In this document: in pieces, positions 1 through 64,000 of the stretch
Layout: every line of letters begins with the position of its first letter
Numbering within the stretch: the first letter of the stretch is position 1
Origin: Minisyncoccia bacterium
GTDB taxonomy: Bacteria; Patescibacteriota; Minisyncoccia; Moranbacterales; GCA-2747515
Reading direction: 5' to 3'
DNA length: 64,000 bases
Assembly: GCA_041738235.1 (NCBI GenBank)
Contig: JBGSQF010000006.1
Span: forward strand, 18,261 to 82,260
Translations under genes and position numbers: made by a program
Notes under the pieces: generated by a model
The model's input: the letters and a program-made list of their open reading frames with translations, nothing else
What the model was told of the DNA's origin: nothing
Database searches by the model: none

Positions 1-1
1 T

Positions 2-157
2 CCCATCGAACCCGGCTGGTACGCTATCTCGGTAAATTTCCTGCAAGGAAGTATTTATGACACAACAAAAAAGGATGAGGAGAGCTATCGATGGCTTCGT
101 GATCAGACCCCTGTTGCGCAAGTAGGAACATCCATTCTTATCTACCACATACAATAA
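2..157 (+). CDS. 3-prime end (52 codons) of an unidentified gene running in from upstream of the window
   Basis: Frame 2 is open from position 2 to the TAA at 155-157 and is followed by a terminator hairpin. Product not recognised. Confidence 0.3.
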   Translation, partial: PIEPGWYAISVNFLQGSIYDTTKKDEESYRWLRDQTPVAQVGTSILIYHIQ

Positions 158-179
158 ATCTATTCCCCAGGACCACAAA

Positions 180-207
180 AAACCGCCTCTTGCCACAGGC
201 GGTTTTC
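180..207 (+). terminator. Rho-independent terminator
   Basis: Stem ccgcct/aggcgg (183-188 with 197-202) followed by TTTTCC. Seen directly in the sequence. Confidence 0.5.
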
Positions 208-344
208 CTTTTAATTTTTCGTACTCTTATTTTCCTGCTTGCCTATCATACATTCCCTGTTTCTTCTCCCCTACACCACAAAATCCTTCCTCAGCTCCCC
301 CCTACTATCCCACACTATCTTCCTACCTTGTTAGAGCACTATTT

Positions 345-1313
345 TCATTCCTTTTTTATCTGAGAAGTCTCTACATCATCTTTAAGGTCCTTTTGATCCC
401 CCTCTCCATCACCTTCCAATGTGATCTCAGCCTTCTTCTCCGTAAAAAACACCTTTCCATCCACTCGTAGATCAATAGATTCCAGTATATCCTTGCGATC
501 TGGAGGAAGAGCCACAAGAAATGCATAAAGAGACCGAAGTGTATCTTCAATAGAGAGATCTCTGGCCACCTTGATCTTCCAATTCTTACTCGTCTGGACC
601 TGATATTCCTCAAAGTTCTGCGGTTGATCAAAATACATAGCACTAAACTGATCTCCCAATCGACTACGAAGAAAATTGTCCCATTCAAGATACTGTGCAA
701 GCGTATCTTTTTTTATGACGCTACTTCCTAGTGATGCATCCCCACTGTCATTACTGACCACAACAGGGTATACCTTTTCGTTGTTTGCCACAATGACTTC
801 CCTGTCAGGTAATTCCTGAAAAGCATACCCTCCCTCATCAACCCCAAAACATTTCTGCAAACCACACCAATAGGCCACCATTTCACGCTCCGTAAATGTT
901 ATATGGACCGCGTTGGGAAATTTCTTTTCTATATGAATGTTACTCAATAGGAGAAATTTGTGATCCAGCCTATCCCTCATATCATCCACGGAAAAGAAAA
1001 AAAAGTTTCGATGCAAAAAAATATGCCACACCTTCTCCTGTCCATACTCGTTAACTACTGAAATAACCTCATCTTGGGTGACCGTATGTGAATCAGAGTC
1101 TATGTGCACCTCTCCTATTTCTGTATATGAAGAAAAGAATAGGAAGTAAGCACACACGCCCAAAAATGTAAAAAATAGTAACCAAAGAAAAAGAATATGA
1201 ATTTTATGCACTCGTTCTCGCCTACTCATCTCCGTCATTCCTGATCTGCCAGCAGATCTATTTCGAATACGGATAGATTTCTTTTGTATTACGATATTTT
1301 TTCGCATATACAT
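345..1313 (-). CDS. FtsQ/DivIB-like cell-division protein (single N-terminal TM helix plus POTRA-like domain)
   Basis: TM segment IHILFLWLLFFTFLGVCAYFLFF, then a POTRA-like block ending KKFPNAVHITFTEREMVAYW. True start is probably an internal Met (MTEMSRRER). Confidence 0.5.
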   Translation of the reverse strand: MYMRKNIVIQKKSIRIRNRSAGRSGMTEMSRRERVHKIHILFLWLLFFTFLGVCAYFLFFSSYTEIGEVHIDSDSHTVTQDEVISVVNEYGQEKVWHIFLHRNFFFFSVDDMRDRLDHKFLLLSNIHIEKKFPNAVHITFTEREMVAYWCGLQKCFGVDEGGYAFQELPDREVIVANNEKVYPVVVSNDSGDASLGSSVIKKDTLAQYLEWDNFLRSRLGDQFSAMYFDQPQNFEEYQVQTSKNWKIKVARDLSIEDTLRSLYAFLVALPPDRKDILESIDLRVDGKVFFTEKKAEITLEGDGEGDQKDLKDDVETSQIKKE

Positions 1314-1361
1314 CTACAAAACTCTTTATCAATAAACTTCAAGTGAGAAATATCATATATA

Positions 1362-2258
1362 TCACAAACTCAACAAGGTGTTTTCTAGTATAAGACGGCT
1401 ATTTACCTGTGTGTTTTTGAGTAATTTTACACATTCATACATCTTTTCTACGCGTGCGAACATTATATGCATATTCTCCTTTTCCGAAAACGCTCTTTCT
1501 CGAAAAAGAAATGCCCATAATTCCAAAGTTTCTATAGCTTTTGGTATATTTTTTGAAAGCGCTTCCCCCAACCGGAGTCTTTCACCAATTCCCATGTTCT
1601 CGATCCTTAATGAGTCCTTACCGATCGATGTTCGTTCATCAAACATTTGCCTGTTTTCACTCATTTTGATCGCAAGACCAGGAAGCCCTAAGGAAAGACT
1701 CCACAAATGATCTGCGTCCGAGAATCCCCTGCTTGAAAATGACCTTTTAAAGGCCTCTCGAGAGACCATTCCAAACATTTCTTTTTCACAACGCGACAAG
1801 ATCGTAGGCAAGAGTGTATCAAGTGTATGTGCAACAAGAACGATCACGGTATTTCCAACAGGTTCTTCCAGTGTTTTAAGGATCGCATTCTGTGCTTGTA
1901 CGGTCATCTTTTGTGCTTCATCGATCAAAAGGGCCTTCCTACCATGATGTGCAGAAGAAAGGGAGACCGCTCGAACACTTTCTCGAACCACGTCAGTATC
2001 GATCTGCTTTTCCTTAACTACACCCTTTTTCTCTTCGACTTCTGGAGATATCTCAACGATATCTCCAGAAGTATCAATGGGTCCTAGGGAAGACCCCAAA
2101 TGCACAGACTCATTTACATACGCCGTAACAAAAAGATGAGCCAATGTGTGTTTTCCAGAATATTTTGGCCCAAAAAAAAGAAAGGCTTTTGAACGAGCCG
2201 GGCTCACTAAAAACTTCTCGAGACGCTCCTGTACCGCGTAATGACCGATAAAAGACAT
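1362..2258 (-). CDS. holB: DNA polymerase III delta-prime subunit (AAA+ clamp-loader)
   Basis: N-terminus MSFIGH..FFGPKYSGKHTLAHLF has a P-loop-like box; LIDEAQKM Walker-B-like; SRC motif; about 300 aa, as expected. Confidence 0.7.
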   Translation of the reverse strand: MSFIGHYAVQERLEKFLVSPARSKAFLFFGPKYSGKHTLAHLFVTAYVNESVHLGSSLGPIDTSGDIVEISPEVEEKKGVVKEKQIDTDVVRESVRAVSLSSAHHGRKALLIDEAQKMTVQAQNAILKTLEEPVGNTVIVLVAHTLDTLLPTILSRCEKEMFGMVSREAFKRSFSSRGFSDADHLWSLSLGLPGLAIKMSENRQMFDERTSIGKDSLRIENMGIGERLRLGEALSKNIPKAIETLELWAFLFRERAFSEKENMHIMFARVEKMYECVKLLKNTQVNSRLILENTLLSL

Positions 2259-2321
2259 ATTTTTTTATACAATCCTTAGAAATCAGCAATGAGGATCTTA
2301 CAACGATCCCCCGAAAGATCC

Positions 2322-3440
2322 TCACTCTTGAACATTCATTTCCTCAATTGCCCCTAAGATCTTATCTCGAAAACACTTCCCAGAAAACCGAAGTGCGCGC
2401 TCACGTATAAGCTTCCTATCCCAGGTCTTTTTTTCCAAGAACCGCCTTACTGCATCCGCCACCATAACAGATACCGGCTCTTCAAAAAATATCCCGGACA
2501 CACCTTCTTCGATAGTCTCCAATGCACCTCCTTTTCCTAACGCAATGACGGGTGTTCCCACTTGCATAGCCTCCACTGTAACCATCCCAAAATCATCTTC
2601 TGCAGGAAAAATGAGAGCACGTGCGTTCACCATATAACGAAGAACCTCTGTATCGGACCTACGACCGAGAAACTTGACGGTGTTCATAGAAGATTTCTGG
2701 ATACTTCTTGCATCATAGCCATCACCAATGATCACAAGAGGCAAGTTGAGTTTTTGAAAGGCCTCGACTACTAGAGAAACATTTTTACTCTCCGTCAAAC
2801 GGGAAACCACAAGAAAATACCCTTGCTCACTCAACTGGGCATCTCGCATTGCTTCCGGATCAATATCCTCTCCCAGTGTAACTGGTGGATATATCACTTG
2901 GGCCCGTCGACGGTAATATTTATTGATACGTTTCTTTGTGTATTGAGAGTTAGCAATCAATATATCTGGACGGTCGGCTGCCATACGGTCCCAGACTCGA
3001 ATATAGCTCAATAAAGCGCGACGGCACAATGCTACTCCTCGTCCCAAACCCTTCGTATAACGCTCATTGTAATCCCACACAAATCGCATAGGCGAATGTA
3101 GATACGCGATATGTTTCGTTCTCAGTTTTGTTACAACTCCTTTGCTCCAGGCCCCTGAAGATGAGATAACTAGATCAAAGTCCCGAAGGTCAAAGGCTTC
3201 TATGGCCGATCCAAAAAAAGGCAAAAGCCATCGGTATCGACGTCGAAAAAATCTTGGAAGTTTTTGCAATATAGAAGAGTGAATAACACGATCGGAGAAT
3301 CTTCCTCCTGATAACTCTTCATCGTAGAGAAGTGTGTATATCGGGGCCTCCGGAAACATATCTGCGAGCTCCCGAAGTACCCGTTCCGCACCTCCAAACG
3401 TCATCAAAAAATCGTGCACGATCACCACTTTCTTTTCCAT
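2322..3440 (-). CDS. Family-4 (GT-B fold) glycosyltransferase
   Basis: VVIVHDFLMTFGGAERV N-terminal motif; C-terminal EDDFGMVTVEAMQVGTPVIA (EX7E motif). The six-frame ORF runs to 3521, but the start is likely the Met of MEKKVVIV at 3440. Confidence 0.65.
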   Translation of the reverse strand: MEKKVVIVHDFLMTFGGAERVLRELADMFPEAPIYTLLYDEELSGGRFSDRVIHSSILQKLPRFFRRRYRWLLPFFGSAIEAFDLRDFDLVISSSGAWSKGVVTKLRTKHIAYLHSPMRFVWDYNERYTKGLGRGVALCRRALLSYIRVWDRMAADRPDILIANSQYTKKRINKYYRRRAQVIYPPVTLGEDIDPEAMRDAQLSEQGYFLVVSRLTESKNVSLVVEAFQKLNLPLVIIGDGYDARSIQKSSMNTVKFLGRRSDTEVLRYMVNARALIFPAEDDFGMVTVEAMQVGTPVIALGKGGALETIEEGVSGIFFEEPVSVMVADAVRRFLEKKTWDRKLIRERALRFSGKCFRDKILGAIEEMNVQE

Positions 3441-3628
3441 AAAAATATCACTAAAAATACAGGAATTGATGTATTTTCCACATCCCCAGTATACCATCCA
3501 TCCGAACTTCCCGAAAGACACTGGCTCGCTACCCCGAAAGAGCAGAACCCTTTAAAGGGTCAAAGGATATAATATTGACTTTCAATGATATTTTTGTTAT
3601 TCTCTAAGGGTATTTTTGAGATCTTCAT

Positions 3629-3701
3629 GCGCCCATAGCTCAGCTGGTAGAGCAGTTGGCTCTTAACCAAACGGTCGTAGGTTCGAATCCTACTGGGCGC
3701 A
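3629..3701 (+). tRNA. tRNA-Lys (anticodon CTT)
   Basis: Hand-folded cloverleaf: acceptor gcgccca/tgggcgc, anticodon stem gttgg/ccaaa, loop ctCTTaa, T-loop ttcgaat. Confidence 0.9.
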
Positions 3702-3733
3702 CTAAAGACCTGTGTGAACATCTAATGAATTGA

Positions 3734-3805
3734 GCCCCGATAGCTCAATGGATAGAGCAGGAGTCTTCTAAGCTCTTGATGGGGGTTCGATTCCCTCTCG
3801 GGGTA
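3734..3805 (+). tRNA. tRNA-Arg (anticodon TCT)
   Basis: Acceptor gccccga/tcggggt, anticodon stem ggagt/gctct, loop ctTCTaa, T-arm gggggttcgattccctc. Confidence 0.9.
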
Positions 3806-3842
3806 CACAAAGAGCATTTTGAAGAGTGTGGCAAAGATATAT

Positions 3843-3916
3843 GGCGATTATCGTCTAATGGTTAAGACATCGGTTTGTGGTACCGAGAATCTGGGTTCGA
3901 TTCCCAGTAATCGCCC
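3843..3916 (+). tRNA. tRNA-His (anticodon GTG) with genome-encoded G-1
   Basis: Acceptor gcgatta/taatcgc with an extra 5-prime G pairing C73; anticodon stem tcggt/accga, loop ttGTGgt. Confidence 0.9.
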
Positions 3917-3941
3917 AGGTAGGTCACTGGAAGATATAGGG

Positions 3942-4015
3942 GCGCCCGTAGCTCAGTGGATTAGAGTACTTGGCTTCGAACCAAGGGGTCGCAGGTTCGA
4001 GTCCTGCCGGGCGCA
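3942..4015 (+). tRNA. tRNA-Arg (anticodon TCG)
   Basis: Acceptor gcgcccg/cgggcgc, anticodon stem cttgg/ccaag, loop ctTCGaa, T-loop ttcgagt. Confidence 0.85.
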
Positions 4016-4016
4016 C

Positions 4017-4047
4017 TAAAAAAACCAACCCTAAAGGTTGGTTTTTT
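4017..4047. terminator. Bidirectional intrinsic terminator (ends the tRNA cluster on + and the pilus operon on -)
   Basis: aaaa-AACCAACC-ctaaa-GGTTGGTT-tttttt: perfect 8-bp stem flanked by an A-run and a T-run. Confidence 0.6.
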
Positions 4048-4058
4048 GTAAAAAAAGA

Positions 4059-4358
4059 TCATTCATAAAACAGGTCACGCTTTATAACAGCATTTCCAGA
4101 TGGGATCTTTCTCTCTTCCAAAACATCAAGGATCTCCCCAAACTTCTTCATATCCAAACTTTCTCCTTCTGATTCTAAGATCTTTACTTTTACGGCTTCA
4201 ATATGATCTTGTGGAGCATAAAACATAGTATACCACTCAAATATCCCAAGGCAGGACACTATCATGAATAAAACAAAGAAGATCGATCCCCAATGACGCA
4301 TCCATAGAGATCCTATTCTCTTAAAAAACAAACTGACCTTTCTAACCAGTAAATTCAT
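4059..4358 (-). CDS. Small membrane protein, last gene of the pilus operon (function unknown)
   Basis: 99-aa ORF with one TM helix (SIFFVLFMIVSCLGIF), 61 nt downstream of the pilO-like gene on the same strand. Confidence 0.4.
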   Translation of the reverse strand: MNLLVRKVSLFFKRIGSLWMRHWGSIFFVLFMIVSCLGIFEWYTMFYAPQDHIEAVKVKILESEGESLDMKKFGEILDVLEERKIPSGNAVIKRDLFYE

Positions 4359-4419
4359 AACACCAAAACTTCTTTAAGAATAAATATTGTTCTCCTTGCA
4401 AAAAACTCAACCAGATCAC

Positions 4420-5100
4420 CTAACTCTTCAATTCCCAAAACTGCATAAAAGAAAGCACAGCATTCGTCACAACCTTTTTCCCAGCCGGTACCTGTTCTTG
4501 CTCAGAACTCCCCTCAGAAGAGACTGTAGATTGACCTGCTTCCTGATCTTCTTTTTCCATTTTTATACTCTCAAAAGATGCTACAGGACTCATTCTATCC
4601 AACCGGTCAAGATAACTCATAGTAGCTGAGTATGTTCCGCGGATCTCTACAAAAAACGTGAATTGATTTTTCTCCTGTTCAGCCTGTTCTTTCTTTTCTT
4701 GGTCCGTTCTTGTGTCCTTTGTGGCAACTGGCGTTTTTGCTTTTGGTTTTTTTACGGGTCCCTCTTGAATGTCCAACTTAACCTCAACGCCCGATAACTG
4801 AGCCATTGATTCAAGCTTTTCAATGGTGTTAATAAGGTCCTCCTTTCGCACAAATATATCTTGTAATGCTCCCTCTTTTTCCCGAACGAATTCGTAACGA
4901 CGCAAAATATCTTCCCTTTGTTTTATCTTTTCGGTGTTAATCTCATCACGGGCCAAGAGGTTCTCAACAGAACCTTGCTTCTGTTGCACTGAACGAAAGA
5001 CCCAAAACAGAAAATACGAACCAGCTATTAACCCCACCAAGATAAAGGCGGATGTGATGAAAAAAAATTTAGTATGCGCATTGATCCTCATAAACTCCAA
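4420..5100 (-). CDS. pilO: PilO-like type IV pilus assembly protein (TM plus coiled coil plus Ser/Glu-rich C-terminus)
   Basis: Sits right after pilN; N-terminal TM FFFITSAFILVGLIAGSYFLFWVF then coiled coil. The call rests on position and architecture. Confidence 0.5.
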   Translation of the reverse strand: MEFMRINAHTKFFFITSAFILVGLIAGSYFLFWVFRSVQQKQGSVENLLARDEINTEKIKQREDILRRYEFVREKEGALQDIFVRKEDLINTIEKLESMAQLSGVEVKLDIQEGPVKKPKAKTPVATKDTRTDQEKKEQAEQEKNQFTFFVEIRGTYSATMSYLDRLDRMSPVASFESIKMEKEDQEAGQSTVSSEGSSEQEQVPAGKKVVTNAVLSFMQFWELKS

Positions 5101-5121
5101 AATACAAATAACTCTAAATAA

Positions 5122-5670
5122 TCAGAAACACTTCGGTTGAATCGAAATCTCCATTTCAAAATCGATACTTTCCTTTTGTGCTATCTGAGAAAGAGGCAAC
5201 TTGACATCTGTAAAACACTCGATCTTTTGTAAGCTCTCTTGAAATACCAATAAATTTTCCCGATTATCAGAGTGTCCCACTATCTTTAATTTTCCTTCCT
5301 CTATTGATATGGATGAGAACATAACCCCTCCAGGGGAATTTGATTCTATAGCATGGTATACCCAAATAAGATTCTTCTGTTGCTTTAGTAGCTTCTCGGC
5401 CATTGGGATCTTGGCCTGCACCTGAGAAAACTCTTTCTCATAAAATAAAATGTCAGCATAAGACTTATCCTGTTGTTCCCGCTCAGAGACCCTGTTCAAT
5501 ACGGATCGCTCTTCCAAACTCAATAAAAACCACACACCCGAAAGCAGGCTCCCTAGAAAAATAACCAGAAAAAGGAGCCCCACTTCCTGACGTATCAGGT
5601 CCCGATATAACTTTGAAAGACGGAGGTTTTCCTTTCTTTCAGGGGGAAGAATATTAAGAAATGTCTTCAT
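5122..5670 (-). CDS. pilN: PilN type IV pilus assembly protein
   Basis: N-terminal LNILPPERKEN (PilN LLPxR signature) followed by one TM helix; overlaps the pilM stop. Confidence 0.65.
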   Translation of the reverse strand: MKTFLNILPPERKENLRLSKLYRDLIRQEVGLLFLVIFLGSLLSGVWFLLSLEERSVLNRVSEREQQDKSYADILFYEKEFSQVQAKIPMAEKLLKQQKNLIWVYHAIESNSPGGVMFSSISIEEGKLKIVGHSDNRENLLVFQESLQKIECFTDVKLPLSQIAQKESIDFEMEISIQPKCF

Positions 5671-6745
5671 ATGTATATTGTAATCCCTGCCAAGCGAGTC
5701 CTATGGCTGTTGAGTAACGTAATGCATCTTGATAGGGTATTGTCGGAATAGCCTTTCCCAAATTCATTCGAGCCCATGGATCTCCTCTCTGCACCGTCTT
5801 CCCCAATCTTTTACCAAGGTATACAGGCAGTCCTTCGGTGTTTGCGCCACCACCACATAAAATTACTCTATCAACTGAATGAGAAAATTTTAATCCGCCT
5901 ACAAAAAAATCCATAGACGTTTGAATATGCTGAATAAGATTCTCCATAATGGATTCGACTCCCTGAAACACTGGATCCCTTTTAACAAATGATCCGATTC
6001 CTTGTTCATATTTTATCTTTTCTGCCTCTTCTTGGGGCACGTGTAGGGTCTTGGCTATGGCATCCGTCATCATTTGGGAAGAAAGGGAAATGCTCGACGT
6101 AAAGCATGGTGTTCCTCCAACTGCAAACGTAAACGTGGTCCTTCTATCACCAAAATCCACCACAAGAACCGTTTCAGCGCTGTCCACCTCCTCCGCCAGT
6201 AAGCTTTGAACCTGTGCCACAGATTCAGTGCCCATACCAATTGTCTGCAATCCAGCCAACTCCAGGACACCCAAAAAAGAATCCACTACACCCCTCGCCA
6301 CGGCCACCATCAAAATACTCATCTTCTTTGGATCCTTTGAGAAACTTTTTTGAAGTGGGGTCCAGTCATAATACAACTGATCCAAACCCATTGGAATATT
6401 TTCCTCAACTTGCCATCGAATCGCCTCCTCTAATTGCTCATGTTTCAAAAATGGGACCTCGATAACACGCAAAAAAGATTTTCCTTCAGGTAAAGAACAA
6501 AATACCTTTTTGGTACGGATCCGTGATGCCTTTAAACAGTTCAGTATGGATTCACGAACGCCTTCAGGATTTTTGATTTCTCCATCAACGATATTTCCGG
6601 GGGCAACAGAATAAGAAGCATACCTCGAAACATTACAATGTTTCCCAGAAAGACCCAGTTGGACCACTTTCACAGAAAGATCACTCAGATCAAGTCCAAA
6701 GGGTAATTGTTTAGGAAGAAAGATTGGATCATAAAAAATATTCAT
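5654..6745 (-). CDS. pilM: PilM type IV pilus assembly ATPase-fold (actin-like) protein
   Basis: 363 aa, starts FGLDLSDLSVKVVQL, has the VVDFGDRRTTFTF actin-fold motif, and lies directly upstream of pilN. Confidence 0.75.
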   Translation of the reverse strand: MNIFYDPIFLPKQLPFGLDLSDLSVKVVQLGLSGKHCNVSRYASYSVAPGNIVDGEIKNPEGVRESILNCLKASRIRTKKVFCSLPEGKSFLRVIEVPFLKHEQLEEAIRWQVEENIPMGLDQLYYDWTPLQKSFSKDPKKMSILMVAVARGVVDSFLGVLELAGLQTIGMGTESVAQVQSLLAEEVDSAETVLVVDFGDRRTTFTFAVGGTPCFTSSISLSSQMMTDAIAKTLHVPQEEAEKIKYEQGIGSFVKRDPVFQGVESIMENLIQHIQTSMDFFVGGLKFSHSVDRVILCGGGANTEGLPVYLGKRLGKTVQRGDPWARMNLGKAIPTIPYQDALRYSTAIGLAWQGLQYTYEDIS

Positions 6746-6757
6746 ACCTACAGTATA

Positions 6758-8173
6758 TTATAATTCCTCCCAAAGGTCGATAGCATAATGTGTTCCTGTT
6801 GGAAAGTAAGGAGGCGGAGTATATAAAAAGTTGTTATCATAAACGATATCCCTTGTTGTATATCCCCAATCTTGTGCCCCGTTCGTCCAAGCAAATCCGT
6901 ATCGCCCCCTTGTTGCCAGGGAACCAAACACTGTTATCCTGCTTTTATGATCACTTGTTCCATAATCTGGCCTACCAACTCGCCCATTTTGAGCTATAAG
7001 CGCTGCATCAATCCGCAGATCATCTTCGCTACTCTTTATTACATCAATATTATTTTGTGCTATAAGACCAATCGTTTCGGATCCGTCATAACGAGTATAT
7101 AAAATATCCTTTTTGAGATATATATTTTTTTGACTTCCGCCTGACATATCCGCGGCAACAACCGTTACCATTTTTCCATCAACTCTCCCGTCAACCCAAA
7201 CATCATCCTCTACAAATATCACACCATTGTTAGGTATTGTATACGATGTTGCTGAAGTTTCCTTAGTGATGTCATTATAGGCATCCACGTTCTTCACCTT
7301 ACGAACACTGACTGTACCATTTGAATTTAACGTAATGTGTCTCCCAAGGTTTGAGTCATTAAAATAGAGATTACCATTCGAGCTCCTGTCCGTACAATAT
7401 GATCCCGGTGTCAAGCATCCGGACTCCCCTTTCATAAAAGCAAGATCAGCAGTCACTCCATTAAAACTCGGCCCAGTTTTTGGAAATTCCTTTCCACCAA
7501 GAAACACATCGCTCCCCATATTTGCATTATACTCATTGGTCCAACTAGTCCACACGCCATCTCGCATATCAACCGCAACAGTATCAGGGTCATCGTATGT
7601 CTCTCGAGCACTCGAAATCACATTATGAGCAACCCCATCAAAACGAATCCCGCCATTTGAGTGAATTGGTCCTTGTACCTCCGTCCCGTCCCCGAACCGA
7701 ATATCAGAATCGCATAACACCGAGAATTCACTCCATGACGGTTGTCGAAATCGAACCCTAATAGTTCGAATTCGAGACGGATCCTTGTACAGATATCCAG
7801 TGGATTCAACCATGGCCACTGTTGAATTTCCATTTGGCGGCGTAACCGTGATCGAATACTCTCCAATGCCCTCATATTCGGAAACATAGGGAACATCCAC
7901 ACCAAAAGGAGATCCGTTTTCCCAAAAATCTTGAATCTGTTGCTTTGTTCTCCCCTCGACCTGATGGGCTAAGTACCAACGATAGAAATAGATCCCGGAT
8001 TCAGCAGCATGAAGCGCACGCTCTTGTGTCACCTTTTTGTTGGCATACTGAATCTGTGAGGTTATAACTCGTATAAAACCAGAAAACAAGATAGAGCTAA
8101 TCACCAAAATGATCAGAGTGTATACAAGAACACTTCCCGTAGCATGCTTATTTTTTCTATTGGGCGCGATCAT
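6758..8173 (-). CDS. PilX-like large pseudopilin / pilus-tip protein
   Basis: PilX_N-like hydrophobic start (HATGSVLVYTLIILVISSILFSG) without the Glu+5. Start chosen at MIAPNRKN (8173); the ORF track extends to 8200. Confidence 0.5.
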   Translation of the reverse strand: MIAPNRKNKHATGSVLVYTLIILVISSILFSGFIRVITSQIQYANKKVTQERALHAAESGIYFYRWYLAHQVEGRTKQQIQDFWENGSPFGVDVPYVSEYEGIGEYSITVTPPNGNSTVAMVESTGYLYKDPSRIRTIRVRFRQPSWSEFSVLCDSDIRFGDGTEVQGPIHSNGGIRFDGVAHNVISSARETYDDPDTVAVDMRDGVWTSWTNEYNANMGSDVFLGGKEFPKTGPSFNGVTADLAFMKGESGCLTPGSYCTDRSSNGNLYFNDSNLGRHITLNSNGTVSVRKVKNVDAYNDITKETSATSYTIPNNGVIFVEDDVWVDGRVDGKMVTVVAADMSGGSQKNIYLKKDILYTRYDGSETIGLIAQNNIDVIKSSEDDLRIDAALIAQNGRVGRPDYGTSDHKSRITVFGSLATRGRYGFAWTNGAQDWGYTTRDIVYDNNFLYTPPPYFPTGTHYAIDLWEEL

Positions 8174-8774
8174 ATTCAGAAAGATTACGAATAGAAGCAA
8201 ATGATTGAAAATGAGTGGCCGCCGGAGAGGAACTGGGATTTATATCCACATAAAGATCAATACCGATCATACGAACTACACTAATAGAAAAACTCCCTGT
8301 CAACTCACTATTTCCATTATCATAAAAAGAGAACACGTCTCCCGGATATGGTTCGAAACCGTTTCTTACGTCCGACAAAAAAATACTGACCACTTCTTGA
8401 TTCGTCGGATAAGTAGCCGGACTTCCAACCGGATCAATAATCCCCATACGGAGATTTGTTCCATCAAGAAATATTCGAACACGTTCTATATCTCCATCTT
8501 CATCCTGATCAGCAAAAAAAATCACTTCGGTCGGATCGGCTAATTTCAGAGCATACTCTCCAGCATCTGACTGTCTCATATTCCGGAAAAGTGAAACTAG
8601 AGAGGTAACGGTCTGAGATGCTTTATACTGAGCCTGCGCACTATCTATGGCAAATTGTTGCAAAGGCCAAATATTTACAAAATACAGCACAACACCAAAC
8701 ATTGTCATAGATAATATCCCGATAGCAACGATCATCTCCACCAAGGAGAGTCCTTTGTAAAAATAGTTTTTCAT
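8157..8774 (-). CDS. Type IV pilin-like protein (class III signal peptide)
   Basis: MKNYFYKG|LSLVEMIVAIGIL is a prepilin cleavage motif with Glu at +5. An AAAGGAA RBS lies upstream of the ATG at 8774; the alternative start is 8795. Confidence 0.6.
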   Translation of the reverse strand: MKNYFYKGLSLVEMIVAIGILSMTMFGVVLYFVNIWPLQQFAIDSAQAQYKASQTVTSLVSLFRNMRQSDAGEYALKLADPTEVIFFADQDEDGDIERVRIFLDGTNLRMGIIDPVGSPATYPTNQEVVSIFLSDVRNGFEPYPGDVFSFYDNGNSELTGSFSISVVRMIGIDLYVDINPSSSPAATHFQSFASIRNLSEYDRAQ

Positions 8775-8784
8775 ATAGTTCCTT

Positions 8785-10158
8785 TTAGTCTGCATGGAGA
8801 GAAACAGTTACCTCCTCCAGTCCCACAAGAGTCACGGTCTCAGTTTCAGAATGATATCCAGCTAGATCCACCTGGATATCATACGACTCCCCAAGCGTAA
8901 GCTCATTTGCATTCGTTGGAAAATACCCAAAACCATACAAACCACTCATTTGCGTTGCATCATATAATCCCCCACCCCCCGTAACATGGATTGTTGCTCC
9001 CGGTAACTCCACACCGGAAGCATTGTCTACCACTTTGACAAAAATACCGGGATCCGTTTTCTTGAGTAAGATAATATCAGTACTAACGGTCCCCCCATAA
9101 GGGAATAACACGATTTCAGGGTCATCACCAGACAGGCCTGATTTCCAAAACACGTAGTCTGTTTCACTTGTATCTAAAGAAAAGGTATATGTGCCACCGC
9201 TTCTATCAGTAAAGTGGATGTCTCCATTTTCATCCGATGTACTTGATTCATTTTTATATTCATAATCCGTTGGAAGAGCATTGTTATCAAGTCGCCTCCC
9301 ACCAGATAACAAAAAGGCAATATCAGGAAATGAATTTCCAAAAGGATCTTTTACATGAAAAGTAATATCCGTTAAAGGATTTAATTCAAAATTACCCACA
9401 TTAATAGCTCCATTTGCAACAATAACAGGGGGATTTTTTGGAGGAAACGCCCCCACAGGAGGATACGGAAGAGTCTCCAATGTTTCATACCCAGACTTCG
9501 TAAGGCGTATAGTATACCCAACATCACTCACGGGTACTCCCAGTAAAAACAAATTACCCGTATTATCGGTAGAAAAATTCCCCGCTATCCCAGTGATCGT
9601 CACATGAACACCAGAAACAGGATTACCCGCGTTATTATAAACATTTATCGACAGTGCGCCCGTATTTGGGATCTCCTGTTCAATTCCCGGAGGAACAAAC
9701 CGAGCAACCATCTCCACATGTTGCTCAGAACTTCTCGCTCCCCATTCAACGGAGATAAATACCTTTTTATAATCATTTGGCACAGCATCCGTAGATGTTA
9801 GTAGTGTCCCGTCATTCGGGTCATCTTCATATTGAACGGTAGTGCTAATATAAAAGTGTCCCGTCCCAAAATCCTTCTCTTCATTTGGCACCATAACACA
9901 ATGACTCACACATGAAGGCACGCCCCCATCAAACCCAACGTCTTCATAGGGAAGATTGCGTATTCTCTCCATCTGCTCGTTCGCTAAATTCATTGCTTGT
10001 AAGCGCCTTTGCGCATCCAAAATACGAACCATTCCCAAAGAAAAAGCAGAATAAAATGTTAAAGCCATCACGGAAAATACAAATACAACGATCAAACTCT
10101 CGATAAGGGTCGTGCCCCTCAAATAAAAACGTGCTTGCTTTTTCCCCATACAAAACAA
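8785..10158 (-). CDS. Large (457 aa) minor pilin / pseudopilin with Cna-B/carboxypeptidase-regulatory-like beta-sandwich domains
   Basis: MGKKQARFYLRG|TTLIESLIVVFVF prepilin motif; the C-terminal region has GxxVxGVxVTITGIAG..TDNTGNLFL repeats typical of CarbopepD_reg-like folds. Confidence 0.55.
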   Translation of the reverse strand: MFCMGKKQARFYLRGTTLIESLIVVFVFSVMALTFYSAFSLGMVRILDAQRRLQAMNLANEQMERIRNLPYEDVGFDGGVPSCVSHCVMVPNEEKDFGTGHFYISTTVQYEDDPNDGTLLTSTDAVPNDYKKVFISVEWGARSSEQHVEMVARFVPPGIEQEIPNTGALSINVYNNAGNPVSGVHVTITGIAGNFSTDNTGNLFLLGVPVSDVGYTIRLTKSGYETLETLPYPPVGAFPPKNPPVIVANGAINVGNFELNPLTDITFHVKDPFGNSFPDIAFLLSGGRRLDNNALPTDYEYKNESSTSDENGDIHFTDRSGGTYTFSLDTSETDYVFWKSGLSGDDPEIVLFPYGGTVSTDIILLKKTDPGIFVKVVDNASGVELPGATIHVTGGGGLYDATQMSGLYGFGYFPTNANELTLGESYDIQVDLAGYHSETETVTLVGLEEVTVSLHAD

Positions 10159-10170
10159 AGTTTAACGTCC

Positions 10171-11394
10171 TTATTTTATATTATCCAAAACACTATACAT
10201 TGGCGTAAGCATGGCCACCGCAAAAAAACCAACCCCGGTTCCAATAACGATCATGAGCAATGGTTCTATAATAGATGACATATTTTTGGTCATCTGGTCC
10301 ACATCTGCTTCGTAGAATTCTGCCAATTTCAAAAGAACCTCTTCGGTCTTTCCCGTTGATTCTCCCACTTCAACTATCTGATACACCAAAGGAGGAAATA
10401 CCTTTGACCGAGAAATAGATTCACTCAGATTTATACCCTTTTGAACATCTTCCATGCTCCTCAAAATAGCAGTTCGATAAGCATAATTTGAAAGTGTTTC
10501 CGATATAACACGAAGAGCCTCAACAACAGACACACCACTTTTTAGAAGAGAACTGTATATACGAGCAAAACGAGCAGAGTTGGTCTTTATAACAATTTCT
10601 TTTACTACCGGAAAGTGCAACAAAAGAAACGAGATCACCCTCTTTCCAATTACCGTCTTAGCAAAAAGTGAAAGACAAATAATAATTACTACAACAGCAA
10701 TCGAAACAAGTATAGCGTGCCCCCTTAAAAAATTACTCACTCCGATAATGAACTGAGTGGACGCTGGTAACTTGACCTCCATATCTGAAAACACTGATGT
10801 GATCTTCGGCAAAATATAGGTCAGCATCAATACTCCAACACCGACCATAGCTGTCAAAATAACTGCGGGATACATCATTGCTCCACGAACTTTGCTGATC
10901 AGATCATGTTCTTTCTCTAGCTGAACCGATACGATCACCAAAACTTCTTCTAAATTTCCACCCAACTCTCCCACACGAACCATACTGACAAATAAATTAC
11001 TGAATATATCTGGATATTTTGCCAATGCATCGCCAAGTGGGGTGCCCGATTGGACTCTTTCCGCAATGTCATGAAGTGCTTTTTGGAACCGTTTATTTTT
11101 TGTTTGATTTACAAGAGTATTGATCGCCTTGGTGACCTGTACACCCGATGATATCATGACGCTCAAATTCCTTGCAAAAAGCATCTTGTCCTTTAAAGAA
11201 ACGCCTCCGAAAACCTTATCCATCAATCCCATTGTCTCAGCCGATTGACTCTCTTTCTCCTCCTCGTGAAACGTGAGTAGAAAACCCTCTGAACGCAACT
11301 GATGGAAAAGTGCGCTATCACTTTTTGCAAACATGCTTCCAGTACGCTCTTCTCCCGTGCTTATATTTTGGGCTGTAAATTTGTAATTCGGCAT
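10171..11394 (-). CDS. pilC: Type IV pilus inner-membrane platform protein PilC (GspF family)
   Basis: Two T2SSF-like repeats (LSVMISSGVQV.. and LLKSGVSVVEAL) and three TM segments; follows pilB. Confidence 0.8.
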   Translation of the reverse strand: MPNYKFTAQNISTGEERTGSMFAKSDSALFHQLRSEGFLLTFHEEEKESQSAETMGLMDKVFGGVSLKDKMLFARNLSVMISSGVQVTKAINTLVNQTKNKRFQKALHDIAERVQSGTPLGDALAKYPDIFSNLFVSMVRVGELGGNLEEVLVIVSVQLEKEHDLISKVRGAMMYPAVILTAMVGVGVLMLTYILPKITSVFSDMEVKLPASTQFIIGVSNFLRGHAILVSIAVVVIIICLSLFAKTVIGKRVISFLLLHFPVVKEIVIKTNSARFARIYSSLLKSGVSVVEALRVISETLSNYAYRTAILRSMEDVQKGINLSESISRSKVFPPLVYQIVEVGESTGKTEEVLLKLAEFYEADVDQMTKNMSSIIEPLLMIVIGTGVGFFAVAMLTPMYSVLDNIK

Positions 11395-11403
11395 ATTTTT
11401 GTT

Positions 11404-13173
11404 TTATTCTTTGGTAACACGCAATATCTCCTCTATGGAGGTGATCCCGAGAGCTGCCTTGATCATACCATCCTCTACCATTGTATGCATACCTGCTTTT
11501 CTTGATTCTAACTCAATATCCTCAGAAGAGGCTTTCTCAACGATCATCCTCCTGATAGTATCGTCTACCTCCATTACCTCAAATACTCCGTTTCTCCCCC
11601 GATACCCCTCATTGTTACAGCGAGCACACCCTTGTGCTCGGTAAAAAGAAACGTCCTCCCATGTTTGAATTTTCTTTTGCTTTGCAACTGAAGATTTTTG
11701 TAAAACGGCAAGTATTTCTTTCATGTTGAAACTCTCTCCTAATGTCTTCAGTTCCTCGGATGTTAATACGTAGGACTTCCGACAATCCGGACATAATCTT
11801 CGCACTAGTCTCTGTGCAATAATGACGTTCAACGTAGTCGCGACCAAGAATGGTTCGGCGCCCATATCCAACATTCTTGGTATCGTGGCAACAGCACTAT
11901 TCGTATGGAGCGTAGAAAGCACAAGATGTCCTGTCATAGCAGCATGCATGGCAATTTCCATGGTCTCTCCATCACGTATCTCCCCTACCATGATAATATC
12001 TGGATCCTGACGTAGTAACGAACGAAGTGCTGCTGCAAACGTCATGCCAATTTTTGATACTACCTGCGTTTGATTGATGCGTTGCATTCGATATTCAACA
12101 GGGTCTTCTACAGTACTAATATTCACTTCCGGGGTGTTAAGAATATCAACTACCGTGTAGAGCGTGGTAGTTTTCCCAGAACCCGTTGGCCCTGTAACCA
12201 ATATCATCCCGTTCGGCTTTTTTACCTCTCGATGCATGACTTCCAGATCTCGTCCCTCAAACCCGATCTTTTCCAAAGTGAGTCCCTTGGATGATTCATC
12301 CAAAAGACGCATAACGATCTTTTCACCGTCAAACACCGGTAAAATACTCACACGAAAAGAGATCTTATACCCTTCAGTTTCTATTTTAAACCTCCCATCC
12401 TGAGGTAATCTATGCTCATCCAACTTTAAGTTTGACAGCACTTTTATACGAGCAACAATGCCTTGTTGTACACTTCTCGGTAAACTCATAGCATCATGCA
12501 ATACCCCATCGATACGATATCGAACAACTACTTCTCTTTCTGTTGGTTCAATATGAATATCACTCGCCTGTTGCAAAATTGCATGTTTCAACAACGTATC
12601 TACAATACGAATGACAGGAACGTCCTCAGCAACTTTCTCCAAACTTTTTACATCACCATCTTCCTCCGGCTGATCGCTCTTTGCAGACTCGGAAAGAGAC
12701 TCTACATCCTGATCGATCAAATCTCCAAATTCCGCTTGTAAACTTTTTTCATATTGTTTCAATATTTCCGTAATACTTTCCTGTGAAGTGAGACAGGGAA
12801 TGATACGGAGACCCGTCTTCTTTTGAATGAAATCGATCGTCTGTAAATCATTCGGATTGAGCATGGCAACTTTAAGATTGCTTCCCTCCTTCTCAAATGC
12901 AACAATATTATATTTCTTGGCAATTGGAGCTGGAATGATCTGTAAAATATTTACAGGAATCTCATTCTTTTCCAAGTTCACAAAAGGGATCCCCAAGATC
13001 AATGAGTAGATCTTTCGTAGCTTCGTATCTTGAATAAATCCTCCTTTCAATAACACTTCTCCCAAAGAAACACCCTCTTTTTGAGAGGTGTCCCACGAAG
13101 CCTTAAGATCTTCCTTATTAAGAAAGTCAGCCCCCTGAAGAAACTCATAAAGTTGTTTATCCTGAATCTTCAT
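11404..13173 (-). CDS. pilB: Type IV pilus assembly ATPase PilB (GspE family)
   Basis: N-terminal MshEN-like domains, Walker A VTGPTGSGKTTTLY, Asp and His boxes, and a tetracysteine cluster CPDC...CARC. Confidence 0.85.
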   Translation of the reverse strand: MKIQDKQLYEFLQGADFLNKEDLKASWDTSQKEGVSLGEVLLKGGFIQDTKLRKIYSLILGIPFVNLEKNEIPVNILQIIPAPIAKKYNIVAFEKEGSNLKVAMLNPNDLQTIDFIQKKTGLRIIPCLTSQESITEILKQYEKSLQAEFGDLIDQDVESLSESAKSDQPEEDGDVKSLEKVAEDVPVIRIVDTLLKHAILQQASDIHIEPTEREVVVRYRIDGVLHDAMSLPRSVQQGIVARIKVLSNLKLDEHRLPQDGRFKIETEGYKISFRVSILPVFDGEKIVMRLLDESSKGLTLEKIGFEGRDLEVMHREVKKPNGMILVTGPTGSGKTTTLYTVVDILNTPEVNISTVEDPVEYRMQRINQTQVVSKIGMTFAAALRSLLRQDPDIIMVGEIRDGETMEIAMHAAMTGHLVLSTLHTNSAVATIPRMLDMGAEPFLVATTLNVIIAQRLVRRLCPDCRKSYVLTSEELKTLGESFNMKEILAVLQKSSVAKQKKIQTWEDVSFYRAQGCARCNNEGYRGRNGVFEVMEVDDTIRRMIVEKASSEDIELESRKAGMHTMVEDGMIKAALGITSIEEILRVTKE

Positions 13174-13188
13174 GTCGGTTTATACAAT

Positions 13189-14214
13189 CTATTTTATTTC
13201 ACAGTTACCCAACTTTCTCGGAAAAACCAAGAAGAAGGTTGTCCCTCGTCCTTTTTTCGACTCAAATCGAATGCTTCCTCCAACCCGATCCATAATCCTC
13301 TGGCATAAATTCAATCCCAATCCAACCCCCTCGGTATTTAATAACATGGCATTATCAGATCGAAAGAACTTTTCAAAGATCTTCCCCTGATGCTCTATGG
13401 GTATACCTATTCCCGTATCTTTGATATCCACCTCGATCTCTTTCTCCTTGTTACGTATGTAAAGAGATATCGTTCCAGACCGGTCTGTATACCGCAAAGC
13501 ATTAAGAAAGACGTTTTCTAAAACCATCTCTATTTTTCTTGCATCCCCGCAGGATTCTTTCTCTTCTCCAAATACTTCAAAAAGAAGTCGAATATTCTTT
13601 TGCTGTATATCCATGCGGTAACGGTCACAGACCTTTTTCATGAGATTCGAGATGTTTATACGCTCCTCATACCATCGAACTTCCCCACTTTCAAATCGAG
13701 ATACCATTAGAAACTCATCCACCATTCGTATAAGATGTTCGTTTGATAACTCAATACTGCGCATAGCCTCACGAGATCCATCATTTCCATCCCCACTATT
13801 TTTACTTCTACAAAGATCAATATGCCATTTTATCTGCGCAAGTGGCGATTTTAATCTATGTGACATAGCCGATATAAAATCACTCTTGAGCTTTCTAATA
13901 ACGGCGATCTCCTCTAACAAACGAATGATAAGACCTCCAATAAGCAGTGATGACATGACTATCCCAGATTCTATAAGAACTAGCGCCTCAGCATTATTAG
14001 AATAAGAAAATATAAGGTATGTTGCCCCCATGAAGAAAATAACCACAGCACCCAAAAGCAAAGAAAAAAACGCCGGCGTATGCCACAAGGAAACGCCGAG
14101 TTGTTTGGCCTGCTTTCGAAGGTCTAAACCTGACTCAATAGGAAGAAAAGGGGAATGCATATGTATCTTTTTTTTACTGTCAATTCTCTTTTTATTATAC
14201 CCTAAACACCACAC
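13189..14214 (-). CDS. Membrane sensor histidine kinase (HisKA plus HATPase_c), no cognate response regulator in the window
   Basis: H-box SAMSHRLKSPLAQI, N-box NALRYT, G-boxes DTGIGIP and GVGLGLNLC; TM helices at the N-terminus. Confidence 0.75.
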   Translation of the reverse strand: MWCLGYNKKRIDSKKKIHMHSPFLPIESGLDLRKQAKQLGVSLWHTPAFFSLLLGAVVIFFMGATYLIFSYSNNAEALVLIESGIVMSSLLIGGLIIRLLEEIAVIRKLKSDFISAMSHRLKSPLAQIKWHIDLCRSKNSGDGNDGSREAMRSIELSNEHLIRMVDEFLMVSRFESGEVRWYEERINISNLMKKVCDRYRMDIQQKNIRLLFEVFGEEKESCGDARKIEMVLENVFLNALRYTDRSGTISLYIRNKEKEIEVDIKDTGIGIPIEHQGKIFEKFFRSDNAMLLNTEGVGLGLNLCQRIMDRVGGSIRFESKKGRGTTFFLVFPRKLGNCEIK

Positions 14215-14232
14215 ACACCCCTAAGAGCAACT

Positions 14233-15540
14233 CTACTCAAAAAGTTTCTTATAGTTCTTCGACCAATACACAATGCCATTATAATAGGATGTATTGAACC
14301 CTCCAAGATAGTTGATCGATGCACTTTTTATAACTGATTCCTTGCTCGATGTGGCTCCTGCCTTTTGCAATTTAAGGGCCATAGCCATAACACCATCAGT
14401 AAGACTCCAGGGATCCGGTTTGCTATGACCCGTCTTTGATCGTACTGATGCTTCATATCCTTTCCATACGTCCGACATAAATTGAGAAACACCCATCGCG
14501 CCACCTTGACCAATATACCCACTTGGAGAACAAGAGACCTTTTTGTCCTTACTATAACCAAGCGTCTTCACGATCTCATAAAAAATATCTCTTCTTTTAT
14601 ACAGTAAATTTATCGATGATTGATATTTGGTTCCATACTTTTTATACCGGGCAACGGCAACCTTCTCCACCTCTTTGTAAGTACACTGTCCTGTGTTTGC
14701 TCCAAGATTCGTTTCCATCTTCAAAAATCCATACAACACCCCTTCAGGAACGCCCGTTTCATCACTCGCAAAATTCACCGCTTCACGGATGTCCTTCGCA
14801 TTAAATGACTTCCCGGTCAATATATTCAAATCACTTTCTAATTCCGCCAACTTTTTTTGCAGCTCTTCAATGGTCGCATCTTTCTCTGCTATATCAGACT
14901 GCGTTTCCTGCTTTGCTCCCAAAAGGTTATTCTTTTGGGAATTTTGAACAACAAGGAGTTGCTCCTTTTCCTTCTTGATATTATCTAGGTCCTCACGTTC
15001 TTTTTTGATATTTTCTTTTGTTTTAGATGATTCATCAATAAGCATGCCTATTCGCTCTTGCAGAGTAAGCACCTGATCCGATCCGTCTAATATCTGGGAC
15101 ATGCTTCCCTCATGAAACACCACTTCTGAAAGCGGAGTTTGCGAGGTATCATACATTAATTGCACCATATCCTGGAGCACTTTCTTTTGCTGACCAAGCT
15201 TCACCTCTAATTGAGCTATTTCTCCCTCCTTACGAGAGATCGTCTCTTGCGTGGTTTCAATGTGGGTCTTAGTCTCTTGTATTGCTCGCTGTGTTGCTGT
15301 CAAACTCCCATCGATCGCCTGGAGATTTTGAGAGAGACTCGTTTTTTCTTTGGTTACTTTATCGATCTTCTTCTCAAGATCTTTGATATCACCTTTTGTT
15401 TCGTCTATTTTATCGGGGTTTATCTCATCCGCCAAAGCTGGAAAAGAGATACAAAAAACTATCCCCAGACCTATCATTAAAAGACCTGAGAACAAGAAGG
15501 ATCCCCCCTTATCCTTGTGAGAATTATTCCAATGTTTCAT
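14233..15540 (-). CDS. Secreted coiled-coil protein with a C-terminal MltB-like lytic murein transglycosylase domain
   Basis: Signal peptide (LLMIGLGIVFCISFPALA), about 200 aa of heptad-rich coiled coil, then the GAMGVSQFMSDVW motif typical of MltB-family transglycosylases. Start set at MKHWNN (15540); the ORF track extends to 15591. Confidence 0.55.
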   Translation of the reverse strand: MKHWNNSHKDKGGSFLFSGLLMIGLGIVFCISFPALADEINPDKIDETKGDIKDLEKKIDKVTKEKTSLSQNLQAIDGSLTATQRAIQETKTHIETTQETISRKEGEIAQLEVKLGQQKKVLQDMVQLMYDTSQTPLSEVVFHEGSMSQILDGSDQVLTLQERIGMLIDESSKTKENIKKEREDLDNIKKEKEQLLVVQNSQKNNLLGAKQETQSDIAEKDATIEELQKKLAELESDLNILTGKSFNAKDIREAVNFASDETGVPEGVLYGFLKMETNLGANTGQCTYKEVEKVAVARYKKYGTKYQSSINLLYKRRDIFYEIVKTLGYSKDKKVSCSPSGYIGQGGAMGVSQFMSDVWKGYEASVRSKTGHSKPDPWSLTDGVMAMALKLQKAGATSSKESVIKSASINYLGGFNTSYYNGIVYWSKNYKKLFE

Positions 15541-15626
15541 GCCTAAAGTATAGCACATTTTTTCAATTTTTGAAAAACAAAAGACCCGCAATGGAACTAT
15601 GCGGGTCTTTTTCCTTGAAAACTAGA

Positions 15627-16058
15627 CTATTTCAATTCTACAGTTGCACCAGCAGCCTCAAGTTTCTTCTTTAACTCCTCTGCCTCTTCTTTCTTTACAG
15701 CCTCTTTGATCACCTTTGGAGCAGCATCTACCATATCCTTCGCCTCTTTCAAGCCCAACCCTGTAATCTCACGAACCGCCTTAATTACATTAATCTTCTG
15801 ATCTCCTGCAACCTTCAGCTCCACATCAAATTCCGTCTTCTCTTCTACTGCCTCACCCGCACCGGCAGCAGCAGGCATTGCCCCCATCATCATAGGAGCA
15901 GCAGCACTCACACCAAACTTATCTTCCAAGACCTTTACAAGCTCAGACAGATCCAGAACGCTCATCTTCTCGATCTCGCTCACGATACCTTGAAACTTAG
16001 CTGGCACTTCCACTGCCTTTGCCTCAACCTGCTCATCCGCCTTTGTTACTTCTGTCAT
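15627..16058 (-). CDS. rplL: 50S ribosomal protein L7/L12 (with about 20-aa N-terminal extension)
   Basis: Core [18 protein letters not shown] ... [25 protein letters not shown]. Confidence 0.85.
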
Positions 16059-16120
16059 ACGATTATTGTTACTTATTACGATAGTTAATTATATATCTTG
16101 CACCATCATCACTACATACT

Positions 16121-16648
16121 CTATTTCTTCTCCTCAATAGCATGAAGCACCGTTACCAAGCCACGCAAATTGCCACCCAATACCCGAACAAATCCTGAAA
16201 TAGGTGCCTGTATTGTTCCCACAACCTTAGCCAACATCTGTTGCTTACTCGGCATCTTCGCCAATGCCTCAACACTATGGGCAAAAAGCATTTTCTTTTC
16301 CAAGACTCCACCGAGAATACGAATATTTTTGTTGGTCTGAGAGAATTCATGTACCGCCTTGACCGCACCCACCTCATCCTCTTGAGAAAAAATAACCGCG
16401 ATCTGTCCGTCCAAAACCTTTTCATCAATTTCTATACCCGCCTCTTTGCCAATTCTCGAGATCAAGGTCTTTTTTACCACTCGAAATGTACCTCCCGCAT
16501 CTCGTAGCTTCTTCTTTAATGCTCGTGTGTCAAAAACGTTCAAACCTCGATAGTCAACAAACACCACTGACTTAGCTGTCTTCGCCTGATCCGACATCTC
16601 AGAAACCAGTGTTTCTTTTTGTGCTCGTGTAAGCATAAATTTTTCCAA
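16121..16648 (-). CDS. rplJ: 50S ribosomal protein L10
   Basis: MLTRAQKETLVSEMSDQAKTAKSVVFVDYRGLNV.. is the typical L10 N-terminus, and rplL lies immediately downstream. Confidence 0.85.
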   Translation of the reverse strand: MEKFMLTRAQKETLVSEMSDQAKTAKSVVFVDYRGLNVFDTRALKKKLRDAGGTFRVVKKTLISRIGKEAGIEIDEKVLDGQIAVIFSQEDEVGAVKAVHEFSQTNKNIRILGGVLEKKMLFAHSVEALAKMPSKQQMLAKVVGTIQAPISGFVRVLGGNLRGLVTVLHAIEEKK

Positions 16649-16855
16649 AGGAAATTAAAAAACGGACTTTTCTGTCCGATCCCGTGTGAAACAATTAAGA
16701 GAAAATTTTTGAAATATTTGCTCTATTACATTGCCTCGGTAGGACTTATTACCCTTTCGGATACGCCTCTTCAACCTGTGTTGAAGTCCCTTGCAGGAAC
16801 GGTCATCGGACATATTCAATTGTAAAATATTCTATCAGCACCACTATTTTTACCT
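16649..16855 (-). promoter_or_regulatory. rplJ 5-prime leader region (possible L10 autoregulatory leader)
   Basis: A 207-nt untranslated gap upstream of rplJ with a hairpin (cttcaacacaggttgaag). Assigned by position; structure not verified. Confidence 0.25.
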
Positions 16856-17239
16856 CTACTTGGCAGGTTCAGCCTTTGTGTCCTCCTCAACTTTATCACT
16901 TTCCACCTGCGCACTCTCAGGCAACCCTTCCTTTACCGCTTCTGCTACCTCCTGAACATTTTCCTCTACTTTTGGTCGTTCCATCTTTACTGCTCGTTTT
17001 TTTCCTTCAACCACGCCTTGAGCAACCAAAAGGTTATATACCGTATCAGAAGGCTGAGCCCCTTGTCCTAACCAGTGCAATATCCGATCATTTTCCAAAA
17101 CCGCGACCTTCTTATGTGGATCCCAGCTTCCAACCATTTCTACATGCCTTCCACCAGGTGCGACCGTCTTCTCCTGCACCGCAATACGAAAATGCGATCG
17201 ATTCTTCCGTCCTGTTCTATTGAGTCGAATTACCAACAT
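16856..17239 (-). CDS. rpsP: 30S ribosomal protein S16 with acidic C-terminal extension
   Basis: MLVIRLNRTGRKNRSHFRIAVQE.. is an S16 core (about 80 aa); an extra Glu-rich tail of about 45 aa follows. Confidence 0.8.
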   Translation of the reverse strand: MLVIRLNRTGRKNRSHFRIAVQEKTVAPGGRHVEMVGSWDPHKKVAVLENDRILHWLGQGAQPSDTVYNLLVAQGVVEGKKRAVKMERPKVEENVQEVAEAVKEGLPESAQVESDKVEEDTKAEPAK

Positions 17240-17337
17240 AAATATACCACAAATAATATACAGTAAACAAAAACGGCCTTCGCCTTTTTCTTACTGCCCT
17301 ACTTTACAGCCATTCATAAATTCTGTCAAGACCCCTT

Positions 17338-20300
17338 TCACACCAGCCACTTCTTCACCAACAATCCACCTTTTTCCATAGTGATAGTGTCTTGAGCATC
17401 TCTGGATTCCCCTGTAGCAGGATTTTGGACAGAGACTTTAACAGTATATACTCCAGCCTCAAGAAAAATAAGATAGCGCCCATGTTCATCAGCCATAGTT
17501 CTTGAAAGCATGCGCTCGTTTTTATCAAATACCGAGATAGTGGTAAACACAAGTCCCTTTTGGGAAAATCTTTCCTTAGAAACTACTTCTCCCCACTGAC
17601 GACTCTTATTTGTAAACTGCCTCACAAAGAAGAGGGCAATGTTAAAGAGTAAAAGCACCCAATAGGCAAGGTTACCACGATCAATAATAACAGCATACAT
17701 GGTCCAGAAAAAACTCACCACAAAAACAATAAAGAAAAAGGAATTGAGCCATACAGAAACATTAAAGAAACCAAGAAAACTAGAGGACCTTCTGATATCC
17801 GGCTTTCTTACAAGTATATTACAACGAATAAACTCTTTATTGGTTACCACAATGGGATCTCCCCGGTAAATATTAGTAATAAAAATAGAAGAGTTCTGTG
17901 TTTCTTTTTCAAAGGTATACCCTTCCTTCTCTGCTTGGATGGTGTAGGTACCGGGATCGACCAGAAAGCCGAAGCGTCCGAGCCTATCGGAGATGATGAC
18001 CTGTTTCTTTTGGGTCTGTTGGTTGATGAGCGTTAACGTGACGTAAGAAAGGATATTGCCCGTATTGGCGTCATAGGTCGTTCCCCAGGATCGTTTTCGA
18101 CGAAAGAACCCAACGATCCCGAAAGCACTTACCATTTGTTGTGTCAAACCTCGCGCAGTTAAGAGCCCAGGAGAAAATACCGACCCAAAAGATCGAAACA
18201 ACGTAGCTATGACCGCTGCTAACGTCAGTGTCTCAGCCGAAGACTCAGGATCCTTCGCCATCTCCTTGACAGCTGCAATAGCAGAACTTCCCATATTATC
18301 AATAAACTCTGGAGTAACTGCTGTAACTGCATGTCCAAGAGTACGAAGTCCTTTTGCAACTACTTCCTCTTGTGTTTGCTTTTGAATTTCATCACTCTTT
18401 AAAACAAAGGTTTTTGTTTCTGACCCTTCCGATGTCATATTGTTCTCATCGGTATAGGTAACATAAATAGTATGAACTCCCTGCTCAATGTCCTTATCCT
18501 TCATAACATATTCAATACTCCAGTGAGTATCAGCGCGCCCCGTAAAGCTAAAAGGACTAGAAAAAATATAAGCGGTAAGCGACCCAGGACCATCGGCCAT
18601 CCCCTTAACAATAAGTGTAGAATCTTTTCTCTCTATAGAAGTAACAGTTGGTGGTTTAGGAATGACGGTAACATTGAGAGAAGCTGTTCTTTTGACAGAT
18701 GTTGCGCTTGTAACACTTGCTTCTACAACATGAAGACCAGTGGTAGGGAACCTATAAGCAAAAGAATTCTCTTTGGAAACCACAACACCATCGACCGCCC
18801 AGGCATATGTATACGTACCGCTTTTATCTGGAAAGACTTGAAAGGTCGCCTCTTGCCCCTTTTCAAGTCGTTCTCTTGACGATGAGGCAGAGACGGAGAA
18901 ATTCTCTTCCTCACTATCCTTTTCTGGTATTATAATACGCCTCCCATTAGAGAATGCGCTCCTCGTTGACCCCTTATAAGCTCTCACGCGATATGTATAA
19001 GTCGCTCCAGGAACAAGAGTTTCAGTATCAATATATAGGATCTTATTCTTTTTGACAGTGGCGATCTCCTTAAAAGCATCACTCCCCTGTCTTCGTTGAA
19101 TACTATAACCATTCTCTAAATCAGTGTTGTCTTGCCATACAAGTCGAATGCCCTTCTCAACCCGCCTAATCCTGAGATTGGTGGGGCGTTGCTCTTGATC
19201 AACAAGAGAGAGCGCTTTTCTATAGATAGTTCCCGCATCACCTGATTGATATCCATTTCCTCCATCAACATTCTTAGTTCCTGTAAAAGTGCTTCTGTTA
19301 TAGTAAAGTGCAATTCTTCCCCCGCCTCCACCACCACCATGCGATCCTCCAACACCTCCCCGAGCACTAATAGATCCGCTCCCAGCAAATAAATTAGCTT
19401 GAAGATGCACAGACCCACCGGAACCACCCCCAGCATAGTCTCCCTCTCCGTCACTCCCATCCGCCACAATACTTCCACCAAGACTTATAGGGCCTGTCAC
19501 CGCTATTTTGACGGCTCCTGCTCCCGATCCACTCAATTGTGCGTCTCCAGATCCCCCACTTGACCCAATATCTGTTGGTTGTGTATCCGAACCGTACGAA
19601 GATCCTCCAAAAGTAGATGAATGGTCACCCACACCCCCCCTTCCTCCGAATCCGCCTCCGCCACCGCCAAAACCCCTCCCGGGACCATTTCCTTCACCAA
19701 AAGAGGTGGAAGTTCCAATATATCCCTTCCCGCTTACATCTATCTTCCCTCCCACATTGATCACAAGCCTTGCAAGAGAAAGATTGATCCCCTTGGTTTG
19801 GTTAACAACGTTAGCTTGATGCGTAAGAGTACCCCCTTTCGCAACCCGCATAGAATTAAAAGAAACTGCTGGTCCCAAGATATCTTGATTCTGAAATTCC
19901 ATGATCCCAAGAACAATAATATCCTTAATAGGCTGAACATCTCCAATGGCAGGATTAACACCATTTTCATACCAGGTAACATTTGCAGAAATAGTTAATG
20001 TAGATTGATAATGGTTATAGATGCCATTGTTAGTGATACTTGCAGCAGTCAACAAGGAAAGTTTTTCTTTCACAGTGATTGTGTAATCGTGCGCGATGAC
20101 ATATCTAGCTGAACCACGAACAGTGAGATGATTAAATACTGACGATTCAACAATGGTCGTAGTGGATCCAGAAACAGCACCATTTCCAACAACAAGATCC
20201 CCATACGTAGCAGAATTTGATTTGATAAAAATAGTTCCAGCCCCCCCTCGCTGATAGCCCGCTCCGCCAAATGCAGTCCTTATTCCATTAAAAGTATCGT

Positions 20301-21192
20301 CATTCGCATAATAAATAGCCAACCTTCCACCACCTCCGCCACCCTCCTCAGTTCCTCCAGAAGCACCCCCGTCAACTCTAATATCACCACTGCCGGCAAG
20401 TGTGCCCACAGTAAGATAGATAGATCCTCCTGATCCGCCTCCAGCGTCACCACTTCCATCACTCCCCTTCGAATAAATATTTCCCTCTATAGTAAGTGTT
20501 CCGGAAACATTCAATCTTATGACACCACCACCAGACCCACCAATACCGCTATAAGCCCCTCCGCTCGATCCAATGTCCGTTGGCTGGGCAACAGAACCAT
20601 ACGTGACACCCCCAACCGCTTCAGATGCATTTCCTCCATTACCACCGAAACCAGCACCGGAACCGGTAGAAGACCCCTTTACTCCTTTTCCTGGTCCATT
20701 ACCATTATCGGCACTTGCCCCCGCATACCCCTTTCCCGTCACACTTACTGTTCCACCACTTCTTACCGTCATATCACCTCCCACCTCTAGAAAGAGAGAA
20801 TGGATATGTGTAGTAGTATTGGCTGTATGTGTAAGTATTCCCAACTCTCCGATAATGACATCATTCGTAACAATAAGCTTTTTCGTATCTACATCTCCAT
20901 TCTCGATGGTAAAAGTCGAAGTTGTATTCTCTCCAATTGAAAGCGACTGTATTGTTATGGGTCCACCAGAAAGATCGATCGTCGGTTGATTCGTGCCTCC
21001 GTCTATGACAACGTCATCACCACTTTGGGGAGTGGTTGAAGCACAACTGCTCCAGTTAGAAGAGTTGCTCCAGTCTGTAGAAGAAGATCCTGTCCAAGTA
21101 CAGGTACCTGCATAAACCGGAAGTGCGCCAGAAAAAACCCCAAACACACTGAGGTAAAAAAATATAAAAAGAAAGTTTTGTTTTTTCTGCAT
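17338..21192 (-). CDS. Giant (1284 aa) secreted/membrane-anchored surface protein: signal peptide, two tandem Gly-rich beta-solenoid-like modules, FN3/PKD-like region, TM helices flanked by carboxypeptidase-regulatory-like domains
   Basis: Signal peptide FLFIFFYLSVFGVFSGALPVYA. A duplicated module of about 200 aa (..GKGY.G..GNGPG.G....YGS..QPTDIGSSGG...GSDG.GD.GGGSGGS..L.....GSG.I...GG..GGGGGGR.A.YY..) occurs twice. TM cluster FFFIVFVVSFFWTMYAVII. Two CarbopepD_reg-like segments (GTYTIQAEKEGYTFEKE and GVYTVKVSVQNP). Confidence 0.6.
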   Translation of the reverse strand: MQKKQNFLFIFFYLSVFGVFSGALPVYAGTCTWTGSSSTDWSNSSNWSSCASTTPQSGDDVVIDGGTNQPTIDLSGGPITIQSLSIGENTTSTFTIENGDVDTKKLIVTNDVIIGELGILTHTANTTTHIHSLFLEVGGDMTVRSGGTVSVTGKGYAGASADNGNGPGKGVKGSSTGSGAGFGGNGGNASEAVGGVTYGSVAQPTDIGSSGGAYSGIGGSGGGVIRLNVSGTLTIEGNIYSKGSDGSGDAGGGSGGSIYLTVGTLAGSGDIRVDGGASGGTEEGGGGGGRLAIYYANDDTFNGIRTAFGGAGYQRGGAGTIFIKSNSATYGDLVVGNGAVSGSTTTIVESSVFNHLTVRGSARYVIAHDYTITVKEKLSLLTAASITNNGIYNHYQSTLTISANVTWYENGVNPAIGDVQPIKDIIVLGIMEFQNQDILGPAVSFNSMRVAKGGTLTHQANVVNQTKGINLSLARLVINVGGKIDVSGKGYIGTSTSFGEGNGPGRGFGGGGGGFGGRGGVGDHSSTFGGSSYGSDTQPTDIGSSGGSGDAQLSGSGAGAVKIAVTGPISLGGSIVADGSDGEGDYAGGGSGGSVHLQANLFAGSGSISARGGVGGSHGGGGGGGRIALYYNRSTFTGTKNVDGGNGYQSGDAGTIYRKALSLVDQEQRPTNLRIRRVEKGIRLVWQDNTDLENGYSIQRRQGSDAFKEIATVKKNKILYIDTETLVPGATYTYRVRAYKGSTRSAFSNGRRIIIPEKDSEEENFSVSASSSRERLEKGQEATFQVFPDKSGTYTYAWAVDGVVVSKENSFAYRFPTTGLHVVEASVTSATSVKRTASLNVTVIPKPPTVTSIERKDSTLIVKGMADGPGSLTAYIFSSPFSFTGRADTHWSIEYVMKDKDIEQGVHTIYVTYTDENNMTSEGSETKTFVLKSDEIQKQTQEEVVAKGLRTLGHAVTAVTPEFIDNMGSSAIAAVKEMAKDPESSAETLTLAAVIATLFRSFGSVFSPGLLTARGLTQQMVSAFGIVGFFRRKRSWGTTYDANTGNILSYVTLTLINQQTQKKQVIISDRLGRFGFLVDPGTYTIQAEKEGYTFEKETQNSSIFITNIYRGDPIVVTNKEFIRCNILVRKPDIRRSSSFLGFFNVSVWLNSFFFIVFVVSFFWTMYAVIIDRGNLAYWVLLLFNIALFFVRQFTNKSRQWGEVVSKERFSQKGLVFTTISVFDKNERMLSRTMADEHGRYLIFLEAGVYTVKVSVQNPATGESRDAQDTITMEKGGLLVKKWLV

Positions 21193-21225
21193 TACCCGAA
21201 CTATTAAAAAATTTTACTGAATAAA

Positions 21226-21234
21226 ATTATACCA
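21226..21234 (-). promoter_or_regulatory. Extended -10 promoter element (TGgTATAAT) for the giant surface-protein gene
   Basis: The minus-strand sequence tggtataat lies about 35 nt upstream of the start codon at 21192. Confidence 0.4.
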
Positions 21235-21280
21235 CAAAAAAAAGAATTTCTCTACTAAAATACAGTTCATTAAATATAGT

Positions 21281-21316
21281 AAAAAGACCACCCCTTTAGT
21301 AAGGTGGTCTTTTTTA
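21281..21316. terminator. Intrinsic terminator downstream of the GH1 gene
   Basis: agaccacc-cctttagtaa-ggtggtct stem, flanked by an A-run and a T-run. Confidence 0.5.
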
Positions 21317-21424
21317 AAATCTATTTTATGGCCCCACCTCCTGAAACCCATCGGACAAACCTTAAAAACAAGACAATCACCAAAATGATCGATCGCAGTT
21401 TTACAGATCGCCTTGTACAAAAAA

Positions 21425-22675
21425 CTAATTCATCTGATCATCTCGTATAATATCTTTATACACGTGGAAACTCTTTCTCGGTTTCCGTTCGAGTGTTTTT
21501 CGATCTATTTCAACAAGGCCAAATTTTGGCCAGAATCCTTTATCCCATTCAAAGTTGTCCATAAGTGACCAATGGAAATATCCTCGCACATCAACTCCCT
21601 CACTTACCGCCTTTTTTACCGAGGCAATACGTTTTCGCAAGAATTCTCCACGTAGATGATCGTTCGCATCTGCCAAACCGTCTTCCGTCACATACAGTGG
21701 TACACCAACTTTCGCATACTGTTTCAAGATCCCTTTCAATCCTTCAAGATCTACCCCCCATCCCAGATCTGACCGATCTTCCCGCAATTTTACCGATCCA
21801 AACAGACTAACACGAATAGAGAGATAATTCTGCACACCCAAGAAATCATATTTCCCAATAACGCGAGCTAAAAATTGTTCATTCCCCCAATATCTGACAC
21901 AAGCCGAGATCGATCGACTTAAAAAGTATCTCTTTTGGAACTTAAAGGATGTAAGAAACTCTGTGAAACCTACTTGAGCACTTGGATGTATCACTTTCAC
22001 ATCTTGATACGCTCTGGTATGCGCCTTTGCCAGATTTTTATACCCACGTAAAGCCAAAAAAATATTCTTCTTCTGCGGTGGCCACTGTCCCGTTATGTAT
22101 CCATTAGTAATTATACTGTTTGGTTCATTGAAGGTCATAAAGAAAACCACATCCTCCTTCAAAACCTCTACCATCTTCTGAGCATACCGAGAAAACATCT
22201 CAGAGAAATCTTGAGCAAGGATCCCGCCTCTACGTGACAACCAAACAGGCAATGTCCAATGCCAGAGCGTAACAAATGGTTCCAGACCTTTCATGCGAAG
22301 TGCCTTTACCACATCCTTATAATGTCTTAAGGCATCCTCATCGAAAACACCCTCCTCCGGTTCCACTCGCGACCATTCGATAGAAAAACGATGCGCATTA
22401 TGACCACCTTCTCGCACAAGGTCAAAGTCCTCTTCATAGCGATGATAGTGATCGCATGCGATCCCCGAAATATAATTCTTCACATCAAACATCTCAGGAA
22501 ACTTTTTCTGCTGCCAAGGTTCCCATCTTCTCTTCGCCTCATAGACAAGACGATCTGCATTCTCCCGTTCCCATTTAGACCAATCATTTTGTGTATTCCC
22601 CTCTACCTGATGAGCAGAGGTGGCAGCGCCCCAATAAAAAACACTTGGATCTATTTCTGTTTTTGATCGTTCCAT
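21425..22675 (-). CDS. Glycoside hydrolase family 1 (beta-glucosidase / 6-phospho-beta-glucosidase-like)
   Basis: N-terminal FYWGAATSAHQVEGN, acid/base motif TFNEPN, nucleophile region YVTEDG; 416 aa. Confidence 0.8.
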   Translation of the reverse strand: MERSKTEIDPSVFYWGAATSAHQVEGNTQNDWSKWERENADRLVYEAKRRWEPWQQKKFPEMFDVKNYISGIACDHYHRYEEDFDLVREGGHNAHRFSIEWSRVEPEEGVFDEDALRHYKDVVKALRMKGLEPFVTLWHWTLPVWLSRRGGILAQDFSEMFSRYAQKMVEVLKEDVVFFMTFNEPNSIITNGYITGQWPPQKKNIFLALRGYKNLAKAHTRAYQDVKVIHPSAQVGFTEFLTSFKFQKRYFLSRSISACVRYWGNEQFLARVIGKYDFLGVQNYLSIRVSLFGSVKLREDRSDLGWGVDLEGLKGILKQYAKVGVPLYVTEDGLADANDHLRGEFLRKRIASVKKAVSEGVDVRGYFHWSLMDNFEWDKGFWPKFGLVEIDRKTLERKPRKSFHVYKDIIRDDQMN

Positions 22676-22709
22676 AATCTCTATCTCTTATTCCATCGAG
22701 GCCTGTTAC

Positions 22710-24527
22710 TTAAACCACATTCTCTTCCGTTTGTTTCACATTTGTCACTCTTTTCTGTAATAAAAAAGCTGTGCTTAAGAAGAGCGCTCCAACCACAAAA
22801 AACGTAATGATCTTTTCAACAGAGCTCATAGTCCAAAACTCGACCAAGAAAAGACGTGCAAGCACGATGATAAACAAAGCCATTCCTATTCTTTGCATAG
22901 ATGGGCGTCCCCACAGAATGCCTGACACATGAAAATACAATCCGACGCCCGTAAACAGAATGAGCGCAATCATGCTTGCCACATAGTATCCGGTGACCAC
23001 CTCATGAAGAAAGAACCAAACAAACAGGAGACTATACGCTACAAACAATACTTTTGAAAATGCCACAATGGAAAATTCTCCGTTCTCCCGCTTGGGCACA
23101 AGATAATACCCCGCGAAAAGAACCGCTCCATAGACCATGGCTAGGACTCCCAGAACAAAAAGATGTTCTACCGCAAAAGTAGAAACATTCAACGCTAGTC
23201 TTTCTAATTTATCATACCTCTCAAAAGAGAGCAGTTTCTCGATATTTCCAAATGACAGTATCGTAGGCCAGAGCATAAGGAGTGTTAGAACCTTTCCCGC
23301 CTGAAATCCTCGCTCACGGAACAAAATAAATGAGGCGATTGCCAATCCTCCGATCTCTACAGCAAGAAGTGTTGTCAATAAAGATCCATCCAACATTTTT
23401 GCCGTCGCCGCAAAAAGAAAACCTGCAGAGACAGCAGCATACATAAGTATAGGTTCTCGCATGCGAAGAAATAAGAAAAAGACGTAAGCACTTAAAGCAA
23501 ATACAAGGGCCGCTATAGTAAACACCAGACCAATGAATTCAGCATCAACAGTCATTACGACCCACGAAAAAAAAGTAAATCCCACCAATGCAGCAAGCCC
23601 TAGATCATACTCTTTGGCCGATCGAGTGACCGCCATAACGCCAACATTCGCAAAATAGAAAAGACAGGTGAAACAGAGCATTATAAAGAAATTTAGGAAT
23701 GTCCGTTCAATATCACCGGCTATAAAAGAAAGAATGGTGTAAAAGAAAACCCCGATCAAGGCCGTAAGCGTTGTCGCACGCCACCCCAATATCACATCCA
23801 AAACAATAACCCCGAAAGAAAGGACAAAAAGATACCCTGCCAGAATATTGATCTCCACATGTCCCCACACAAAAAGCGGTGCCACAAAACCATATATGAG
23901 CGTCGCAAAAGAAAGCGACCGCGATGCACGAAAACCACTCAGAACCATCATATACGCCGTTACAACTCCCATAAAGAAAAGTCCCACAATAGGGGTATAG
24001 AAATTATACAACGTCATACCAGCAAATACCGAAACATAGATTGAAGCAACTCCACCAGTAAGGAGTGCGATCCCCTGAATAGATGATCGAGCAAACCTCC
24101 ATGTTCCCATACCAAGAAGGATTCCCCCAAAGATCACCCCCAACAAAACCCGTCCGATCGGACCAATCCAATCATGAGAGAATGCATAAGTAACAAACCA
24201 TCCAAGAGATAGAACCAGGAGAAGCACTCCTACTTTAACTAACCAATTCTCTCCCAAAAAGTCGGTCTTACTCTCAAACATAGTACGCAAAGACACAAGT
24301 GGATCCAATGGTTGCTGAGAACTTTTCGAGACTTTCGCATCAGAAACAAACGACCCGTTTAACCCCTGTGTGTTCACAACTGCCCCCTGATCTTTTGTCT
24401 GAACAGGTGTCGAAATAAGAGACTCCCCTGAGGAAGACTTTTGTCTGAGCACTTTCTCGATATTTTCTATGCGCCGATAGCAGTCGATTATAAAAAATAC
24501 TAGCAATAAAAATACTATCGTGCTCAT
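22710..24527 (-). CDS. Polytopic membrane protein (DUF2339-like: N-terminal anchor, Ser/Gln-rich linker, about 16 TM helices)
   Basis: The ENWLVKVGVLLLVLSLGWF start and long run of TM helices resemble the DUF2339 architecture. No catalytic motif recognised. Confidence 0.45.
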   Translation of the reverse strand: MSTIVFLLLVFFIIDCYRRIENIEKVLRQKSSSGESLISTPVQTKDQGAVVNTQGLNGSFVSDAKVSKSSQQPLDPLVSLRTMFESKTDFLGENWLVKVGVLLLVLSLGWFVTYAFSHDWIGPIGRVLLGVIFGGILLGMGTWRFARSSIQGIALLTGGVASIYVSVFAGMTLYNFYTPIVGLFFMGVVTAYMMVLSGFRASRSLSFATLIYGFVAPLFVWGHVEINILAGYLFVLSFGVIVLDVILGWRATTLTALIGVFFYTILSFIAGDIERTFLNFFIMLCFTCLFYFANVGVMAVTRSAKEYDLGLAALVGFTFFSWVVMTVDAEFIGLVFTIAALVFALSAYVFFLFLRMREPILMYAAVSAGFLFAATAKMLDGSLLTTLLAVEIGGLAIASFILFRERGFQAGKVLTLLMLWPTILSFGNIEKLLSFERYDKLERLALNVSTFAVEHLFVLGVLAMVYGAVLFAGYYLVPKRENGEFSIVAFSKVLFVAYSLLFVWFFLHEVVTGYYVASMIALILFTGVGLYFHVSGILWGRPSMQRIGMALFIIVLARLFLVEFWTMSSVEKIITFFVVGALFLSTAFLLQKRVTNVKQTEENVV

Positions 24528-24576
24528 ACAAAATGTTGTTATTTGAGTTTTTATTTAATATGGAAATGCGGAAAAC

Positions 24577-24855
24577 TTAACGCATTGTTTGGATCTTTTT
24601 TCGAAGATCTTTGTGCTCCTCCTCCTTCAAGCGCAGATCTTCTTCTGCTTTTCTTAACTTTCTTTCTAACTCCTCCTTCTCAGCATGTATGTCACGTTCC
24701 TTCTTGTCCACCATCCGCAACGCCATCCCAGCGTCGTCAACAGCTCTTTTAAGAGCAATAATATCAGATTGGAGTATCATCTCATCCCGCTCCATCTCAA
24801 TCTTCCGAATACGATCTTCTTGTTCGTCACCACTAGATCCTGTGTTGTAAGTCAT
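24577..24855 (-). CDS. Small (92 aa) charged coiled-coil protein
   Basis: ORF dominated by E/K/R heptads (ERKLRKAEEDLRLKEEEHKDLRKK); lies directly downstream of the ATPase gene. Confidence 0.35.
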   Translation of the reverse strand: MTYNTGSSGDEQEDRIRKIEMERDEMILQSDIIALKRAVDDAGMALRMVDKKERDIHAEKEELERKLRKAEEDLRLKEEEHKDLRKKIQTMR

Positions 24856-24899
24856 AGAGTAAAAATTAAAACGCTCTTTAAAATAACAAGAGACACGCC

Positions 24900-26810
24900 T
24901 CAGCTATCAGACTCTTCCCTTGAGGCCTTTTGTAACAGTGTCTTAACTGCATTGATATCGGGTTCTGAGCGCTTTCTCAGAGGTTTGAATCTCTTAGGGG
25001 CCACATGATGCATCTGGGAAAGACGCATAGGTTCATCACGCGTTATATATGCCACAGGCTCTACATTTTGCTCAAGTTTTACTGTTTCCTCACGAGATGA
25101 TTTTGCAATAACAACGTTCTCCACCGTTGTTTTGACCACACTCGATCCAGATGCAACTTGAGTCTTCGCCATCGTCCGCTGGTATTCCTTGAGACACTCT
25201 TTGCAAAAAGTTGGGCGACGCCCATCTGGCACGAATGGAAGTTGTATCTTCAGCCCACAAGTGTCACAAAATGCATCGTACAAAACCCTCTCCGACGTAC
25301 GTCCTTCTTTTTTTACCTCTTCTTTTGGTAGAGAAACGGATGTCGATGCCACAACATTTTTCGTTCCTCCAGGCACGTCTTTTTTGACCAACTTCCGTGG
25401 TTGAGCAATAGAACTCGAAATTCTTTCAACAGAAGCAACTTCTCGCCTCCTTGGCGACAAAGGGTTCTTATGATCAGCCAAAGAAGCTTCCCTGCTGGGT
25501 TCTTGGACTGTCTGTACTGGCGGAGCAAATACACCACTCCATTCTCTGATTCCCTCTTCTACATCTTCTTTTGAGTAAGAATAAGATTCACGAGAACTGC
25601 CTATAACATCCTCAGAAACATCCTGTACATTCTCTGTCTCGATCGGAGGCAAGGTTGTCGCACTAAAAGCATCTCCAGCAATACCATCAATCATGAGCTT
25701 TAGATAAATGTGGTACTTTGGCAGATTGACCACATCATTCATCATGAAAACCGGCTCGAATTCTTTCTCCAAAAATTCAGCATCCATGGCTCCAACACGA
25801 AACGCGATGAGCGTCCCTGCATTTCCAAAAATAGCATCCCGCACGATCTCATCGATCTGGGTCACATATTGATTTGCAAGAATAAGGTTCAGACGATACT
25901 TTCTCGCCTCAGAAAGAATGTTGGCAAATGATTCCGTGGCAAAGTTTTGAAACTCATCTACATAGAGGTAAAAATCATTTCGAACATTTTCAGGAATATC
26001 CACTCGAGCCATTGCCGCCATCTGTATCTTCGTGATCATCATAGCTCCTAAAAGAGCACTGTTATCTTCTCCGATCCGTCCCTTTGCAAGATTGAGTATC
26101 AAGATCTTTCTGTTATCCATCGCTTCACGGATATTAAAAGACGATTTTGTTTGTCCTACAATATTACGGATCAAGGAGGTAGAAAGGAATTGTCCTACCT
26201 TGTTCTGGATAGGCGAGATCACTTCCTGCAACACTCGGTCATTCCACTTTGAAAATTCATCTACCCAAAACGACTTAACAACGGGATCGGTAACGCAATT
26301 GACCACCTGTGCACGATATTTTTTATCCACCAAAATGCGCATGACTCCCAATAAGGTACTTCCTGGATATTCCAGCAAAGCAAGGATGGCATTGCGTAAA
26401 ATATATTCAAGTCGCGGTCCCCATGACTCAGCCCACAGTTTTTTAAATACTCCTATCAGTCCAGATGCTACCAAATGCCGATATTCCGGGGCTACCTGCT
26501 CCATCACATTGAAAGCGATCGGAAACGCCTGGTCTGCAGGATTAAAATAGATCACATCTTTTATTCGATCCGGTGGGATCATTCGTATAAGTTTCTCAGC
26601 CGTATCTCCGTGCGGGTCAACATATGCCACACCGTGTCCATTTTGAATATCCTGCAAAACCAAATGTTCCAAAAGATTGGTCTTTCCCATTCCAGTCTTT
26701 CCAATGATGTACATATGTCGCCTTCGATCATCCGTCTTGATACCAAAAATAGCCTCCTGTCCACGGAAGTTTGTTTTGGCAAAATACGTTATATCATGAG
26801 ATTGAGGCAT
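24900..26810 (-). CDS. Soluble TraD/VirD4-HerA-superfamily ATPase (type IV coupling-protein-like) with C-terminal CxxC..CxxC zinc ribbon
   Basis: HMYIIGKTGMGKTNLLEHL (Walker A) ... VAYVDPHGD (the DPxGD box of TraD/TrwB/HerA) ... FYLYVDEFQNF (Walker B) ... CDTCGLKIQLPFVPDGRRPTFCKEC. No N-terminal TM anchor. Confidence 0.6.
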   Translation of the reverse strand: MPQSHDITYFAKTNFRGQEAIFGIKTDDRRRHMYIIGKTGMGKTNLLEHLVLQDIQNGHGVAYVDPHGDTAEKLIRMIPPDRIKDVIYFNPADQAFPIAFNVMEQVAPEYRHLVASGLIGVFKKLWAESWGPRLEYILRNAILALLEYPGSTLLGVMRILVDKKYRAQVVNCVTDPVVKSFWVDEFSKWNDRVLQEVISPIQNKVGQFLSTSLIRNIVGQTKSSFNIREAMDNRKILILNLAKGRIGEDNSALLGAMMITKIQMAAMARVDIPENVRNDFYLYVDEFQNFATESFANILSEARKYRLNLILANQYVTQIDEIVRDAIFGNAGTLIAFRVGAMDAEFLEKEFEPVFMMNDVVNLPKYHIYLKLMIDGIAGDAFSATTLPPIETENVQDVSEDVIGSSRESYSYSKEDVEEGIREWSGVFAPPVQTVQEPSREASLADHKNPLSPRRREVASVERISSSIAQPRKLVKKDVPGGTKNVVASTSVSLPKEEVKKEGRTSERVLYDAFCDTCGLKIQLPFVPDGRRPTFCKECLKEYQRTMAKTQVASGSSVVKTTVENVVIAKSSREETVKLEQNVEPVAYITRDEPMRLSQMHHVAPKRFKPLRKRSEPDINAVKTLLQKASREESDS

Positions 26811-26849
26811 AGGCGTTTAGAAATATTTGAGATATTCAAATAAAAACCA

Positions 26850-28133
26850 CTATACGGGCAAATTTGCCGGAGCGCTACTTTTCTTAGCATCCACTCGTCT
26901 CAAATACGGAGACTGTACCACCATATCAGGCATATGAAAAACCGATGCAAGTTCCTTGGTACTTAAAATGAATGTTTTACCATCCGTATCCCGATCCTTA
27001 TATCGTCGAAAGATCTTCCGTTGTCGATACCGAAGACGCGTTTCCCGAGCAAAAAAGTTAGCAAATGTCTTTGATGTATTGTCTGGTTTAAAACTATTCA
27101 AGTTCATATCGGCAAATTGCTTGATACCTCCGATAAAAGACGAAACCACAGATTTATTAAACTGCTCTCTTCGCCCCAAATACACAAACCTCATTTTTGT
27201 TTTAAAGACATTTCTTCCGACATTCGCTTCCAAGGCCTCCAAGGCCTTCCTCTCTCCAGGAGTAAGCCTAAGATCAAGGGGATCCTCTCCCGCCTTCTCC
27301 TCCCCCTTCTTGGCCCACACCGGCTGTTGAAATAATGCTGGAATAATATTTTTTGCAAATTCCCCTACTCCACCAACTACACCTTCAATAACACTCACCT
27401 TCTTGACCTTTTTCTTTCGACCTGCAAGTTCTTCCACTAGTTCATGCCCCTCTTTGCTCCACGATTCATTCAAAGGAACAATCACGATCTGAAACCAAGT
27501 CTTTTGATCCATCCCCACTTTTCCAAGCGCTTCAATGAGTCCTGCCATAGGATCGATCATCTTTCCTGTAATATCCTCCTCAAAAAAATCATACGTCTTA
27601 ATTGGAAGCGGGTCTGGTCCCACAAGCTGCATATCGGTTCCCCATAGATCCCATTCTTTATTTGGCATCACACCGGGAACATCATAGATATAATCCTCTA
27701 CTTCTCGGATCTCTACGTCGGGATATTGAGCATACAAATGTGACTCGACAAGATTTCTATATGGCTTCGGCGTTCGAATATAAAGATGCACCACCCCCGA
27801 TTCACCCATCATTTCTAAACTAAATTTAGTGGTAAATTTCCCATCTATAAATTCTTCCAATACGTTGAATGTGGAAAGAATACCCGCCATTGCCGAGTAA
27901 AGAGACTCCATGATCTTTGGACTTTTTTCGAGATTTTGAGGAGGAAATATCTCAAGAAGAACATATTCTATCGTACCAGCATATTTTATCTGGATGTGGT
28001 CTACCCACAGCAGCAAAAATATCGGGTAGAACATGATCGGCAAAACAACATACCATACCAACGAGAAAAAGCGCCATGCCGAGGCGATATCCGCTCCCAT
28101 CCCTTGGAATGTTCCTAGGAGGAGTTCCATCAT
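26850..28133 (-). CDS. Membrane protein (2 N-terminal TM helices plus about 350-aa soluble domain), partner of the coupling-protein-like ATPase
   Basis: TM helices FFSLVWYVVLPIMFYPIFLLLWV. Sits immediately upstream of the ATPase on the same strand with a 40-nt gap. No known domain recognised. Confidence 0.45.
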   Translation of the reverse strand: MMELLLGTFQGMGADIASAWRFFSLVWYVVLPIMFYPIFLLLWVDHIQIKYAGTIEYVLLEIFPPQNLEKSPKIMESLYSAMAGILSTFNVLEEFIDGKFTTKFSLEMMGESGVVHLYIRTPKPYRNLVESHLYAQYPDVEIREVEDYIYDVPGVMPNKEWDLWGTDMQLVGPDPLPIKTYDFFEEDITGKMIDPMAGLIEALGKVGMDQKTWFQIVIVPLNESWSKEGHELVEELAGRKKKVKKVSVIEGVVGGVGEFAKNIIPALFQQPVWAKKGEEKAGEDPLDLRLTPGERKALEALEANVGRNVFKTKMRFVYLGRREQFNKSVVSSFIGGIKQFADMNLNSFKPDNTSKTFANFFARETRLRYRQRKIFRRYKDRDTDGKTFILSTKELASVFHMPDMVVQSPYLRRVDAKKSSAPANLPV

Positions 28134-28195
28134 TCTTATTTTATTTTTAAAATAATGATTCGATCATCATCCTTATGAATATGCCGTCGATCGAC

Positions 28196-29263
28196 CTACA
28201 AGGCTGAATTCGAATCTTTGTCAGGCAACGCATATGTATCCCTTCCAACCTTCCTAAAATGCATATTAAGATTGATAAGAATAGTGGTTGCTTTCACCTC
28301 TTTTTCTCTCAAAACCGAAGCATAGATCTCTTTTCGACTCATAGACTTTTTAGAAGCACGCAATACTTTCTCTATAGCATCACGAACCGTACCTCCTTCA
28401 TGTCCCCATTCACGCAAACCATAAACACCCCTACCTACCAAGGAAAAGATGGGATCCTTGATCAATTCGTTATGTGCCGTTTGCGGATTAGTTGGTTTAC
28501 GTCTCCCAAGACCATGTTCATCAATGTGGCGAGCGATGTCTCGGAAATGTAATGGCTTCTTTCCATATTTTAGCACAAGATATGCTTTATCGCGAGTACT
28601 CTTTGGATTCACCTCAGGCCAGTGTACCAATCCCCAATGACCGAAGGGATTTACTGCCAATTTTGCACTCGTTTGAAGATAAGATTCGAAGTGTGGTTTT
28701 TCCAAGGCATCGGGACGGATCGAGCGAAGAGCATCATACACTTCATCAAAAACGAAAGGACGTCCTTCTTTTTCAAATATAGCATGGATGACATTCAATA
28801 TCTGATCATACATTTCCATGTCAAAGTCCGACAAAAGCACCGATGGTCTAAACCGAGGATCTCGCTCAAGCACAGCGAATCGATCGGAGTAATCCAAAAA
28901 GAGATCTATTGCGCCCCTCTCAGCAAGGTCCTCCCCTGAAATAGTCTGATAAAGGTCCTGTTTTGCAGCGATCCCCCCTCGACTACGAAGAATGGACTCT
29001 AATGTCTCTATAGCAGCCTGAACCTCTTCCTTGCTTCGTGACCCAAAATCACGAAGAACTTGTTGGATGATCTGACGAATACGTTCACGAGTGATCCCAT
29101 ATCGCTCTCCGATAGATTCCAACGTCATCGGTTTTCCTTTTCCATAAATATCAAAACGACTTTTCACAATATCTTGTGTTCGTTTCGGAAAATTCTCCAA
29201 CTCCCTTTCCACGATTTCTCGAAAAGAAAATGGGCTTCTTCTGTTTAAAGCATCAAAAGACAT
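28196..29263 (-). CDS. DNA-binding protein with sigma-70 region-4-like HTH and C-terminal HARE-HTH-like winged helix
   Basis: TLESIGERYGITRERIRQI is a sigma r4 signature; the C-terminus has VGRGVYGLREWG, typical of HARE-HTH. Confidence 0.5.
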   Translation of the reverse strand: MSFDALNRRSPFSFREIVERELENFPKRTQDIVKSRFDIYGKGKPMTLESIGERYGITRERIRQIIQQVLRDFGSRSKEEVQAAIETLESILRSRGGIAAKQDLYQTISGEDLAERGAIDLFLDYSDRFAVLERDPRFRPSVLLSDFDMEMYDQILNVIHAIFEKEGRPFVFDEVYDALRSIRPDALEKPHFESYLQTSAKLAVNPFGHWGLVHWPEVNPKSTRDKAYLVLKYGKKPLHFRDIARHIDEHGLGRRKPTNPQTAHNELIKDPIFSLVGRGVYGLREWGHEGGTVRDAIEKVLRASKKSMSRKEIYASVLREKEVKATTILINLNMHFRKVGRDTYALPDKDSNSAL

Positions 29264-29424
29264 ATTTTTATCAGTAATACCAAAAATAAGATTTCAACCA
29301 ATACTAACACCGATAAGCATTTTTGTCAATAGCTAATTACGCTCACGGTCGTTACCGAAAAAAAAGACCAAAAAAAGAAGTTTATCCCTTATTTTTGGCC
29401 TTATAATAGCACACTCAGAAATGC

Positions 29425-30579
29425 CTATTCCGCCTTCTCATTGACCAACAACACTTTCACGTCTTTCTGAACTCCGTCACGGTAAATCGTAACCTTAATC
29501 TCAACCCCTGGCTTATATTGGGATACTATACGAGAAAGAGGCATGTCCAATGTAATTGGCACGTCATTTATAGATACAATAACATCACCTTGACGAATAC
29601 CAGCAAGATATGCCGGGGAGCCAAAAAGCACAACCGTTGCTGATGTTTCAGGTATCTTGACCCACGCGCCAGAGGAAATGGGAAGGTCATACATTGTAGC
29701 AAGCTCTGGAGTAAGAGAAACATAGGAAATTCCAAAAAGGGGCCGAGTTGGTTTCCCTTCTCCCTGATTCAAGAAAGCAAGCGCATCTGTCAAAGCACGA
29801 ATAGGCAAGATGATTGTCTGAGTCCGATCATTAGTTGTAAGTTCACGAACCATTCCTAACAATTCCCCCTGATATGTGATGACTGCCGATCCGTCTTGAG
29901 CATAATCTCCTGGCTCTATCTTTCCCACTCCTTCGTACTTCTCACTTGATCCAACCGACTGATCAGCAATATTGGTCGTCTTGGCCAATTCAGCCAAGGA
30001 AGAAGTTTGCGCTATAGGAGTGCTCCCCTCCAAGGACCGACTGATAAGTAACACATTCCTTCCTACAAAAAAAGCATCCTGTGGAGCAATGGTTGGGGTA
30101 GGCGCATTCTTCCTTTCGGTACGAAAAAATGTTGTTTCCGTAAATGGGTCTGAACCAATGAGCGTTGCATCGTTCGTCTCACCATTCATAGCAAAGACCT
30201 TATAAGTTGTCACCTTCCCAAAGGAGACCTCTTTAGTTGGAACAGCCACAACACCATCATTCGTAATAAAAAATCCAGAGGCCAGCGTGCTCGTGTCAGT
30301 TCCTAAGACGTTGGAAAGGGAGACGACTGTAACAACTGCATTCTGGGAATTGACTACGAGTTTTGAAACAAAATCACTTTCAGTGACCGTAACCTGGTCC
30401 TTTCTTTCTATGATCGTGACTTGGTCAGGGACATCGTGTTCCGATATCCATCGAAAATACTCTGGGTGCGAGTTACGAAATGGTTCAAAATAAGAATGGT
30501 ATAAGAAAACAGCAACAAAAACACTTGCAAAAAAGAATATGGTCCGAAATAGCCCTTGTATACCCCTTTTTATGTACAT
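29425..30579 (-). CDS. HtrA-like protein with PDZ domain but degenerate protease active site (likely inactive paralog)
   Basis: Trypsin-fold block SGFFITNDGVVAV lacks the catalytic His (the paralog has TNKHVV). AQDGSAVI replaces GNSGGPL. The PDZ domain is intact (GIRQGDVIVSINDVPI). Confidence 0.55.
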   Translation of the reverse strand: MYIKRGIQGLFRTIFFFASVFVAVFLYHSYFEPFRNSHPEYFRWISEHDVPDQVTIIERKDQVTVTESDFVSKLVVNSQNAVVTVVSLSNVLGTDTSTLASGFFITNDGVVAVPTKEVSFGKVTTYKVFAMNGETNDATLIGSDPFTETTFFRTERKNAPTPTIAPQDAFFVGRNVLLISRSLEGSTPIAQTSSLAELAKTTNIADQSVGSSEKYEGVGKIEPGDYAQDGSAVITYQGELLGMVRELTTNDRTQTIILPIRALTDALAFLNQGEGKPTRPLFGISYVSLTPELATMYDLPISSGAWVKIPETSATVVLFGSPAYLAGIRQGDVIVSINDVPITLDMPLSRIVSQYKPGVEIKVTIYRDGVQKDVKVLLVNEKAE

Positions 30580-30591
30580 ATGAAAGATTAT

Positions 30592-31365
30592 TTATTGTGT
30601 AAGGGTCCAGGGCGTGGTCAAAAGCACCATCGAGACTAAAACGATAAGCACTGTTACATCACCCCACGCACGCGAACGCGTGAATACTCCCTCCGTATAG
30701 CTGCTCAGAACGTCCCATAGAACATAATAGAGGATAAGGAGGATCACTCCTGTTGTCAAATACCCAAATGGCCAAAACTGCGTCATCCATCCTAACTCAA
30801 CAAAGAATATACCTACGGCCACACTATACATTTTAACATGGACGTTATCTCGAGCAATACCAGAGAGGTATTGATGTGTCAAAATATATGCACCAAACCC
30901 CATAAACCCCATAAATGACCAGATCGGGACAGAGTAATTAATGAGTATCCCGATCAAAACCGAGAAAAAAAGAAACACTGAAGCAATGGTAATAGCTGAT
31001 AAAATACTTTTTGTCATCCCCACAAGAGGTCCCTCATGCCAACGACGATACCCCCACAACATCCAAAAGAGAAGACTTCCCGATATCACCGAAAATATAT
31101 GCTGTCTCACCATATCATCTATAAACAAGAGAAGGGCCCAAGAAAATATTCCAAAAAAGAACAACAGAACATTACCTCGTGAAGACCCCCGAAAAACAAG
31201 TGGCCGAATGGAGACCAAAAGCATCAACAGTGCAACAAGTGAGAATATATACCATTCGGGAAAGAATACCGAAAACTCTAGTATTGCAAGAAAAAGACCA
31301 GATAATACAATAACCAATGGATGCATACGATAGTATAACGATAACCTTCCCGAAACCTGCACCAA
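30592..31365 (-). CDS. Polytopic membrane protein (about 8 TM helices) between the two HtrA paralogs
   Basis: 257 aa, hydrophobic throughout; function unknown. Confidence 0.45.
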   Translation of the reverse strand: MVQVSGRLSLYYRMHPLVIVLSGLFLAILEFSVFFPEWYIFSLVALLMLLVSIRPLVFRGSSRGNVLLFFFGIFSWALLLFIDDMVRQHIFSVISGSLLFWMLWGYRRWHEGPLVGMTKSILSAITIASVFLFFSVLIGILINYSVPIWSFMGFMGFGAYILTHQYLSGIARDNVHVKMYSVAVGIFFVELGWMTQFWPFGYLTTGVILLILYYVLWDVLSSYTEGVFTRSRAWGDVTVLIVLVSMVLLTTPWTLTQ

Positions 31366-31370
31366 TCCTT

Positions 31371-32654
31371 CTACTGAGATCTTTGTTCAAGTCGAACCTG
31401 AATATTTTTCTCACTATCTTTGTGCCATATCTTCAATTTCAATTCATCGCCAACGTGATATTTTGAAACAATGTGCGAGACATCATTATCTTGTGTCACT
31501 TTCTCCCCATTGATCTCCAAGATAATATCATTTTCAACTATACCCACCTTATCAGCTGGGGATCCAGGGATAACAGCAAGATCAGTTCTTGCATCCCCCC
31601 GCAACACCAATGCGCCATAGTCATATTTAAGATTATTCTGGCTCTGAATATCTTTATTTAAGATAATGTATCGAACACCCAGGAATGGAACAGATATTTT
31701 TCCCGTTTCTTTTACTTGATTGATCGTGTCCTTCAGAGCGTTTATAGGAAGGGCAAACCCAACATTCTGGGCACCCTGTGCAACGGCCGTATTAATACCG
31801 ATCACTCGACCACTTATATCAAGCAATGGGCCACCGGAATTCCCAGGATTAATAGCTGCATCCGTCTGAATAATGTCATCCAACTGTTCCGACTGGCCAA
31901 ATCCCGATCCCGCAACAATATCCCGCCCAAGTCCAGATACAATCCCTCGACTGACAGAGTTACTAAACTCTCCCAAGGAGTTCCCAATCGCAATAACTGT
32001 TTGCCCCACCTCTAGCGAACCAGAATCCCCCAAGTCCAAAACTGGAAAATCTTTTCCTTCGATCTTCACGACAGCAACATCTCGCATGGGATCACGCGCC
32101 AAAACAGTCGCTGAATGTTCTGTCCCATCCTGTGTGATAACCGTATATTCTGCACTAGTATCACTTACTACGTGTTTATTTGTGACAATGGTCCCATCAG
32201 AACTCACAAAGAATCCGGTACCCCCTCCCACTTGTTGTTTTTCTGTACCTTGTGACGGGTTGGGAGAAGAGTAAGGATCAAAGAAAAAACCAAATGGATC
32301 GCCCCGATAAATTGGAACGTCTTTCTTCACGATCACGCTCACAACCGCAGGCGTGGCCTTTTTTACAACAGAGATCGTTGCGCTTTGTTCCTCCACATCA
32401 TTAGTAGCTACCGTCTGACCATTCGGGGTACTCTTCTCACTACTGTGTACACCCGCCAACCCGCCAAAGAGCTGCTCAACTCCAGAAACATTCCCCAAAC
32501 GTCCGACAATAAAAATAACGAGTGCGGTTCCCACTATCCCACCGAGTATACCCAATACGAAAGAGGTAACCTTATTTCTTTCTATTTTATCCTTTTTAAG
32601 TTCTTTGTTCTGCTCTGTTGATGATGGCTCCATTTGTATGTTATTCGTTTCCAT
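31371..32654 (-). CDS. htrA: HtrA/DegP-family serine protease with PDZ domain
   Basis: GTGFFVSSDGTIVTNKHVV (His), DVAVVKI (Asp), AINPGNSGGPLLD (Ser); C-terminal PDZ; N-terminal TM anchor. Confidence 0.8.
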   Translation of the reverse strand: METNNIQMEPSSTEQNKELKKDKIERNKVTSFVLGILGGIVGTALVIFIVGRLGNVSGVEQLFGGLAGVHSSEKSTPNGQTVATNDVEEQSATISVVKKATPAVVSVIVKKDVPIYRGDPFGFFFDPYSSPNPSQGTEKQQVGGGTGFFVSSDGTIVTNKHVVSDTSAEYTVITQDGTEHSATVLARDPMRDVAVVKIEGKDFPVLDLGDSGSLEVGQTVIAIGNSLGEFSNSVSRGIVSGLGRDIVAGSGFGQSEQLDDIIQTDAAINPGNSGGPLLDISGRVIGINTAVAQGAQNVGFALPINALKDTINQVKETGKISVPFLGVRYIILNKDIQSQNNLKYDYGALVLRGDARTDLAVIPGSPADKVGIVENDIILEINGEKVTQDNDVSHIVSKYHVGDELKLKIWHKDSEKNIQVRLEQRSQ

Positions 32655-32665
32655 ACTTAGAGATA

Positions 32666-33718
32666 TTACTTATTTGATAGAGGGTCCTCCGCTTGAATAA
32701 ATCCATTTTCTTGTTCAAAAGCGGCCATGGTTGGATTTGTAAATTCTACATACCCCGTTTCAGCATTCCACTCATATTCCGGCAATAATACCCAAACGGT
32801 CGACCCTCGAATACTATTACCGATCCAGTCGGCGAACGTTTCTTTGCGAGTCATGATCTGACTTATTCGATAGAGTATCACACCCGCTTCCTTTCGAGTC
32901 TCATTTAATTGAACAATATGGTATCCGAGCGATGTTTCAGTAATATCACTCATTTCACCAACCGAAAGTTTTTCGATCGCATCAGCAAGTGCCGGCTCAG
33001 CCTGACTGATATCGATCCAACCGATCTCACCCCCGTCCCCCACAGTGGATCCTTCAGAGTACTGCTTCGCTACATCAGGAAAAACTTCCCCAGAATTGAG
33101 ACGGCCCTGAGCCTCCTGGATCTTTTTAAGCGCCTGAACATCTTGTGATCTATCCTGACGCGCTTCAAAGATTGCGGATAACTTCTCTTTATAAAGGTCG
33201 GGCACAACCACCTCCTTTTTAAAATCAGCGAGATCCCAACCATAAAGACGGCTTAAATCATCCATCACGCGTTCCTCAGAACTGAACTCATGCATTTTTC
33301 TTTCTACACTTTGGTCCGCCTCTAAGGAGGTAACACGCACCCCTGCTTTTTCGGCCAAATACTTGACCATCTGATCCTCAATATATTTATTCAACAACCC
33401 TCGCTCTCGCACCTGCAACCTTTTTTTTCCTTCTTCAGTAGTAAAATCCACACGCATCCCAACCGAAGAGAAGTCCTGCTTCTCATAAAACTGGCGCAGT
33501 GACTGCAATTTCCATTGCAATTCCGCTGCTGTAAGAACCGAAAATGGTTTCCACGTGATCAACACGGGAAGATGAAAGGTATGTGCTGCTCCCTGTGCCC
33601 ATGAACTTGTGGCGTATCGAGCATACACAGCAACCAGAAAGGCCATCGCTACACACACTAAGATAATACTTGATCCAATAAATATTACCTTCTTAGAAAA
33701 CATTTTTTCTTTTTTCAT
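32666..33718 (-). CDS. PrsA/SurA-like peptidyl-prolyl isomerase (parvulin domain), membrane-anchored
   Basis: N-terminal TM; the parvulin block GDGGEIGWIDISQAEPALADAIEKLSVGEMSDITETSLGYHIV. Confidence 0.65.
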   Translation of the reverse strand: MKKEKMFSKKVIFIGSSIILVCVAMAFLVAVYARYATSSWAQGAAHTFHLPVLITWKPFSVLTAAELQWKLQSLRQFYEKQDFSSVGMRVDFTTEEGKKRLQVRERGLLNKYIEDQMVKYLAEKAGVRVTSLEADQSVERKMHEFSSEERVMDDLSRLYGWDLADFKKEVVVPDLYKEKLSAIFEARQDRSQDVQALKKIQEAQGRLNSGEVFPDVAKQYSEGSTVGDGGEIGWIDISQAEPALADAIEKLSVGEMSDITETSLGYHIVQLNETRKEAGVILYRISQIMTRKETFADWIGNSIRGSTVWVLLPEYEWNAETGYVEFTNPTMAAFEQENGFIQAEDPLSNK

Positions 33719-33727
33719 ACATTACTT

Positions 33728-34132
33728 TTATTTGGGGCCAAAAAAGAAACTCCACCATTTTTTCGGATTTGAGATACTACTATTTATCACTATACGAACT
33801 TCACGTTTTGGCTGAGGATCTTCCACTTGTGTTGACTCCTGTTGAAATCGGTCCGGCTGTACGACTGCTACGCTTTCCCCCGGTTTTTTAAGATTGAGTT
33901 TATCTTTCGCCTCACGCTCAACATATTCCGGAGTACGAAGATAGGCAATACGATCATTCAGTTTCTGTGTTTCTTCCTCGATCTTTTGAGCCTCTTCTTG
34001 AAGTTTTAATACGTCTTCCGAAATTTTTTCTTTCTCTCGATACTTCTCATATCCCCTCCAAGAAATGACAACTGCAATACCTAATATCACCACTGATATT
34101 AATAATATTAAAAATATGCGTGATGATTTCAT
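33728..34132 (-). CDS. FtsB/DivIC-like septum-formation initiator
   Basis: TM, then coiled coil, then the conserved YLRTPEYVEREAKDKLNLKKPGE motif. Confidence 0.6.
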   Translation of the reverse strand: MKSSRIFLILLISVVILGIAVVISWRGYEKYREKEKISEDVLKLQEEAQKIEEETQKLNDRIAYLRTPEYVEREAKDKLNLKKPGESVAVVQPDRFQQESTQVEDPQPKREVRIVINSSISNPKKWWSFFFGPK

Positions 34133-34422
34133 AAAAAAGCTAACCCAATGCCGGTAAGATCAAATACCCAACCATAGAAAAAATGACAATGGTAGAGACG
34201 ATCCACCAAAACACCTTAACTACTCTTTGTCGTTGTTTTCTGTTCATAGAAGCAAATCCTTCCTTTAATTACTTTTTATTATTATTGAGTATATCACATT
34301 GCCTGAAATGTGAAAACAACCCCCATTGACCAGCAAGCACACTCCTTACCTCTTCCCCAAAGGTATGCTACAATACCCACAAGAATTGAAAACTTTTACT
34401 CCATATCCTCATTGATAGCATT

Positions 34423-36027
34423 ATGGACAGCCTCCGAAGAAAACCTGCTCCTAGACGGCTTCCCCCTCTTCCGCAAAACAAAGCTATTTTACAAAACCAG
34501 TCCCACCAAAAAAGTTCAAGTGGAAGTTTTTCGTACTCTTTTTCCCTGCCTCCACAAAACCCGCCAATTATCCCACGGACAAAAATTCCACGGAACAAAA
34601 ACAAGTTTCCAAGCATCAAAAAGATACTCTCAACGGTCTTCCTTCTTCTGCTGTTGGCCTTGTGTATTGGAACATCCCTCATATTTTGGCGTATCCACAA
34701 AGTATCGCAGAACACTTTTACACAAAAACCGGAAAAAGGCATCATTTCCGAAACCACGCAATACCTTCTTGGAGGCTCAAAAGATGACAGAAAACCCCTA
34801 CGCGGGGAGGCAGATGGGCGCATTAATATACTTCTCCTGGGGAAAGCAGGGAAAGACTACCCAGGACAAAACCTTACCGACACAATAATAGTTGCAAGTA
34901 TTGACACAAAAGAACGAAAGACCGCCCTCCTCTCTCTTCCCCGCGATCTCTATACCCGCATTCCCAATACCAACACCTCAACAAAGCTCAACGCGTTCTA
35001 TCTTTATGGACAAAATGACAGTGACCCCTTTGGCGTAGTTCGTTCTGCTATAGAGGACATCACTGGACTCCCAATTCACTACACGGTCGCCTTAGACTAC
35101 GATGGTTTTGTAAGGATCATAGAGGCACTTGGAGGTGTCAATGTTACTGTTGAGCGAGATTTCTACGATCCAGCGTTCCCAGGTCCAAACTACTCCTATG
35201 AAACATTTGAGATCAAAAAAGGATTTCATACCCTTGATGGAGCAACAGCCCTAAAATATGTGCGCGAGCGACATAACGATCCCATGGGTGACTTCGGAAG
35301 ATCAGCCCGCCAGCAACAGGTGATCCAAGCTATCAAAAATAAGGCCTTTACTCTAGAAACCTTTCTCAACCCCTTTACCGTATATACGCTGCTTGGAACG
35401 ATCGAGGCTAATATTCGAACCGACTTTTCTCCAGAAGATATCGCGAGCATCCTTACGCTCATTCAAAATGTCGACACACAAAATGTAAGTACCTATGTTG
35501 TAGACGCCTGGAGACCGGACAGTCTACTGCGCGTATCCCATATTGCACTGGAAAATGGTCAGAACATGTTTGTGCTGATTCCTCGAACGGGGACGTATCA
35601 AGAAATACGGGAAGTTGCCTCAGGTATATTCTCACAAGATGAGCAGAGAGCTCGGGTACAAAAAATTCAAGAAGAGTCACCACATGTACTACTTATCAAT
35701 ACAACAGGTAACCCCCAACTTATCGAAAATGTTCGCGCACTCTTATCAGACCTTGGATTTGAGAACGTGACAACTGCCGAACCAGTTGACACGGCACCTC
35801 TGGCCAGAACGTATGTACGAAAAACCTCCGAAAACGCCAAGCCATACTCTCTTGATGAGGTGATGAAAAAGATCCCCGCCTCTCTCTCAGGCGAATCCCT
35901 CGATGACCTAATTCCAAAAAAGATCCCCGAAGACACAGACTTCACCGTATTACTCGGCAATGACATCATACAAAACTATCTCTGGGAAAAAGGAACCGTA
36001 GAGGACTACCTCAAAGAAAGCGAGTAA
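34423..36027 (+). CDS. LytR-CpsA-Psr (LCP) family cell-envelope phosphotransferase
   Basis: TM anchor; LLLGKAGKD..LTDTIIVASIDTKERKTALLSLPRDLY; ALDYDGFVRIIEALGGVNVTVERDF; plus a C-terminal LytR_C-like region. Confidence 0.75.
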   Translation: MDSLRRKPAPRRLPPLPQNKAILQNQSHQKSSSGSFSYSFSLPPQNPPIIPRTKIPRNKNKFPSIKKILSTVFLLLLLALCIGTSLIFWRIHKVSQNTFTQKPEKGIISETTQYLLGGSKDDRKPLRGEADGRINILLLGKAGKDYPGQNLTDTIIVASIDTKERKTALLSLPRDLYTRIPNTNTSTKLNAFYLYGQNDSDPFGVVRSAIEDITGLPIHYTVALDYDGFVRIIEALGGVNVTVERDFYDPAFPGPNYSYETFEIKKGFHTLDGATALKYVRERHNDPMGDFGRSARQQQVIQAIKNKAFTLETFLNPFTVYTLLGTIEANIRTDFSPEDIASILTLIQNVDTQNVSTYVVDAWRPDSLLRVSHIALENGQNMFVLIPRTGTYQEIREVASGIFSQDEQRARVQKIQEESPHVLLINTTGNPQLIENVRALLSDLGFENVTTAEPVDTAPLARTYVRKTSENAKPYSLDEVMKKIPASLSGESLDDLIPKKIPEDTDFTVLLGNDIIQNYLWEKGTVEDYLKESE

Positions 36028-36056
36028 ATCAAACCTCACCATAAAAGTCTATCCTT

Positions 36057-36599
36057 ATGAAACTCATTGTTGGTCTCGGAAATCCAGGAAAACAATACTA
36101 CACAACCCGCCATAACATCGGATTCCTTGTAGCAGACACTCTTCAAAAAACATTCACCTTTCCTACATTTCAGATCAAATCACGATTTCAAGCGGAGATA
36201 TCAGAAAACTTTGTTGGCTTACACCGAACACTCCTGATCAAACCTCAAACATATATGAATCTTTCCGGTGAAACCGTTTCATCGCTCCTCTCCTTCTACA
36301 AATTACCCACAAAAGATATACTTGTTGTTCACGACGATATTGACATTCCCTGGGGAACCTATAAATATACTCAGGATTCTCGCTCTGCAGGACATCGTGG
36401 CGTACAAAACATCATCGAAAAGATAGGTACACAAAAATTCCCACGACTGAGGATCGGGGTAGGTCCAAGACCTGAAAACATCCCTACCGAACAATTTGTT
36501 CTTACCCCATTAGGAACAAAAGAAGTTGGGGAACTTTCCGACATTCTGACAAAGATCGTTCAAGTGATCCCAGAATATCTGGATGCACGAATTTCTTAG
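36057..36599 (+). CDS. pth: Peptidyl-tRNA hydrolase
   Basis: MKLIVGLGNPGKQYYTTRHNIGF is the canonical Pth N-terminus. Confidence 0.85.
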   Translation: MKLIVGLGNPGKQYYTTRHNIGFLVADTLQKTFTFPTFQIKSRFQAEISENFVGLHRTLLIKPQTYMNLSGETVSSLLSFYKLPTKDILVVHDDIDIPWGTYKYTQDSRSAGHRGVQNIIEKIGTQKFPRLRIGVGPRPENIPTEQFVLTPLGTKEVGELSDILTKIVQVIPEYLDARIS

Positions 36600-36632
36600 C
36601 AAGACTTCGTCTACTCTTATCACGCACTTCCA

Positions 36633-36887
36633 CTATTTATTTTTGCTTCTTTTTTTAGGAACAAGATCAACCCCTCCAGGATTCCAGGGATGACACCGAA
36701 GCACTCGTTGTATGCCCATCCACGATCCACGCATTACACCAAATCGATCTATTGCTTCGTAAGTATACTGCGAGCAAGTAGGATAAAAACGACACAAGCG
36801 CTCTCCTAAGATACGCCCCAATATCCCATGATCTACAGAGAGCGTTTTTTGGTATACTCGAATAAATAATAAAAGAATTCTTTTCAT
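36633..36887 (-). CDS. yidD: Membrane protein insertion efficiency factor YidD
   Basis: [45 protein letters not shown] is the YidD signature. Confidence 0.8.
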
Positions 36888-37039
36888 ATAGTCTCATCTT
36901 GTAAAAATTAGAACATTCATACGATCCCCAACTTCCATCTTAGCCAAAAACGATCCACGCGACTTAATGTCTGTTTTATCTCTCTTGAATCTTATGATAT
37001 ACTATATCATAAAGATCATCCAAAAAAATAAAAAAGACT

Positions 37040-37957
37040 ATGTCAATGAAAAGCGTCTCCTTCGGGAAAGTCACATGGATCAACTTTGAACAACCCGACC
37101 AAAAAGATGTTTCTTATCTTCAAGAAAATTTTGATATCCACCCCCTGGCCGTTGAGGAATTCATGACGCCCACATTTCGTCCAAAAGCAACTCGGTATGA
37201 TAATTGTCTCTATCTAACGATCCACATCCCCCTTTTTGACCCCGTCCGTCGAACAACATACCCAGGAGAAGTAGATATCCTTATCACAAACACTCATCTC
37301 ATTACTGGACACGAGGAACACATTTTTCAGTTAGAAAACCTCTTTGCCTCACTCGAAAGAAGTATTGGCAAAAGACGCCTCCACATGAGCAAGACGCCAG
37401 CACATCTTCTCTACACACTTCTTGAGTCACTGCTTGAGTCTTGTTTCCCCCGACTTGATAATATCGTACGAAAGATCGATGAGGTGGAAGACGAGGTATT
37501 CAATGGAAATGAAAAAGAGATGCTTAAGGAGATCTCTCTCGTCAAACGCGATATCCTCAACTTCCGCAGAACGCTTATGCCACAACGATCTATTCTGGAA
37601 TCCCTTGCGCAAAAGGAAACTCCCTTCGTATCAAAAGATCTCACACCTTTCTTTCAAGATCTCGTTGGTACCAATATACGCCTCTGGAACACATTACAAA
37701 GTGCCAAAGAGACGATCGAATCCCTTGAGGACACGAATGAATCCCTCCTATCCAACAAATTAAACGAGAAAATGCGTCTCATTACCATTTTTTCTGTCAT
37801 TCTTTTGCCTTCTACACTCTATGCTAACATTCTAGGAATGAACTCTACGGAGCCACTTGATCCCGATAATGGTCCGTTCTTTTGGATGCACATTGCCATT
37901 ATTGTTATCATCGCCCTTGTCACACTCACTATTTTCAAATGGAAGAAATGGGTCTAA
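37040..37957 (+). CDS. corA: CorA-family Mg2+/Co2+ transporter
   Basis: Two C-terminal TM helices with a YANILGMNS (GMN) motif between them. Confidence 0.75.
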   Translation: MSMKSVSFGKVTWINFEQPDQKDVSYLQENFDIHPLAVEEFMTPTFRPKATRYDNCLYLTIHIPLFDPVRRTTYPGEVDILITNTHLITGHEEHIFQLENLFASLERSIGKRRLHMSKTPAHLLYTLLESLLESCFPRLDNIVRKIDEVEDEVFNGNEKEMLKEISLVKRDILNFRRTLMPQRSILESLAQKETPFVSKDLTPFFQDLVGTNIRLWNTLQSAKETIESLEDTNESLLSNKLNEKMRLITIFSVILLPSTLYANILGMNSTEPLDPDNGPFFWMHIAIIVIIALVTLTIFKWKKWV

Positions 37958-38069
37958 AGGTCTTTACAAAAGAAACGACCAATGATTCATGATCCAAAAA
38001 TACAAGACCCTTGTATACAGTGCAAAACCGCGGGGGTACTCCTCCCGCGGCCATGCTCCTTTGACATCC

Positions 38070-38366
38070 TCACCCCTCATCTGATTTGATCCATACACTC
38101 CTGTACACCGCCTTGTAGGCAAAGGCCATGAACCCCAGCAGGAGTACCCCCACAGCAAGAAGAATGATCCATTCTGAGACGACCCCAAAACAAACCGATT
38201 GAATGAGGGCGATCCCATCGAATATTAAAAGGCCTATCCTTGTGCCTTCAAAGATCACCCCCAACATCTCTCGCTCTTCCTCGAATCTCGATACCCAAGC
38301 AAAGAGACCAAAGAAGCAGAAAACGAAAAGGTTCTCAAGCAATAATACCGCCCAAAAGCCACTCAT
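38070..38366 (-). CDS. Small hydrophobic membrane protein (unknown)
   Basis: 98-aa ORF with 3 predicted TM helices; no homology recognised. Confidence 0.3.
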   Translation of the reverse strand: MSGFWAVLLLENLFVFCFFGLFAWVSRFEEEREMLGVIFEGTRIGLLIFDGIALIQSVCFGVVSEWIILLAVGVLLLGFMAFAYKAVYRSVWIKSDEG

Positions 38367-38489
38367 ACCAAACCCCCACTAGTTGAGATCATATGGATTG
38401 TCAAAGAAGACATTTGAGAGTACTCTAAAAATAAGAAAAAATCAAGGGCCCTTTACCTGATAAACACCTGGTCTACTTATTTTAACAAT

Positions 38490-39911
38490 ATGCTTACTCT
38501 TTACAATACACTCACAAAGCAAAAGGAAATATTTGAACCTATCCACCCGGGAAAAGTTTCTATTTATGCCTGTGGCCCGACCGTCTATGACTATGCGCAT
38601 ATTGGAAACTGGAAAACATATATCACCAATGACCTTCTGCGCCGACATCTAGAATACCTTGGATATGAAGTGCGCCATATCGAAAACATTACCGATGTTG
38701 GACATCTCACACGTGATGATATCTCTCAGGGTGATACCGGGGAGGACAAGATCGAGATGAAAGCCAAGAAAGAGCATAAAACTCCACAAGAGATCGCTCG
38801 TTTCTATGAAACCTACTTTAAAGATGCTCTTACGAAACTTAATATTCTCCCTGCACACTACTTCCCATGTGCCACAGAGCACATCCCCCACATGATAAAG
38901 CTTATCGAATCTTTGATCACAAACGGACATGCCTACGAATCAAATGGAAATGTGTTCTATGATATCTCAAGCTTCCCTCACTATGGGGAACTTTCCGGAA
39001 ACACTCTCGAGAGTCTTAGGATCGGTGCACGCCTCGAAGCGGAACACCCCGACAAGAAAAACCAATGGGATTTTGCACTCTGGCTCAAAGCACCAAAAGA
39101 TCACCTTATGCAATGGGATTCCCCGTGGGGAAAGGGCTATCCCGGATGGCACATCGAATGCTCTGCTATGAGTTTGGAATATCTTGGTAATACTTTCGAC
39201 ATCCATATGGGGGGTGAGGACCATATCTTCCCCCACCACGAAGCAGAAATTGCTCAATCAGAAGGTGTGACGAATATACATCCTTTCGTACATTTTTGGA
39301 TCCATACACGCCATATGATGGTGGAGGGGAAAAAGATGTCCAAATCAAGAGGAACCACCTATAGGATCGAGGATGTAGAGACGAATGGATACACCACCAT
39401 GCACTTACGTCTTGCCCTTCTTTCTGCACACTACCGATCACAGATGAATTTCACCTGGGACGCTTTGGACCAAGCCAAAAAGAACTTTGAACGTATCACA
39501 AATTGGGTAAACAACACGAGTGACGTACATGAGAATGCGCGCAAGGAAAACAGAGAGGAAATACAACGATACGAACAAAAATTCTGGGATGCTCTCAACG
39601 ATGACCTTAATACCCCGAAAGCACTTTCTGTGCTGTACGAATTGATCACGTTCACCAACACACACAAACGCTCTGTTTCCGTCGACACCTTAAATATCCT
39701 GTGGGGTCGGCTAAACAGCGTCTTAGGGCTTATCCTCCCTTCGTTCTCACACGAAACGATCCCCAAAGAAGTCACAATTCTTACCGCCGAGCGAGACGAA
39801 GCTCGAATGAACAAGGACTTTCAAAAGTCTGATGCACTTCGAGCAAAGATTGAATCCCTTGGCTACATCGTCGAAGATTCCCCAAACGGTACGACGGTAA
39901 AAAAACAATAA
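38490..39911 (+). CDS. cysS: Cysteinyl-tRNA synthetase
   Basis: HIGN motif ([15 protein letters not shown]), KMSKS motif (KKMSKSRGT), 473 aa. Confidence 0.9.
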
Positions 39912-40017
39912 CCCTTCTTTTGCCCATCTGGCTATCAAAGGGGAAAACATGTGTATAAAAAGAGCTTCTTCGAAACTCTTTTTATTTTTTGTCAATATGT
40001 CTTTTTAAAATTGGTTG

Positions 40018-40026
40018 TGATATACT
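40018..40026 (+). promoter_or_regulatory. Extended -10 element (TGaTATACT) upstream of dnaB
   Basis: Sequence tgatatact lies about 40 nt upstream of the dnaB start codon. Confidence 0.3.
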
Positions 40027-40067
40027 CTTAAAACAATACACGAGTTACTTGCTACCAAATATCCCCT

Positions 40068-41417
40068 ATGGCCAAGAAATCCGAACTTCGCGTTCCTCCT
40101 CATAACCTAGAAGCTGAACAATCCGTTCTCGGCGCTTTAATGCTCGATAAAGAAGCAGTTACCCGAGTAGCCGACATTCTCCGTAAAGAAGACTTTTATA
40201 AAGATGCACATGGTCTCATATACCAAGCCATGCTTGATCTTTATGAAGAACGCGAACCGATCGACGTCTTGAGCGTTTCTAATAAGCTTGAAGAAAAAAA
40301 GATTCTTGATAAGATCGGCGGATCGGGCTATCTCGCCTCACTCGTTAGTCAAACCCCTTCCGCACAAAACATCATCCACTACGCTCGTCTCACACAGAAG
40401 AAAGCCACATTGCGCCGACTCATTCAAGTTGCCAATGAGATCGGTGAGTTAGGATACAAAGAAGCCGAGGACCTTCAGGACACACTTGATAGCGCCGAAC
40501 AAAAACTTTTTCAGATCTCACAAAAATACGTCAAAAAAGATTTCACTCCGATCAAGTCGATTTTGGAAGAAGCCTTTAACCGTATCGACGAGCTCCATAA
40601 AAGCGGTCATGATCTTCGTGGGGTACCTTCCGGATTCTCCGACCTCGATGCGATCCTGGCAGGATTTCAAAAATCAGATCTCGTCATTCTTGCCGCACGT
40701 CCCTCCATTGGAAAAACTACGCTAGCGCTAGACTTTGCTCGCCTCGTAGGAAAAGTTGCCAAAGTGCCTGTCGGGGTCTTTTCTCTAGAAATGTCCTCGG
40801 ACCAGCTCGTAGACAGGATGATCGCCGCCGAGGCCGGGATCGATCTCTGGAAACTCCGAACAGGAAAACTCAAAACAGGGTCCGATTCTGATGACTTCCA
40901 GAAGATCGGCGTTGCCATGGGAACTCTCAGTGAAGCCCCTATATTTATTGACGACACGTCAAGCGCAAACATCATGCAACTTCGCACTCTAGCGCGACGC
41001 CTCCAATCAGAACACAATCTCGGCATGATCATCATTGACTATCTCCAGCTTATGGAGGGACGCTCCAAAGAGAATCGCGTACAGGAAATCTCGGAGATCT
41101 CCAGAGGTCTCAAAAATCTTGCCAAAGAGCTCAACATCCCCGTTCTGGCCCTTTCCCAGCTTTCTCGTGGTGTAGAAAACCGAACCGACCAAGTGCCTAA
41201 ACTTTCCGACCTTCGTGAATCGGGATCGATCGAACAGGACGCCGATGTGGTGATGTTTCTCTATCGTGAAGACCGCTACAAGCCAGACTCTCCGAATAAA
41301 AACATTGTCGACCTGATTATCGCCAAGCACCGTAATGGTCCGCTGGGGAAAGTCTCTCTTTTCTTTGACGAAGCCTCCACAACTTTTCGACAACTTGAAC
41401 GTGTACATGCGGAATAA
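40068..41417 (+). CDS. dnaB: Replicative DNA helicase DnaB
   Basis: N-terminal PHNLEAEQSVLGALML, Walker A AARPSIGKTTLAL, RecA-like C-terminal domain. Confidence 0.9.
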   Translation: MAKKSELRVPPHNLEAEQSVLGALMLDKEAVTRVADILRKEDFYKDAHGLIYQAMLDLYEEREPIDVLSVSNKLEEKKILDKIGGSGYLASLVSQTPSAQNIIHYARLTQKKATLRRLIQVANEIGELGYKEAEDLQDTLDSAEQKLFQISQKYVKKDFTPIKSILEEAFNRIDELHKSGHDLRGVPSGFSDLDAILAGFQKSDLVILAARPSIGKTTLALDFARLVGKVAKVPVGVFSLEMSSDQLVDRMIAAEAGIDLWKLRTGKLKTGSDSDDFQKIGVAMGTLSEAPIFIDDTSSANIMQLRTLARRLQSEHNLGMIIIDYLQLMEGRSKENRVQEISEISRGLKNLAKELNIPVLALSQLSRGVENRTDQVPKLSDLRESGSIEQDADVVMFLYREDRYKPDSPNKNIVDLIIAKHRNGPLGKVSLFFDEASTTFRQLERVHAE

Positions 41418-41423
41418 GTTCAC

Positions 41424-42041
41424 ATGGACTTCTCAAAACACATATTAAAATCTATGCATTATCCCAGACCTTTTGCCAATCTCATTAAACACTTCTCCGC
41501 TCTTCCCTCCATAGGACCGAAAATGGCAGAACGCCTCGTATTGTATCTCTTCAAGCAAAATCCGGAATCTTTGCGTGATTTTTCTGAAAACCTCCAGAAA
41601 CTCACACATCTCAACTCTTGTAAAGCATGTCACAACATTTGCGAGAACGATATCTGTTTGTACTGTCAAGATACCAAAAGGGATGCCTCGGTTATTGCCG
41701 TAGTAGAAGACGCCCTTGATATCATTGCCTTAGAGCGAACAGGCATATTTCATGGACGATACCATGTCCTTGGTGGAACACTTGGGCCTATCCGAAAACA
41801 AGAAGAAGATACCTTCACTCTTTCGTCCCTCATTAAACGCATCGAAGAAGAACACATTCAAGAAGTGATCCTTGCTTTCAACCCAACCATAGAAGGCGAT
41901 ATGACTGCGCTTTACCTCAAACAAAAGATCACGCCTCTTGGTGTTACGGTAACACGACTCGCTCGCGGACTGGCCACCGGTGGAGATATTGAGTACGCCG
42001 ATGAAGAATCCCTTGCTTCAGCAATAACCAATAGAAAATAG
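41424..42041 (+). CDS. recR: Recombination protein RecR
   Basis: Zn finger CKACHNICENDICLYC plus Toprim region VIAVVEDALDI. Confidence 0.85.
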   Translation: MDFSKHILKSMHYPRPFANLIKHFSALPSIGPKMAERLVLYLFKQNPESLRDFSENLQKLTHLNSCKACHNICENDICLYCQDTKRDASVIAVVEDALDIIALERTGIFHGRYHVLGGTLGPIRKQEEDTFTLSSLIKRIEEEHIQEVILAFNPTIEGDMTALYLKQKITPLGVTVTRLARGLATGGDIEYADEESLASAITNRK

Positions 42042-42075
42042 ATCGCACTCTTCCCATTAAATTTAAAAAATACCT

Positions 42076-42303
42076 ATGTTTGAAAAATGGCTCAAAAAAA
42101 CTTCACAAGAAGGTCAAATACAAGATACGACATCTGGTCCTGCCCCCTCTCAAGAGATCTCGGACCAAGATCGTACACAAACACCCATAAAAACACCAAC
42201 AGACCCGCATGCCGTACGCGATTATAAAGACCTCTCACCAGAAGAAAGGGAGAAACTCAAACAAATAGCGATCAATATCCAAAAGAAAATGAGAGAAAAC
42301 TAA
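42076..42303 (+). CDS. Small (75 aa) hydrophilic protein, unknown
   Basis: ORF downstream of recR, followed by a terminator; no recognisable domain. Confidence 0.35.
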   Translation: MFEKWLKKTSQEGQIQDTTSGPAPSQEISDQDRTQTPIKTPTDPHAVRDYKDLSPEEREKLKQIAINIQKKMREN

Positions 42304-42310
42304 TGAACTA

Positions 42311-42338
42311 AAAACAGCGGACAAGCCGCTGTTTTTTT
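42311..42338. terminator. Intrinsic terminator (bidirectional position between recR operon and rplU)
   Basis: aaaa-CAGCGG-acaag-CCGCTG-ttttttt. Confidence 0.55.
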
Positions 42339-42371
42339 ATTTCCAAGAGTATGAGACTTAACCAAGAAAAA

Positions 42372-42680
42372 TTAAGCAACCTTAGTGATCTCTACTTCAG
42401 TAAACATCTGACGATGGCCAAAAGTAACCTTGTATCTCTTTTTTGCCTTGTGCTTTATGCCAGTTACCTTCTTCGCCCGTCCCTGACCCTTTATCTTACC
42501 CTCTACAACCGTTTTTCCAAGACCCTTTGCATCAATCTTAGCAGAAGTGTCATCCCCAGCAAAAAGGACCCTATCAAAAGTAACCACCGACCCCTCTTCT
42601 CCCAAAAGTTTCTCGACGCGGATCACATCGCCCTTACTTACCAAATATTGTTTTCCCCCAGTAAAAATAATAGCATGCAT
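42372..42680 (-). CDS. rplU: 50S ribosomal protein L21
   Basis: MHAIIFTGGKQYLVSKGDVIRVEKL.. and GHRQMFTEVEITKV match the L21 consensus. Confidence 0.85.
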   Translation of the reverse strand: MHAIIFTGGKQYLVSKGDVIRVEKLLGEEGSVVTFDRVLFAGDDTSAKIDAKGLGKTVVEGKIKGQGRAKKVTGIKHKAKKRYKVTFGHRQMFTEVEITKVA

Positions 42681-42863
42681 ATGTATAATCGATATTTAAA
42701 CAAAAAACGTTTTTCTACGTCTCCTGGATTATAAAGACAAATAAGGAAAAAGTCAACAGCCAAGAATAAAAAACCAATACCCCTACAAATAGCACGGTTT
42801 CCCACAACTAAAAGTAAAGGTGCCAGATCCGATCCAGCCATTCACATTTTATAACCTACCTTG

Positions 42864-42934
42864 CAGGAGTGGAAGGAATCGGACCCTCGTATCAGGTTTT
42901 GGAGACCTGCGTTCTACCACTGAACTACACTCCC
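42864..42934 (-). tRNA. tRNA-Trp (anticodon CCA)
   Basis: Minus-strand cloverleaf: acceptor gggagtg/cactcct, anticodon stem caggt/acctg, loop ctCCAaa, discriminator G. Confidence 0.9.
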
Positions 42935-43040
42935 ATATGCACAACTCAATCCTATGAAAAAAGCACTCTTCTACTATACACAATTTTCTTCCAAAGAAAA
43001 AGAGGGTGCGCGATCTAGCAACCTCTTTTCTCAAGAAAGA

Positions 43041-43205
43041 CTACTTTACCTCTCGAAACTCCACATGAGACCGAGTAAGAGGACAATATCTTTTTTGCAC
43101 TAACTTCACTTGTATCTTTTTCTTATTCCGCTTTGTAAAATAGGTAATTCCAGGACAGTCCTTACTTCGAAGCTTGACCAACCTTTCTTTATACTTTGTT
43201 GCCAT
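43041..43205 (-). CDS. rpmG: 50S ribosomal protein L33 (54 aa; absent from the ORF track because it is under 60 aa)
   Basis: Translation MATKYKERLVKLRSKDCPGITYFTKRNKKKIQVKLVQKRYCPLTRSHVEFREVK; the C-terminus Y.P..R.HV.F.E.K matches L33 (E. coli ..KFDPVVRQHVIYKEAK). Confidence 0.75.
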   Translation of the reverse strand: MATKYKERLVKLRSKDCPGITYFTKRNKKKIQVKLVQKRYCPLTRSHVEFREVK

Positions 43206-43370
43206 ACTCTCTTACGTTAAAACAGCTTATTACACACTTCTGCCTCTTCTTCTCAAAGGGGAAAATCCAAAACCTTTCCCCAACGATACCCGAACAAAAG
43301 AGAAAAGTCAAGAAAACGATTCGTAGACTAGTCAAAAAAATTCTTCACAAAAAACCATCTGCGATATATG

Positions 43371-43443
43371 AGCCGAGATCGGGAATCGAACCCGAGACCT
43401 CATCCTTACCATGGATGCGCTCTACCGACTGAGCTATCTCGGC
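43371..43443 (-). tRNA. tRNA-Thr (anticodon GGT)
   Basis: Acceptor gccgaga/tctcggc, anticodon stem catcc/ggatg, loop atGGTaa. Confidence 0.9.
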
Positions 43444-43499
43444 ATTTAAAACACCGCACAACCTCCTTTATAAAAGGTTGAGAAGCAAAAGGATCTCTG

Positions 43500-43582
43500 T
43501 GGGCAGGGAGGGATTCGAACCCCCGTAGACCGAAGTCGGCAGATTTACAGTCTGCTGCGATTGACCGCTCCGCCACCTACCC
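43500..43582 (-). tRNA. tRNA-Tyr (anticodon GTA), long variable arm
   Basis: Acceptor gggtagg/cctgccc, anticodon stem gcaga/tctgc, loop ctGTAaa, 14-nt variable arm, T-loop ttcgaat. Confidence 0.9.
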
Positions 43583-43667
43583 ATTCATACAACTCTCTTT
43601 CTACACTATTTTCCTCCTTTGGGCAAATATGCCACCACATCATCACCAAATACCCGTTACTTTTCTG

Positions 43668-43740
43668 AGCCATCTGTCGGGCTCGAACCGACGACCTGCG
43701 GTTTACAAAACCGCTGCTCTACCAACTGAGCTAAGATGGC
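43668..43740 (-). tRNA. tRNA-Thr (anticodon TGT)
   Basis: Acceptor gccatct/agatggc, anticodon stem gcggt/accgc, loop ttTGTaa. Confidence 0.9.
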
Positions 43741-43745
43741 TTTAA

Positions 43746-44513
43746 TCACCTCCCAGATAAACTTTTTTCAACTCGACGCATTCGAAACCGGGCTCTACGA
43801 CTCAACGGACTCAAACGGAGCACTTGTTTAAAACACTCTTTTGCATCACTGAGGTTCCCATTTTCCATATAATAATCCCCTAAACGCTCGTATGCTTCAA
43901 CATCCCTTGGGTTCAACGCAATACGCTCTATGAGAACTTGCTCATATCGATCCTTCTCGTCCTTCTTTTGAGGAAGCGTCACTTCATCACTGATCATTGG
44001 GCGCCCTTTGAAATATTCTCTCTTACGACGTTTTGCTATTTTATCACGAGGTGAAACTACTGCCTCGACCGATATTTCACGCAATCCTTTCCTTTCCGAA
44101 TTTTGGCCTACCACAGAAGAAACTCCAAAAACCTGATCCCCCTGCTCCATCTTAGGAAATTTTACCTCTCGGACAGCGCCTCTATGCAAGGCACGTTCGA
44201 CCACAATATTCTTCAGCCACATAAAGAAGGACCTAACGACCTGGATGACCAGCATACCCAAGGACGGCTTCTGGAGGATATCTTCTTGCTCTTGCACACT
44301 CACTTCACTCTGTTTTCTTTTGGGAGGTGTTATTACCTGAAATATATTTTTTTCTCCCAAGTGAAACCGCGTACCACTGCGCTTCTTCAAAAATAACCAA
44401 ACTAAAAAGGCAACACAGCAGACAACACCGATAGGAGGAAGAATAAGTGAAAGCATAGGGTCATTAGAACTTGTTTGGAATCTTACCACATGACAAACTG
44501 ATACACCAGCCAT
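43746..44513 (-). CDS. Membrane-anchored protein with C-terminal TPR-like repeats
   Basis: TM LILPPIGVVCCVAFLVWLFL; C-terminal VEAYERLGDYYMENGNLSDAKECFKQVLRLSP is TPR-like. Confidence 0.45.
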   Translation of the reverse strand: MAGVSVCHVVRFQTSSNDPMLSLILPPIGVVCCVAFLVWLFLKKRSGTRFHLGEKNIFQVITPPKRKQSEVSVQEQEDILQKPSLGMLVIQVVRSFFMWLKNIVVERALHRGAVREVKFPKMEQGDQVFGVSSVVGQNSERKGLREISVEAVVSPRDKIAKRRKREYFKGRPMISDEVTLPQKKDEKDRYEQVLIERIALNPRDVEAYERLGDYYMENGNLSDAKECFKQVLRLSPLSRRARFRMRRVEKSLSGR

Positions 44514-44568
44514 TCAATCAAACACAAGAACCTCTCACTAAAAATCTGATTCAAACGAACCTTATGAT

Positions 44569-45153
44569 CTAGATCTCAAAACGCTCGAAAGAACCGATTT
44601 GGATGTTCTCTCCAATACGTGCGATAAACTCTGTCACCACCTCACGGACAGTCTTGCTGGGATCCTTTACAAATGGTTGTGTCAAAAGAGCTACTTCTTC
44701 ACGATACTTCTTTTCTTTTCCAATAAGTATGGTATCTACGATATTTTCGGGCTTTCCTTCAGCGGCAAGCTGTTCACGCCATATTATCTTTTCTTTTTCC
44801 ACGAGATCCAAAGAAACCTCCTCCGGATCCAAATATTTGGGATCAGATGCAGCAATATGCATAGCAATATCTTTCGAAAATCCAAGGAAGTCTTCATTTC
44901 GAGCAACGAAATCCGTTTCACAAAAGATCTTAACCATTACGCCGATCTTTCCATTCGTATGAATATATGAGCCGATCACACCCTCTTTCGCCTCTCGGTC
45001 TGATTTTTTAAGTGCCTTATCTTGCCCTCGTTTTTTCAACAATTCAAGTGCTTTTACTTCATCCCCTCCCGCTTCATCAAGAGCCTTTTTTACATCCACC
45101 ACTCCGGCACCAGTGCGTTCACGAATCTTTTTTATTTGTTCAAGCGTGCTCAT
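44569..45153 (-). CDS. tsf: Elongation factor Ts (short form)
   Basis: MSTLEQIKKIRERTGAGVVDVKKALDEAGGDEVKALELLKKRG is the UBA-like N-terminus of EF-Ts. Confidence 0.85.
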   Translation of the reverse strand: MSTLEQIKKIRERTGAGVVDVKKALDEAGGDEVKALELLKKRGQDKALKKSDREAKEGVIGSYIHTNGKIGVMVKIFCETDFVARNEDFLGFSKDIAMHIAASDPKYLDPEEVSLDLVEKEKIIWREQLAAEGKPENIVDTILIGKEKKYREEVALLTQPFVKDPSKTVREVVTEFIARIGENIQIGSFERFEI

Positions 45154-45180
45154 ATAGCATGTTTTGAATGAATTTAATGT

Positions 45181-45969
45181 TTATTTCTCGTCAGCAACAA
45201 CGGTAGTTGTTGTGGCAACAAGGCAAGCTTTGCAAATATGCCCCAAAAGGTATTTCAAGGAAGAGATCGCGTCATTGTTAGCAGGTATCACATAATCCAC
45301 CGACAAAGGACTATCGTTCGTATCCACAAAGGCAATGACCGGAATGCCCATCTTCTTGGCCTCATGAATAGCAATGACGTCATTTTTTATATCAGCCACA
45401 AATATTGCAGCAGGAAGTTCTTTCATCTTTCGTAGTCCTCCTACCTTTCTCTCCAATTTCTCAGCTTCTTCGGCCTTCTTCATCTGTTCAAATTTGGTGT
45501 AATGATTGAATTCTCCTGCCGCGATCTTCTGTTCGAGCTCCTCCATATGTCGCACTCGACGACGGATCACATCAAAGTTTGTAAAGGTTCCTCCAAGCCA
45601 ACGCTCAGTAATATATGGCGACTCACATTTTTCAGCGGCAGAACGTACCAACATATGAGCGTGCTTCTTCGTTCCCACAAAGAGAAGTACTTTCTTCTCG
45701 CGAACGATAGATGCAATAAATTCAAGCGCTTCCTCCAAGCGATCTTTAGTTTTCTTCAGATCGATCAGGGCGAGATCTCCCCGATAAGTATATACATACT
45801 CTTCCATCATAGGATCCCTTCTGGACTTCTTGTGTCCATAATGCACCCCAGCCTTAAAAAGTCCCTCGAGAGTAAGCTCCCATTTTGTGACGTCTTCAGT
45901 TGAAAAATAGTCAACCGGAACACTTTTTACGGACTTCTTTTTTTCCGCATCCTTTTTCTCTTCCTGCAT
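45181..45969 (-). CDS. rpsB: 30S ribosomal protein S2
   Basis: LFKAGVHYGHKKSRRDPMM, IFVADIKNDVIAIHEAKKMGIPVIAFVDTN; EF-Ts downstream, the canonical rpsB-tsf pair. Confidence 0.85.
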   Translation of the reverse strand: MQEEKKDAEKKKSVKSVPVDYFSTEDVTKWELTLEGLFKAGVHYGHKKSRRDPMMEEYVYTYRGDLALIDLKKTKDRLEEALEFIASIVREKKVLLFVGTKKHAHMLVRSAAEKCESPYITERWLGGTFTNFDVIRRRVRHMEELEQKIAAGEFNHYTKFEQMKKAEEAEKLERKVGGLRKMKELPAAIFVADIKNDVIAIHEAKKMGIPVIAFVDTNDSPLSVDYVIPANNDAISSLKYLLGHICKACLVATTTTVVADEK

Positions 45970-46204
45970 ATGTTTATAATTACCTTATTATCACCTCCTT
46001 TATGTAATAAATCCTTTCTCAAAAAACGAAACTGGCGGTTTCGTCAGGTAGAGAGAAAGGTCAATAAAGAATGTTTTCCCCAAATAGGGATACGAGAAGT
46101 ATACTGGAGCATTCCCCTCTTGTCAATTTTAATTCCCCGTGCTATGCTCTTTCTACGCCCAACTGCGGACGTTGTTTGTTTTTATTTATTCTAACCATCC
46201 CGTT

Positions 46205-46525
46205 ATGAAAAAAGAGATCCACCCAAAATATTTTGAAAAGGCTGAGATGCATTGTTCTTGCGGCGCCGTCTTTGTGACCGGATCTACAGAAGAAACCCTT
46301 CATATTGAAATATGCTCACAATGTCACCCTTTTTATACCGGAAAAAAGAAAGTTGTTGATACACTCGGACGCGTAGATAGGTTCAAGCGAATGACAGAAA
46401 GAGCTGATAAAAAACGCGCTGAAACAGAAAAAACCAAGGAAAATAAGAAAAAACGAGCCACCAAGAAGGAAGAAGTGGAAACACCTAAAAAAACTTCCCC
46501 GAAAAAACCCGCATCAAAAAAATAA
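46205..46525 (+). CDS. rpmE: 50S ribosomal protein L31 with Lys-rich C-terminal tail
   Basis: [50 protein letters not shown] is an L31 core; an extra KK-rich tail of about 45 aa follows. The ORF track starts at 46139, but the L31 Met is at 46205. Confidence 0.8.
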
Positions 46526-46537
46526 CGGGACTTTCAA

Positions 46538-46566
46538 GAAAACCGGTTCCCTGCCGGTTTTTTTAT
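46538..46566 (+). terminator. Intrinsic terminator after rpmE
   Basis: AACCGG-ttccctg-CCGGTT-tttttat. Confidence 0.55.
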
Positions 46567-46625
46567 CCCCTTTTATTTCGTTCTTTGTTCTAAGCTCAAA
46601 ACCAATCTTGTAAATTCCCCATGTT

Positions 46626-47696
46626 ATGCACGTTATCATTGAATCACTCAAAAAAGAATACTCTGATCTTGATAAACAACTCACCTCCCCTGAGGTGGTT
46701 TCACAACCTCAGGAACTCAAGCGAATCGGGCAACGGAAGGCCGAACTTGAGGCCATTTTTACAATATCCGACCAACTCGACAAGGTACGGCTACAAATGC
46801 AAGGAAACGCGGAGATCCTCAACACGGAAAATGATGAGGAACTAAAAACCATGGCGCTTGAAGAGAATATTACCCTCGTACAAAACGAAACAAGACTCGA
46901 GCAGGAACTCAAGATCGCACTCCTTCCCAAAAACCCCAACGATGAAAAAGATGTTATTGTGGAGATCCGAGCTGGGGCCGGTGGGGATGAATCAGCACTC
47001 TTTGCCGCCGATCTGTTCCGTATGTATGCACGTTTTGCCGAACGAAAAAATTGGAAATCCAGCATTCTTCATTCACATGGAAATGGGCTCGGCGGTTACA
47101 AAGAGATCATCTTCGAGATCCACGGGGAAAATGTCTATCAAACCATGAAATACGAATCAGGTGTCCACCGCGTACAACGCATTCCTGAGACTGAAAAATC
47201 GGGACGTATCCATACGTCAACAGCTACCGTCGCTATTCTGCCAAAAGCAGAAGAGATCGACATTGCTGTCGACCCCAAGGATGTCCGTATCGATACCTTT
47301 TGTTCTTCGGGTCCTGGTGGACAATCCGTCAATACTACCTACTCTGCCGTTCGACTCACGCACGTTCCCTCAGGACTGGTTGTATCTTGCCAAGACGAGA
47401 AGTCTCAGATCAAAAATAAAGAAAAGGCCTTCACCGTCCTACGATCACGCCTACTCCAACTTGAAGAAGATCGTCGCGCCAAAGAACTTGGTGACGCGCG
47501 CCTGGGACAGATCGGCACGGGAGATCGGAGCGAAAAGATCCGCACCTATAATTTTCCCCAGGATCGCATTACCGACCATCGCATCAAACAGTCTTGGAGT
47601 GGCATTCCCGATAAACTCGATGGGAACATTGATACCCTTCTTGAGGCACTTCGGGAAGAGGATATGAAACTGCAACTCGAAAAGAAAGAAAAATAA
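46626..47696 (+). CDS. prfA: Peptide chain release factor 1
   Basis: GGQ motif ([11 protein letters not shown]) and RF1-type region [23 protein letters not shown] (PxT / RIHTS). Confidence 0.85.
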
Positions 47697-47726
47697 CGTC
47701 TATTGCTTTCCCATTAAGACAAAAAA

Positions 47727-48050
47727 AATCGGCGACACATCCCTGTGTATCGCGCGATTCCCTGCACAACTGCATCCTCACCGCATCCTCCTTGCGATGA
47801 GCCTCACAGCAGCGCACCCACCATTGATCTCCGAAGAAAGAAATGGATATCCATCCATCCCACTTCCCCGTTTGAGTGCATAGGTCCTGGGCCCAATCTT
47901 GACCCGAAGGCCAACCCCATTGATACGGGCTTCCACGATGCGCCCGTGGATACGAATTTCCCTCCTGGGAACAAGCGTGATGCACTCGATGGTGCAAAAA
48001 AATCTGCGTGGTTTACACACAATTTAGCTCCTCTGGTGGTTTCGGAAATT
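47727..48050 (-). other. GC-rich antisense transcription unit between prfA and prmC (possible small basic protein, GTG start 48020 to stop 47778, or structured RNA)
   Basis: Minus-strand promoter TTGACT-16-TATCAT at 48057-48084; an RNA-sense GC hairpin followed by a U-run ends near 47727; GC about 53% against about 40% genome-wide. Confidence 0.3.
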
Positions 48051-48056
48051 TTAAGA

Positions 48057-48084
48057 ATGATACAACATTGGTATTTAAAGTCAA
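48057..48084 (-). promoter_or_regulatory. Sigma-70-like promoter (TTGACT-16 nt-TATCAT) reading antisense into the prfA-prmC spacer
   Basis: -35 at 48079-48084 and -10 at 48057-48062 on the minus strand. Confidence 0.35.
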
Positions 48085-48993
48085 ATGTCCACTATTTACA
48101 CCCTTACTAAAAACCTGCGAGAAGCTTCAACCGTTGAGTCGGCCGACGTTGTATTGATCCTTTCTTTTATTCTCAAAAGACCAAAAGAGTATATCCTCGC
48201 GCACCCGGAACACGAACTCTCAAAAGAAGAACAGAAAAAACTTCAACAGCTCCTGGAAAGACGCGGATCAGGAGAGCCCCTCGCATACATCTTTGGAAAA
48301 AAAGAGTTCTTTGGAAAGGACTTTCGGGTCACGCCCGATACCCTCATCCCACGACCAGAGACAGAACTGCTTGTGGAAGAAACGGTGGAGCACCTTCTAA
48401 AGAACGAGAATAAAAAAACAATTCTTGTCGATGTTGGAACAGGATCAGGATGCATCATCGCATCAGTCGTTAGTCAGCTAAGAAAATTAAATTCTACATT
48501 ACTCCAAGATATTAAATTCTATGGTCTTGATATTTCCAAGCAATCACTCGACATCGCAATAAAAAATGCGAAGTGCCATAACGTTTTAAGTAACATTGTT
48601 TTTCTCCGATCAAATCTTTTGGAATATCTTTTGCATCACCCATCCTTGATCAAAGATCATACATCACTCATTGTTGTTGCAAATCTTCCTTACGTTCCTT
48701 CTGCATACCTCCAACAGAAAAAAACAAAACTCACGAAAGGGCTTTCTTTTGAACCATCGCTCGCACTCGATGGTGGCAAGGATGGTTTCGATCTCTATCG
48801 ATCACTTCTCGATCAAATTCGATCACTTCGAAAGTTACATTCACACATCATCATTCACTGTTTATTTGAAATAGGGAATGATCAAAAATTAACCTCCAAA
48901 AAAAATATTACAAGCGTATTTCCCCACATCAAAATCAGTTCTAAAAAAGATCTCTCAGGACAGATACGCATGATAAAATTTTCCTTAGATTAA
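48085..48993 (+). CDS. prmC: Release-factor glutamine N5-methyltransferase PrmC/HemK-like
   Basis: SAM motif VDVGTGSGCI; motif IV reads NLPY (VVANLPYVPS) rather than the canonical NPPY; lies downstream of prfA. Confidence 0.7.
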   Translation: MSTIYTLTKNLREASTVESADVVLILSFILKRPKEYILAHPEHELSKEEQKKLQQLLERRGSGEPLAYIFGKKEFFGKDFRVTPDTLIPRPETELLVEETVEHLLKNENKKTILVDVGTGSGCIIASVVSQLRKLNSTLLQDIKFYGLDISKQSLDIAIKNAKCHNVLSNIVFLRSNLLEYLLHHPSLIKDHTSLIVVANLPYVPSAYLQQKKTKLTKGLSFEPSLALDGGKDGFDLYRSLLDQIRSLRKLHSHIIIHCLFEIGNDQKLTSKKNITSVFPHIKISSKKDLSGQIRMIKFSLD

Positions 48994-49011
48994 AGTAAAA
49001 ATACAACATAA

Positions 49012-49045
49012 AACAAAAGCTCCGGAGTTCCGGAGCTTTTGTTTT
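49012..49045. terminator. Bidirectional intrinsic terminator (palindromic)
   Basis: aaaa-GCTCCGG-agtt-CCGGAGC-ttttgtttt, between the convergent prmC and the small Lys-rich gene. Confidence 0.6.
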
Positions 49046-49090
49046 ATATCGAAATCAAAAGAGCTTTTTGTATTGTTTTTCAAGACAAAA

Positions 49091-49222
49091 CTATTTCTTT
49101 CGCTTTGCGACTTTTCGTTTTGCTGTCTTCTTCACAGCCTTCTTTGCTGTCTTCTTCACAGCCTTCTTTACGGCCTTCTTAGCTGGCTTTCGCACAGCCT
49201 TTTTCTTTTTTGCAACTGCCAT
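49091..49222 (-). CDS. 43-aa Lys/Ala-rich basic protein (histone-H1/Hc1-like tail; absent from the ORF track)
   Basis: Translation MAVAKKKKAVRKPAKKAVKKAVKKTAKKAVKKTAKRKVAKRKK. Strong RBS AAAGGAGGTGA 8 nt upstream of the ATG, and a terminator immediately downstream. Confidence 0.55.
   Translation of the reverse strand: MAVAKKKKAVRKPAKKAVKKAVKKTAKKAVKKTAKRKVAKRKK
49121..49168. repeat. Perfect 2 x 24-bp tandem repeat (plus degenerate third copy to about 49180) inside the Lys-rich gene
   Basis: tgctgtcttcttcacagccttctt repeated head-to-tail; each copy encodes KKAVKKTA. Confidence 0.6.
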
Positions 49223-49561
49223 AGAGGTCACCTCCTTTCAATTTTATTTTCCTTTTTTTTATTTTCTTGAAACACATCTTTATATACATATATTATACAA
49301 ACAAATATTTTTTTATACAAGTACAAATACAAAAAAATAAATGTGCATAACTTTTTAATACAAAAAAATATTTTCTTGTTGACTTTAATACAAATCCCCA
49401 CCGTTATTATTTCCATTCATACATTTAAACTTTTTCGTCATGGGATAGTAAGTTAATTTTTATCTCACCTCTGCTCCAGCACTACTCTACACAAACACCT
49501 TTTTTATAGTTGCAATTTATTGTTTAAAAAAACAAAAGTTCTATACTCATTTTTATTCAAT

Positions 49562-49590
49562 TTGACTGTATCAGAAAAATCCTTTATCCT
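49562..49590 (+). promoter_or_regulatory. Candidate promoter TTGACT-17-TATCCT for the 49692 gene
   Basis: Hexamers at 49562-49567 and 49585-49590 inside a 470-nt AT-rich gap; AGAGAGG RBS before the ATG. Confidence 0.3.
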
Positions 49591-49691
49591 AAAAGGAAAT
49601 CGGTCGATATTCTTGTTCGCAACGACGAAATCAAGGATTATGCAGTATTATCCGACAGGACAGTTATTCTAGAAAGAGAGGTGACAACAAA

Positions 49692-50330
49692 ATGGAAGAA
49701 GCCCCAAAAGAAACGCAAGAAGAAGAAAAGATAGGATCGGTTCGCCACTGGGTCGAGGAAAACCTTCGCCTTATTGTTAGCGTGGTGATCGTTATCGCTC
49801 TCGGAGCAACGATCTATTCCTATTCCCAAAGAACAAAAGAATCCACGGTTGTATTTGAGAATGGAAACAACACTCAAGAGCAAGTACTCGTCGACAACAC
49901 TGGGGAAAAGACGACAGACTCCCAACAAGTCGTTGATACCGCAGGATCTGATCAACAGAACAATGAGCAGCCCGCAGTGGAAACAACTCCGGCCAAACCA
50001 GAGGTCACTTCGACAGAAACGAGCAAAGAAACTTCTGACGCTTTTATCGCTATTGCTCAAAAAGGAGATGGGCTCACTCACCTCGCACGAAAAGCTCTGG
50101 CAGATTATCTCGCCAAGAACCCCGATTCACAACTGACCGTAGCTCATAAGATCTACATTGAAGACGCCCTCAGAAAGGCCGTTGGTCATAAGGGAGGTGT
50201 CCATGTAGGCACAGAAGTATCGTTCTCGAAAGACCTTATTCAGAAGACCATTGAGCAAGCCAAAAACCTTAACGAACGTCAACTCCAGAACTTACAGAAA
50301 TACGTTCCGCTTGTGCCTTCACTCTCCTGA
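49692..50330 (+). CDS. Membrane-anchored acidic protein, unknown function
   Basis: 212 aa; TM LIVSVVIVIALGATIY; Glu/Thr/Gln-rich low-complexity segment; C-terminal globular part. Confidence 0.45.
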   Translation: MEEAPKETQEEEKIGSVRHWVEENLRLIVSVVIVIALGATIYSYSQRTKESTVVFENGNNTQEQVLVDNTGEKTTDSQQVVDTAGSDQQNNEQPAVETTPAKPEVTSTETSKETSDAFIAIAQKGDGLTHLARKALADYLAKNPDSQLTVAHKIYIEDALRKAVGHKGGVHVGTEVSFSKDLIQKTIEQAKNLNERQLQNLQKYVPLVPSLS

Positions 50331-50357
50331 AAATAAAACTATTTGTTCTTTAGTAAA

Positions 50358-50385
50358 CAAAACCCCGCAACGGCGGGGTTTTGTT
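50358..50385. terminator. Intrinsic terminator
   Basis: aaaa-CCCCGC-aacg-GCGGGG-ttttg. Confidence 0.55.
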
Positions 50386-50413
50386 ATGAAACTAAACTCC
50401 CTCTGTATAATTT

Positions 50414-51421
50414 TCATGATCTATTTCTACTGTTCATAAATAAAAAGAAGCTCAATACCAGCATAACAATAGTGATCACCTTCCCAACCGTATCAGACAA
50501 AAACGTAGAAAGAGCACAAATACTCACAAATCCCAAGATAAAGAAACTTACACTCCTCTCGCTCCATCCCCTCGCCAAGAGAATATGATGCAAGTGTCTC
50601 TTGTCAGGACTCACCCATGACACGCCTGCCTGGTTCCTTTTCCACACCACCCAGAGGGCATCAAGTACAGGAAGTCCCAATACAAGAAAAGCAGTTGCTA
50701 TCTTTGCCCCAGCAAATATGGATAAATAGGCAATAGCAAATCCAGCAACAAAAACACCAGCAGTCCCGGTAAATATCTTTGCGGGATACATATTAAAAAA
50801 GAATAGACCGAGATACGACCCTAAAAAGGCTAATGAAATTATAGCTACGGGAGGTTGAAAAACCTCCGTACGAAGACTCAGCATAAAGAAAGCAAGGGCC
50901 ACTATCACCACTATGCCAGGCGCAACCCCGTCCACCCCATCACTCCAGTTGAGCGCATTCATAAGAAGTAAAAACCACACCCCCGCAAGCATGCTCCCAA
51001 AAAATACCCCCCATGCTCCCCAAAAAATAATGCGATCCCCGAACGGGTTTGGGATATTTAGGATAGAAATTCCAAAAACAAAGATAACGACCAAAACGAT
51101 CATAGTCTGTGTAAATAACTGCGTTTTCCATCCGACTGGCTTAACATCATCCAAAATTCCTAAGAGTAACATCCCCAAACAGCCAAAGATAAGCCCCCAT
51201 ATATCTTTTGTGATTTGTAAAGATGGGTCAAAAAAGAGCGTTGCAATAAACACCACAACAACAACCCACCCTCCCCACCGAGAAATATCACTCGACTCCC
51301 TCCCTAATTCCTGCCTTGTTCTCTTAAAAAAAGAAAAATATTTTTCCAGACTAGTAAATATCCCAAGTCCAGCTACGCTCAAAACGAGAGAAAAAACAAG
51401 TGGAAAGATATAGAGAGACAT
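50414..51421 (-). CDS. MraY/WecA-family polyprenyl-phosphate N-acetylhexosamine-1-phosphate transferase (glycosyltransferase family 4)
   Basis: 10-11 TM helices; LGILDDVKP and NALNWSDGVDGVAPG motifs (the NxxNxxDGxDGL signature). Confidence 0.75.
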   Translation of the reverse strand: MSLYIFPLVFSLVLSVAGLGIFTSLEKYFSFFKRTRQELGRESSDISRWGGWVVVVVFIATLFFDPSLQITKDIWGLIFGCLGMLLLGILDDVKPVGWKTQLFTQTMIVLVVIFVFGISILNIPNPFGDRIIFWGAWGVFFGSMLAGVWFLLLMNALNWSDGVDGVAPGIVVIVALAFFMLSLRTEVFQPPVAIISLAFLGSYLGLFFFNMYPAKIFTGTAGVFVAGFAIAYLSIFAGAKIATAFLVLGLPVLDALWVVWKRNQAGVSWVSPDKRHLHHILLARGWSERSVSFFILGFVSICALSTFLSDTVGKVITIVMLVLSFFLFMNSRNRS

Positions 51422-51505
51422 ATAGCAACAGTGTGGTTTTCAATACCGTAACTCCTCAGAGCCGAATCATTTTCCTATTTACCAAACACTCATGAAAACA
51501 ATTTC

Positions 51506-51880
51506 CTACCTATTCCCCAAGATAACACTCACCAAAGCAATAAGTGCTGCAATTTGGACCATTCCCCCACAAAGAACCATAAGATGTGCCATAATACGAT
51601 CTTTTTCTCGAAAGAATCTCCAGGCCAAGATCATCTGCATTACAAGAAATATAAATGCAGCCACAGGAATCTCATAAGGAGAATACCAGGGACTTATTGA
51701 GGTTGGATCGACACCCAAATAAACATTAAAACGAAGCGCCACCGGCACGCCTTCTTTATGAAAGAACCAAGTACATCCAGCCCATAAAATAATATGCAAC
51801 AGAAAAGCAAATGCAAACAACCACTGTATAACATGGTTTCTAAAAAATTCTTTTCTGATCGAAGAATATTTAGAAGGCAT
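51506..51880 (-). CDS. Small polytopic membrane protein (unknown)
   Basis: 124 aa, 3-4 TM helices. Confidence 0.35.
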   Translation of the reverse strand: MPSKYSSIRKEFFRNHVIQWLFAFAFLLHIILWAGCTWFFHKEGVPVALRFNVYLGVDPTSISPWYSPYEIPVAAFIFLVMQMILAWRFFREKDRIMAHLMVLCGGMVQIAALIALVSVILGNR

Positions 51881-51924
51881 ACAAATTGAAGATCTTGGAA
51901 ATTTCGATCCAGTCAGATAAAAAC

Positions 51925-53160
51925 TTACACCTCGATCAAAGGAAGGACATTTTCTTCCTTTGCCTCAGGTAACTCCTGAACCCTTCCTAATCTTTTCTCT
52001 ATGGTCCGACTCTTGCGAGATGCCGTTTCGATAGTATTACTTGCTTCTTGAAGTTTTTTATGTGTTTTGTCCAATAGATCACCAAATGTGATAAACTCTT
52101 TTTTAATAGATCCTAACACCTCCCACACCTCACTTGATCGCTTCGTAATAGCCAAAGTGCGAAATCCCATTTGTAAACTATTAAGGATCGCGGCTATGGT
52201 CGTGGGCCCCGTAATGATCACACGGTACTCTCGTCGCAAAATATCCGAAAGTCCGGGACGACGAAGCACCTCCGCATACAATCCTTCATTCGGCAAAAAC
52301 AAGATCCCAAAATCCGTTGTATAGGGAGGATCGAGATATTTATGCATAATATCCTTTGCCTCAGATTTTATGCGAACCTCAAGTGCTTTGGAAAAACGAT
52401 CAATTGCCTCCACATCACCTTTTTCCGAAGCATCAATAAGCCCCTGATAATCTTCCAGGGGAAATTTCGCATCGATAGGCAAGAGTATGGTTTGTATTTT
52501 TTCGTCCTTGGCCGGGATTCGAATGGCAAATTCTACACGATCATTCGACCCCTTCTTTACTGCAACATTTTTGACGTATTGTTCAGGAGTTAGGATATCA
52601 TCCAGAAGGGTTCCCAGTTGCACCTCACCCCATGTGCCACGCGTCTTTACATTTTGCAGTACTTTTTTCAGATCCCCCACGCCAGTAGCAAGCGTCTGCA
52701 TCTCCCCCAAGCCTCTATGCACCAACTCCAAACGCTCATCTACACGCTTAAATGACTCTCCGAGTCGTTTTTCAAGTGTAGCATGAAGTTTTTCGTCCAC
52801 CGTCTCACGCATCTTCTCCAATTTTTCACTATTATCCCTCTGAATATTTTCCAGGCGTTGCTCCACCGACTTCCGCACCTCATTCATCTTCGCTTCATTG
52901 CGATCGATAAGATCACCCAGAACACGAGAAACATATTCCAACCTATCCGTTATCTCCTTTCTCATTCGATCGTTGACCTCCGAAGATTCTCGACGGTTAA
53001 TAGATATCTCTTGTCGTACCGATTGTTCTATCCTCCCCTCTAATTTCTCAACCCTCTCAAGAATAGGTCGAACTGTTCCTTCTCCCCTACTGGAACGAAG
53101 TACAAAGAAAAGTGTCAAACCCACTATTACGATAATACCAAGCAACAAAAAGATTTCCAC
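51925..53160 (-). CDS. rmuC: DNA recombination protein RmuC
   Basis: N-terminal TM, long coiled coil, C-terminal RmuC nuclease-like domain (TGPTTIAAILNSLQMGFRTLAI). Confidence 0.8.
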   Translation of the reverse strand: MEIFLLLGIIVIVGLTLFFVLRSSRGEGTVRPILERVEKLEGRIEQSVRQEISINRRESSEVNDRMRKEITDRLEYVSRVLGDLIDRNEAKMNEVRKSVEQRLENIQRDNSEKLEKMRETVDEKLHATLEKRLGESFKRVDERLELVHRGLGEMQTLATGVGDLKKVLQNVKTRGTWGEVQLGTLLDDILTPEQYVKNVAVKKGSNDRVEFAIRIPAKDEKIQTILLPIDAKFPLEDYQGLIDASEKGDVEAIDRFSKALEVRIKSEAKDIMHKYLDPPYTTDFGILFLPNEGLYAEVLRRPGLSDILRREYRVIITGPTTIAAILNSLQMGFRTLAITKRSSEVWEVLGSIKKEFITFGDLLDKTHKKLQEASNTIETASRKSRTIEKRLGRVQELPEAKEENVLPLIEV

Positions 53161-53170
53161 AAATATTTTT

Positions 53171-53773
53171 TTATTTCTTTAGAATGGATATGAAACGTTT
53201 CAAATTGGGAATTCGATTTACCAACTCTTCGTTCGGTCCTTCAAAAAAATCAGTCAGAAATCGATCCGTAAGCTCCAAGCGGTACCGAAACTCTTCAGCA
53301 TCCAAAAGCATATAGCGAATCTCTCTCCCCACCTCCGCTTCTACCTGAGCGATGATCTGTGCTAACTTCGTGCGTTGAATATTATTGACCACCAGAAGCA
53401 TATCGATCTTCCCCTTGGCATAATCGAGAAATATTCCACTCAAAAGCACAAGCTTGACATCTCCTATTTGACGGATCTTCTTCAAGCCCTCACACTGGGG
53501 ATGCCGGTTGGTTGCGGCAATAAGTGTATGGAGCTCCGGATAGTAAGGAAAGGCCTTATTAAGAACATAAAACTTTTGTTTCTTTATTGACCGCTCCACT
53601 ATCAATTTCATCTTTACAAGTACTCGCAGGGCTTTCCGTGATTCATTCTTCCTGATCTTGTTCTTGGAGATCACCTCATCAAAAGAAAAAAGCGTCTCTT
53701 TATTGAGTATAAAGAAACGAATAAGACGAGCTTTTTCTTTTGTACCAAAGAGAAGTTCGAGAGTATCGGTCAT
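53171..53773 (-). CDS. Hypothetical protein (possible wHTH-containing), unknown function
   Basis: ORF of 221 aa; start set at MTDTLELLF (53773) because a terminator hairpin occupies 53838-53859. Confidence 0.4.
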   Translation of the reverse strand: MTDTLELLFGTKEKARLIRFFILNKETLFSFDEVISKNKIRKNESRKALRVLVKMKLIVERSIKKQKFYVLNKAFPYYPELHTLIAATNRHPQCEGLKKIRQIGDVKLVLLSGIFLDYAKGKIDMLLVVNNIQRTKLAQIIAQVEAEVGREIRYMLLDAEEFRYRLELTDRFLTDFFEGPNEELVNRIPNLKRFISILKK

Positions 53774-53837
53774 AGAGCTCTGTATATTAGAAGATAAATA
53801 CCCATTCAGTATAAGCGAATCTGGTAAAAAAAGCAAA

Positions 53838-53859
53838 AAGCGGGGAAACCCGCTTTTTG
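53838..53859. terminator. Intrinsic terminator downstream of the Cys-rich secreted-protein gene
   Basis: aaaa-AGCGGG-gaaa-CCCGCT-ttttt. Confidence 0.5.
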
Positions 53860-53947
53860 ACCAAATGCTTCTTATTTCTGAAGATCCACGTCAAAGTACA
53901 TATGGAGATACTTTGCCTCTATGGGCATGGTGTGCGAAGACCACCGT

Positions 53948-54553
53948 TTAATCAAAGCATGTACAGCCTGTATCAGTTGTGGTCATACCATTTAGGAGTC
54001 CCGCCGCATAGCCAGCGTTCCTACAATATCTATTGCAGGAGGTTCCACACGCCACAAGCTCTCCCGCTGAGCCAAGCCCACTTATCCCAGTGCCACGTAC
54101 ATCACACGGAGAATTAAGAGAATACATAGTATTATTTGACACCAACACAGAATACGATTTTCGTGGCATGGATGCAGTGGTCGCAAATGGAGGAGTTGCA
54201 CAGTTCAAACCATTCTTATCACAATATGCTGATGCGCCCACATTTCCCTCAACATCGACTTTTAGCGTACCGTCTGGGGTTGAATCCCCAATTCCCACCT
54301 TTCCATTTGCCACAATAAGCCCATTTGCCGCCACAGGAATACCATTAAGACCAGTGTTAAGGATAAGGTTCCCATCCTTGATCTGTCCTGCTCCCGTAGT
54401 AATAGGTCCGGAAACAGTGGCAGTTGTGGGATCACCCGCGGGTGCTGGTGTCCATGCTGCCTGAGCAAATTGAAGACCGACGCCCAGAGCCGCCCCTAAT
54501 ACAACAACCTTAGACCAGTAACCAACTTCTTTAAAAACACTTTTACTCTGCAT
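53948..54553 (-). CDS. Secreted Gly-rich / C-terminal 8-Cys protein (bacteriocin- or adhesin-like), unknown
   Basis: Signal peptide VVVLGAALGVGLQFAQA; Gly/Asn-rich beta-strand-like middle region; 8 Cys in the last 75 aa. Confidence 0.5.
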   Translation of the reverse strand: MQSKSVFKEVGYWSKVVVLGAALGVGLQFAQAAWTPAPAGDPTTATVSGPITTGAGQIKDGNLILNTGLNGIPVAANGLIVANGKVGIGDSTPDGTLKVDVEGNVGASAYCDKNGLNCATPPFATTASMPRKSYSVLVSNNTMYSLNSPCDVRGTGISGLGSAGELVACGTSCNRYCRNAGYAAGLLNGMTTTDTGCTCFD

Positions 54554-54602
54554 AAGGATTATATTACAACTTATGTGTTAATTTTTTAATCTCAAACTAT
54601 TT

Positions 54603-54995
54603 TTATTGTCTCAAGGCCTTTTCTAACTCATCCTGAGAATAATTTGTTACCTCTTCTTCAGGAGCGAGAACGGTGAGTACTTCTCTCAACTGTTTCTGCT
54701 CAACCGTCGGGTCAATCTTGACCTGGGGGGAATCCCCTTCTTGATCTCTAGATTCAACGGATTCGGCAGATTTGTCCAATGCCAATTGCAATTCTTCTTG
54801 AGTATATACAACTGGTTTTACGTCATCAGTATGCTTTAAAGAGGGCGCCTCTACTCCAACTCCCTTTGTAAAGACATCCACAGCGATCAGTACCACAAAG
54901 ATCATTATGACACCAAGTACTACAAGAAGGATCTTAATTGAAGAATTTTTTTGATCAGGCATAGTGTTTATTTTAAAATTTTGTAACGTCTTCAC
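54603..54995 (-). CDS. Membrane-anchored acidic protein (unknown)
   Basis: TM ILLVVLGVIMIFVVLIAV, then a Glu/Asp/Gln-rich tail. Confidence 0.4.
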   Translation of the reverse strand: MKTLQNFKINTMPDQKNSSIKILLVVLGVIMIFVVLIAVDVFTKGVGVEAPSLKHTDDVKPVVYTQEELQLALDKSAESVESRDQEGDSPQVKIDPTVEQKQLREVLTVLAPEEEVTNYSQDELEKALRQ

Positions 54996-55038
54996 AGTAT
55001 CACAAACAAATAACGCATGTTTTCAGTAAGATCCCCTT

Positions 55039-55958
55039 TTAAGGAGCTACTTCCCTAAATCCTGCAGGATTGCATACTTTTGTTCCGGGTGAAGCAGGAC
55101 TACAACCGTTGTTACATGTAGATCCGATACATGTCGATGACTCGCATCCATTTGGGAGGCACGGGTCAGATACAGTGACAGTGACTGAATAAGAGTTTAC
55201 CCCTTTTTGAGCTGTTACTGTTTCCGTTCCGACAGCCAGGGCTTCTATTCTTTTTTTAGAACTGTCATCGATAAAATGCGCGAAATCCTTTCCTGATTCA
55301 TCACTCCATGTTGTGGTTGCAGTAACGTCCGTAGATCCGTCACAGGCCACGATCGGCAAAGATGTTCTACTGCTCAACGTAAGACTTATCGCTGAAGGAA
55401 CAGGGGATCCTGTACTACAATCATCAAATTTTAAAGTTAGGGTCGGCGCCGGGGCAGGTTTTCCGGAAAATTGGATGAATCCAAGCTCATCACTCCATGC
55501 GTATCCTTGAAGCTCCTGAGTACTTGGATCGATCGTCACGCCGTTCAGCTGTACAAAACCACTCCACCCACCAGAATTTCCAACAGCTTCCTCATTTTTA
55601 ATAGAGAGAATTCGAGCCCATCCTTGCAAGGTGTTCCCAACCCTTTTTGAATAGCACGTTCCCGATACTGGACAACCCACGACATCTGCATCTTCAAAAC
55701 TTACCCATCCGTATCCATGACCACCCCAAGCATGTCCAGTAACATCTCCATCGGTTTCTGGCATAACAACCTGAGTCGCATCAAAGGCACCGGAACCCTG
55801 ATAAATGCTCGGTGTCAAACCGTCATTGGTCCCCCCCCAAAAAATATGCTATACCTCCTCCCACACCATCAAGAGCATTCGTTATTCCTGCGACAAATAC
55901 CATCCCTAAAAATGCAAGAGCAAATATGGGAAGCGTGAAGAGAAGTTTTGTTTTCATA
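55039..55958 (-). pseudogene. Secreted Cys-rich protein gene interrupted by a frameshift at a poly-C(8) tract (55831-55838)
   Basis: An ATG at 55958 encodes a signal peptide MKTKLLFTLPIFALAFLGMVFVAGITNA...; the reading frame breaks in the C8 run; the downstream ORF 55039-55818 carries AWxxxGWxxF-type repeats and a Cys-rich C-terminus. Nine Cs would restore one 306-aa ORF. Confidence 0.45.
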
Positions 55959-56180
55959 TTGTTTTTTAGAAAAGTTGAATTTCTTTATTAAAAATAATAT
56001 CATATCAGACAAAAAACCACAACAAAAGTGTACCGACCTGCATTCCATACCAAAGCCCTCCCACTAAGAGTTATACGATATTAAAGAAGCACTTCACTCG
56101 CGTGAAGAATAAAACAACAAGAACCGAGGATCTTTCACTTTAAAAATAAGTTACCCCATATGTGATTTCCTTCGAAATTG

Positions 56181-56189
56181 TGGTACAAT
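56181..56189 (+). promoter_or_regulatory. Extended -10 promoter element TGgTACAAT
   Basis: 49 nt upstream of the 56238 start codon. Confidence 0.4.
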
Positions 56190-56192
56190 TAA

Positions 56193-56215
56193 CTTATTCT
56201 TCTAGGAAGAATAAG
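56193..56215. promoter_or_regulatory. Perfect 10-bp inverted repeat CTTATTCTTC-tag-GAAGAATAAG at the predicted transcription start (candidate operator or 5-prime hairpin)
   Basis: The palindrome lies between the -10 element and the start codon. Confidence 0.4.
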
Positions 56216-56237
56216 CATTTGAATTTTCACTAGCTGT

Positions 56238-58634
56238 ATGACAGAGAAACAAAATCGCAAAGACCAAACGGAAATGCAATCCGTCATCACGCCCCTTACC
56301 ATAATAGGCAACGATCGCTTAGCCCCCTACATCCAAGTATTCACCCATCAACCGGAAAACATTACCCAACATGCCCTTGGAACGCTTTTTGGGATATTCA
56401 AGATCGACGACATCAGCGTTGATAGTGCCTTTATCGTAAACTTTCTTGTTTCCGAATTCAAGAAAGAATACTATGGAAATCCCCGAAGAACTCCTGCGGG
56501 AAGTTTTGAAGCGGGTCTCAATCGAATAAACATCGCCCTTTCCGAACTCGCCAAACAGGGAAATATTGCCTGGATAGGAAAGATCGAATCAGCTCTTTGT
56601 GCTCTTGAGAAAAACGGGATGCTACACTTTAGCGCAACAGGTCCTGCGCACATCGCGCTCATGAGAGAAGGTTCTCTATCGCTGATCAGTGATGGCCTTG
56701 CCCCAGAAGCCACAGCACCCAATCCCCTCAAGACATTTATTGAGATCTCCTCAGGAAAACTTCACCCTGAAGACCTGGTCATCCTTGGAACACATGAATT
56801 GTTCGAATTCCTCCCCAAAGAAAAAATGGAAAGAAACGCAAAACACTTCAGCTATGAAGAATTTACGAGATTTCTTCATACTGCACTTGTCAATGAATTT
56901 GATCTTTGTGGAACAGTAACTGTTTTACTCAACAAAAGAGCCCCGATCCCCAAAACAAGAAAGTCATCCTCATCAATATCCCCAGAATCCATACCGAACA
57001 TGTTTAGTGCAAAAGCATTTCGTAAACATTCTGGAAAGAAAGAGGGAATGATAGTCACCGACCCAGAAGAAGACAGTTCGACCCAAAGAAAAAATCAGGA
57101 AGGACATCTTTATATTCAACAACAAGCATCGTCGGTCAATGACTCTGGTCAGGAACTCAGAGAAACGCTCCTTATGTTCAAAGAACGAATCGCAAACATC
57201 CTAGATGAGCGTATTACTGCCTCCCAAAATACCTTGCGTCAATGGCGACGAACCCTTGAAAAAGAGCTCTCCCGCAGATTTAAAAAGTCTTCGCCTGTAA
57301 AACCGACACCCATAATAAGCAAAGATCGTGTGCCCAACAACGGAGAACCTCTTGTCAAAAAATATAACACTCAACAAGAAACACCCTCACTTCAAGAAAT
57401 ATCTTTTATACGTCCATCCCAAAAAACGCCGGACAACAGAGATCAAAAAACAACAGAGGAGCTCAAATTGGAAGAATCTTCAGTTACTAACATCTTTGAC
57501 ACCATTTTTAAAAATTCCACAATAAAGAAAATAGGTGATCTTCTCCGCACGTTATGGAAAAAAATCCGTACTCTTACCCCGGTTATCCTTGGCGTATTTC
57601 AAAGATACACTCGGGATCTCCCAAAAGCCTTCTCACATCTTTCTCGTTTTATTCAACAATTGGTACAGATCGTACCGGAACAATACAGGAAGATCGTCCC
57701 ACTCGCTCTTGCTATTGCTATCGCTCTCATCGCCTTCTTTCTTATTCCCAAAAAAGACAATACAAAAATACAAGAAACACCCCAGGAAATTACTCAACAA
57801 GAACCAGCTCTTCCCGATCGATCAGCGACCTTCTCACAAGAAAAGAATGTTTTCTTTCCTAAAAAAGAGGATGAGATAGCCCTCTATACATCGCAAAACA
57901 CTATTCAAAATATTTTCACTTTTGACGAGAAAACACTGCTTGTTTTGGATGATAGCTCCATCAGCATCGTTCCAAAAGAAGGGGCGCCTGAAAATTTCCC
58001 GATTCCAGAAACAAACGGCACGACACTATCGGCCACCTATATGAAAGATCTGTCCACCCTCTTTGTTCTGACAGACAAGGGGTCCATTGTTTCCTTTAGT
58101 CCCATCTCCAAGAAATTTTCAAACAACTCACTAGTCCTAGAAGATCCCTCTACCAATAAATTCCTTCTTGGTAGTTACCTCACCTACCTCTATGTCGCCA
58201 ACACCACACAAAATACCATACTCCGCTATCCACGTGCTGAAGCAGGTGGCTTTGGAGAACCTCTTACGTGGCTTTCGAACGATTCAGGTGTTTCTCTTTC
58301 AGATGCGATCGACATGACGATCGACGGGTCGATCTATCTCATCAAACCAACAGGTATTACCCGTCTGAACAATAAAAAAGAAGATCCCCTTACGATTGAA
58401 AGCCCTAATAATCCAGCACAATTTGGATCTATCTTTACTCAAAATGAGTCAGATGCTCTTTACGTCTCAGATATAAAGAATAACAGGATCCTCCTCTTTA
58501 AAAAAGATGGTTCGATCGAACGACAGATCATACTTCCAGAAGCAACACCCGCAATATCAAAGGTGAGCCATTTAGAAAATAGCAGTGCCCTTATACTCCA
58601 GGGAGAACGTGAGATACTTCAGCTGGAGCAATAG
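56238..58634 (+). CDS. Large (798 aa) hypothetical protein: N-terminal cytoplasmic domain, central TM helix, C-terminal beta-propeller-like (NHL/YVTN-like) repeats
   Basis: TM IVPLALAIAIALIAFFLI at about aa 490; the C-terminal 300 aa carry repeated hydrophobic/Gly/Asp beta-strand blocks (YVSDIKNNRILLFKKDGS). Confidence 0.5.
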   Translation: MTEKQNRKDQTEMQSVITPLTIIGNDRLAPYIQVFTHQPENITQHALGTLFGIFKIDDISVDSAFIVNFLVSEFKKEYYGNPRRTPAGSFEAGLNRINIALSELAKQGNIAWIGKIESALCALEKNGMLHFSATGPAHIALMREGSLSLISDGLAPEATAPNPLKTFIEISSGKLHPEDLVILGTHELFEFLPKEKMERNAKHFSYEEFTRFLHTALVNEFDLCGTVTVLLNKRAPIPKTRKSSSSISPESIPNMFSAKAFRKHSGKKEGMIVTDPEEDSSTQRKNQEGHLYIQQQASSVNDSGQELRETLLMFKERIANILDERITASQNTLRQWRRTLEKELSRRFKKSSPVKPTPIISKDRVPNNGEPLVKKYNTQQETPSLQEISFIRPSQKTPDNRDQKTTEELKLEESSVTNIFDTIFKNSTIKKIGDLLRTLWKKIRTLTPVILGVFQRYTRDLPKAFSHLSRFIQQLVQIVPEQYRKIVPLALAIAIALIAFFLIPKKDNTKIQETPQEITQQEPALPDRSATFSQEKNVFFPKKEDEIALYTSQNTIQNIFTFDEKTLLVLDDSSISIVPKEGAPENFPIPETNGTTLSATYMKDLSTLFVLTDKGSIVSFSPISKKFSNNSLVLEDPSTNKFLLGSYLTYLYVANTTQNTILRYPRAEAGGFGEPLTWLSNDSGVSLSDAIDMTIDGSIYLIKPTGITRLNNKKEDPLTIESPNNPAQFGSIFTQNESDALYVSDIKNNRILLFKKDGSIERQIILPEATPAISKVSHLENSSALILQGEREILQLEQ

Positions 58635-58711
58635 CGACTAGATCCGACCATGGTCAAATAAAAAAAACGCTCTTGGGTAGAGTGTTTTTTAAACATGCTC
58701 TGTCTCCTTGC

Positions 58712-59845
58712 TTACATGAGCTGTAGACGTTCGATAAGCTCATCAATATTTTCGTTACTTTCGAATACAACACTTCCAACGGCTATCCTCTGAGCACCCG
58801 CCATGATGCATGCTTTCAGATTTTCTTGCGTGATACCTCCGTCCAAACCAATAGAAACCCTTTTTGGAAAAGATTTGCGAGCTTCCCCAATACGGTCCAC
58901 AACTCCAGGGAGCATGCTTTGTCCTGATTTCCCGGGGTGAACCCCCATAAGCAGAACGCTCTCAATATACGGCGCGAGACCGACGACTTTTTGTATGTCC
59001 GTTTCGGAGTTTATAGCGACCCCGACCTGCATGCCATGCCCCACTACTGTTTCACAAAAAGACCGAGCTTGTTCAACATCACGAACTGACTCCCAATGGA
59101 ATATACATCGATCGATCCCCGCTTTCTGACATAATTCTATGTATTCAAATGGGTCCACCACCATCAAATGCGCCTCATAGAAAAATGGATATCGCTTCCC
59201 ATCAAACTCTTGTAGCGCGAACGATATTTCAGGAACAAACTTCCCATCCATAATATCCAACTGTACCCAATCCGCCAGACCCTCCACTAAAGAAAGTTTT
59301 TTATACACGGCGTCTAAACCCTTCTCTAAAATAGCTGGAATGATCTTTCTAGACCCAAAACTTTTCATTGTCCGAATCGCCTCCGATCGTTCAAATGCAT
59401 CTATCTTCCTTACTCTTCTAACAAAACGCTTGTTTTCCTCGAACCCTGTACAAAGCCACGCAAGAATAACATGTTTTTCCTCCTCTAAAGAAACACTTCT
59501 GGCGGCCACACATAACACATTCGTATCATCATCTCGTTTTCCGCTTTGTACATGTCCTTCTCCAAGCGCACAAGCCGCTCGAATCCCACGAACCTTATTG
59601 GCCGATATACACATTCCCACACCAGAACCACACAAAACGATTCCCAGTGATCCGGAATCCTTCGACACTGATCGTCCAACAGCAAAGCCAAAATCAGGAT
59701 AGTCATCTTCAGCCTCAAATTTTGTATTTCCACAATCTTTCACCTCATACCCATGGTCATGCAAAAAAACTCTAAGGGCCTCCTTCATTTCAAACCCCGC
59801 ATGATCAGACCCAATATAGATAGTTCTGCCACTTGGTGAATCCAT
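58712..59845 (-). CDS. Bifunctional fusion: ribose-5-phosphate isomerase B (N-terminus) and ribulose-phosphate 3-epimerase (C-terminus)
   Basis: N-terminus IYIGSDHAGFEMKE...GIVLCGSGVGMCISANKVRGIRAA (RpiB/LacAB); C-terminus VQLDIMDGKFVP...LLMGVHPGKSGQSM...GLDGGIT (Rpe). Confidence 0.75.
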   Translation of the reverse strand: MDSPSGRTIYIGSDHAGFEMKEALRVFLHDHGYEVKDCGNTKFEAEDDYPDFGFAVGRSVSKDSGSLGIVLCGSGVGMCISANKVRGIRAACALGEGHVQSGKRDDDTNVLCVAARSVSLEEEKHVILAWLCTGFEENKRFVRRVRKIDAFERSEAIRTMKSFGSRKIIPAILEKGLDAVYKKLSLVEGLADWVQLDIMDGKFVPEISFALQEFDGKRYPFFYEAHLMVVDPFEYIELCQKAGIDRCIFHWESVRDVEQARSFCETVVGHGMQVGVAINSETDIQKVVGLAPYIESVLLMGVHPGKSGQSMLPGVVDRIGEARKSFPKRVSIGLDGGITQENLKACIMAGAQRIAVGSVVFESNENIDELIERLQLM

Positions 59846-59871
59846 AGTATATTATTTCACAACCTTATATT

Positions 59872-60792
59872 TTACCCTTTAAGCTTCTTGACGTATTCGT
59901 ACGCACTGAGTGCCGCAAGCGTACCATACCCAGCAGAAATATTGTTTTGTTTGTAAGCTGCATCAGTTGCATCACCCGCAGCAAATATCCCAGCATGAGA
60001 TGTTGCGCATGTTCGATGATCGATCGTAATCTCTCCATATGGGTTTCGATCTACTAGGCCCTTAACGAGCTCTGTATTCGGCACCATTCCGATCTCCACA
60101 AAGACTCCCTGCACATCAAGAGTCTTTTCCTCTTGTGTTTGAAGGTCCTGGTAACGAATACCAGCAACTGCCTCTCCCCCCAACACTTCCTTTGTATCCA
60201 CATTATAGATAACCTCCACTTTTGGATTGCCCTTCACCTCCTCTTGTAAAAGGGGATCTCCGGTCAATTCTCCACGAGACAATAAATAAATTTGATCCGC
60301 GTATGGGTAGAGGTCTTGGCACGCCTCGAGCCCACTGTTTCCCCCACCCACGACCGCTACCGTTTTCCCTCGAAAGAAGGGCGCGTCACACGTTGAACAA
60401 TATACAACCCCGTGACCGATAAATTTCTCTTCACCGGGTACGTTCAAGTGTCGATGCCTTCCTCCGGTAGCGAGTATTATACTTTTTGTTTCATATTTCT
60501 CCCCCTTCTCCGTTTCAACCTCAAATCCTTCATATTGTTTAGCAATCGCCCTCACCTTCACGCCCGTTTGAATTTCAATATCCTCCTGTGCACGCAGATG
60601 CCCTTCCAACTTCTGAGCAAACTCAAATCCTTTGATAGAAACCTCTCCGATCCAATTCTCGATCGTCGCCGAAACACTCGACTGCCCTCCGATCGTATCC
60701 GTAAGAAAGAGCGTCTTCATCTTCTTGCGCGCCGCATATACTCCAGCAGATACTCCGGCGGGTCCACCACCGATAATTATGACATCATACAT
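59872..60792 (-). CDS. trxB: Thioredoxin reductase
   Basis: [13 protein letters not shown] (FAD), redox [24 protein letters not shown]. Start set at the Met of MYDV; the ORF track extends to a TTG at 60873. Confidence 0.8.
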
Positions 60793-61037
60793 ATGTATTG
60801 CTTTATATTGGATAACCCTTTTATTTGGATACCTTTCATTATTGCTTTTTTGACCACCCTGACAACCCGTCAACTGTCAGTATACCGAAATAACACGTTA
60901 TTGACAAACAAAAGAATGCTCCCATCATATTTATTTACTACGCGATACCAGTATTTAAATTTCTCTTCGACACTTTTCTTTTTTAGAAAGATGCAGTATT
61001 GTATATACATCCCAAAAACCACTCAGGGGAGAGGTCC

Positions 61038-61211
61038 ATGTCCGGAGAAAACTGGGTTCGTAAGCAGTACAAATGCCCCTATTGCGGGGCGTATTTGGTT
61101 CAAGAGGAGGAACTCTGTCCCAAAGCGTGCCCGAATTGCGAAGCGCCCATCACTGTCGAAGTCATCGAAGTGATGCTCGGGGAACGCCCAAAAGACCACA
61201 GAGATGATTGA
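61038..61211 (+). CDS. Small zinc-ribbon protein (CxxC...CxxC), unknown
   Basis: MSGENWVRKQYKCPYCGAYLVQEEELCPKACPNCEAP...; AGGGGAGAGG RBS upstream; GC-richer than its surroundings. Confidence 0.5.
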   Translation: MSGENWVRKQYKCPYCGAYLVQEEELCPKACPNCEAPITVEVIEVMLGERPKDHRDD

Positions 61212-61249
61212 TCTCGGGAGTCGGCTCCGCGCATAGCCGACTCCCAAAC

Positions 61250-61280
61250 AAAAAAACCGAACTTTATCGGTTTCTTTTTA
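61250..61280. terminator. Bidirectional terminator (preceded by an 11-bp GC hairpin at 61216-61245)
   Basis: aaaaaa-ACCGA-acttta-TCGGT-ttcttttt; separates the zinc-ribbon gene from the convergent purC. Confidence 0.5.
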
Positions 61281-61372
61281 TATAAAGTAAACTGCGCTCA
61301 TTTCATCCGGAAATGGCGCAGTCAAAGATCTTCTTATTACTCTTGTTGTTGCTATTTTTCCTCAGTCCTTAC

Positions 61373-62281
61373 TTAATCGACCATAAGGCGACGCTCCGCC
61401 TCACGATATTTCTCCGCCGTCTTGTCGATGATCTCCTGGGGCAGCTCCGGTCCTGGCGGGGTCTTGTCCCAACCCAGGGTCTCCAGGTAATCACGGACGA
61501 ACTGCTTGTCGAAACTCGGCGGGCTCGTACCAGGTTGATACTGGCTCTCCGGCCAGAAGCGCGACGAGTCCGGAGTGAGCACCTCGTCGATGAGGTAGAG
61601 GCGCCCGTCGGCGTCCAAGCCAAACTCGAACTTGGTGTCAGCGATGATAATGCCGTGAGCCAAGGCGTGAATAGCTCCCCACTGATAAAGCCTCAAGCTC
61701 ACCTCGCGCACCTGCTTGGCCAGGTCACTACCAAGCAGCCAAGCGGTACGGTCGAAGCTGATGTTCTCGTCATGGTCTCCGGTCTGCGCCTTAGTAGACG
61801 GCGTGTAGATCGGCTCACGCAAACGATCAGCCTGAGTCAATCCCTCCGGTAAGGTGATGCCACATACGGCGCCATTCTTCTGGTAGTCCTTCCAGCCGGA
61901 GCCGATCAGGTACCCGCGGACGATCGCCTCCACCGGCAAGGCGTCAAGACGGCGCACTACCACGGCGCGGTCACCCAGGCAAGCACGCTCGTCTGGATCC
62001 GTGACCACATCGTCCACCGAGATACCGCACAAGTCATTCGGGACGATGAAATCAGTCCGCCTCTTCCAAAATCCAGAAAGACGAGCCAACACCTCACCCT
62101 TACCCGGGATGGGCTGTGGCAAAACGACATCGAACGCCGACAGCCGGTCCGTGGCGACCACGAGCATGTGCGCATCGTCCACGTGGTACATATTGCGCAC
62201 CTTACCACGTTGAAAGAGAGGTAAACCCGATCTCGAGAGATCAGCGTCACCAAGAGCCTCTGACATAGGAAGTCTCCTCAT
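61373..62281 (-). CDS. purC: SAICAR synthetase (phosphoribosylaminoimidazole-succinocarboxamide synthase), long form
   Basis: GKVRNMYHVDD...ATDRLSAFD...IIADTKFEFG...DEVLTPDSSRFW; markedly GC-rich (about 60%) against about 40% for the window. Confidence 0.8.
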   Translation of the reverse strand: MRRLPMSEALGDADLSRSGLPLFQRGKVRNMYHVDDAHMLVVATDRLSAFDVVLPQPIPGKGEVLARLSGFWKRRTDFIVPNDLCGISVDDVVTDPDERACLGDRAVVVRRLDALPVEAIVRGYLIGSGWKDYQKNGAVCGITLPEGLTQADRLREPIYTPSTKAQTGDHDENISFDRTAWLLGSDLAKQVREVSLRLYQWGAIHALAHGIIIADTKFEFGLDADGRLYLIDEVLTPDSSRFWPESQYQPGTSPPSFDKQFVRDYLETLGWDKTPPGPELPQEIIDKTAEKYREAERRLMVD

Positions 62282-62405
62282 GCGTTTTGGAAGTCAGACG
62301 GTGTGTCCAACTTGACCATTCTCTTCGTATCATATAACACTTCAAAATGCAAAAACGGACTCACTGTCCGTCTTACAAGCCTTGCTTTCCTACGACTTAC
62401 CGCCC

Positions 62406-63542
62406 CTACCTACTTATAACTCCACTTCCCAAACACCTCTCCCCGTCATAAAGCACTGCAAATTGCCCAGGAGCGATCCCCCGTTCTTTATGATCAAGAA
62501 GCTGTAAACGAAGACAGGTCTTTTGAGTATCAAGAAATTCCACTACACAGGCGTACTGTTGCGCCCCATGTCGTATCTTTACTTTAAACTGAGCACCCTT
62601 ATACAGGATGTCCATCGGCACAAGCCAACGAAAATCTTCCACCTCAAACGTGTCACGCTCAACATTCGTCATTTTGAGACGATGGGAAATAAGAACGATA
62701 TTCTTTGAAACGTCTTTTCCCGTCACATACCATGGCCCACCGGAAAGATTCAACTTGTGCCGTTGTCCGATCGTATACAGCCAATATCCCTTGTGTCGTC
62801 CCACTACCTCACCCGTATCAGTGTTCACAATATCCCCCTCCCTCTCTCCCAAGTGATGACACACAAAATCAGCATAGTTGATCTTTCCCAAAAAACAGAG
62901 TCCTTGACTATCGGGACGATCCTTGGTTGGAAGGCTCCATTCCTTTGCCAATGCACGGACCTCACTTTTCATATACTGGCCTAATGGGAAAAGTGCCTGA
63001 GAAAGTTGCCCCTGAATAAGACGCGAGAGAAAATAGGTCTGATCCTTCACTGGGTCTGCCGCAGTAAGCAGAGTGTACTGGGACAGTTGATCCCGCCCCT
63101 TACGCCCATGCATTTCTTTCGTCTTCAGTTTTTCACTACCTATCATTGGTACAACTCGTGCGTAATGTCCCGTTGCCACCTTATCAAAAGTTATACCTTT
63201 TTCTTTCAACCAATCCGAAAACGCCCCGAATTTGATAAAACTATTGCACATCACATCCGGGTTGGGAGTGCGTCCCGCTCGCACCTCAGAAAGAGCGTAA
63301 GAGATAACTCGCTCATGATACTCCTTTTGAAGAGGCACTATCTCAAGCGGTACGTCAAGCTGCTTACATACCGCTCGCACATACCCCATATCCTCTTCCC
63401 ATGGACACTCACCCAAAAAGGCCGTCTCGTCTTCGAGCCAGATCTTAAGATAGAATGCCAAAACTGTATGTCCTTCATCTTGAAGAAGCTTAAGTGCCAC
63501 AGAACTATCAACTCCTCCAGACACAAGAACCGCTATACGCAT
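62406..63542 (-). CDS. mnmA: tRNA-specific 2-thiouridylase MnmA
   Basis: MRIAVLVSGGVDSSVA (PP-loop), catalytic Cys residues, C-terminal beta-barrel. Start set at MRIAV; the ORF track extends to 63593. Confidence 0.8.
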   Translation of the reverse strand: MRIAVLVSGGVDSSVALKLLQDEGHTVLAFYLKIWLEDETAFLGECPWEEDMGYVRAVCKQLDVPLEIVPLQKEYHERVISYALSEVRAGRTPNPDVMCNSFIKFGAFSDWLKEKGITFDKVATGHYARVVPMIGSEKLKTKEMHGRKGRDQLSQYTLLTAADPVKDQTYFLSRLIQGQLSQALFPLGQYMKSEVRALAKEWSLPTKDRPDSQGLCFLGKINYADFVCHHLGEREGDIVNTDTGEVVGRHKGYWLYTIGQRHKLNLSGGPWYVTGKDVSKNIVLISHRLKMTNVERDTFEVEDFRWLVPMDILYKGAQFKVKIRHGAQQYACVVEFLDTQKTCLRLQLLDHKERGIAPGQFAVLYDGERCLGSGVISR

Positions 63543-63663
63543 ATGTTCATGGTTACATTGGATTATTGTGAAATTATTAGAACAATAAGTCAAGTAAAAG
63601 TTTGCTTTTCTTCTCTCTTCGCCCTATTATAAAGGAAAGTATTTTATATTTTATATTTTCTTT

Positions 63664-64000
63664 ATGGCCCTAAACGAGAAACAGCAGGAACACCTCCATA
63701 ACCTTCGTCATTCTTTGGCACATATCCTTGCAGCGGCCATCACCCGACTCTACGATAATGTTAAATTTGGCACGGGACCCGTCACCGAGCAGGGCTTCTT
63801 CTACGATATCGATATGACCCATCGACTCGCCCCCGAAGACCTCAAACGGATCGAAAAGGAAATGCGAAAGATCATCCGCGCCGACTACCCCTTCGAACGA
63901 TCCGAGCTCACCACTAAAGAAGCCAAAGAAAGGTTCTCCGAATTGAATCAGTCCTATAAGGTCGAACTCATCGAGGGACTTGAGAACGAGGGAACAAAAG
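63664..64000 (+). CDS. thrS: Threonyl-tRNA synthetase, 5-prime part (runs off the window end)
   Basis: ATG at 63664; LRHSLAHILAAAITRLYDNVKFGTGPVTEQGFFYDIDM matches the ThrRS N2/editing-domain start; no TGS (N1) domain is encoded upstream. Confidence 0.75.
   Translation, partial: MALNEKQQEHLHNLRHSLAHILAAAITRLYDNVKFGTGPVTEQGFFYDIDMTHRLAPEDLKRIEKEMRKIIRADYPFERSELTTKEAKERFSELNQSYKVELIEGLENEGTK

Follow-up and report, generated by a model that had tools for sequence, protein, structure and literature searches.

A probable recent frameshift at a compound T6G8 homopolymer in a secreted-protein gene of a Moranbacteria genome

On the minus strand of the window (the whole 64-kb stretch of DNA that was analysed, from a Moranbacteria genome), a compound homopolymer of six T and eight G (T6G8, 55844..55831) splits a gene by a one-nucleotide frameshift, which raises the question whether the gene has been caught in the silent phase of an evolved switch, has been inactivated by ordinary mutation, is expressed through some form of recoding, or is intact in the cell and broken only in the assembly. 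The initial annotation had described one secreted-protein gene cut by a single-base homopolymer frameshift, and intact homologues that span both open reading frames (ORFs) bear out this description.

Two reading frames of one gene

The G8 run (55831..55838, minus strand; C8 on the plus strand) can be read from the sequence exactly where it had been reported, and on the plus strand it is directly followed by an A6 run, which is the abutting T6 of the minus strand (55839..55844, evident from the sequence and its translation). The minus strand reads GGT ATA GCA TAT TTT TTG GGG GGG GAC CAA TGA across the site, which lies about 120 nt into the gene and occupies codons 38-42. According to the ORF list and the translation, the ATG start of the ancestral full-length gene is located at 55955..55957 (minus strand) and begins at 55957, not at 55958 as originally stated; homologues start at the equivalent Met, which in P0001 is the first residue of the N-terminus MKIKFLL.... 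The upstream ORF (55957..55823, minus strand) encodes 44 amino acids (MKTKLLFTLPIFALAFLGMVFVAGITNALDGVGGGIAYFLGGDQ) and starts with the signal peptide MKTKLLFTLPIFALAFLGMVFVAGITNA, as previously noted, but its frame does not end inside the tract: the product, as assembled, is terminated by a premature TGA (55823..55825, minus strand) six bases beyond it. The downstream ORF that runs to 55039 is present in the ORF list in another frame, also as previously noted, and encodes 259 amino acids (55818..55039, minus strand, with TAA at 55039).

All G-run lengths from 5 to 11 were translated, and T-run lengths were varied as well. G7 and G10 give single ORFs of 305 and 306 amino acids, respectively, and G8, G9, and G11 give products of 44, 47, and 45 amino acids; with G8 unchanged, T5 gives 305 amino acids and T8 gives 306. 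The frames are fused by loss of one base or gain of two, in either the T run or the G run. A tract of nine C, which had been predicted to join the ORFs into a protein of 306 residues, leaves the gene off upon direct translation, with a product of 47 residues.

With the repaired protein as the query, 59 homologues were found, of which the best (P0001, 304 aa) is 79% identical over 100% of the length (E 3e-162), and P0003, P0004, and P0006 (293-302 aa) cover the repaired protein from end to end. In the intact homologues, A-Y-F-W-G-G-T stands after the signal peptide where the window has the tract, and the next residue is N, T, or S. A family HMM built from 24 sequences matches the 44-aa ORF at profile positions 1-40 (E 3e-4) and the 259-aa ORF at profile positions 36-325 (E 4.7e-89). 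Because the two ORFs match adjoining parts of the HMM, and of the intact homologues, they are the halves of one conserved protein of about 305 amino acids; judged by sequence similarity, their origin from a single gene is far beyond chance. The family HMM found no paralogue of the split gene elsewhere in the 64-kb window. Family loci were collected by a scan of GTDB species representatives, which do not include the window's own species and which yielded 79 loci, the best at 42% identity; none of approximately 75 family members inspected is split between the signal peptide and the mature domain. A few loci were flagged as having no signal peptide, due to spurious upstream starts, masked runs of N, or contig ends.

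The repaired gene contains no second lesion. Its dN/dS relative to the ortholog in L004 is 0.116 (at dS 1.0), with values of 0.23 before the tract and 0.10 after it; the neighbouring genes have values of 0.03-0.16, and the halves of the split gene were counted as falling in that range. By this measure, both halves are evidently under purifying selection. The combination of a single lesion and a low dN/dS indicates that the damage is recent.

The public annotation divides the locus differently, into a 241-aa protein (P0002, which begins with MPETDG) starting from an internal ATG (55762..55764, minus strand) and a separate 44-aa protein (P0060). NCBI and Logan both annotate P0002 in this way, but it is scarcely credible that the downstream ORF is an independent functional gene starting at 55764: the start is not conserved, the initial Met of P0002 corresponds to a Val, Ile, or Leu within the intact homologues, and the product would have no signal peptide despite its ten Cys residues and Ig-like domain. 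P0005, the only other short form of 241 aa, was considered as a possible recurrence of the frameshift and rejected as a truncation at a contig end: its contig begins with a Nextera adapter, and its frame is open upstream.

Origin of the frameshift

In the five nearest relatives, Y-F-W-G-G takes up 15 nt, namely TAT TTT TGG GGA GGA in L004, TAT TTC TGG GGA GGC in L084, TAT TTT TGG GGA GGG in L085, TAT TTT TGG GGT GGC in L086, and TAC TTC TGG GGA GGC in L003, and the window has 16 nt at this place (TATTTTTTGGGGGGGG). The T run is T5 in three of these five, and T5 is the maximum among relatives. Removal of one T gives TAT TTT TGG GGG GGG, which restores Y-F-W-G-G and makes the surrounding ...AYFWGGTNDG... 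identical to P0001; in the T5 repaired frame, the G8 run lies within TGG GGG GGG, encoding Trp40-Gly41-Gly42. Repair to G7 or G10 restores the frame, but residue 40 becomes Leu, although Trp40 is kept in more than 90% of the 24 aligned family sequences and Gly41 and Gly42 are also conserved. Since deletion of a T restores the Trp and the motif exactly, parsimony points to a change from T5 to T6 as the lesion, and an extra base in the T run is, on the sequence, the most plausible; it need not lie in the C run, where it had been placed. The G8 run would then be at its native in-frame length, and may have been created by synonymous changes of GGA to GGG. This leaves room for an alternative history, in which a W40L substitution was followed by a change from G7 to G8. 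A seven-base G run should slip much more readily than a five-base T run, as slippage depends on run length, and a lesion in the T run is somewhat unexpected when the adjacent G8 would be expected to slip far more often than T5; the alternative, however, needs two steps. From one sequence, the two histories do not separate cleanly.

The T6G8 sequence is identical in three of three assemblies: the NCBI genome assembly (a MAG) and Logan assemblies of two runs, of which SRR28170474 provides contig L001 (5.6 kb) and SRR28170473 provides contig L002 (0.96 kb), each containing T6G8 and each an exact substring of the window. ORFs of 100 aa or longer cover 87% of the window, and its larger gaps contain eight tRNA genes. 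The window has 64 A/T runs of 7 or more bases and two C7 runs (19634-19640 and 20241-20247), none of which breaks an ORF, and no other visibly broken gene was found in the 64 kb; that no further gene is broken despite so many runs suggests that the assembly is not prone to homopolymer errors. An artefact of sequencing or assembly, with T5G8 (or T6G7) as the true sequence and an intact gene, would fit the otherwise perfect gene, and homopolymers are the commonest place for indel miscalls. The two Logan contigs and the submitted genome assembly may go back to the same libraries, and both runs may share a systematic error at T6G8. Against this, three assemblies, produced with different software from two runs, are identical at every base, the other long A/T runs and the C7 runs of the window leave its ORFs unbroken, and k-mer assemblies of the short-read type reproduce 4.7 kb exactly, which we take to speak against noisy long reads. 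An artefact is thus improbable, and the homopolymer miscall offered in the initial annotation as one of two explanations appears unlikely, given three concordant assemblies and a window that is otherwise intact.

We infer a real mutation and a null product. A recent, genuine inactivating slippage frameshift at T6G8 is favoured with moderate confidence. Slipped-strand mispairing where the T run meets the G run would have inserted one base into the dominant genotype; translation from the ATG at 55957 would then yield only the 44-aa peptide, consisting of the signal peptide and 16 residues, and the mature part of about 260 residues would be left without an export signal, so that the first gene of its operon would be off. 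Loss of one base in either run would restore expression, as the wild type in the case of T5G8 and with W40L in the case of T6G7. The site is intrinsically unstable, and the mutation is revertible in principle; nothing indicates that T6G8 has been selected for mutability.

That the locus evolved as a phase-variable (contingency) locus, with slippage of G8 and/or T6 and with the OFF phase caught by the assemblies, is unlikely, though several properties of the site suit it. G8 abuts T6 at codons 38-42 of a gene encoding a signal peptide and an Ig-like domain, a change of one base in either direction toggles the frame, and a single lesion accompanies purifying selection on both halves. Export of the product is suggested by the predicted signal peptide, Ig-like domain, and Cys-rich tail, and a G8 run some 120 nt into a surface-protein gene is where classical contingency tracts sit. 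Parallels are known in inlA (PMC2831843) and glpK (PMC10334774) and in poly-G tracts of surface genes in Neisseria and Campylobacter. The repeat lies inside an ORF and its number switches the frame, as in a contingency locus, but it is neither kept in orthologs nor over-represented (as tested in the window). Of the 42 xWGG sites of relatives at which the G run was counted, 37 have four G, four have five, and one has seven, and none has eight; the relatives' G4 is interrupted by A, T, or C at the third positions of Gly codons, the pattern in the five nearest being TGGGG(A/T)GG(A/C/G), and none of the approximately 75 family members is split at the tract. The window has no excess of long G/C runs: base composition predicts 0.9 C8 runs, and one is observed.

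Length variants number zero among the three assemblies; a contig consensus hides minority alleles, so their absence there is absence of evidence, not disproof. The exact products of T5G8, T6G7, and T6G10 and the alternative short peptides are absent from approximately 15 billion proteins, and a search of JGI metagenome contigs with the flanks of the tract and a variable gap between them gave no matches. To our knowledge, no example of phase variation by simple sequence repeats has been described in the Patescibacteria/CPR episymbiotic radiation, and a full-text literature search combining Patescibacteria with phase-variation terms returned no mention of Patescibacteria in the 15 matches listed, out of 382 that shared two or more of the terms. 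The initial proposal of phase variation therefore gains no positive evidence with respect to an evolved contingency locus, the tract being unconserved and no length variant having been found, and it is doubtful that, in the Moranbacteria cell, T6G8 works as an ON/OFF switch of the gene heading a conserved surface-protein operon.

Known homopolymer loci offer partial likenesses. The system most similar in mechanism is inlA of Listeria monocytogenes, where a one-base change in the 5' poly(A) run leaves a product of 8 aa (Orsi et al. 2010, PMC2831843); the inlA frameshift arose at least twice independently, and its reversion, the frequency of which was measured, is approximately 1,000 times more frequent than point mutation (PMC2831843). 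Both loci have a short A/T run early in a surface-protein gene, a change of one base, and a short N-terminal peptide as the result; unlike inlA, the T6G8 locus is known from one genotype, and its A/T run abuts G8. The poly-G/C loci of Neisseria, Haemophilus, and Campylobacter (hmbR/hpuA, PMC3786947; PMC8355987) likewise have a G/C run of about 8 bases in the 5' coding region, and their tracts are maintained among strains, variable in length within populations, and numerous per genome; the G8 run, in contrast, is absent in all relatives, unvarying in the assemblies, and not over-represented. In Mycobacterium tuberculosis, frameshifting of glpK at a 7-nt homopolymer was measured with a 7G reporter tract (PMC10334774), and the T6G8 locus resembles this system in its revertible silencing by a G/C run of 7-8 bases in an organism that is not classically phase-variable. 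The "frameshift scars" left where a nearby second indel restores the frame with a local change of residues (Gupta & Alland 2021, as summarized in PMC10334774) would have a parallel in T6G7, which would give W40L. Recurrence in M. tuberculosis was shown by homoplasy across thousands of isolates, whereas the T6G8 lineage is known from one genotype.

It is very improbable that the full-length protein is made from T6G8 by a +1 ribosomal slip or by a one-base transcriptional deletion. A +1 slip of tRNA-Phe on UUU_U would re-pair perfectly and give Y-F-W-G-G-T, and in this the site is like prfB: re-pairing of the P-site tRNA one base downstream on a U-rich codon would give the conserved protein. Unlike prfB, it has no conserved shift, slow A-site codon, or correctly spaced Shine-Dalgarno (SD)-like stimulator. 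The frameshift is conserved in no relative, all of them being in frame across the site; the A-site codon in the 0 frame, UUG, is common (23% of Leu codons), so no ribosomal pause is expected there; and a GGAGG-like element precedes the UUU codon by 9 nt, as against the spacing of about 3 nt for the SD-like element of prfB. No frameshift-stimulating RNA structure stands out downstream of the slip site (fold z = +0.49). Neither the conservation nor the slow A-site codon with a stimulator that characterize programmed +1 frameshifts of the prfB or antizyme type was found. A -1 ribosomal frameshift on U_UUU_UUG was also considered and rejected, as it ends at a stop codon with the same product as G9. 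Transcriptional slippage, for which the threshold in reporter-gene work is an A or T run of about 9 bases or more, would have to delete a base in a T run of just 6, and T6 is not the long A/T run on which rescue by slippage depends. In A/T runs, RNA polymerase mainly inserts bases, and does so exponentially more often as the run grows, as determined for runs of up to 9 nt in Escherichia coli and 11 nt in Buchnera; homopolymer deletions are rarely initiated in E. coli, and G/C runs are under-represented in slippage (PMC5574713). Homopolymer frameshifts are known to be tolerated in small-genome symbionts (PMC5574713; PMC5009743), which is in favour of recoding.

The operon and the protein family

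The split gene is the first of three on the minus strand. The second (54603..54995), identified by its sequence and by the position of its ortholog, encodes a small protein that has a single transmembrane segment and is acidic (22 D+E versus 14 K+R), in keeping with its earlier description as membrane-anchored and acidic; alignment of the ortholog from residue 12 onward makes the ATG at 54962 the likely true start. The third (53948..54553), identified by sequence and tblastn, encodes a 201-aa protein for which the earlier label of Gly-rich with eight Cys agrees with the counts (8 Cys, 14% Gly); its conserved N-terminus consists of a signal anchor followed by AW-T-x-P...G-P-I-T-T...Q-x-K-x-G, and it contains a GxVGIG motif. 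A strong intrinsic terminator (53834..53859, minus strand; AAAAAGCGGGTTTCCCCGCTTTTTGCTTTTTTT), with an 11-bp stem that includes 6 GC pairs and a T-run, closes the unit. The order and strand of the three genes are kept in the closest relatives (L003, L004, L085, and L086), and at approximately 38 of the 79 loci of distant relatives, a homologue of the 201-aa protein was found by tblastn just downstream on the same strand. The third-gene equivalent in L085 carries Peptidase_S74, a domain of the endosialidase-chaperone type found in tail fibres. The conserved order and the partner homologues support the earlier grouping of the three genes as a small secreted-protein unit, in the form of a conserved operon; the role of "effector" or "adhesin" proposed for it is conjecture.

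The signal peptide of the repaired protein (residues 1-28; 55874..55957, minus strand), read from the sequence with a predicted cleavage site, has two Lys residues in its n-region, a hydrophobic core, and T-N-A in its c-region; an AlphaFold (AF2) model of the repaired protein (mean pLDDT 72) has a helix at residues 3-26 that corresponds to it, and nearly all of the approximately 75 relatives have equivalent hydrophobic N-termini. Y-F-W-G-G lies about 12 residues past the signal peptide. The mature part (55039..55830, minus strand), which is out of frame with the start, is delineated by the HMM, the AF2 model, Foldseek, and the dN/dS of 0.10. In the model, a beta-rich N-domain (residues ~58-165) carries the AWS...GW.xF repeats, which in the family take the forms G-Y-A-W-S-x-x-x-G-W-I-x-F and N-S-G-G-W-x-G-W. 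The two AW...GW repeats announced in the initial annotation are present at the level of the family (GYAWSENxGWISF and GYAWSDELGWIDF), but in the repaired protein itself they are only approximate (AWGGHGYGWVSF and AWSDELGFIQF). Foldseek matches the predicted structure at residues ~173-265 to the Ig-like domains of Big_2, Lig, and phage lambda gpV, so that the repaired protein, like LigA and LigB of Leptospira, would combine a signal peptide with a central Ig-like domain superposing on Big_2. Unlike LigA and LigB, it matches no Pfam family at E<=0.1, Big_2 included, and only a sub-threshold match to LigA/LigB (E ~0.2) was obtained with a PDB sequence profile. Pfam and NCBIfam have no model for the repaired protein or for its two neighbours. 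The Cys-rich tail is of low confidence in the AF2 model and ends in FREVAP; instead of the C-terminus of nine Cys that had been reported, ten Cys were counted in the whole protein, six of them within the last 40 residues.

The C-terminal motif W/F-K/R-E-V/I-A/S/T-P is invariant across the family, and among 2,834 ORFs of at least 80 aa that were scanned, it occurs in 32 family ORFs and no others. A literature search on the KEVAP/REVAP C-terminal motif found nothing useful, and we know of no described counterpart of the N-terminal repeat domain or of the W-K/R-E-V-A-P motif. At a cutoff of E<=1e-3, the family profile matches the representatives of 7,346 clusters (50% identity), and at E<=1e-30 those of 503; according to named sources and GTDB titles, they come mostly from Moranbacteria/Moraniibacteriota and other Patescibacteria.

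Implications

What the locus shows is most probably an ordinary mutation of recent date that inactivated the gene where a compound homopolymer is prone to slip, and its meaning is mainly a point of annotation: the publicly recorded coding sequences of 44 and 241 aa are two parts of a single frameshifted gene and ought to be labelled accordingly. If length heterogeneity were seen at the level of reads, it would indicate that a CPR bacterium switches a surface protein stochastically, which would be worth following up since CPR bacteria are thought to depend on attachment to host cells. The target of such a switch, if it is true, would be a member of a very large unannotated family of secreted proteins with a unique C-terminal tag and a partner gene resembling those of tail fibres. 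With thousands of members in Patescibacteria and a conserved partner gene, this family deserves study more than the tract itself does.

Homopolymer runs and chromosomal setting

Across the whole window, C is markedly more frequent than G on the forward strand, likely because the minus strand carries most of the genes, and this excess of C accounts for the number of C8 runs expected by chance on the forward strand being 0.9, versus only 0.04 for G8. Two G7 runs on the coding strand (19634-19640 and 20241-20247) lie within a minus-strand ORF (17338-21192) that encodes a single 1,284-aa protein with a CarboxypepD_reg domain; both are in frame and encode R-G-G, and in read data they would provide an internal check on homopolymer error or slippage. 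The two tRNA clusters, Lys-Arg-His-Arg (3629-4016, plus strand) and Trp-Thr-Tyr-Thr (42863-43740, minus strand), taken together with genes encoding a type IV pilus/T2SS ATPase (11404-13173), a TrwB/TraG-like coupling protein (24900-26810), DnaB, CysRS and RmuC, indicate an ordinary chromosomal context.

The 201-aa neighbour

The 201-aa protein encoded by the third gene of the operon (53948-54553, minus strand) and its homologues (for example, L011 7142-7444 and L085 1697-2689 among the relatives' loci) share a conserved N-terminus, consisting of a signal anchor followed by A-W-T-E-P...P-P-G-G-N-x-G-A-P-I-N-T...Q-x-K-x-G. Of 79 distant genomes, about 38 have such a homologue immediately downstream of their homologue of the split gene, and one homologue of the 201-aa protein contains a Peptidase_S74 (tail-fibre-like) domain.

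A Patescibacteria-specific family and its C-terminal motif

The split gene (55039-55957, minus strand) and its homologues in loci L004-L086 belong to a very large, Patescibacteria-specific family (7,346 representatives of 50%-identity clusters, E<=1e-3), which no Pfam or NCBIfam model covers. Its members are marked by G-W-L-W-G-G, which closely follows the signal peptide, and by G-Y-A-W-S-E-N-x-G-W-I-S-F motifs that occur repeatedly. The 241-aa homologue P0005 was ruled out as a truly truncated member: its apparent truncation is due to a Nextera adapter sequence (AGATGTGTATAAGAGACAG) that opens the Logan contig encoding it (SRR29362685_262303; L003 1-25). The motif W/F-K/R-E-V/I-A/S/T-P, found in the split gene at 55042-55059 (minus strand), is located at the C-terminus, or within three residues of it, in every family member (32 family ORFs in the loci); of the 2,834 ORFs scanned, all the others lack this ending. 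A literature search for the C-terminal motif found nothing; it may be a sorting or processing tag.

Follow-up and report, generated by a model that had tools for sequence, protein, structure and literature searches.

Classical genomic islands deviate in composition from the rest of the chromosome and are missing from related genomes, and they are further characterized by their linkage to tRNA genes, an integrase and direct repeats. Transfers of single genes have been described in Patescibacteria (Gios et al., 2025, mSystems, PMC12455944), in which a streamlined recipient of the candidate phyla radiation (CPR) acquires a gene from a distant donor and the transfer is detectable by composition. 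Purine genes are not mentioned in that study, and our literature search returned no paper in which Patescibacteria occur together with purC (taken as a whole word), or the candidate phyla radiation together with SAICAR. Here we describe the acquisition of purC, coding for SAICAR synthetase, in the 64-kb stretch of DNA analyzed, hereafter the window. The block concerned resembles classical islands in its deviant composition and its absence from relatives, but measures only about 1.5 kb, is built of two layers, and lacks their other hallmarks. Unlike the cases of Gios et al., this one allows the order and relative age of the events to be read, since relatives display the site before insertion, a halfway stage and a second lineage that carries the gene.

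In the window, purC is anomalous in composition, proteobacterial in affinity, missing from an empty site in relatives, inserted at a position shared with a second lineage, as diverged as the neighboring gene and under purifying selection. Our preferred reading, to which we give a probability of about 0.8, is that a Moranbacteria-like CPR lineage would have gained a single purC from a high-GC proteobacterium, at a junction that a small zinc-ribbon gene had already opened. This is a clean but ordinary horizontal gene transfer that will not surprise specialists of CPR genomics; its value lies in being a well-resolved gene gain in a streamlined genome, with an empty site, an intermediate and two carrier lineages.

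The block is bordered by two native genes, both on the minus strand. On one side, positions 59872..60792 encode a TrxB-like thioredoxin/AhpF-type reductase (Pfam and NCBIfam matches) that is 83.8% identical to the protein of L019, one of the relatives with an empty site. On the other side, mnmA (62406..63542) encodes the tRNA 2-thiouridine synthase (TIGR00420, 370.6 bits). The GC content changes abruptly at both ends of the block and proteobacterial genes match purC at 76-79% identity, as would be expected had a GC-rich proteobacterial segment been misjoined to a CPR contig by faulty assembly or contamination. This explanation is effectively refuted. Two independent Logan assemblies of two sequencing runs (L001 and L002) reproduce 1.8 kb across both junctions base for base, with 100% identity to the window, and L011, which comes from a separate project and another organism, repeats the mnmA-purC junction in diverged sequence. 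The third-position GC content (GC3) of purC, 0.71 instead of the donor-type 0.91, and the host-like GC of its leader also disagree with a misjoined contaminant. The integrity of the contig, about which the sequence-only reading had asked for a check, is thus secured by the two assemblies and by the junction in L011.

The purC gene occupies positions 61373..62266 on the minus strand and codes for 297 amino acids from a conserved ATG at 62266. The longest open reading frame (ORF) extends to 62281, but the upstream ATG at that position is not conserved in L011; a GAGGAG ribosome-binding site precedes ATG 62266, and both this start and this site are kept in L011. Compared with the other ORFs of at least 90 amino acids in the window (GC 0.315-0.489, GC3 0.31-0.58), purC stands apart with a GC of 0.589-0.591 and a GC3 of 0.706-0.711. 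For gene pieces of the length of purC, host GC3 is 0.39 +/- 0.05 (about 0.40), which places purC at z = 6.7 for GC and 6.6 for GC3, values matched by none of 498 in-frame 894-nt pieces of host genes. Among 253 windows of 1 kb, those on purC rank at the top for both GC (z = 4.5-4.7) and tetranucleotide composition (z = 5.1). The initial impression that purC is more GC-rich than every other gene in the window was therefore accurate (GC3 0.71 against a maximum of 0.58 for the other ORFs of at least 90 amino acids), and general heterogeneity, which could have explained it away, is not a property of these 64 kb, since the only outliers are purC and one AT-rich stretch at 48.5-50 kb.

The relatives of the PurC protein agree with its composition. 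Its three closest relatives (L014-L016), 76-79% identical, are encoded on proteobacterial contigs of 68-70% GC, where the GC3 of purC is 0.90-0.92 and where the gene content includes ZapD/YacG, RND efflux, ribosomal protein S1 and multihaem cytochromes. The best non-self matches are 70-79% identical, and every named one belongs to Gammaproteobacteria or Pseudomonadota, among them Chromatiaceae, Thiohalocapsa and Thiolapillus. The label gammaproteobacterial for the donor is the most likely one, judging from matches of 71-74% identity and from gene context. This affinity conflicts with that of MnmA, whose nearest relatives are found in CPR/Moranbacteria, with named matches including Candidatus Moranbacteria at 54-58% identity. 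The foreign origin proposed for purC is consequently borne out, as its composition and its proteobacterial nearest relatives are both set against CPR flanks, and the donor search that had been suggested leads to high-GC Proteobacteria. A scan of GTDB species genomes with MnmA returned relatives of 33-36% identity and was uninformative because the host clade is too distantly represented there for an exact-peptide scan. A metagenome scan with PurC revealed no further CPR carriers among the 80 loci returned, given that the GC of purC follows that of its flanks and that neither mnmA nor trxB lies nearby. A phage vector was considered and is unsupported, the best match on a viral contig being 60% identical over the full length and a single 54-residue fragment reaching 69%.

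The protein itself belongs to the long form of SAICAR synthetase (NF010568/PRK13961; PF01259; 3R9R/6YVQ; 1A48), well above curated cutoffs: 232.8 bits against Pfam PF01259 (cutoff 20), 429.6 bits against NCBIfam NF010568 (cutoff 251) and 239.9 bits against TIGR00081 (cutoff 189.9). It aligns over its full length with solved structures (PDB 3r9r, E = 1.5e-83, residues 19-294; 1a48, E = 6.1e-75). The closest of these are PurC of M. abscessus (301 aa) and Ade1 of yeast (306 aa), and the 237-aa form of E. coli is a weak match, so that the early assignment to the long form was correct. The family blocks GKVR, ATDRLSAFD, TPSTKA, DTKFEFG and DEVLTPDSSRFW are all present. Known long-form enzymes differ from the window copy in two respects: the latter resides in a CPR genome of 43% GC with an intermediate codon composition, and it departs from consensus at four near-invariant columns. 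These departures (D>N, T>A, P>R and D>S) all fall outside the conserved blocks, and some of the positions vary in M. abscessus PurC too; of the 145 columns with a conservation of 97% or more across 119 homologs, 141 are kept, the number of departures per homolog being 0.6 on average and 5 at most. The product is most likely an ordinary SAICAR synthetase, with a predicted activity converting CAIR, aspartate and ATP to SAICAR.

Could purC nevertheless be a useless remnant on its way to being lost, or could it, with its pathway partners missing, serve something other than SAICAR synthesis? Besides the four departures, such a reading could invoke the isolation of the gene, which the sequence-only reading had pointed out and which we observed as well: no other purine-biosynthesis family was detected among the 26 window ORFs scanned with Pfam, neither purE/purK nor purB partners were found within the 64 kb, and the N-termini of the other ORFs, among which pilus, ribosomal and translation genes are recognizable, bear no likeness to purine enzymes. 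Many Patescibacteria also lack nucleotide biosynthesis (PMC12455944; bioRxiv 10.64898/2026.09.16.751625). On the other hand, about 32% of the CPR genomes of one groundwater study encode a complete de novo IMP pathway (PMC11608272), which is why a lone purC should not be assumed, and isolation of purC from the other purine genes is equally seen in the proteobacterial donor-type loci examined. Neither the reading frame nor the ribosome-binding site, leader or terminator is disrupted, and dN/dS is low (0.134 across a dS of about 1.2) and similar to that of mnmA. Together with the conserved columns and the full-length structural matches, this selective constraint contradicts the suggestion of a gene in the process of decay, and we regard the remnant or alternative role as improbable. 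Under our preferred reading, the other genes of a de novo purine pathway would lie outside the window, and purC would fill or replace the step for which it codes. Should these genes be present, the event amounts to xenologous replacement or to the filling of a gap; should they be missing, an orphan PurC maintained by selection would be truly puzzling.

The state of the locus before insertion is preserved in L019-L022, where the gene order is like that of the window (mnmA, trxB, rpiB-rpe and a gene for a 798-aa protein) and the mnmA stop codon is followed by 2 nt and the same trxB promoter. It is from this arrangement that the extra DNA of the window is delimited, about 1.5 kb at 60908..62405 that includes the zinc-ribbon and purC layers, and this uninterrupted junction substantiates the claimed insertion of purC between trxB and mnmA. 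L012 represents an intermediate: next to its mnmA are found an ortholog of the zinc-ribbon gene, a terminator (H2, below) and the DNA upstream of that gene, without purC and without any purC remnant in the spacer between mnmA and the terminator. L011 is the second carrier, with purC directly after mnmA, the conserved leader between them, and an MnmA 75% identical to that of the window. A neighbor-joining tree of this single protein groups the window with L011 (90% bootstrap) and both with L012 (81%). In L013, L018 and L029 the neighbors of mnmA differ, hence these loci are uninformative on the mnmA/trxB junction. The 3' flank of mnmA varies in the clade: L029 has an IS110 transposase there, and L012 the zinc-ribbon gene.

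That the window and L011 lineages each took up a proteobacterial purC separately, at one shared hot spot, has some appeal in view of this variable flank. Moreover, over the 127 codons available up to the end of the L011 contig, the two CPR proteins are barely closer to each other (75.6% identity) than to proteobacterial copies (75.0%), and nearly all strong-to-weak third-position changes are specific to one lineage. Two gains are nonetheless very improbable. The two PurC proteins are reciprocal best matches, the junction is identical, and both genes are preceded by a common low-GC leader of about 85 nt (62267..62351, minus strand, GC 0.42 and host-like; presumably promoter and 5' UTR). This leader is 73% identical between the two over 85 nt, against 40% for adjacent non-coding DNA, and by blastn 84.6% identical over 52 nt, whereas donor-type upstream regions gave no match. 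Finally, the synonymous divergence of purC equals that of mnmA: dS is 1.19 and dN/dS 0.134 for purC (127 codons), compared with 1.27 and 0.142 for mnmA.

These values also bear on age. The sequence-only reading had proposed a recent horizontal acquisition, of which the horizontal part stands, but not the recent one, as the insertion is common to L011 at the dS values given above and GC3 has dropped since. From a donor-type value of about 0.91, the GC3 of window purC fell to 0.71, and third-position changes comprise 52 from strong to weak against 2 from weak to strong. Both lineages are weak at 8 sites, where independent change would predict about 6.5. The gene has thus been kept intact for a long time, diverging as much as mnmA, and a strong GC anomaly alone is no proof of a recent event. 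A foreign metabolic gene can be fixed, gain expression signals of the host type and be held under strong purifying selection even though its codon composition remains a long way from equilibrium.

The second gene of the block lies at 61038..61211 on the plus strand and encodes a 57-aa protein with a putative zinc ribbon (CPYC-x14-CPNC) and a C-terminal tail that is charged and in part acidic; the L012 ortholog has a longer, strongly acidic tail. A convergent CxxC..CxxC gene had been noticed from the outset, credited with 58 aa and, like purC, with a GC content far above that of every other gene in the window. The gene is there, but is one residue shorter, and its GC (0.523) and GC3 (0.586), although above those of every long ORF except purC, make it merely a mild compositional outlier given its short length (z = 2.1 and 2.5, reached by 2.7% and 0.8% of host pieces). 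The protein shares its small size and CxxC-x14-CxxC spacing with generic zinc-ribbon families, but scores below both gathering thresholds (23.8 bits against Zn_ribbon_3 PF13248, cutoff 27; 21.2 bits against Zn_Ribbon_1 PF13240, cutoff 25), has one detectable ortholog, in L012, and no significant fold match: its structure model has a pLDDT of 71.5 and the best PDB matches, zinc-ribbon/rubredoxin modules, have E > 1. The positional ortholog in L012 is 35% identical and keeps all four cysteines, and identity between the two genes by codon position is 0.46/0.65/0.40. A word-indexed search with the two-sequence alignment recovered the query alone, and a full HMMER search of 1.84 billion representative proteins returned generic zinc-ribbon segments in unrelated proteins and no proteobacterial homolog. 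This orphan is probably a real gene.

Whether both genes came together can be weighed on the same grounds. The empty site of L019 lacks both, the GC3 of the zinc-ribbon gene exceeds the host mean and is about 2 standard errors under that of purC, and on the tree a single gain followed by deletion of purC in L012 is as costly as two gains. Arrival as one foreign segment is nevertheless unlikely. The L012 ortholog has a host-like GC3 of 0.41 and occurs there with the terminator and upstream DNA and no trace of purC; none of the three closest donor-type loci has a zinc-ribbon neighbor; and the host-derived terminator H2 separates the two genes in the window. The single foreign islet initially envisaged is at odds with these observations and with the lack of a proteobacterial homolog, and the zinc-ribbon gene probably arrived separately, either earlier than purC or as a lineage-specific gene.

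The preferred history would then begin with mnmA directly followed by the trxB promoter, as in L019. The junction would have been opened by the zinc-ribbon segment with its bidirectional terminator, as in L012. Insertion of purC into the short spacer behind mnmA would then have given the arrangement of the window and L011, shortly before these two lineages split. From that point purC would have been inherited vertically, with purifying selection constraining it as tightly as mnmA, while AT-biased mutation took the GC3 of purC from about 0.9 to about 0.7 in each lineage independently. Entry likely occurred by illegitimate recombination after DNA uptake, since neither mobility genes nor flanking repeats were found: purC and the zinc-ribbon gene are the only gene-like ORFs of the inserted segment, which contains no integrase or transposase, and no convincing repeats flank it, the repeat search having returned only short matches of a type that often arises by chance. 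No tRNA gene lies closer than the one at 43.7 kb, about 17 kb from the insertion. The window also contains a type IV pilus cluster. A bolder and rather doubtful extension is that purC restored a lost purine step from the very organism on which the host-dependent CPR bacterium lives, the mnmA/trxB junction acting as a recurrent landing pad through which metabolism is rebuilt. If this were true, the physical host of the Moranbacteria-like group would have to be sought in the donor clade, among high-GC, Chromatiales-like, sulfur-oxidizing Gammaproteobacteria.

The intergenic DNA suggests how the inserted genes are expressed. An intrinsic terminator of mnmA (62352..62374, minus strand; AAGACGGAC AGTGA GUCCGUUUU) was found by a terminator scan, and because it lies immediately upstream of the purC leader, it suggests that purC is transcribed apart from mnmA. 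The gene forms an intact unit, complete with a conserved leader, a ribosome-binding site and a presumed terminator hairpin. A 9-10 bp hairpin in the leader, AAGUUGGAC...GUCUGACUU, appears in both folds, yet with z of just -0.7 and -1.0. Rfam gave chance-level matches alone for the leader and the terminator region, with no riboswitch or known RNA family, a promoter scan found no sigma-70 consensus upstream of purC, and a metagenome DNA-pattern scan for the conserved leader had no matches. Between purC and the zinc-ribbon gene, the region 61205-61335 folds at -59.7 kcal/mol (z = -7.5) and contains three hairpins. H3 (61292..61321, minus strand; CUGCGCCAUUUC CGGAU GAAAUGAGCGCAG then UUUACUUUAU) is the presumed purC terminator and is missing from the equivalent position in L012. 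H2 (61250..61277; inverted repeat I18) is flanked by an A-tract and a T-tract as a bidirectional terminator, is host-derived, and aligns with L012 (TACTTTA..AAAAA..ACCGAT..TCGGT..TTT). H1 (61216..61245; inverted repeat I12, 100% complementary) is GC-rich, with a perfect 11-bp stem (61216-61226/61235-61245) that begins 4 nt past the zinc-ribbon stop codon; L012 has a G-rich run in its place. A stem followed by a T-run was detected at H2 (61254-61273, plus strand) and at the mnmA terminator (62374-62352, minus strand). The GC-rich hairpin described earlier as a terminator is therefore real, but H1 alone is not an intrinsic terminator because no T-run follows it on the plus strand. On the far side of the zinc-ribbon gene, the AT-rich region 60908..61037 belongs to the DNA missing from the empty site of L019 and is partly alignable with L012, including the blocks AAAAAAGAAAGTGT and ATATGATGG. 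The right-hand edge of the inserted DNA is the trxB promoter (60879..60907, minus strand; TTGTCA, 17 nt, TATACT; 10/12 matches in the promoter scan), and the window, L012 and L019 all carry the motif TTGTCAATA-N-TTTCGGTATACT together with the same conserved blocks.

The purC gene stands apart in composition from the rest of the window, whose GC content is 42.9%, and the GC-rich anomaly perceived from the sequence alone is borne out. The 1-kb blocks range from 0.36 to 0.50 GC, with the sole exception of 61001-62000 (0.557). The purC ORF (61373..62281 as listed) has a GC of 0.589 and a GC3 of 0.706, against a GC3 of 0.31-0.58 in the other ORFs of at least 90 aa. It deviates from in-frame host-gene pieces of equal length by 6.7 SD (GC) and 6.6 SD (GC3), and 0 of 498 such pieces attain its composition. 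Blocks over purC are likewise the top tetranucleotide outliers (z = 5.1). Just one further outlier occurs in the 64 kb, an AT-rich stretch at 48.5-50 kb; the windowed analysis therefore did not reveal the many similar segments that would have made purC unremarkable. This second stretch (48500-50000; GC 0.33, tetranucleotide z = 5) includes a 43-aa, Lys/Ala-rich ORF, 49091..49222 (-), MAVAKKKKAVRKPAKKAVKKAVKKTAKKAVKKTAKRKVAKRKK, made of a 12/24/36-nt tandem repeat and preceded by GGAGGT, whose product may be a histone-H1-like basic protein.

The search for a purC donor led to high-GC proteobacteria. The best non-self matches of PurC share 70-79% identity with it, and all those bearing an organism name are proteobacterial (Chromatiaceae, Thiohalocapsa, Thiolapillus, Gammaproteobacteria and Pseudomonadota). 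The three closest relatives lie on contigs of 68-70% GC near ZapD/YacG, ribosomal protein S1, RND efflux and multihaem cytochrome genes, and the GC3 of their purC is 0.90-0.92. The nearest relatives of the neighboring MnmA are metagenomic sequences at 75%, 70% and 60-66% identity, and several of its named matches belong to Candidatus Moranbacteria (54-58%). Proteobacterial relatives for PurC versus Moranbacteria among those of MnmA thus identify the host as a Moranbacteria-like member of the CPR/Patescibacteria, to which purC is phylogenetically foreign. In one of the donor-type loci (L015, 1868-2843), purC is followed by zapD and yacG, the latter likewise coding for a small protein of the zinc-ribbon type. 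That encoded next to purC in the window is without match to the YacG family in Pfam, so the proximity of yacG to purC in L015 was taken as coincidence.

Chimeric mis-assembly, which would have undone this picture, is ruled out: independent assemblies of SRR28170473 and SRR28170474 each yielded a Logan contig that encodes the exact PurC protein and is 100% identical to the window from the mnmA junction through purC and the zinc-ribbon gene to the trxB junction. The DNA downstream of mnmA was then compared among the window and the metagenomic loci L011, L012 and L019-L022 (four runs), which carry mnmA of its relatives. In L019-L022 (MnmA 62% identical to that of the window), the mnmA stop is followed by 2 nt and the trxB promoter, TTGTCAATA-N-TTTCGGTATACT, the same conserved blocks of which occur in the window at 60907-60879. 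Beyond it lie trxB (84%), rpiB-rpe (63%) and, on the opposite strand, a homolog of a 798-aa gene (55%), i.e., exactly the gene order of the window minus purC and the zinc-ribbon gene. Set against this empty junction, the window therefore has about 1.5 kb of extra DNA (60908..62405), and the proposed insertion of purC between mnmA and trxB holds. In L012 (MnmA 70%), mnmA is followed by a terminator and a convergent 63-aa zinc-ribbon ortholog, without purC, and the trxB promoter motif is found some 450 bp farther along. Compared with the window, L012 contains about 310 bp of additional DNA (7620-7940) between the zinc-ribbon gene and this motif, with an 87-aa ORF of doubtful reality. This locus and the window can be aligned over a terminator (TACTTTA..AAAAA..ACCGAT..TCGGT..TTT; hairpin H2 of the window) and over blocks upstream of the zinc-ribbon gene. 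In L011 (MnmA 75%), purC is directly 3' of mnmA and the contig ends after 127 codons; in the window, mnmA is followed by purC, three hairpins, the zinc-ribbon gene and the trxB promoter. A neighbor-joining tree of MnmA unites the window with L011 (90% bootstrap) and this pair with L012 (81%), leaving L029, L019 and L013 outside. The simplest reading is that of three ordered states, in which the empty junction would have gained the zinc-ribbon segment and subsequently purC.

In this clade, the mnmA 3' flank seems prone to repeated insertion and rearrangement. In L029 (MnmA 60% identical to that of the window), an IS110-family transposase gene (6400-7347), convergent with mnmA, lies 44 bp past it.

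The zinc-ribbon gene itself, 61038..61211 (+), convergent with purC, encodes 57 aa with a CPYC-x14-CPNC pattern. Its described GC richness holds in that its GC (0.523) and GC3 (0.586) exceed those of every long ORF of the window, but at 174 nt this amounts to a z of just 2.1 and 2.5, respectively. The L012 ortholog (35% identity) has a GC3 of 0.41 and retains the four Cys, the N-terminal MS..W and the LGE motif. A ribosome-binding site, conservation of the frame and Cys ligands in L012, and codon-position identities of 0.46/0.65/0.40, the pattern expected of coding sequence, indicate that the ORF is probably a real gene. Its arrival together with purC, as initially supposed, is probably to be abandoned, given that L012 has the ortholog and no purC; a one-step transfer of both genes followed by loss of purC in L012 is considered unlikely. 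Pfam scores of the protein are under threshold, no homologs apart from that of L012 were found, and a structural model of moderate confidence yielded matches of a generic zinc-ribbon or rubredoxin kind only (E > 1). We take this small protein to be lineage-specific and without relation to purC. At 60879-60928, the trxB -35 element, TTGTCAA, is almost palindromic and the + strand reads TTGACA, 16 nt, CATCAT; a divergent promoter driving the zinc-ribbon gene may therefore share this -35.

Along the minus strand, from the mnmA stop (62406-62408) to the trxB promoter, one encounters the mnmA terminator (62374-62352), a conserved purC leader with a small hairpin and a GAGGAG ribosome-binding site (62351-62267), purC (62266-61373), hairpin H3 followed by a U-rich run (61321-61292), the bidirectional, host-derived terminator H2 (61277-61250), hairpin H1 (61245-61216), the zinc-ribbon gene on the opposite strand and AT-rich DNA (61037-60908). 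H1 is the GC-rich hairpin seen at first sight between the two genes; it is real, with a perfect 11-bp inverted repeat, and the region of the three hairpins folds far more stably than its shuffled versions (z = -7.5). Upstream of purC, no promoter of the sigma-70 type was detected, and Rfam gave no family for the leader or terminator region. The segment has neither integrase nor transposase, a repeat search gave no convincing flanking repeats, and no tRNA gene lies closer than about 17 kb. We infer that purC would have entered by illegitimate recombination following DNA uptake; the window contains a type IV pilus cluster at 5-15 kb.

PurC of the window and of L011 are reciprocal best matches (75.6% identity over a 127-codon overlap), by a small margin over proteobacterial sequences (75.0% and 71.8%). 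Stronger support for a single origin comes from the mnmA-purC junction, identical in both, and by the leader: the ~85 nt upstream of the purC start are 73% identical (84.6% over 52 nt), versus about 40% for adjacent non-coding DNA, have a host-like GC (0.42) and bear no similarity to donor-type upstream regions. The leader (62267-62351 (-); L011 3880-3961) is conserved between two lineages close to saturation at synonymous sites, and its hairpin, AAGUUGGAC..GUCUGACUU, has survived an A-U to G-U change; the folding energy of this hairpin is no better than that of shuffled sequence, and Rfam gave no match. The leader could have evolved after the transfer, as a promoter or as an element of translational control.

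Between the window and L011, purC (dS 1.19, dN/dS 0.134) has diverged in step with its native neighbor mnmA (dS 1.27, dN/dS 0.142), under equally strong purifying selection. The acquisition, believed recent, is thus not so when measured against species divergence. Where the encoded amino acid agrees with that of three donor-type genes, 52 third positions changed from G/C to A/T and 2 the reverse. Among sites comparable in both CPR copies, 8 are A/T in both, against ~6.5 expected if changes were independent; purC was therefore still near donor composition when the two lineages split, and has been ameliorating separately in each since. Its present GC3 is 0.71 in the window and 0.66 in L011, for host values of 0.35-0.45, and "incompletely ameliorated" is the right description.

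The suspected decay finds no support either, as the low dN/dS is accompanied by retention of 141 of 145 near-invariant columns, the four departures all being outside recognized blocks. The product matches Pfam SAICAR_synt (232.8 bits) and NCBIfam NF010568 (429.6 bits; cutoff 251). Its assignment to the long form is correct: among solved structures, the long-form PurC of M. abscessus (3r9r, E = 1.5e-83, residues 19-294) and that of yeast come closest, and the E. coli form, of 237 aa, reaches no better than 5e-5. Sequence evidence thus describes a putatively working SAICAR synthetase. As anticipated, no other purine-biosynthesis gene accompanies purC within the 64 kb: a Pfam scan of 26 ORFs found no such family, and none of the remaining ORFs, among which type IV pilus, ribosomal, translation and replication genes are recognizable by inspection, resembles such an enzyme in its N-terminal sequence. 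In the proteobacterial loci examined (L014-L016), purC is likewise apart from other purine genes, and its isolation is therefore uninformative. Expectations from the literature are mixed: nucleotide biosynthesis is missing from many Patescibacteria (PMC12455944; bioRxiv 10.64898/2026.09.16.751625), and the de novo IMP module was complete in ~32% of the CPR genomes of one groundwater study (PMC11608272). Participation of purC in a purine pathway, whether by filling a gap or by replacing a native copy, is judged moderately probable, and likelier than an orphan role, which we deem very unlikely.

Patescibacteria are known to acquire single metabolic genes horizontally (PMC12455944), and purC of the window adds a well-resolved new case, not a new category. 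No further CPR carrier turned up among 80 metagenomic purC loci or in viral contigs. Of the overall interpretation offered by the sequence-only reading, the foreign purC and its insertion between mnmA and trxB stand; recency, decay and, probably, co-transfer of the zinc-ribbon gene do not.

Elsewhere in the window, a TrwB/TraG-like type IV coupling ATPase with a treble-clef zinc finger (24900-26810 (-)) adjoins two proteins without Pfam matches (26850-28133 and 30592-31365). Around the insertion, mnmA (62406..63542), the trxB-like reductase (59872..60792) and the rpiB-rpe fusion have both Pfam and NCBIfam matches. This fusion (58712-59845 (-), 377 aa) joins ribose-5-phosphate isomerase B to ribulose-phosphate 3-epimerase and is kept in L019 (7101-8264). 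Next to it, 56238-58634 (+) encodes the 798-aa protein, devoid of Pfam domains, whose L019 counterpart (8349-10694) is 55% identical and occupies the same position; it is a large protein specific to this lineage.
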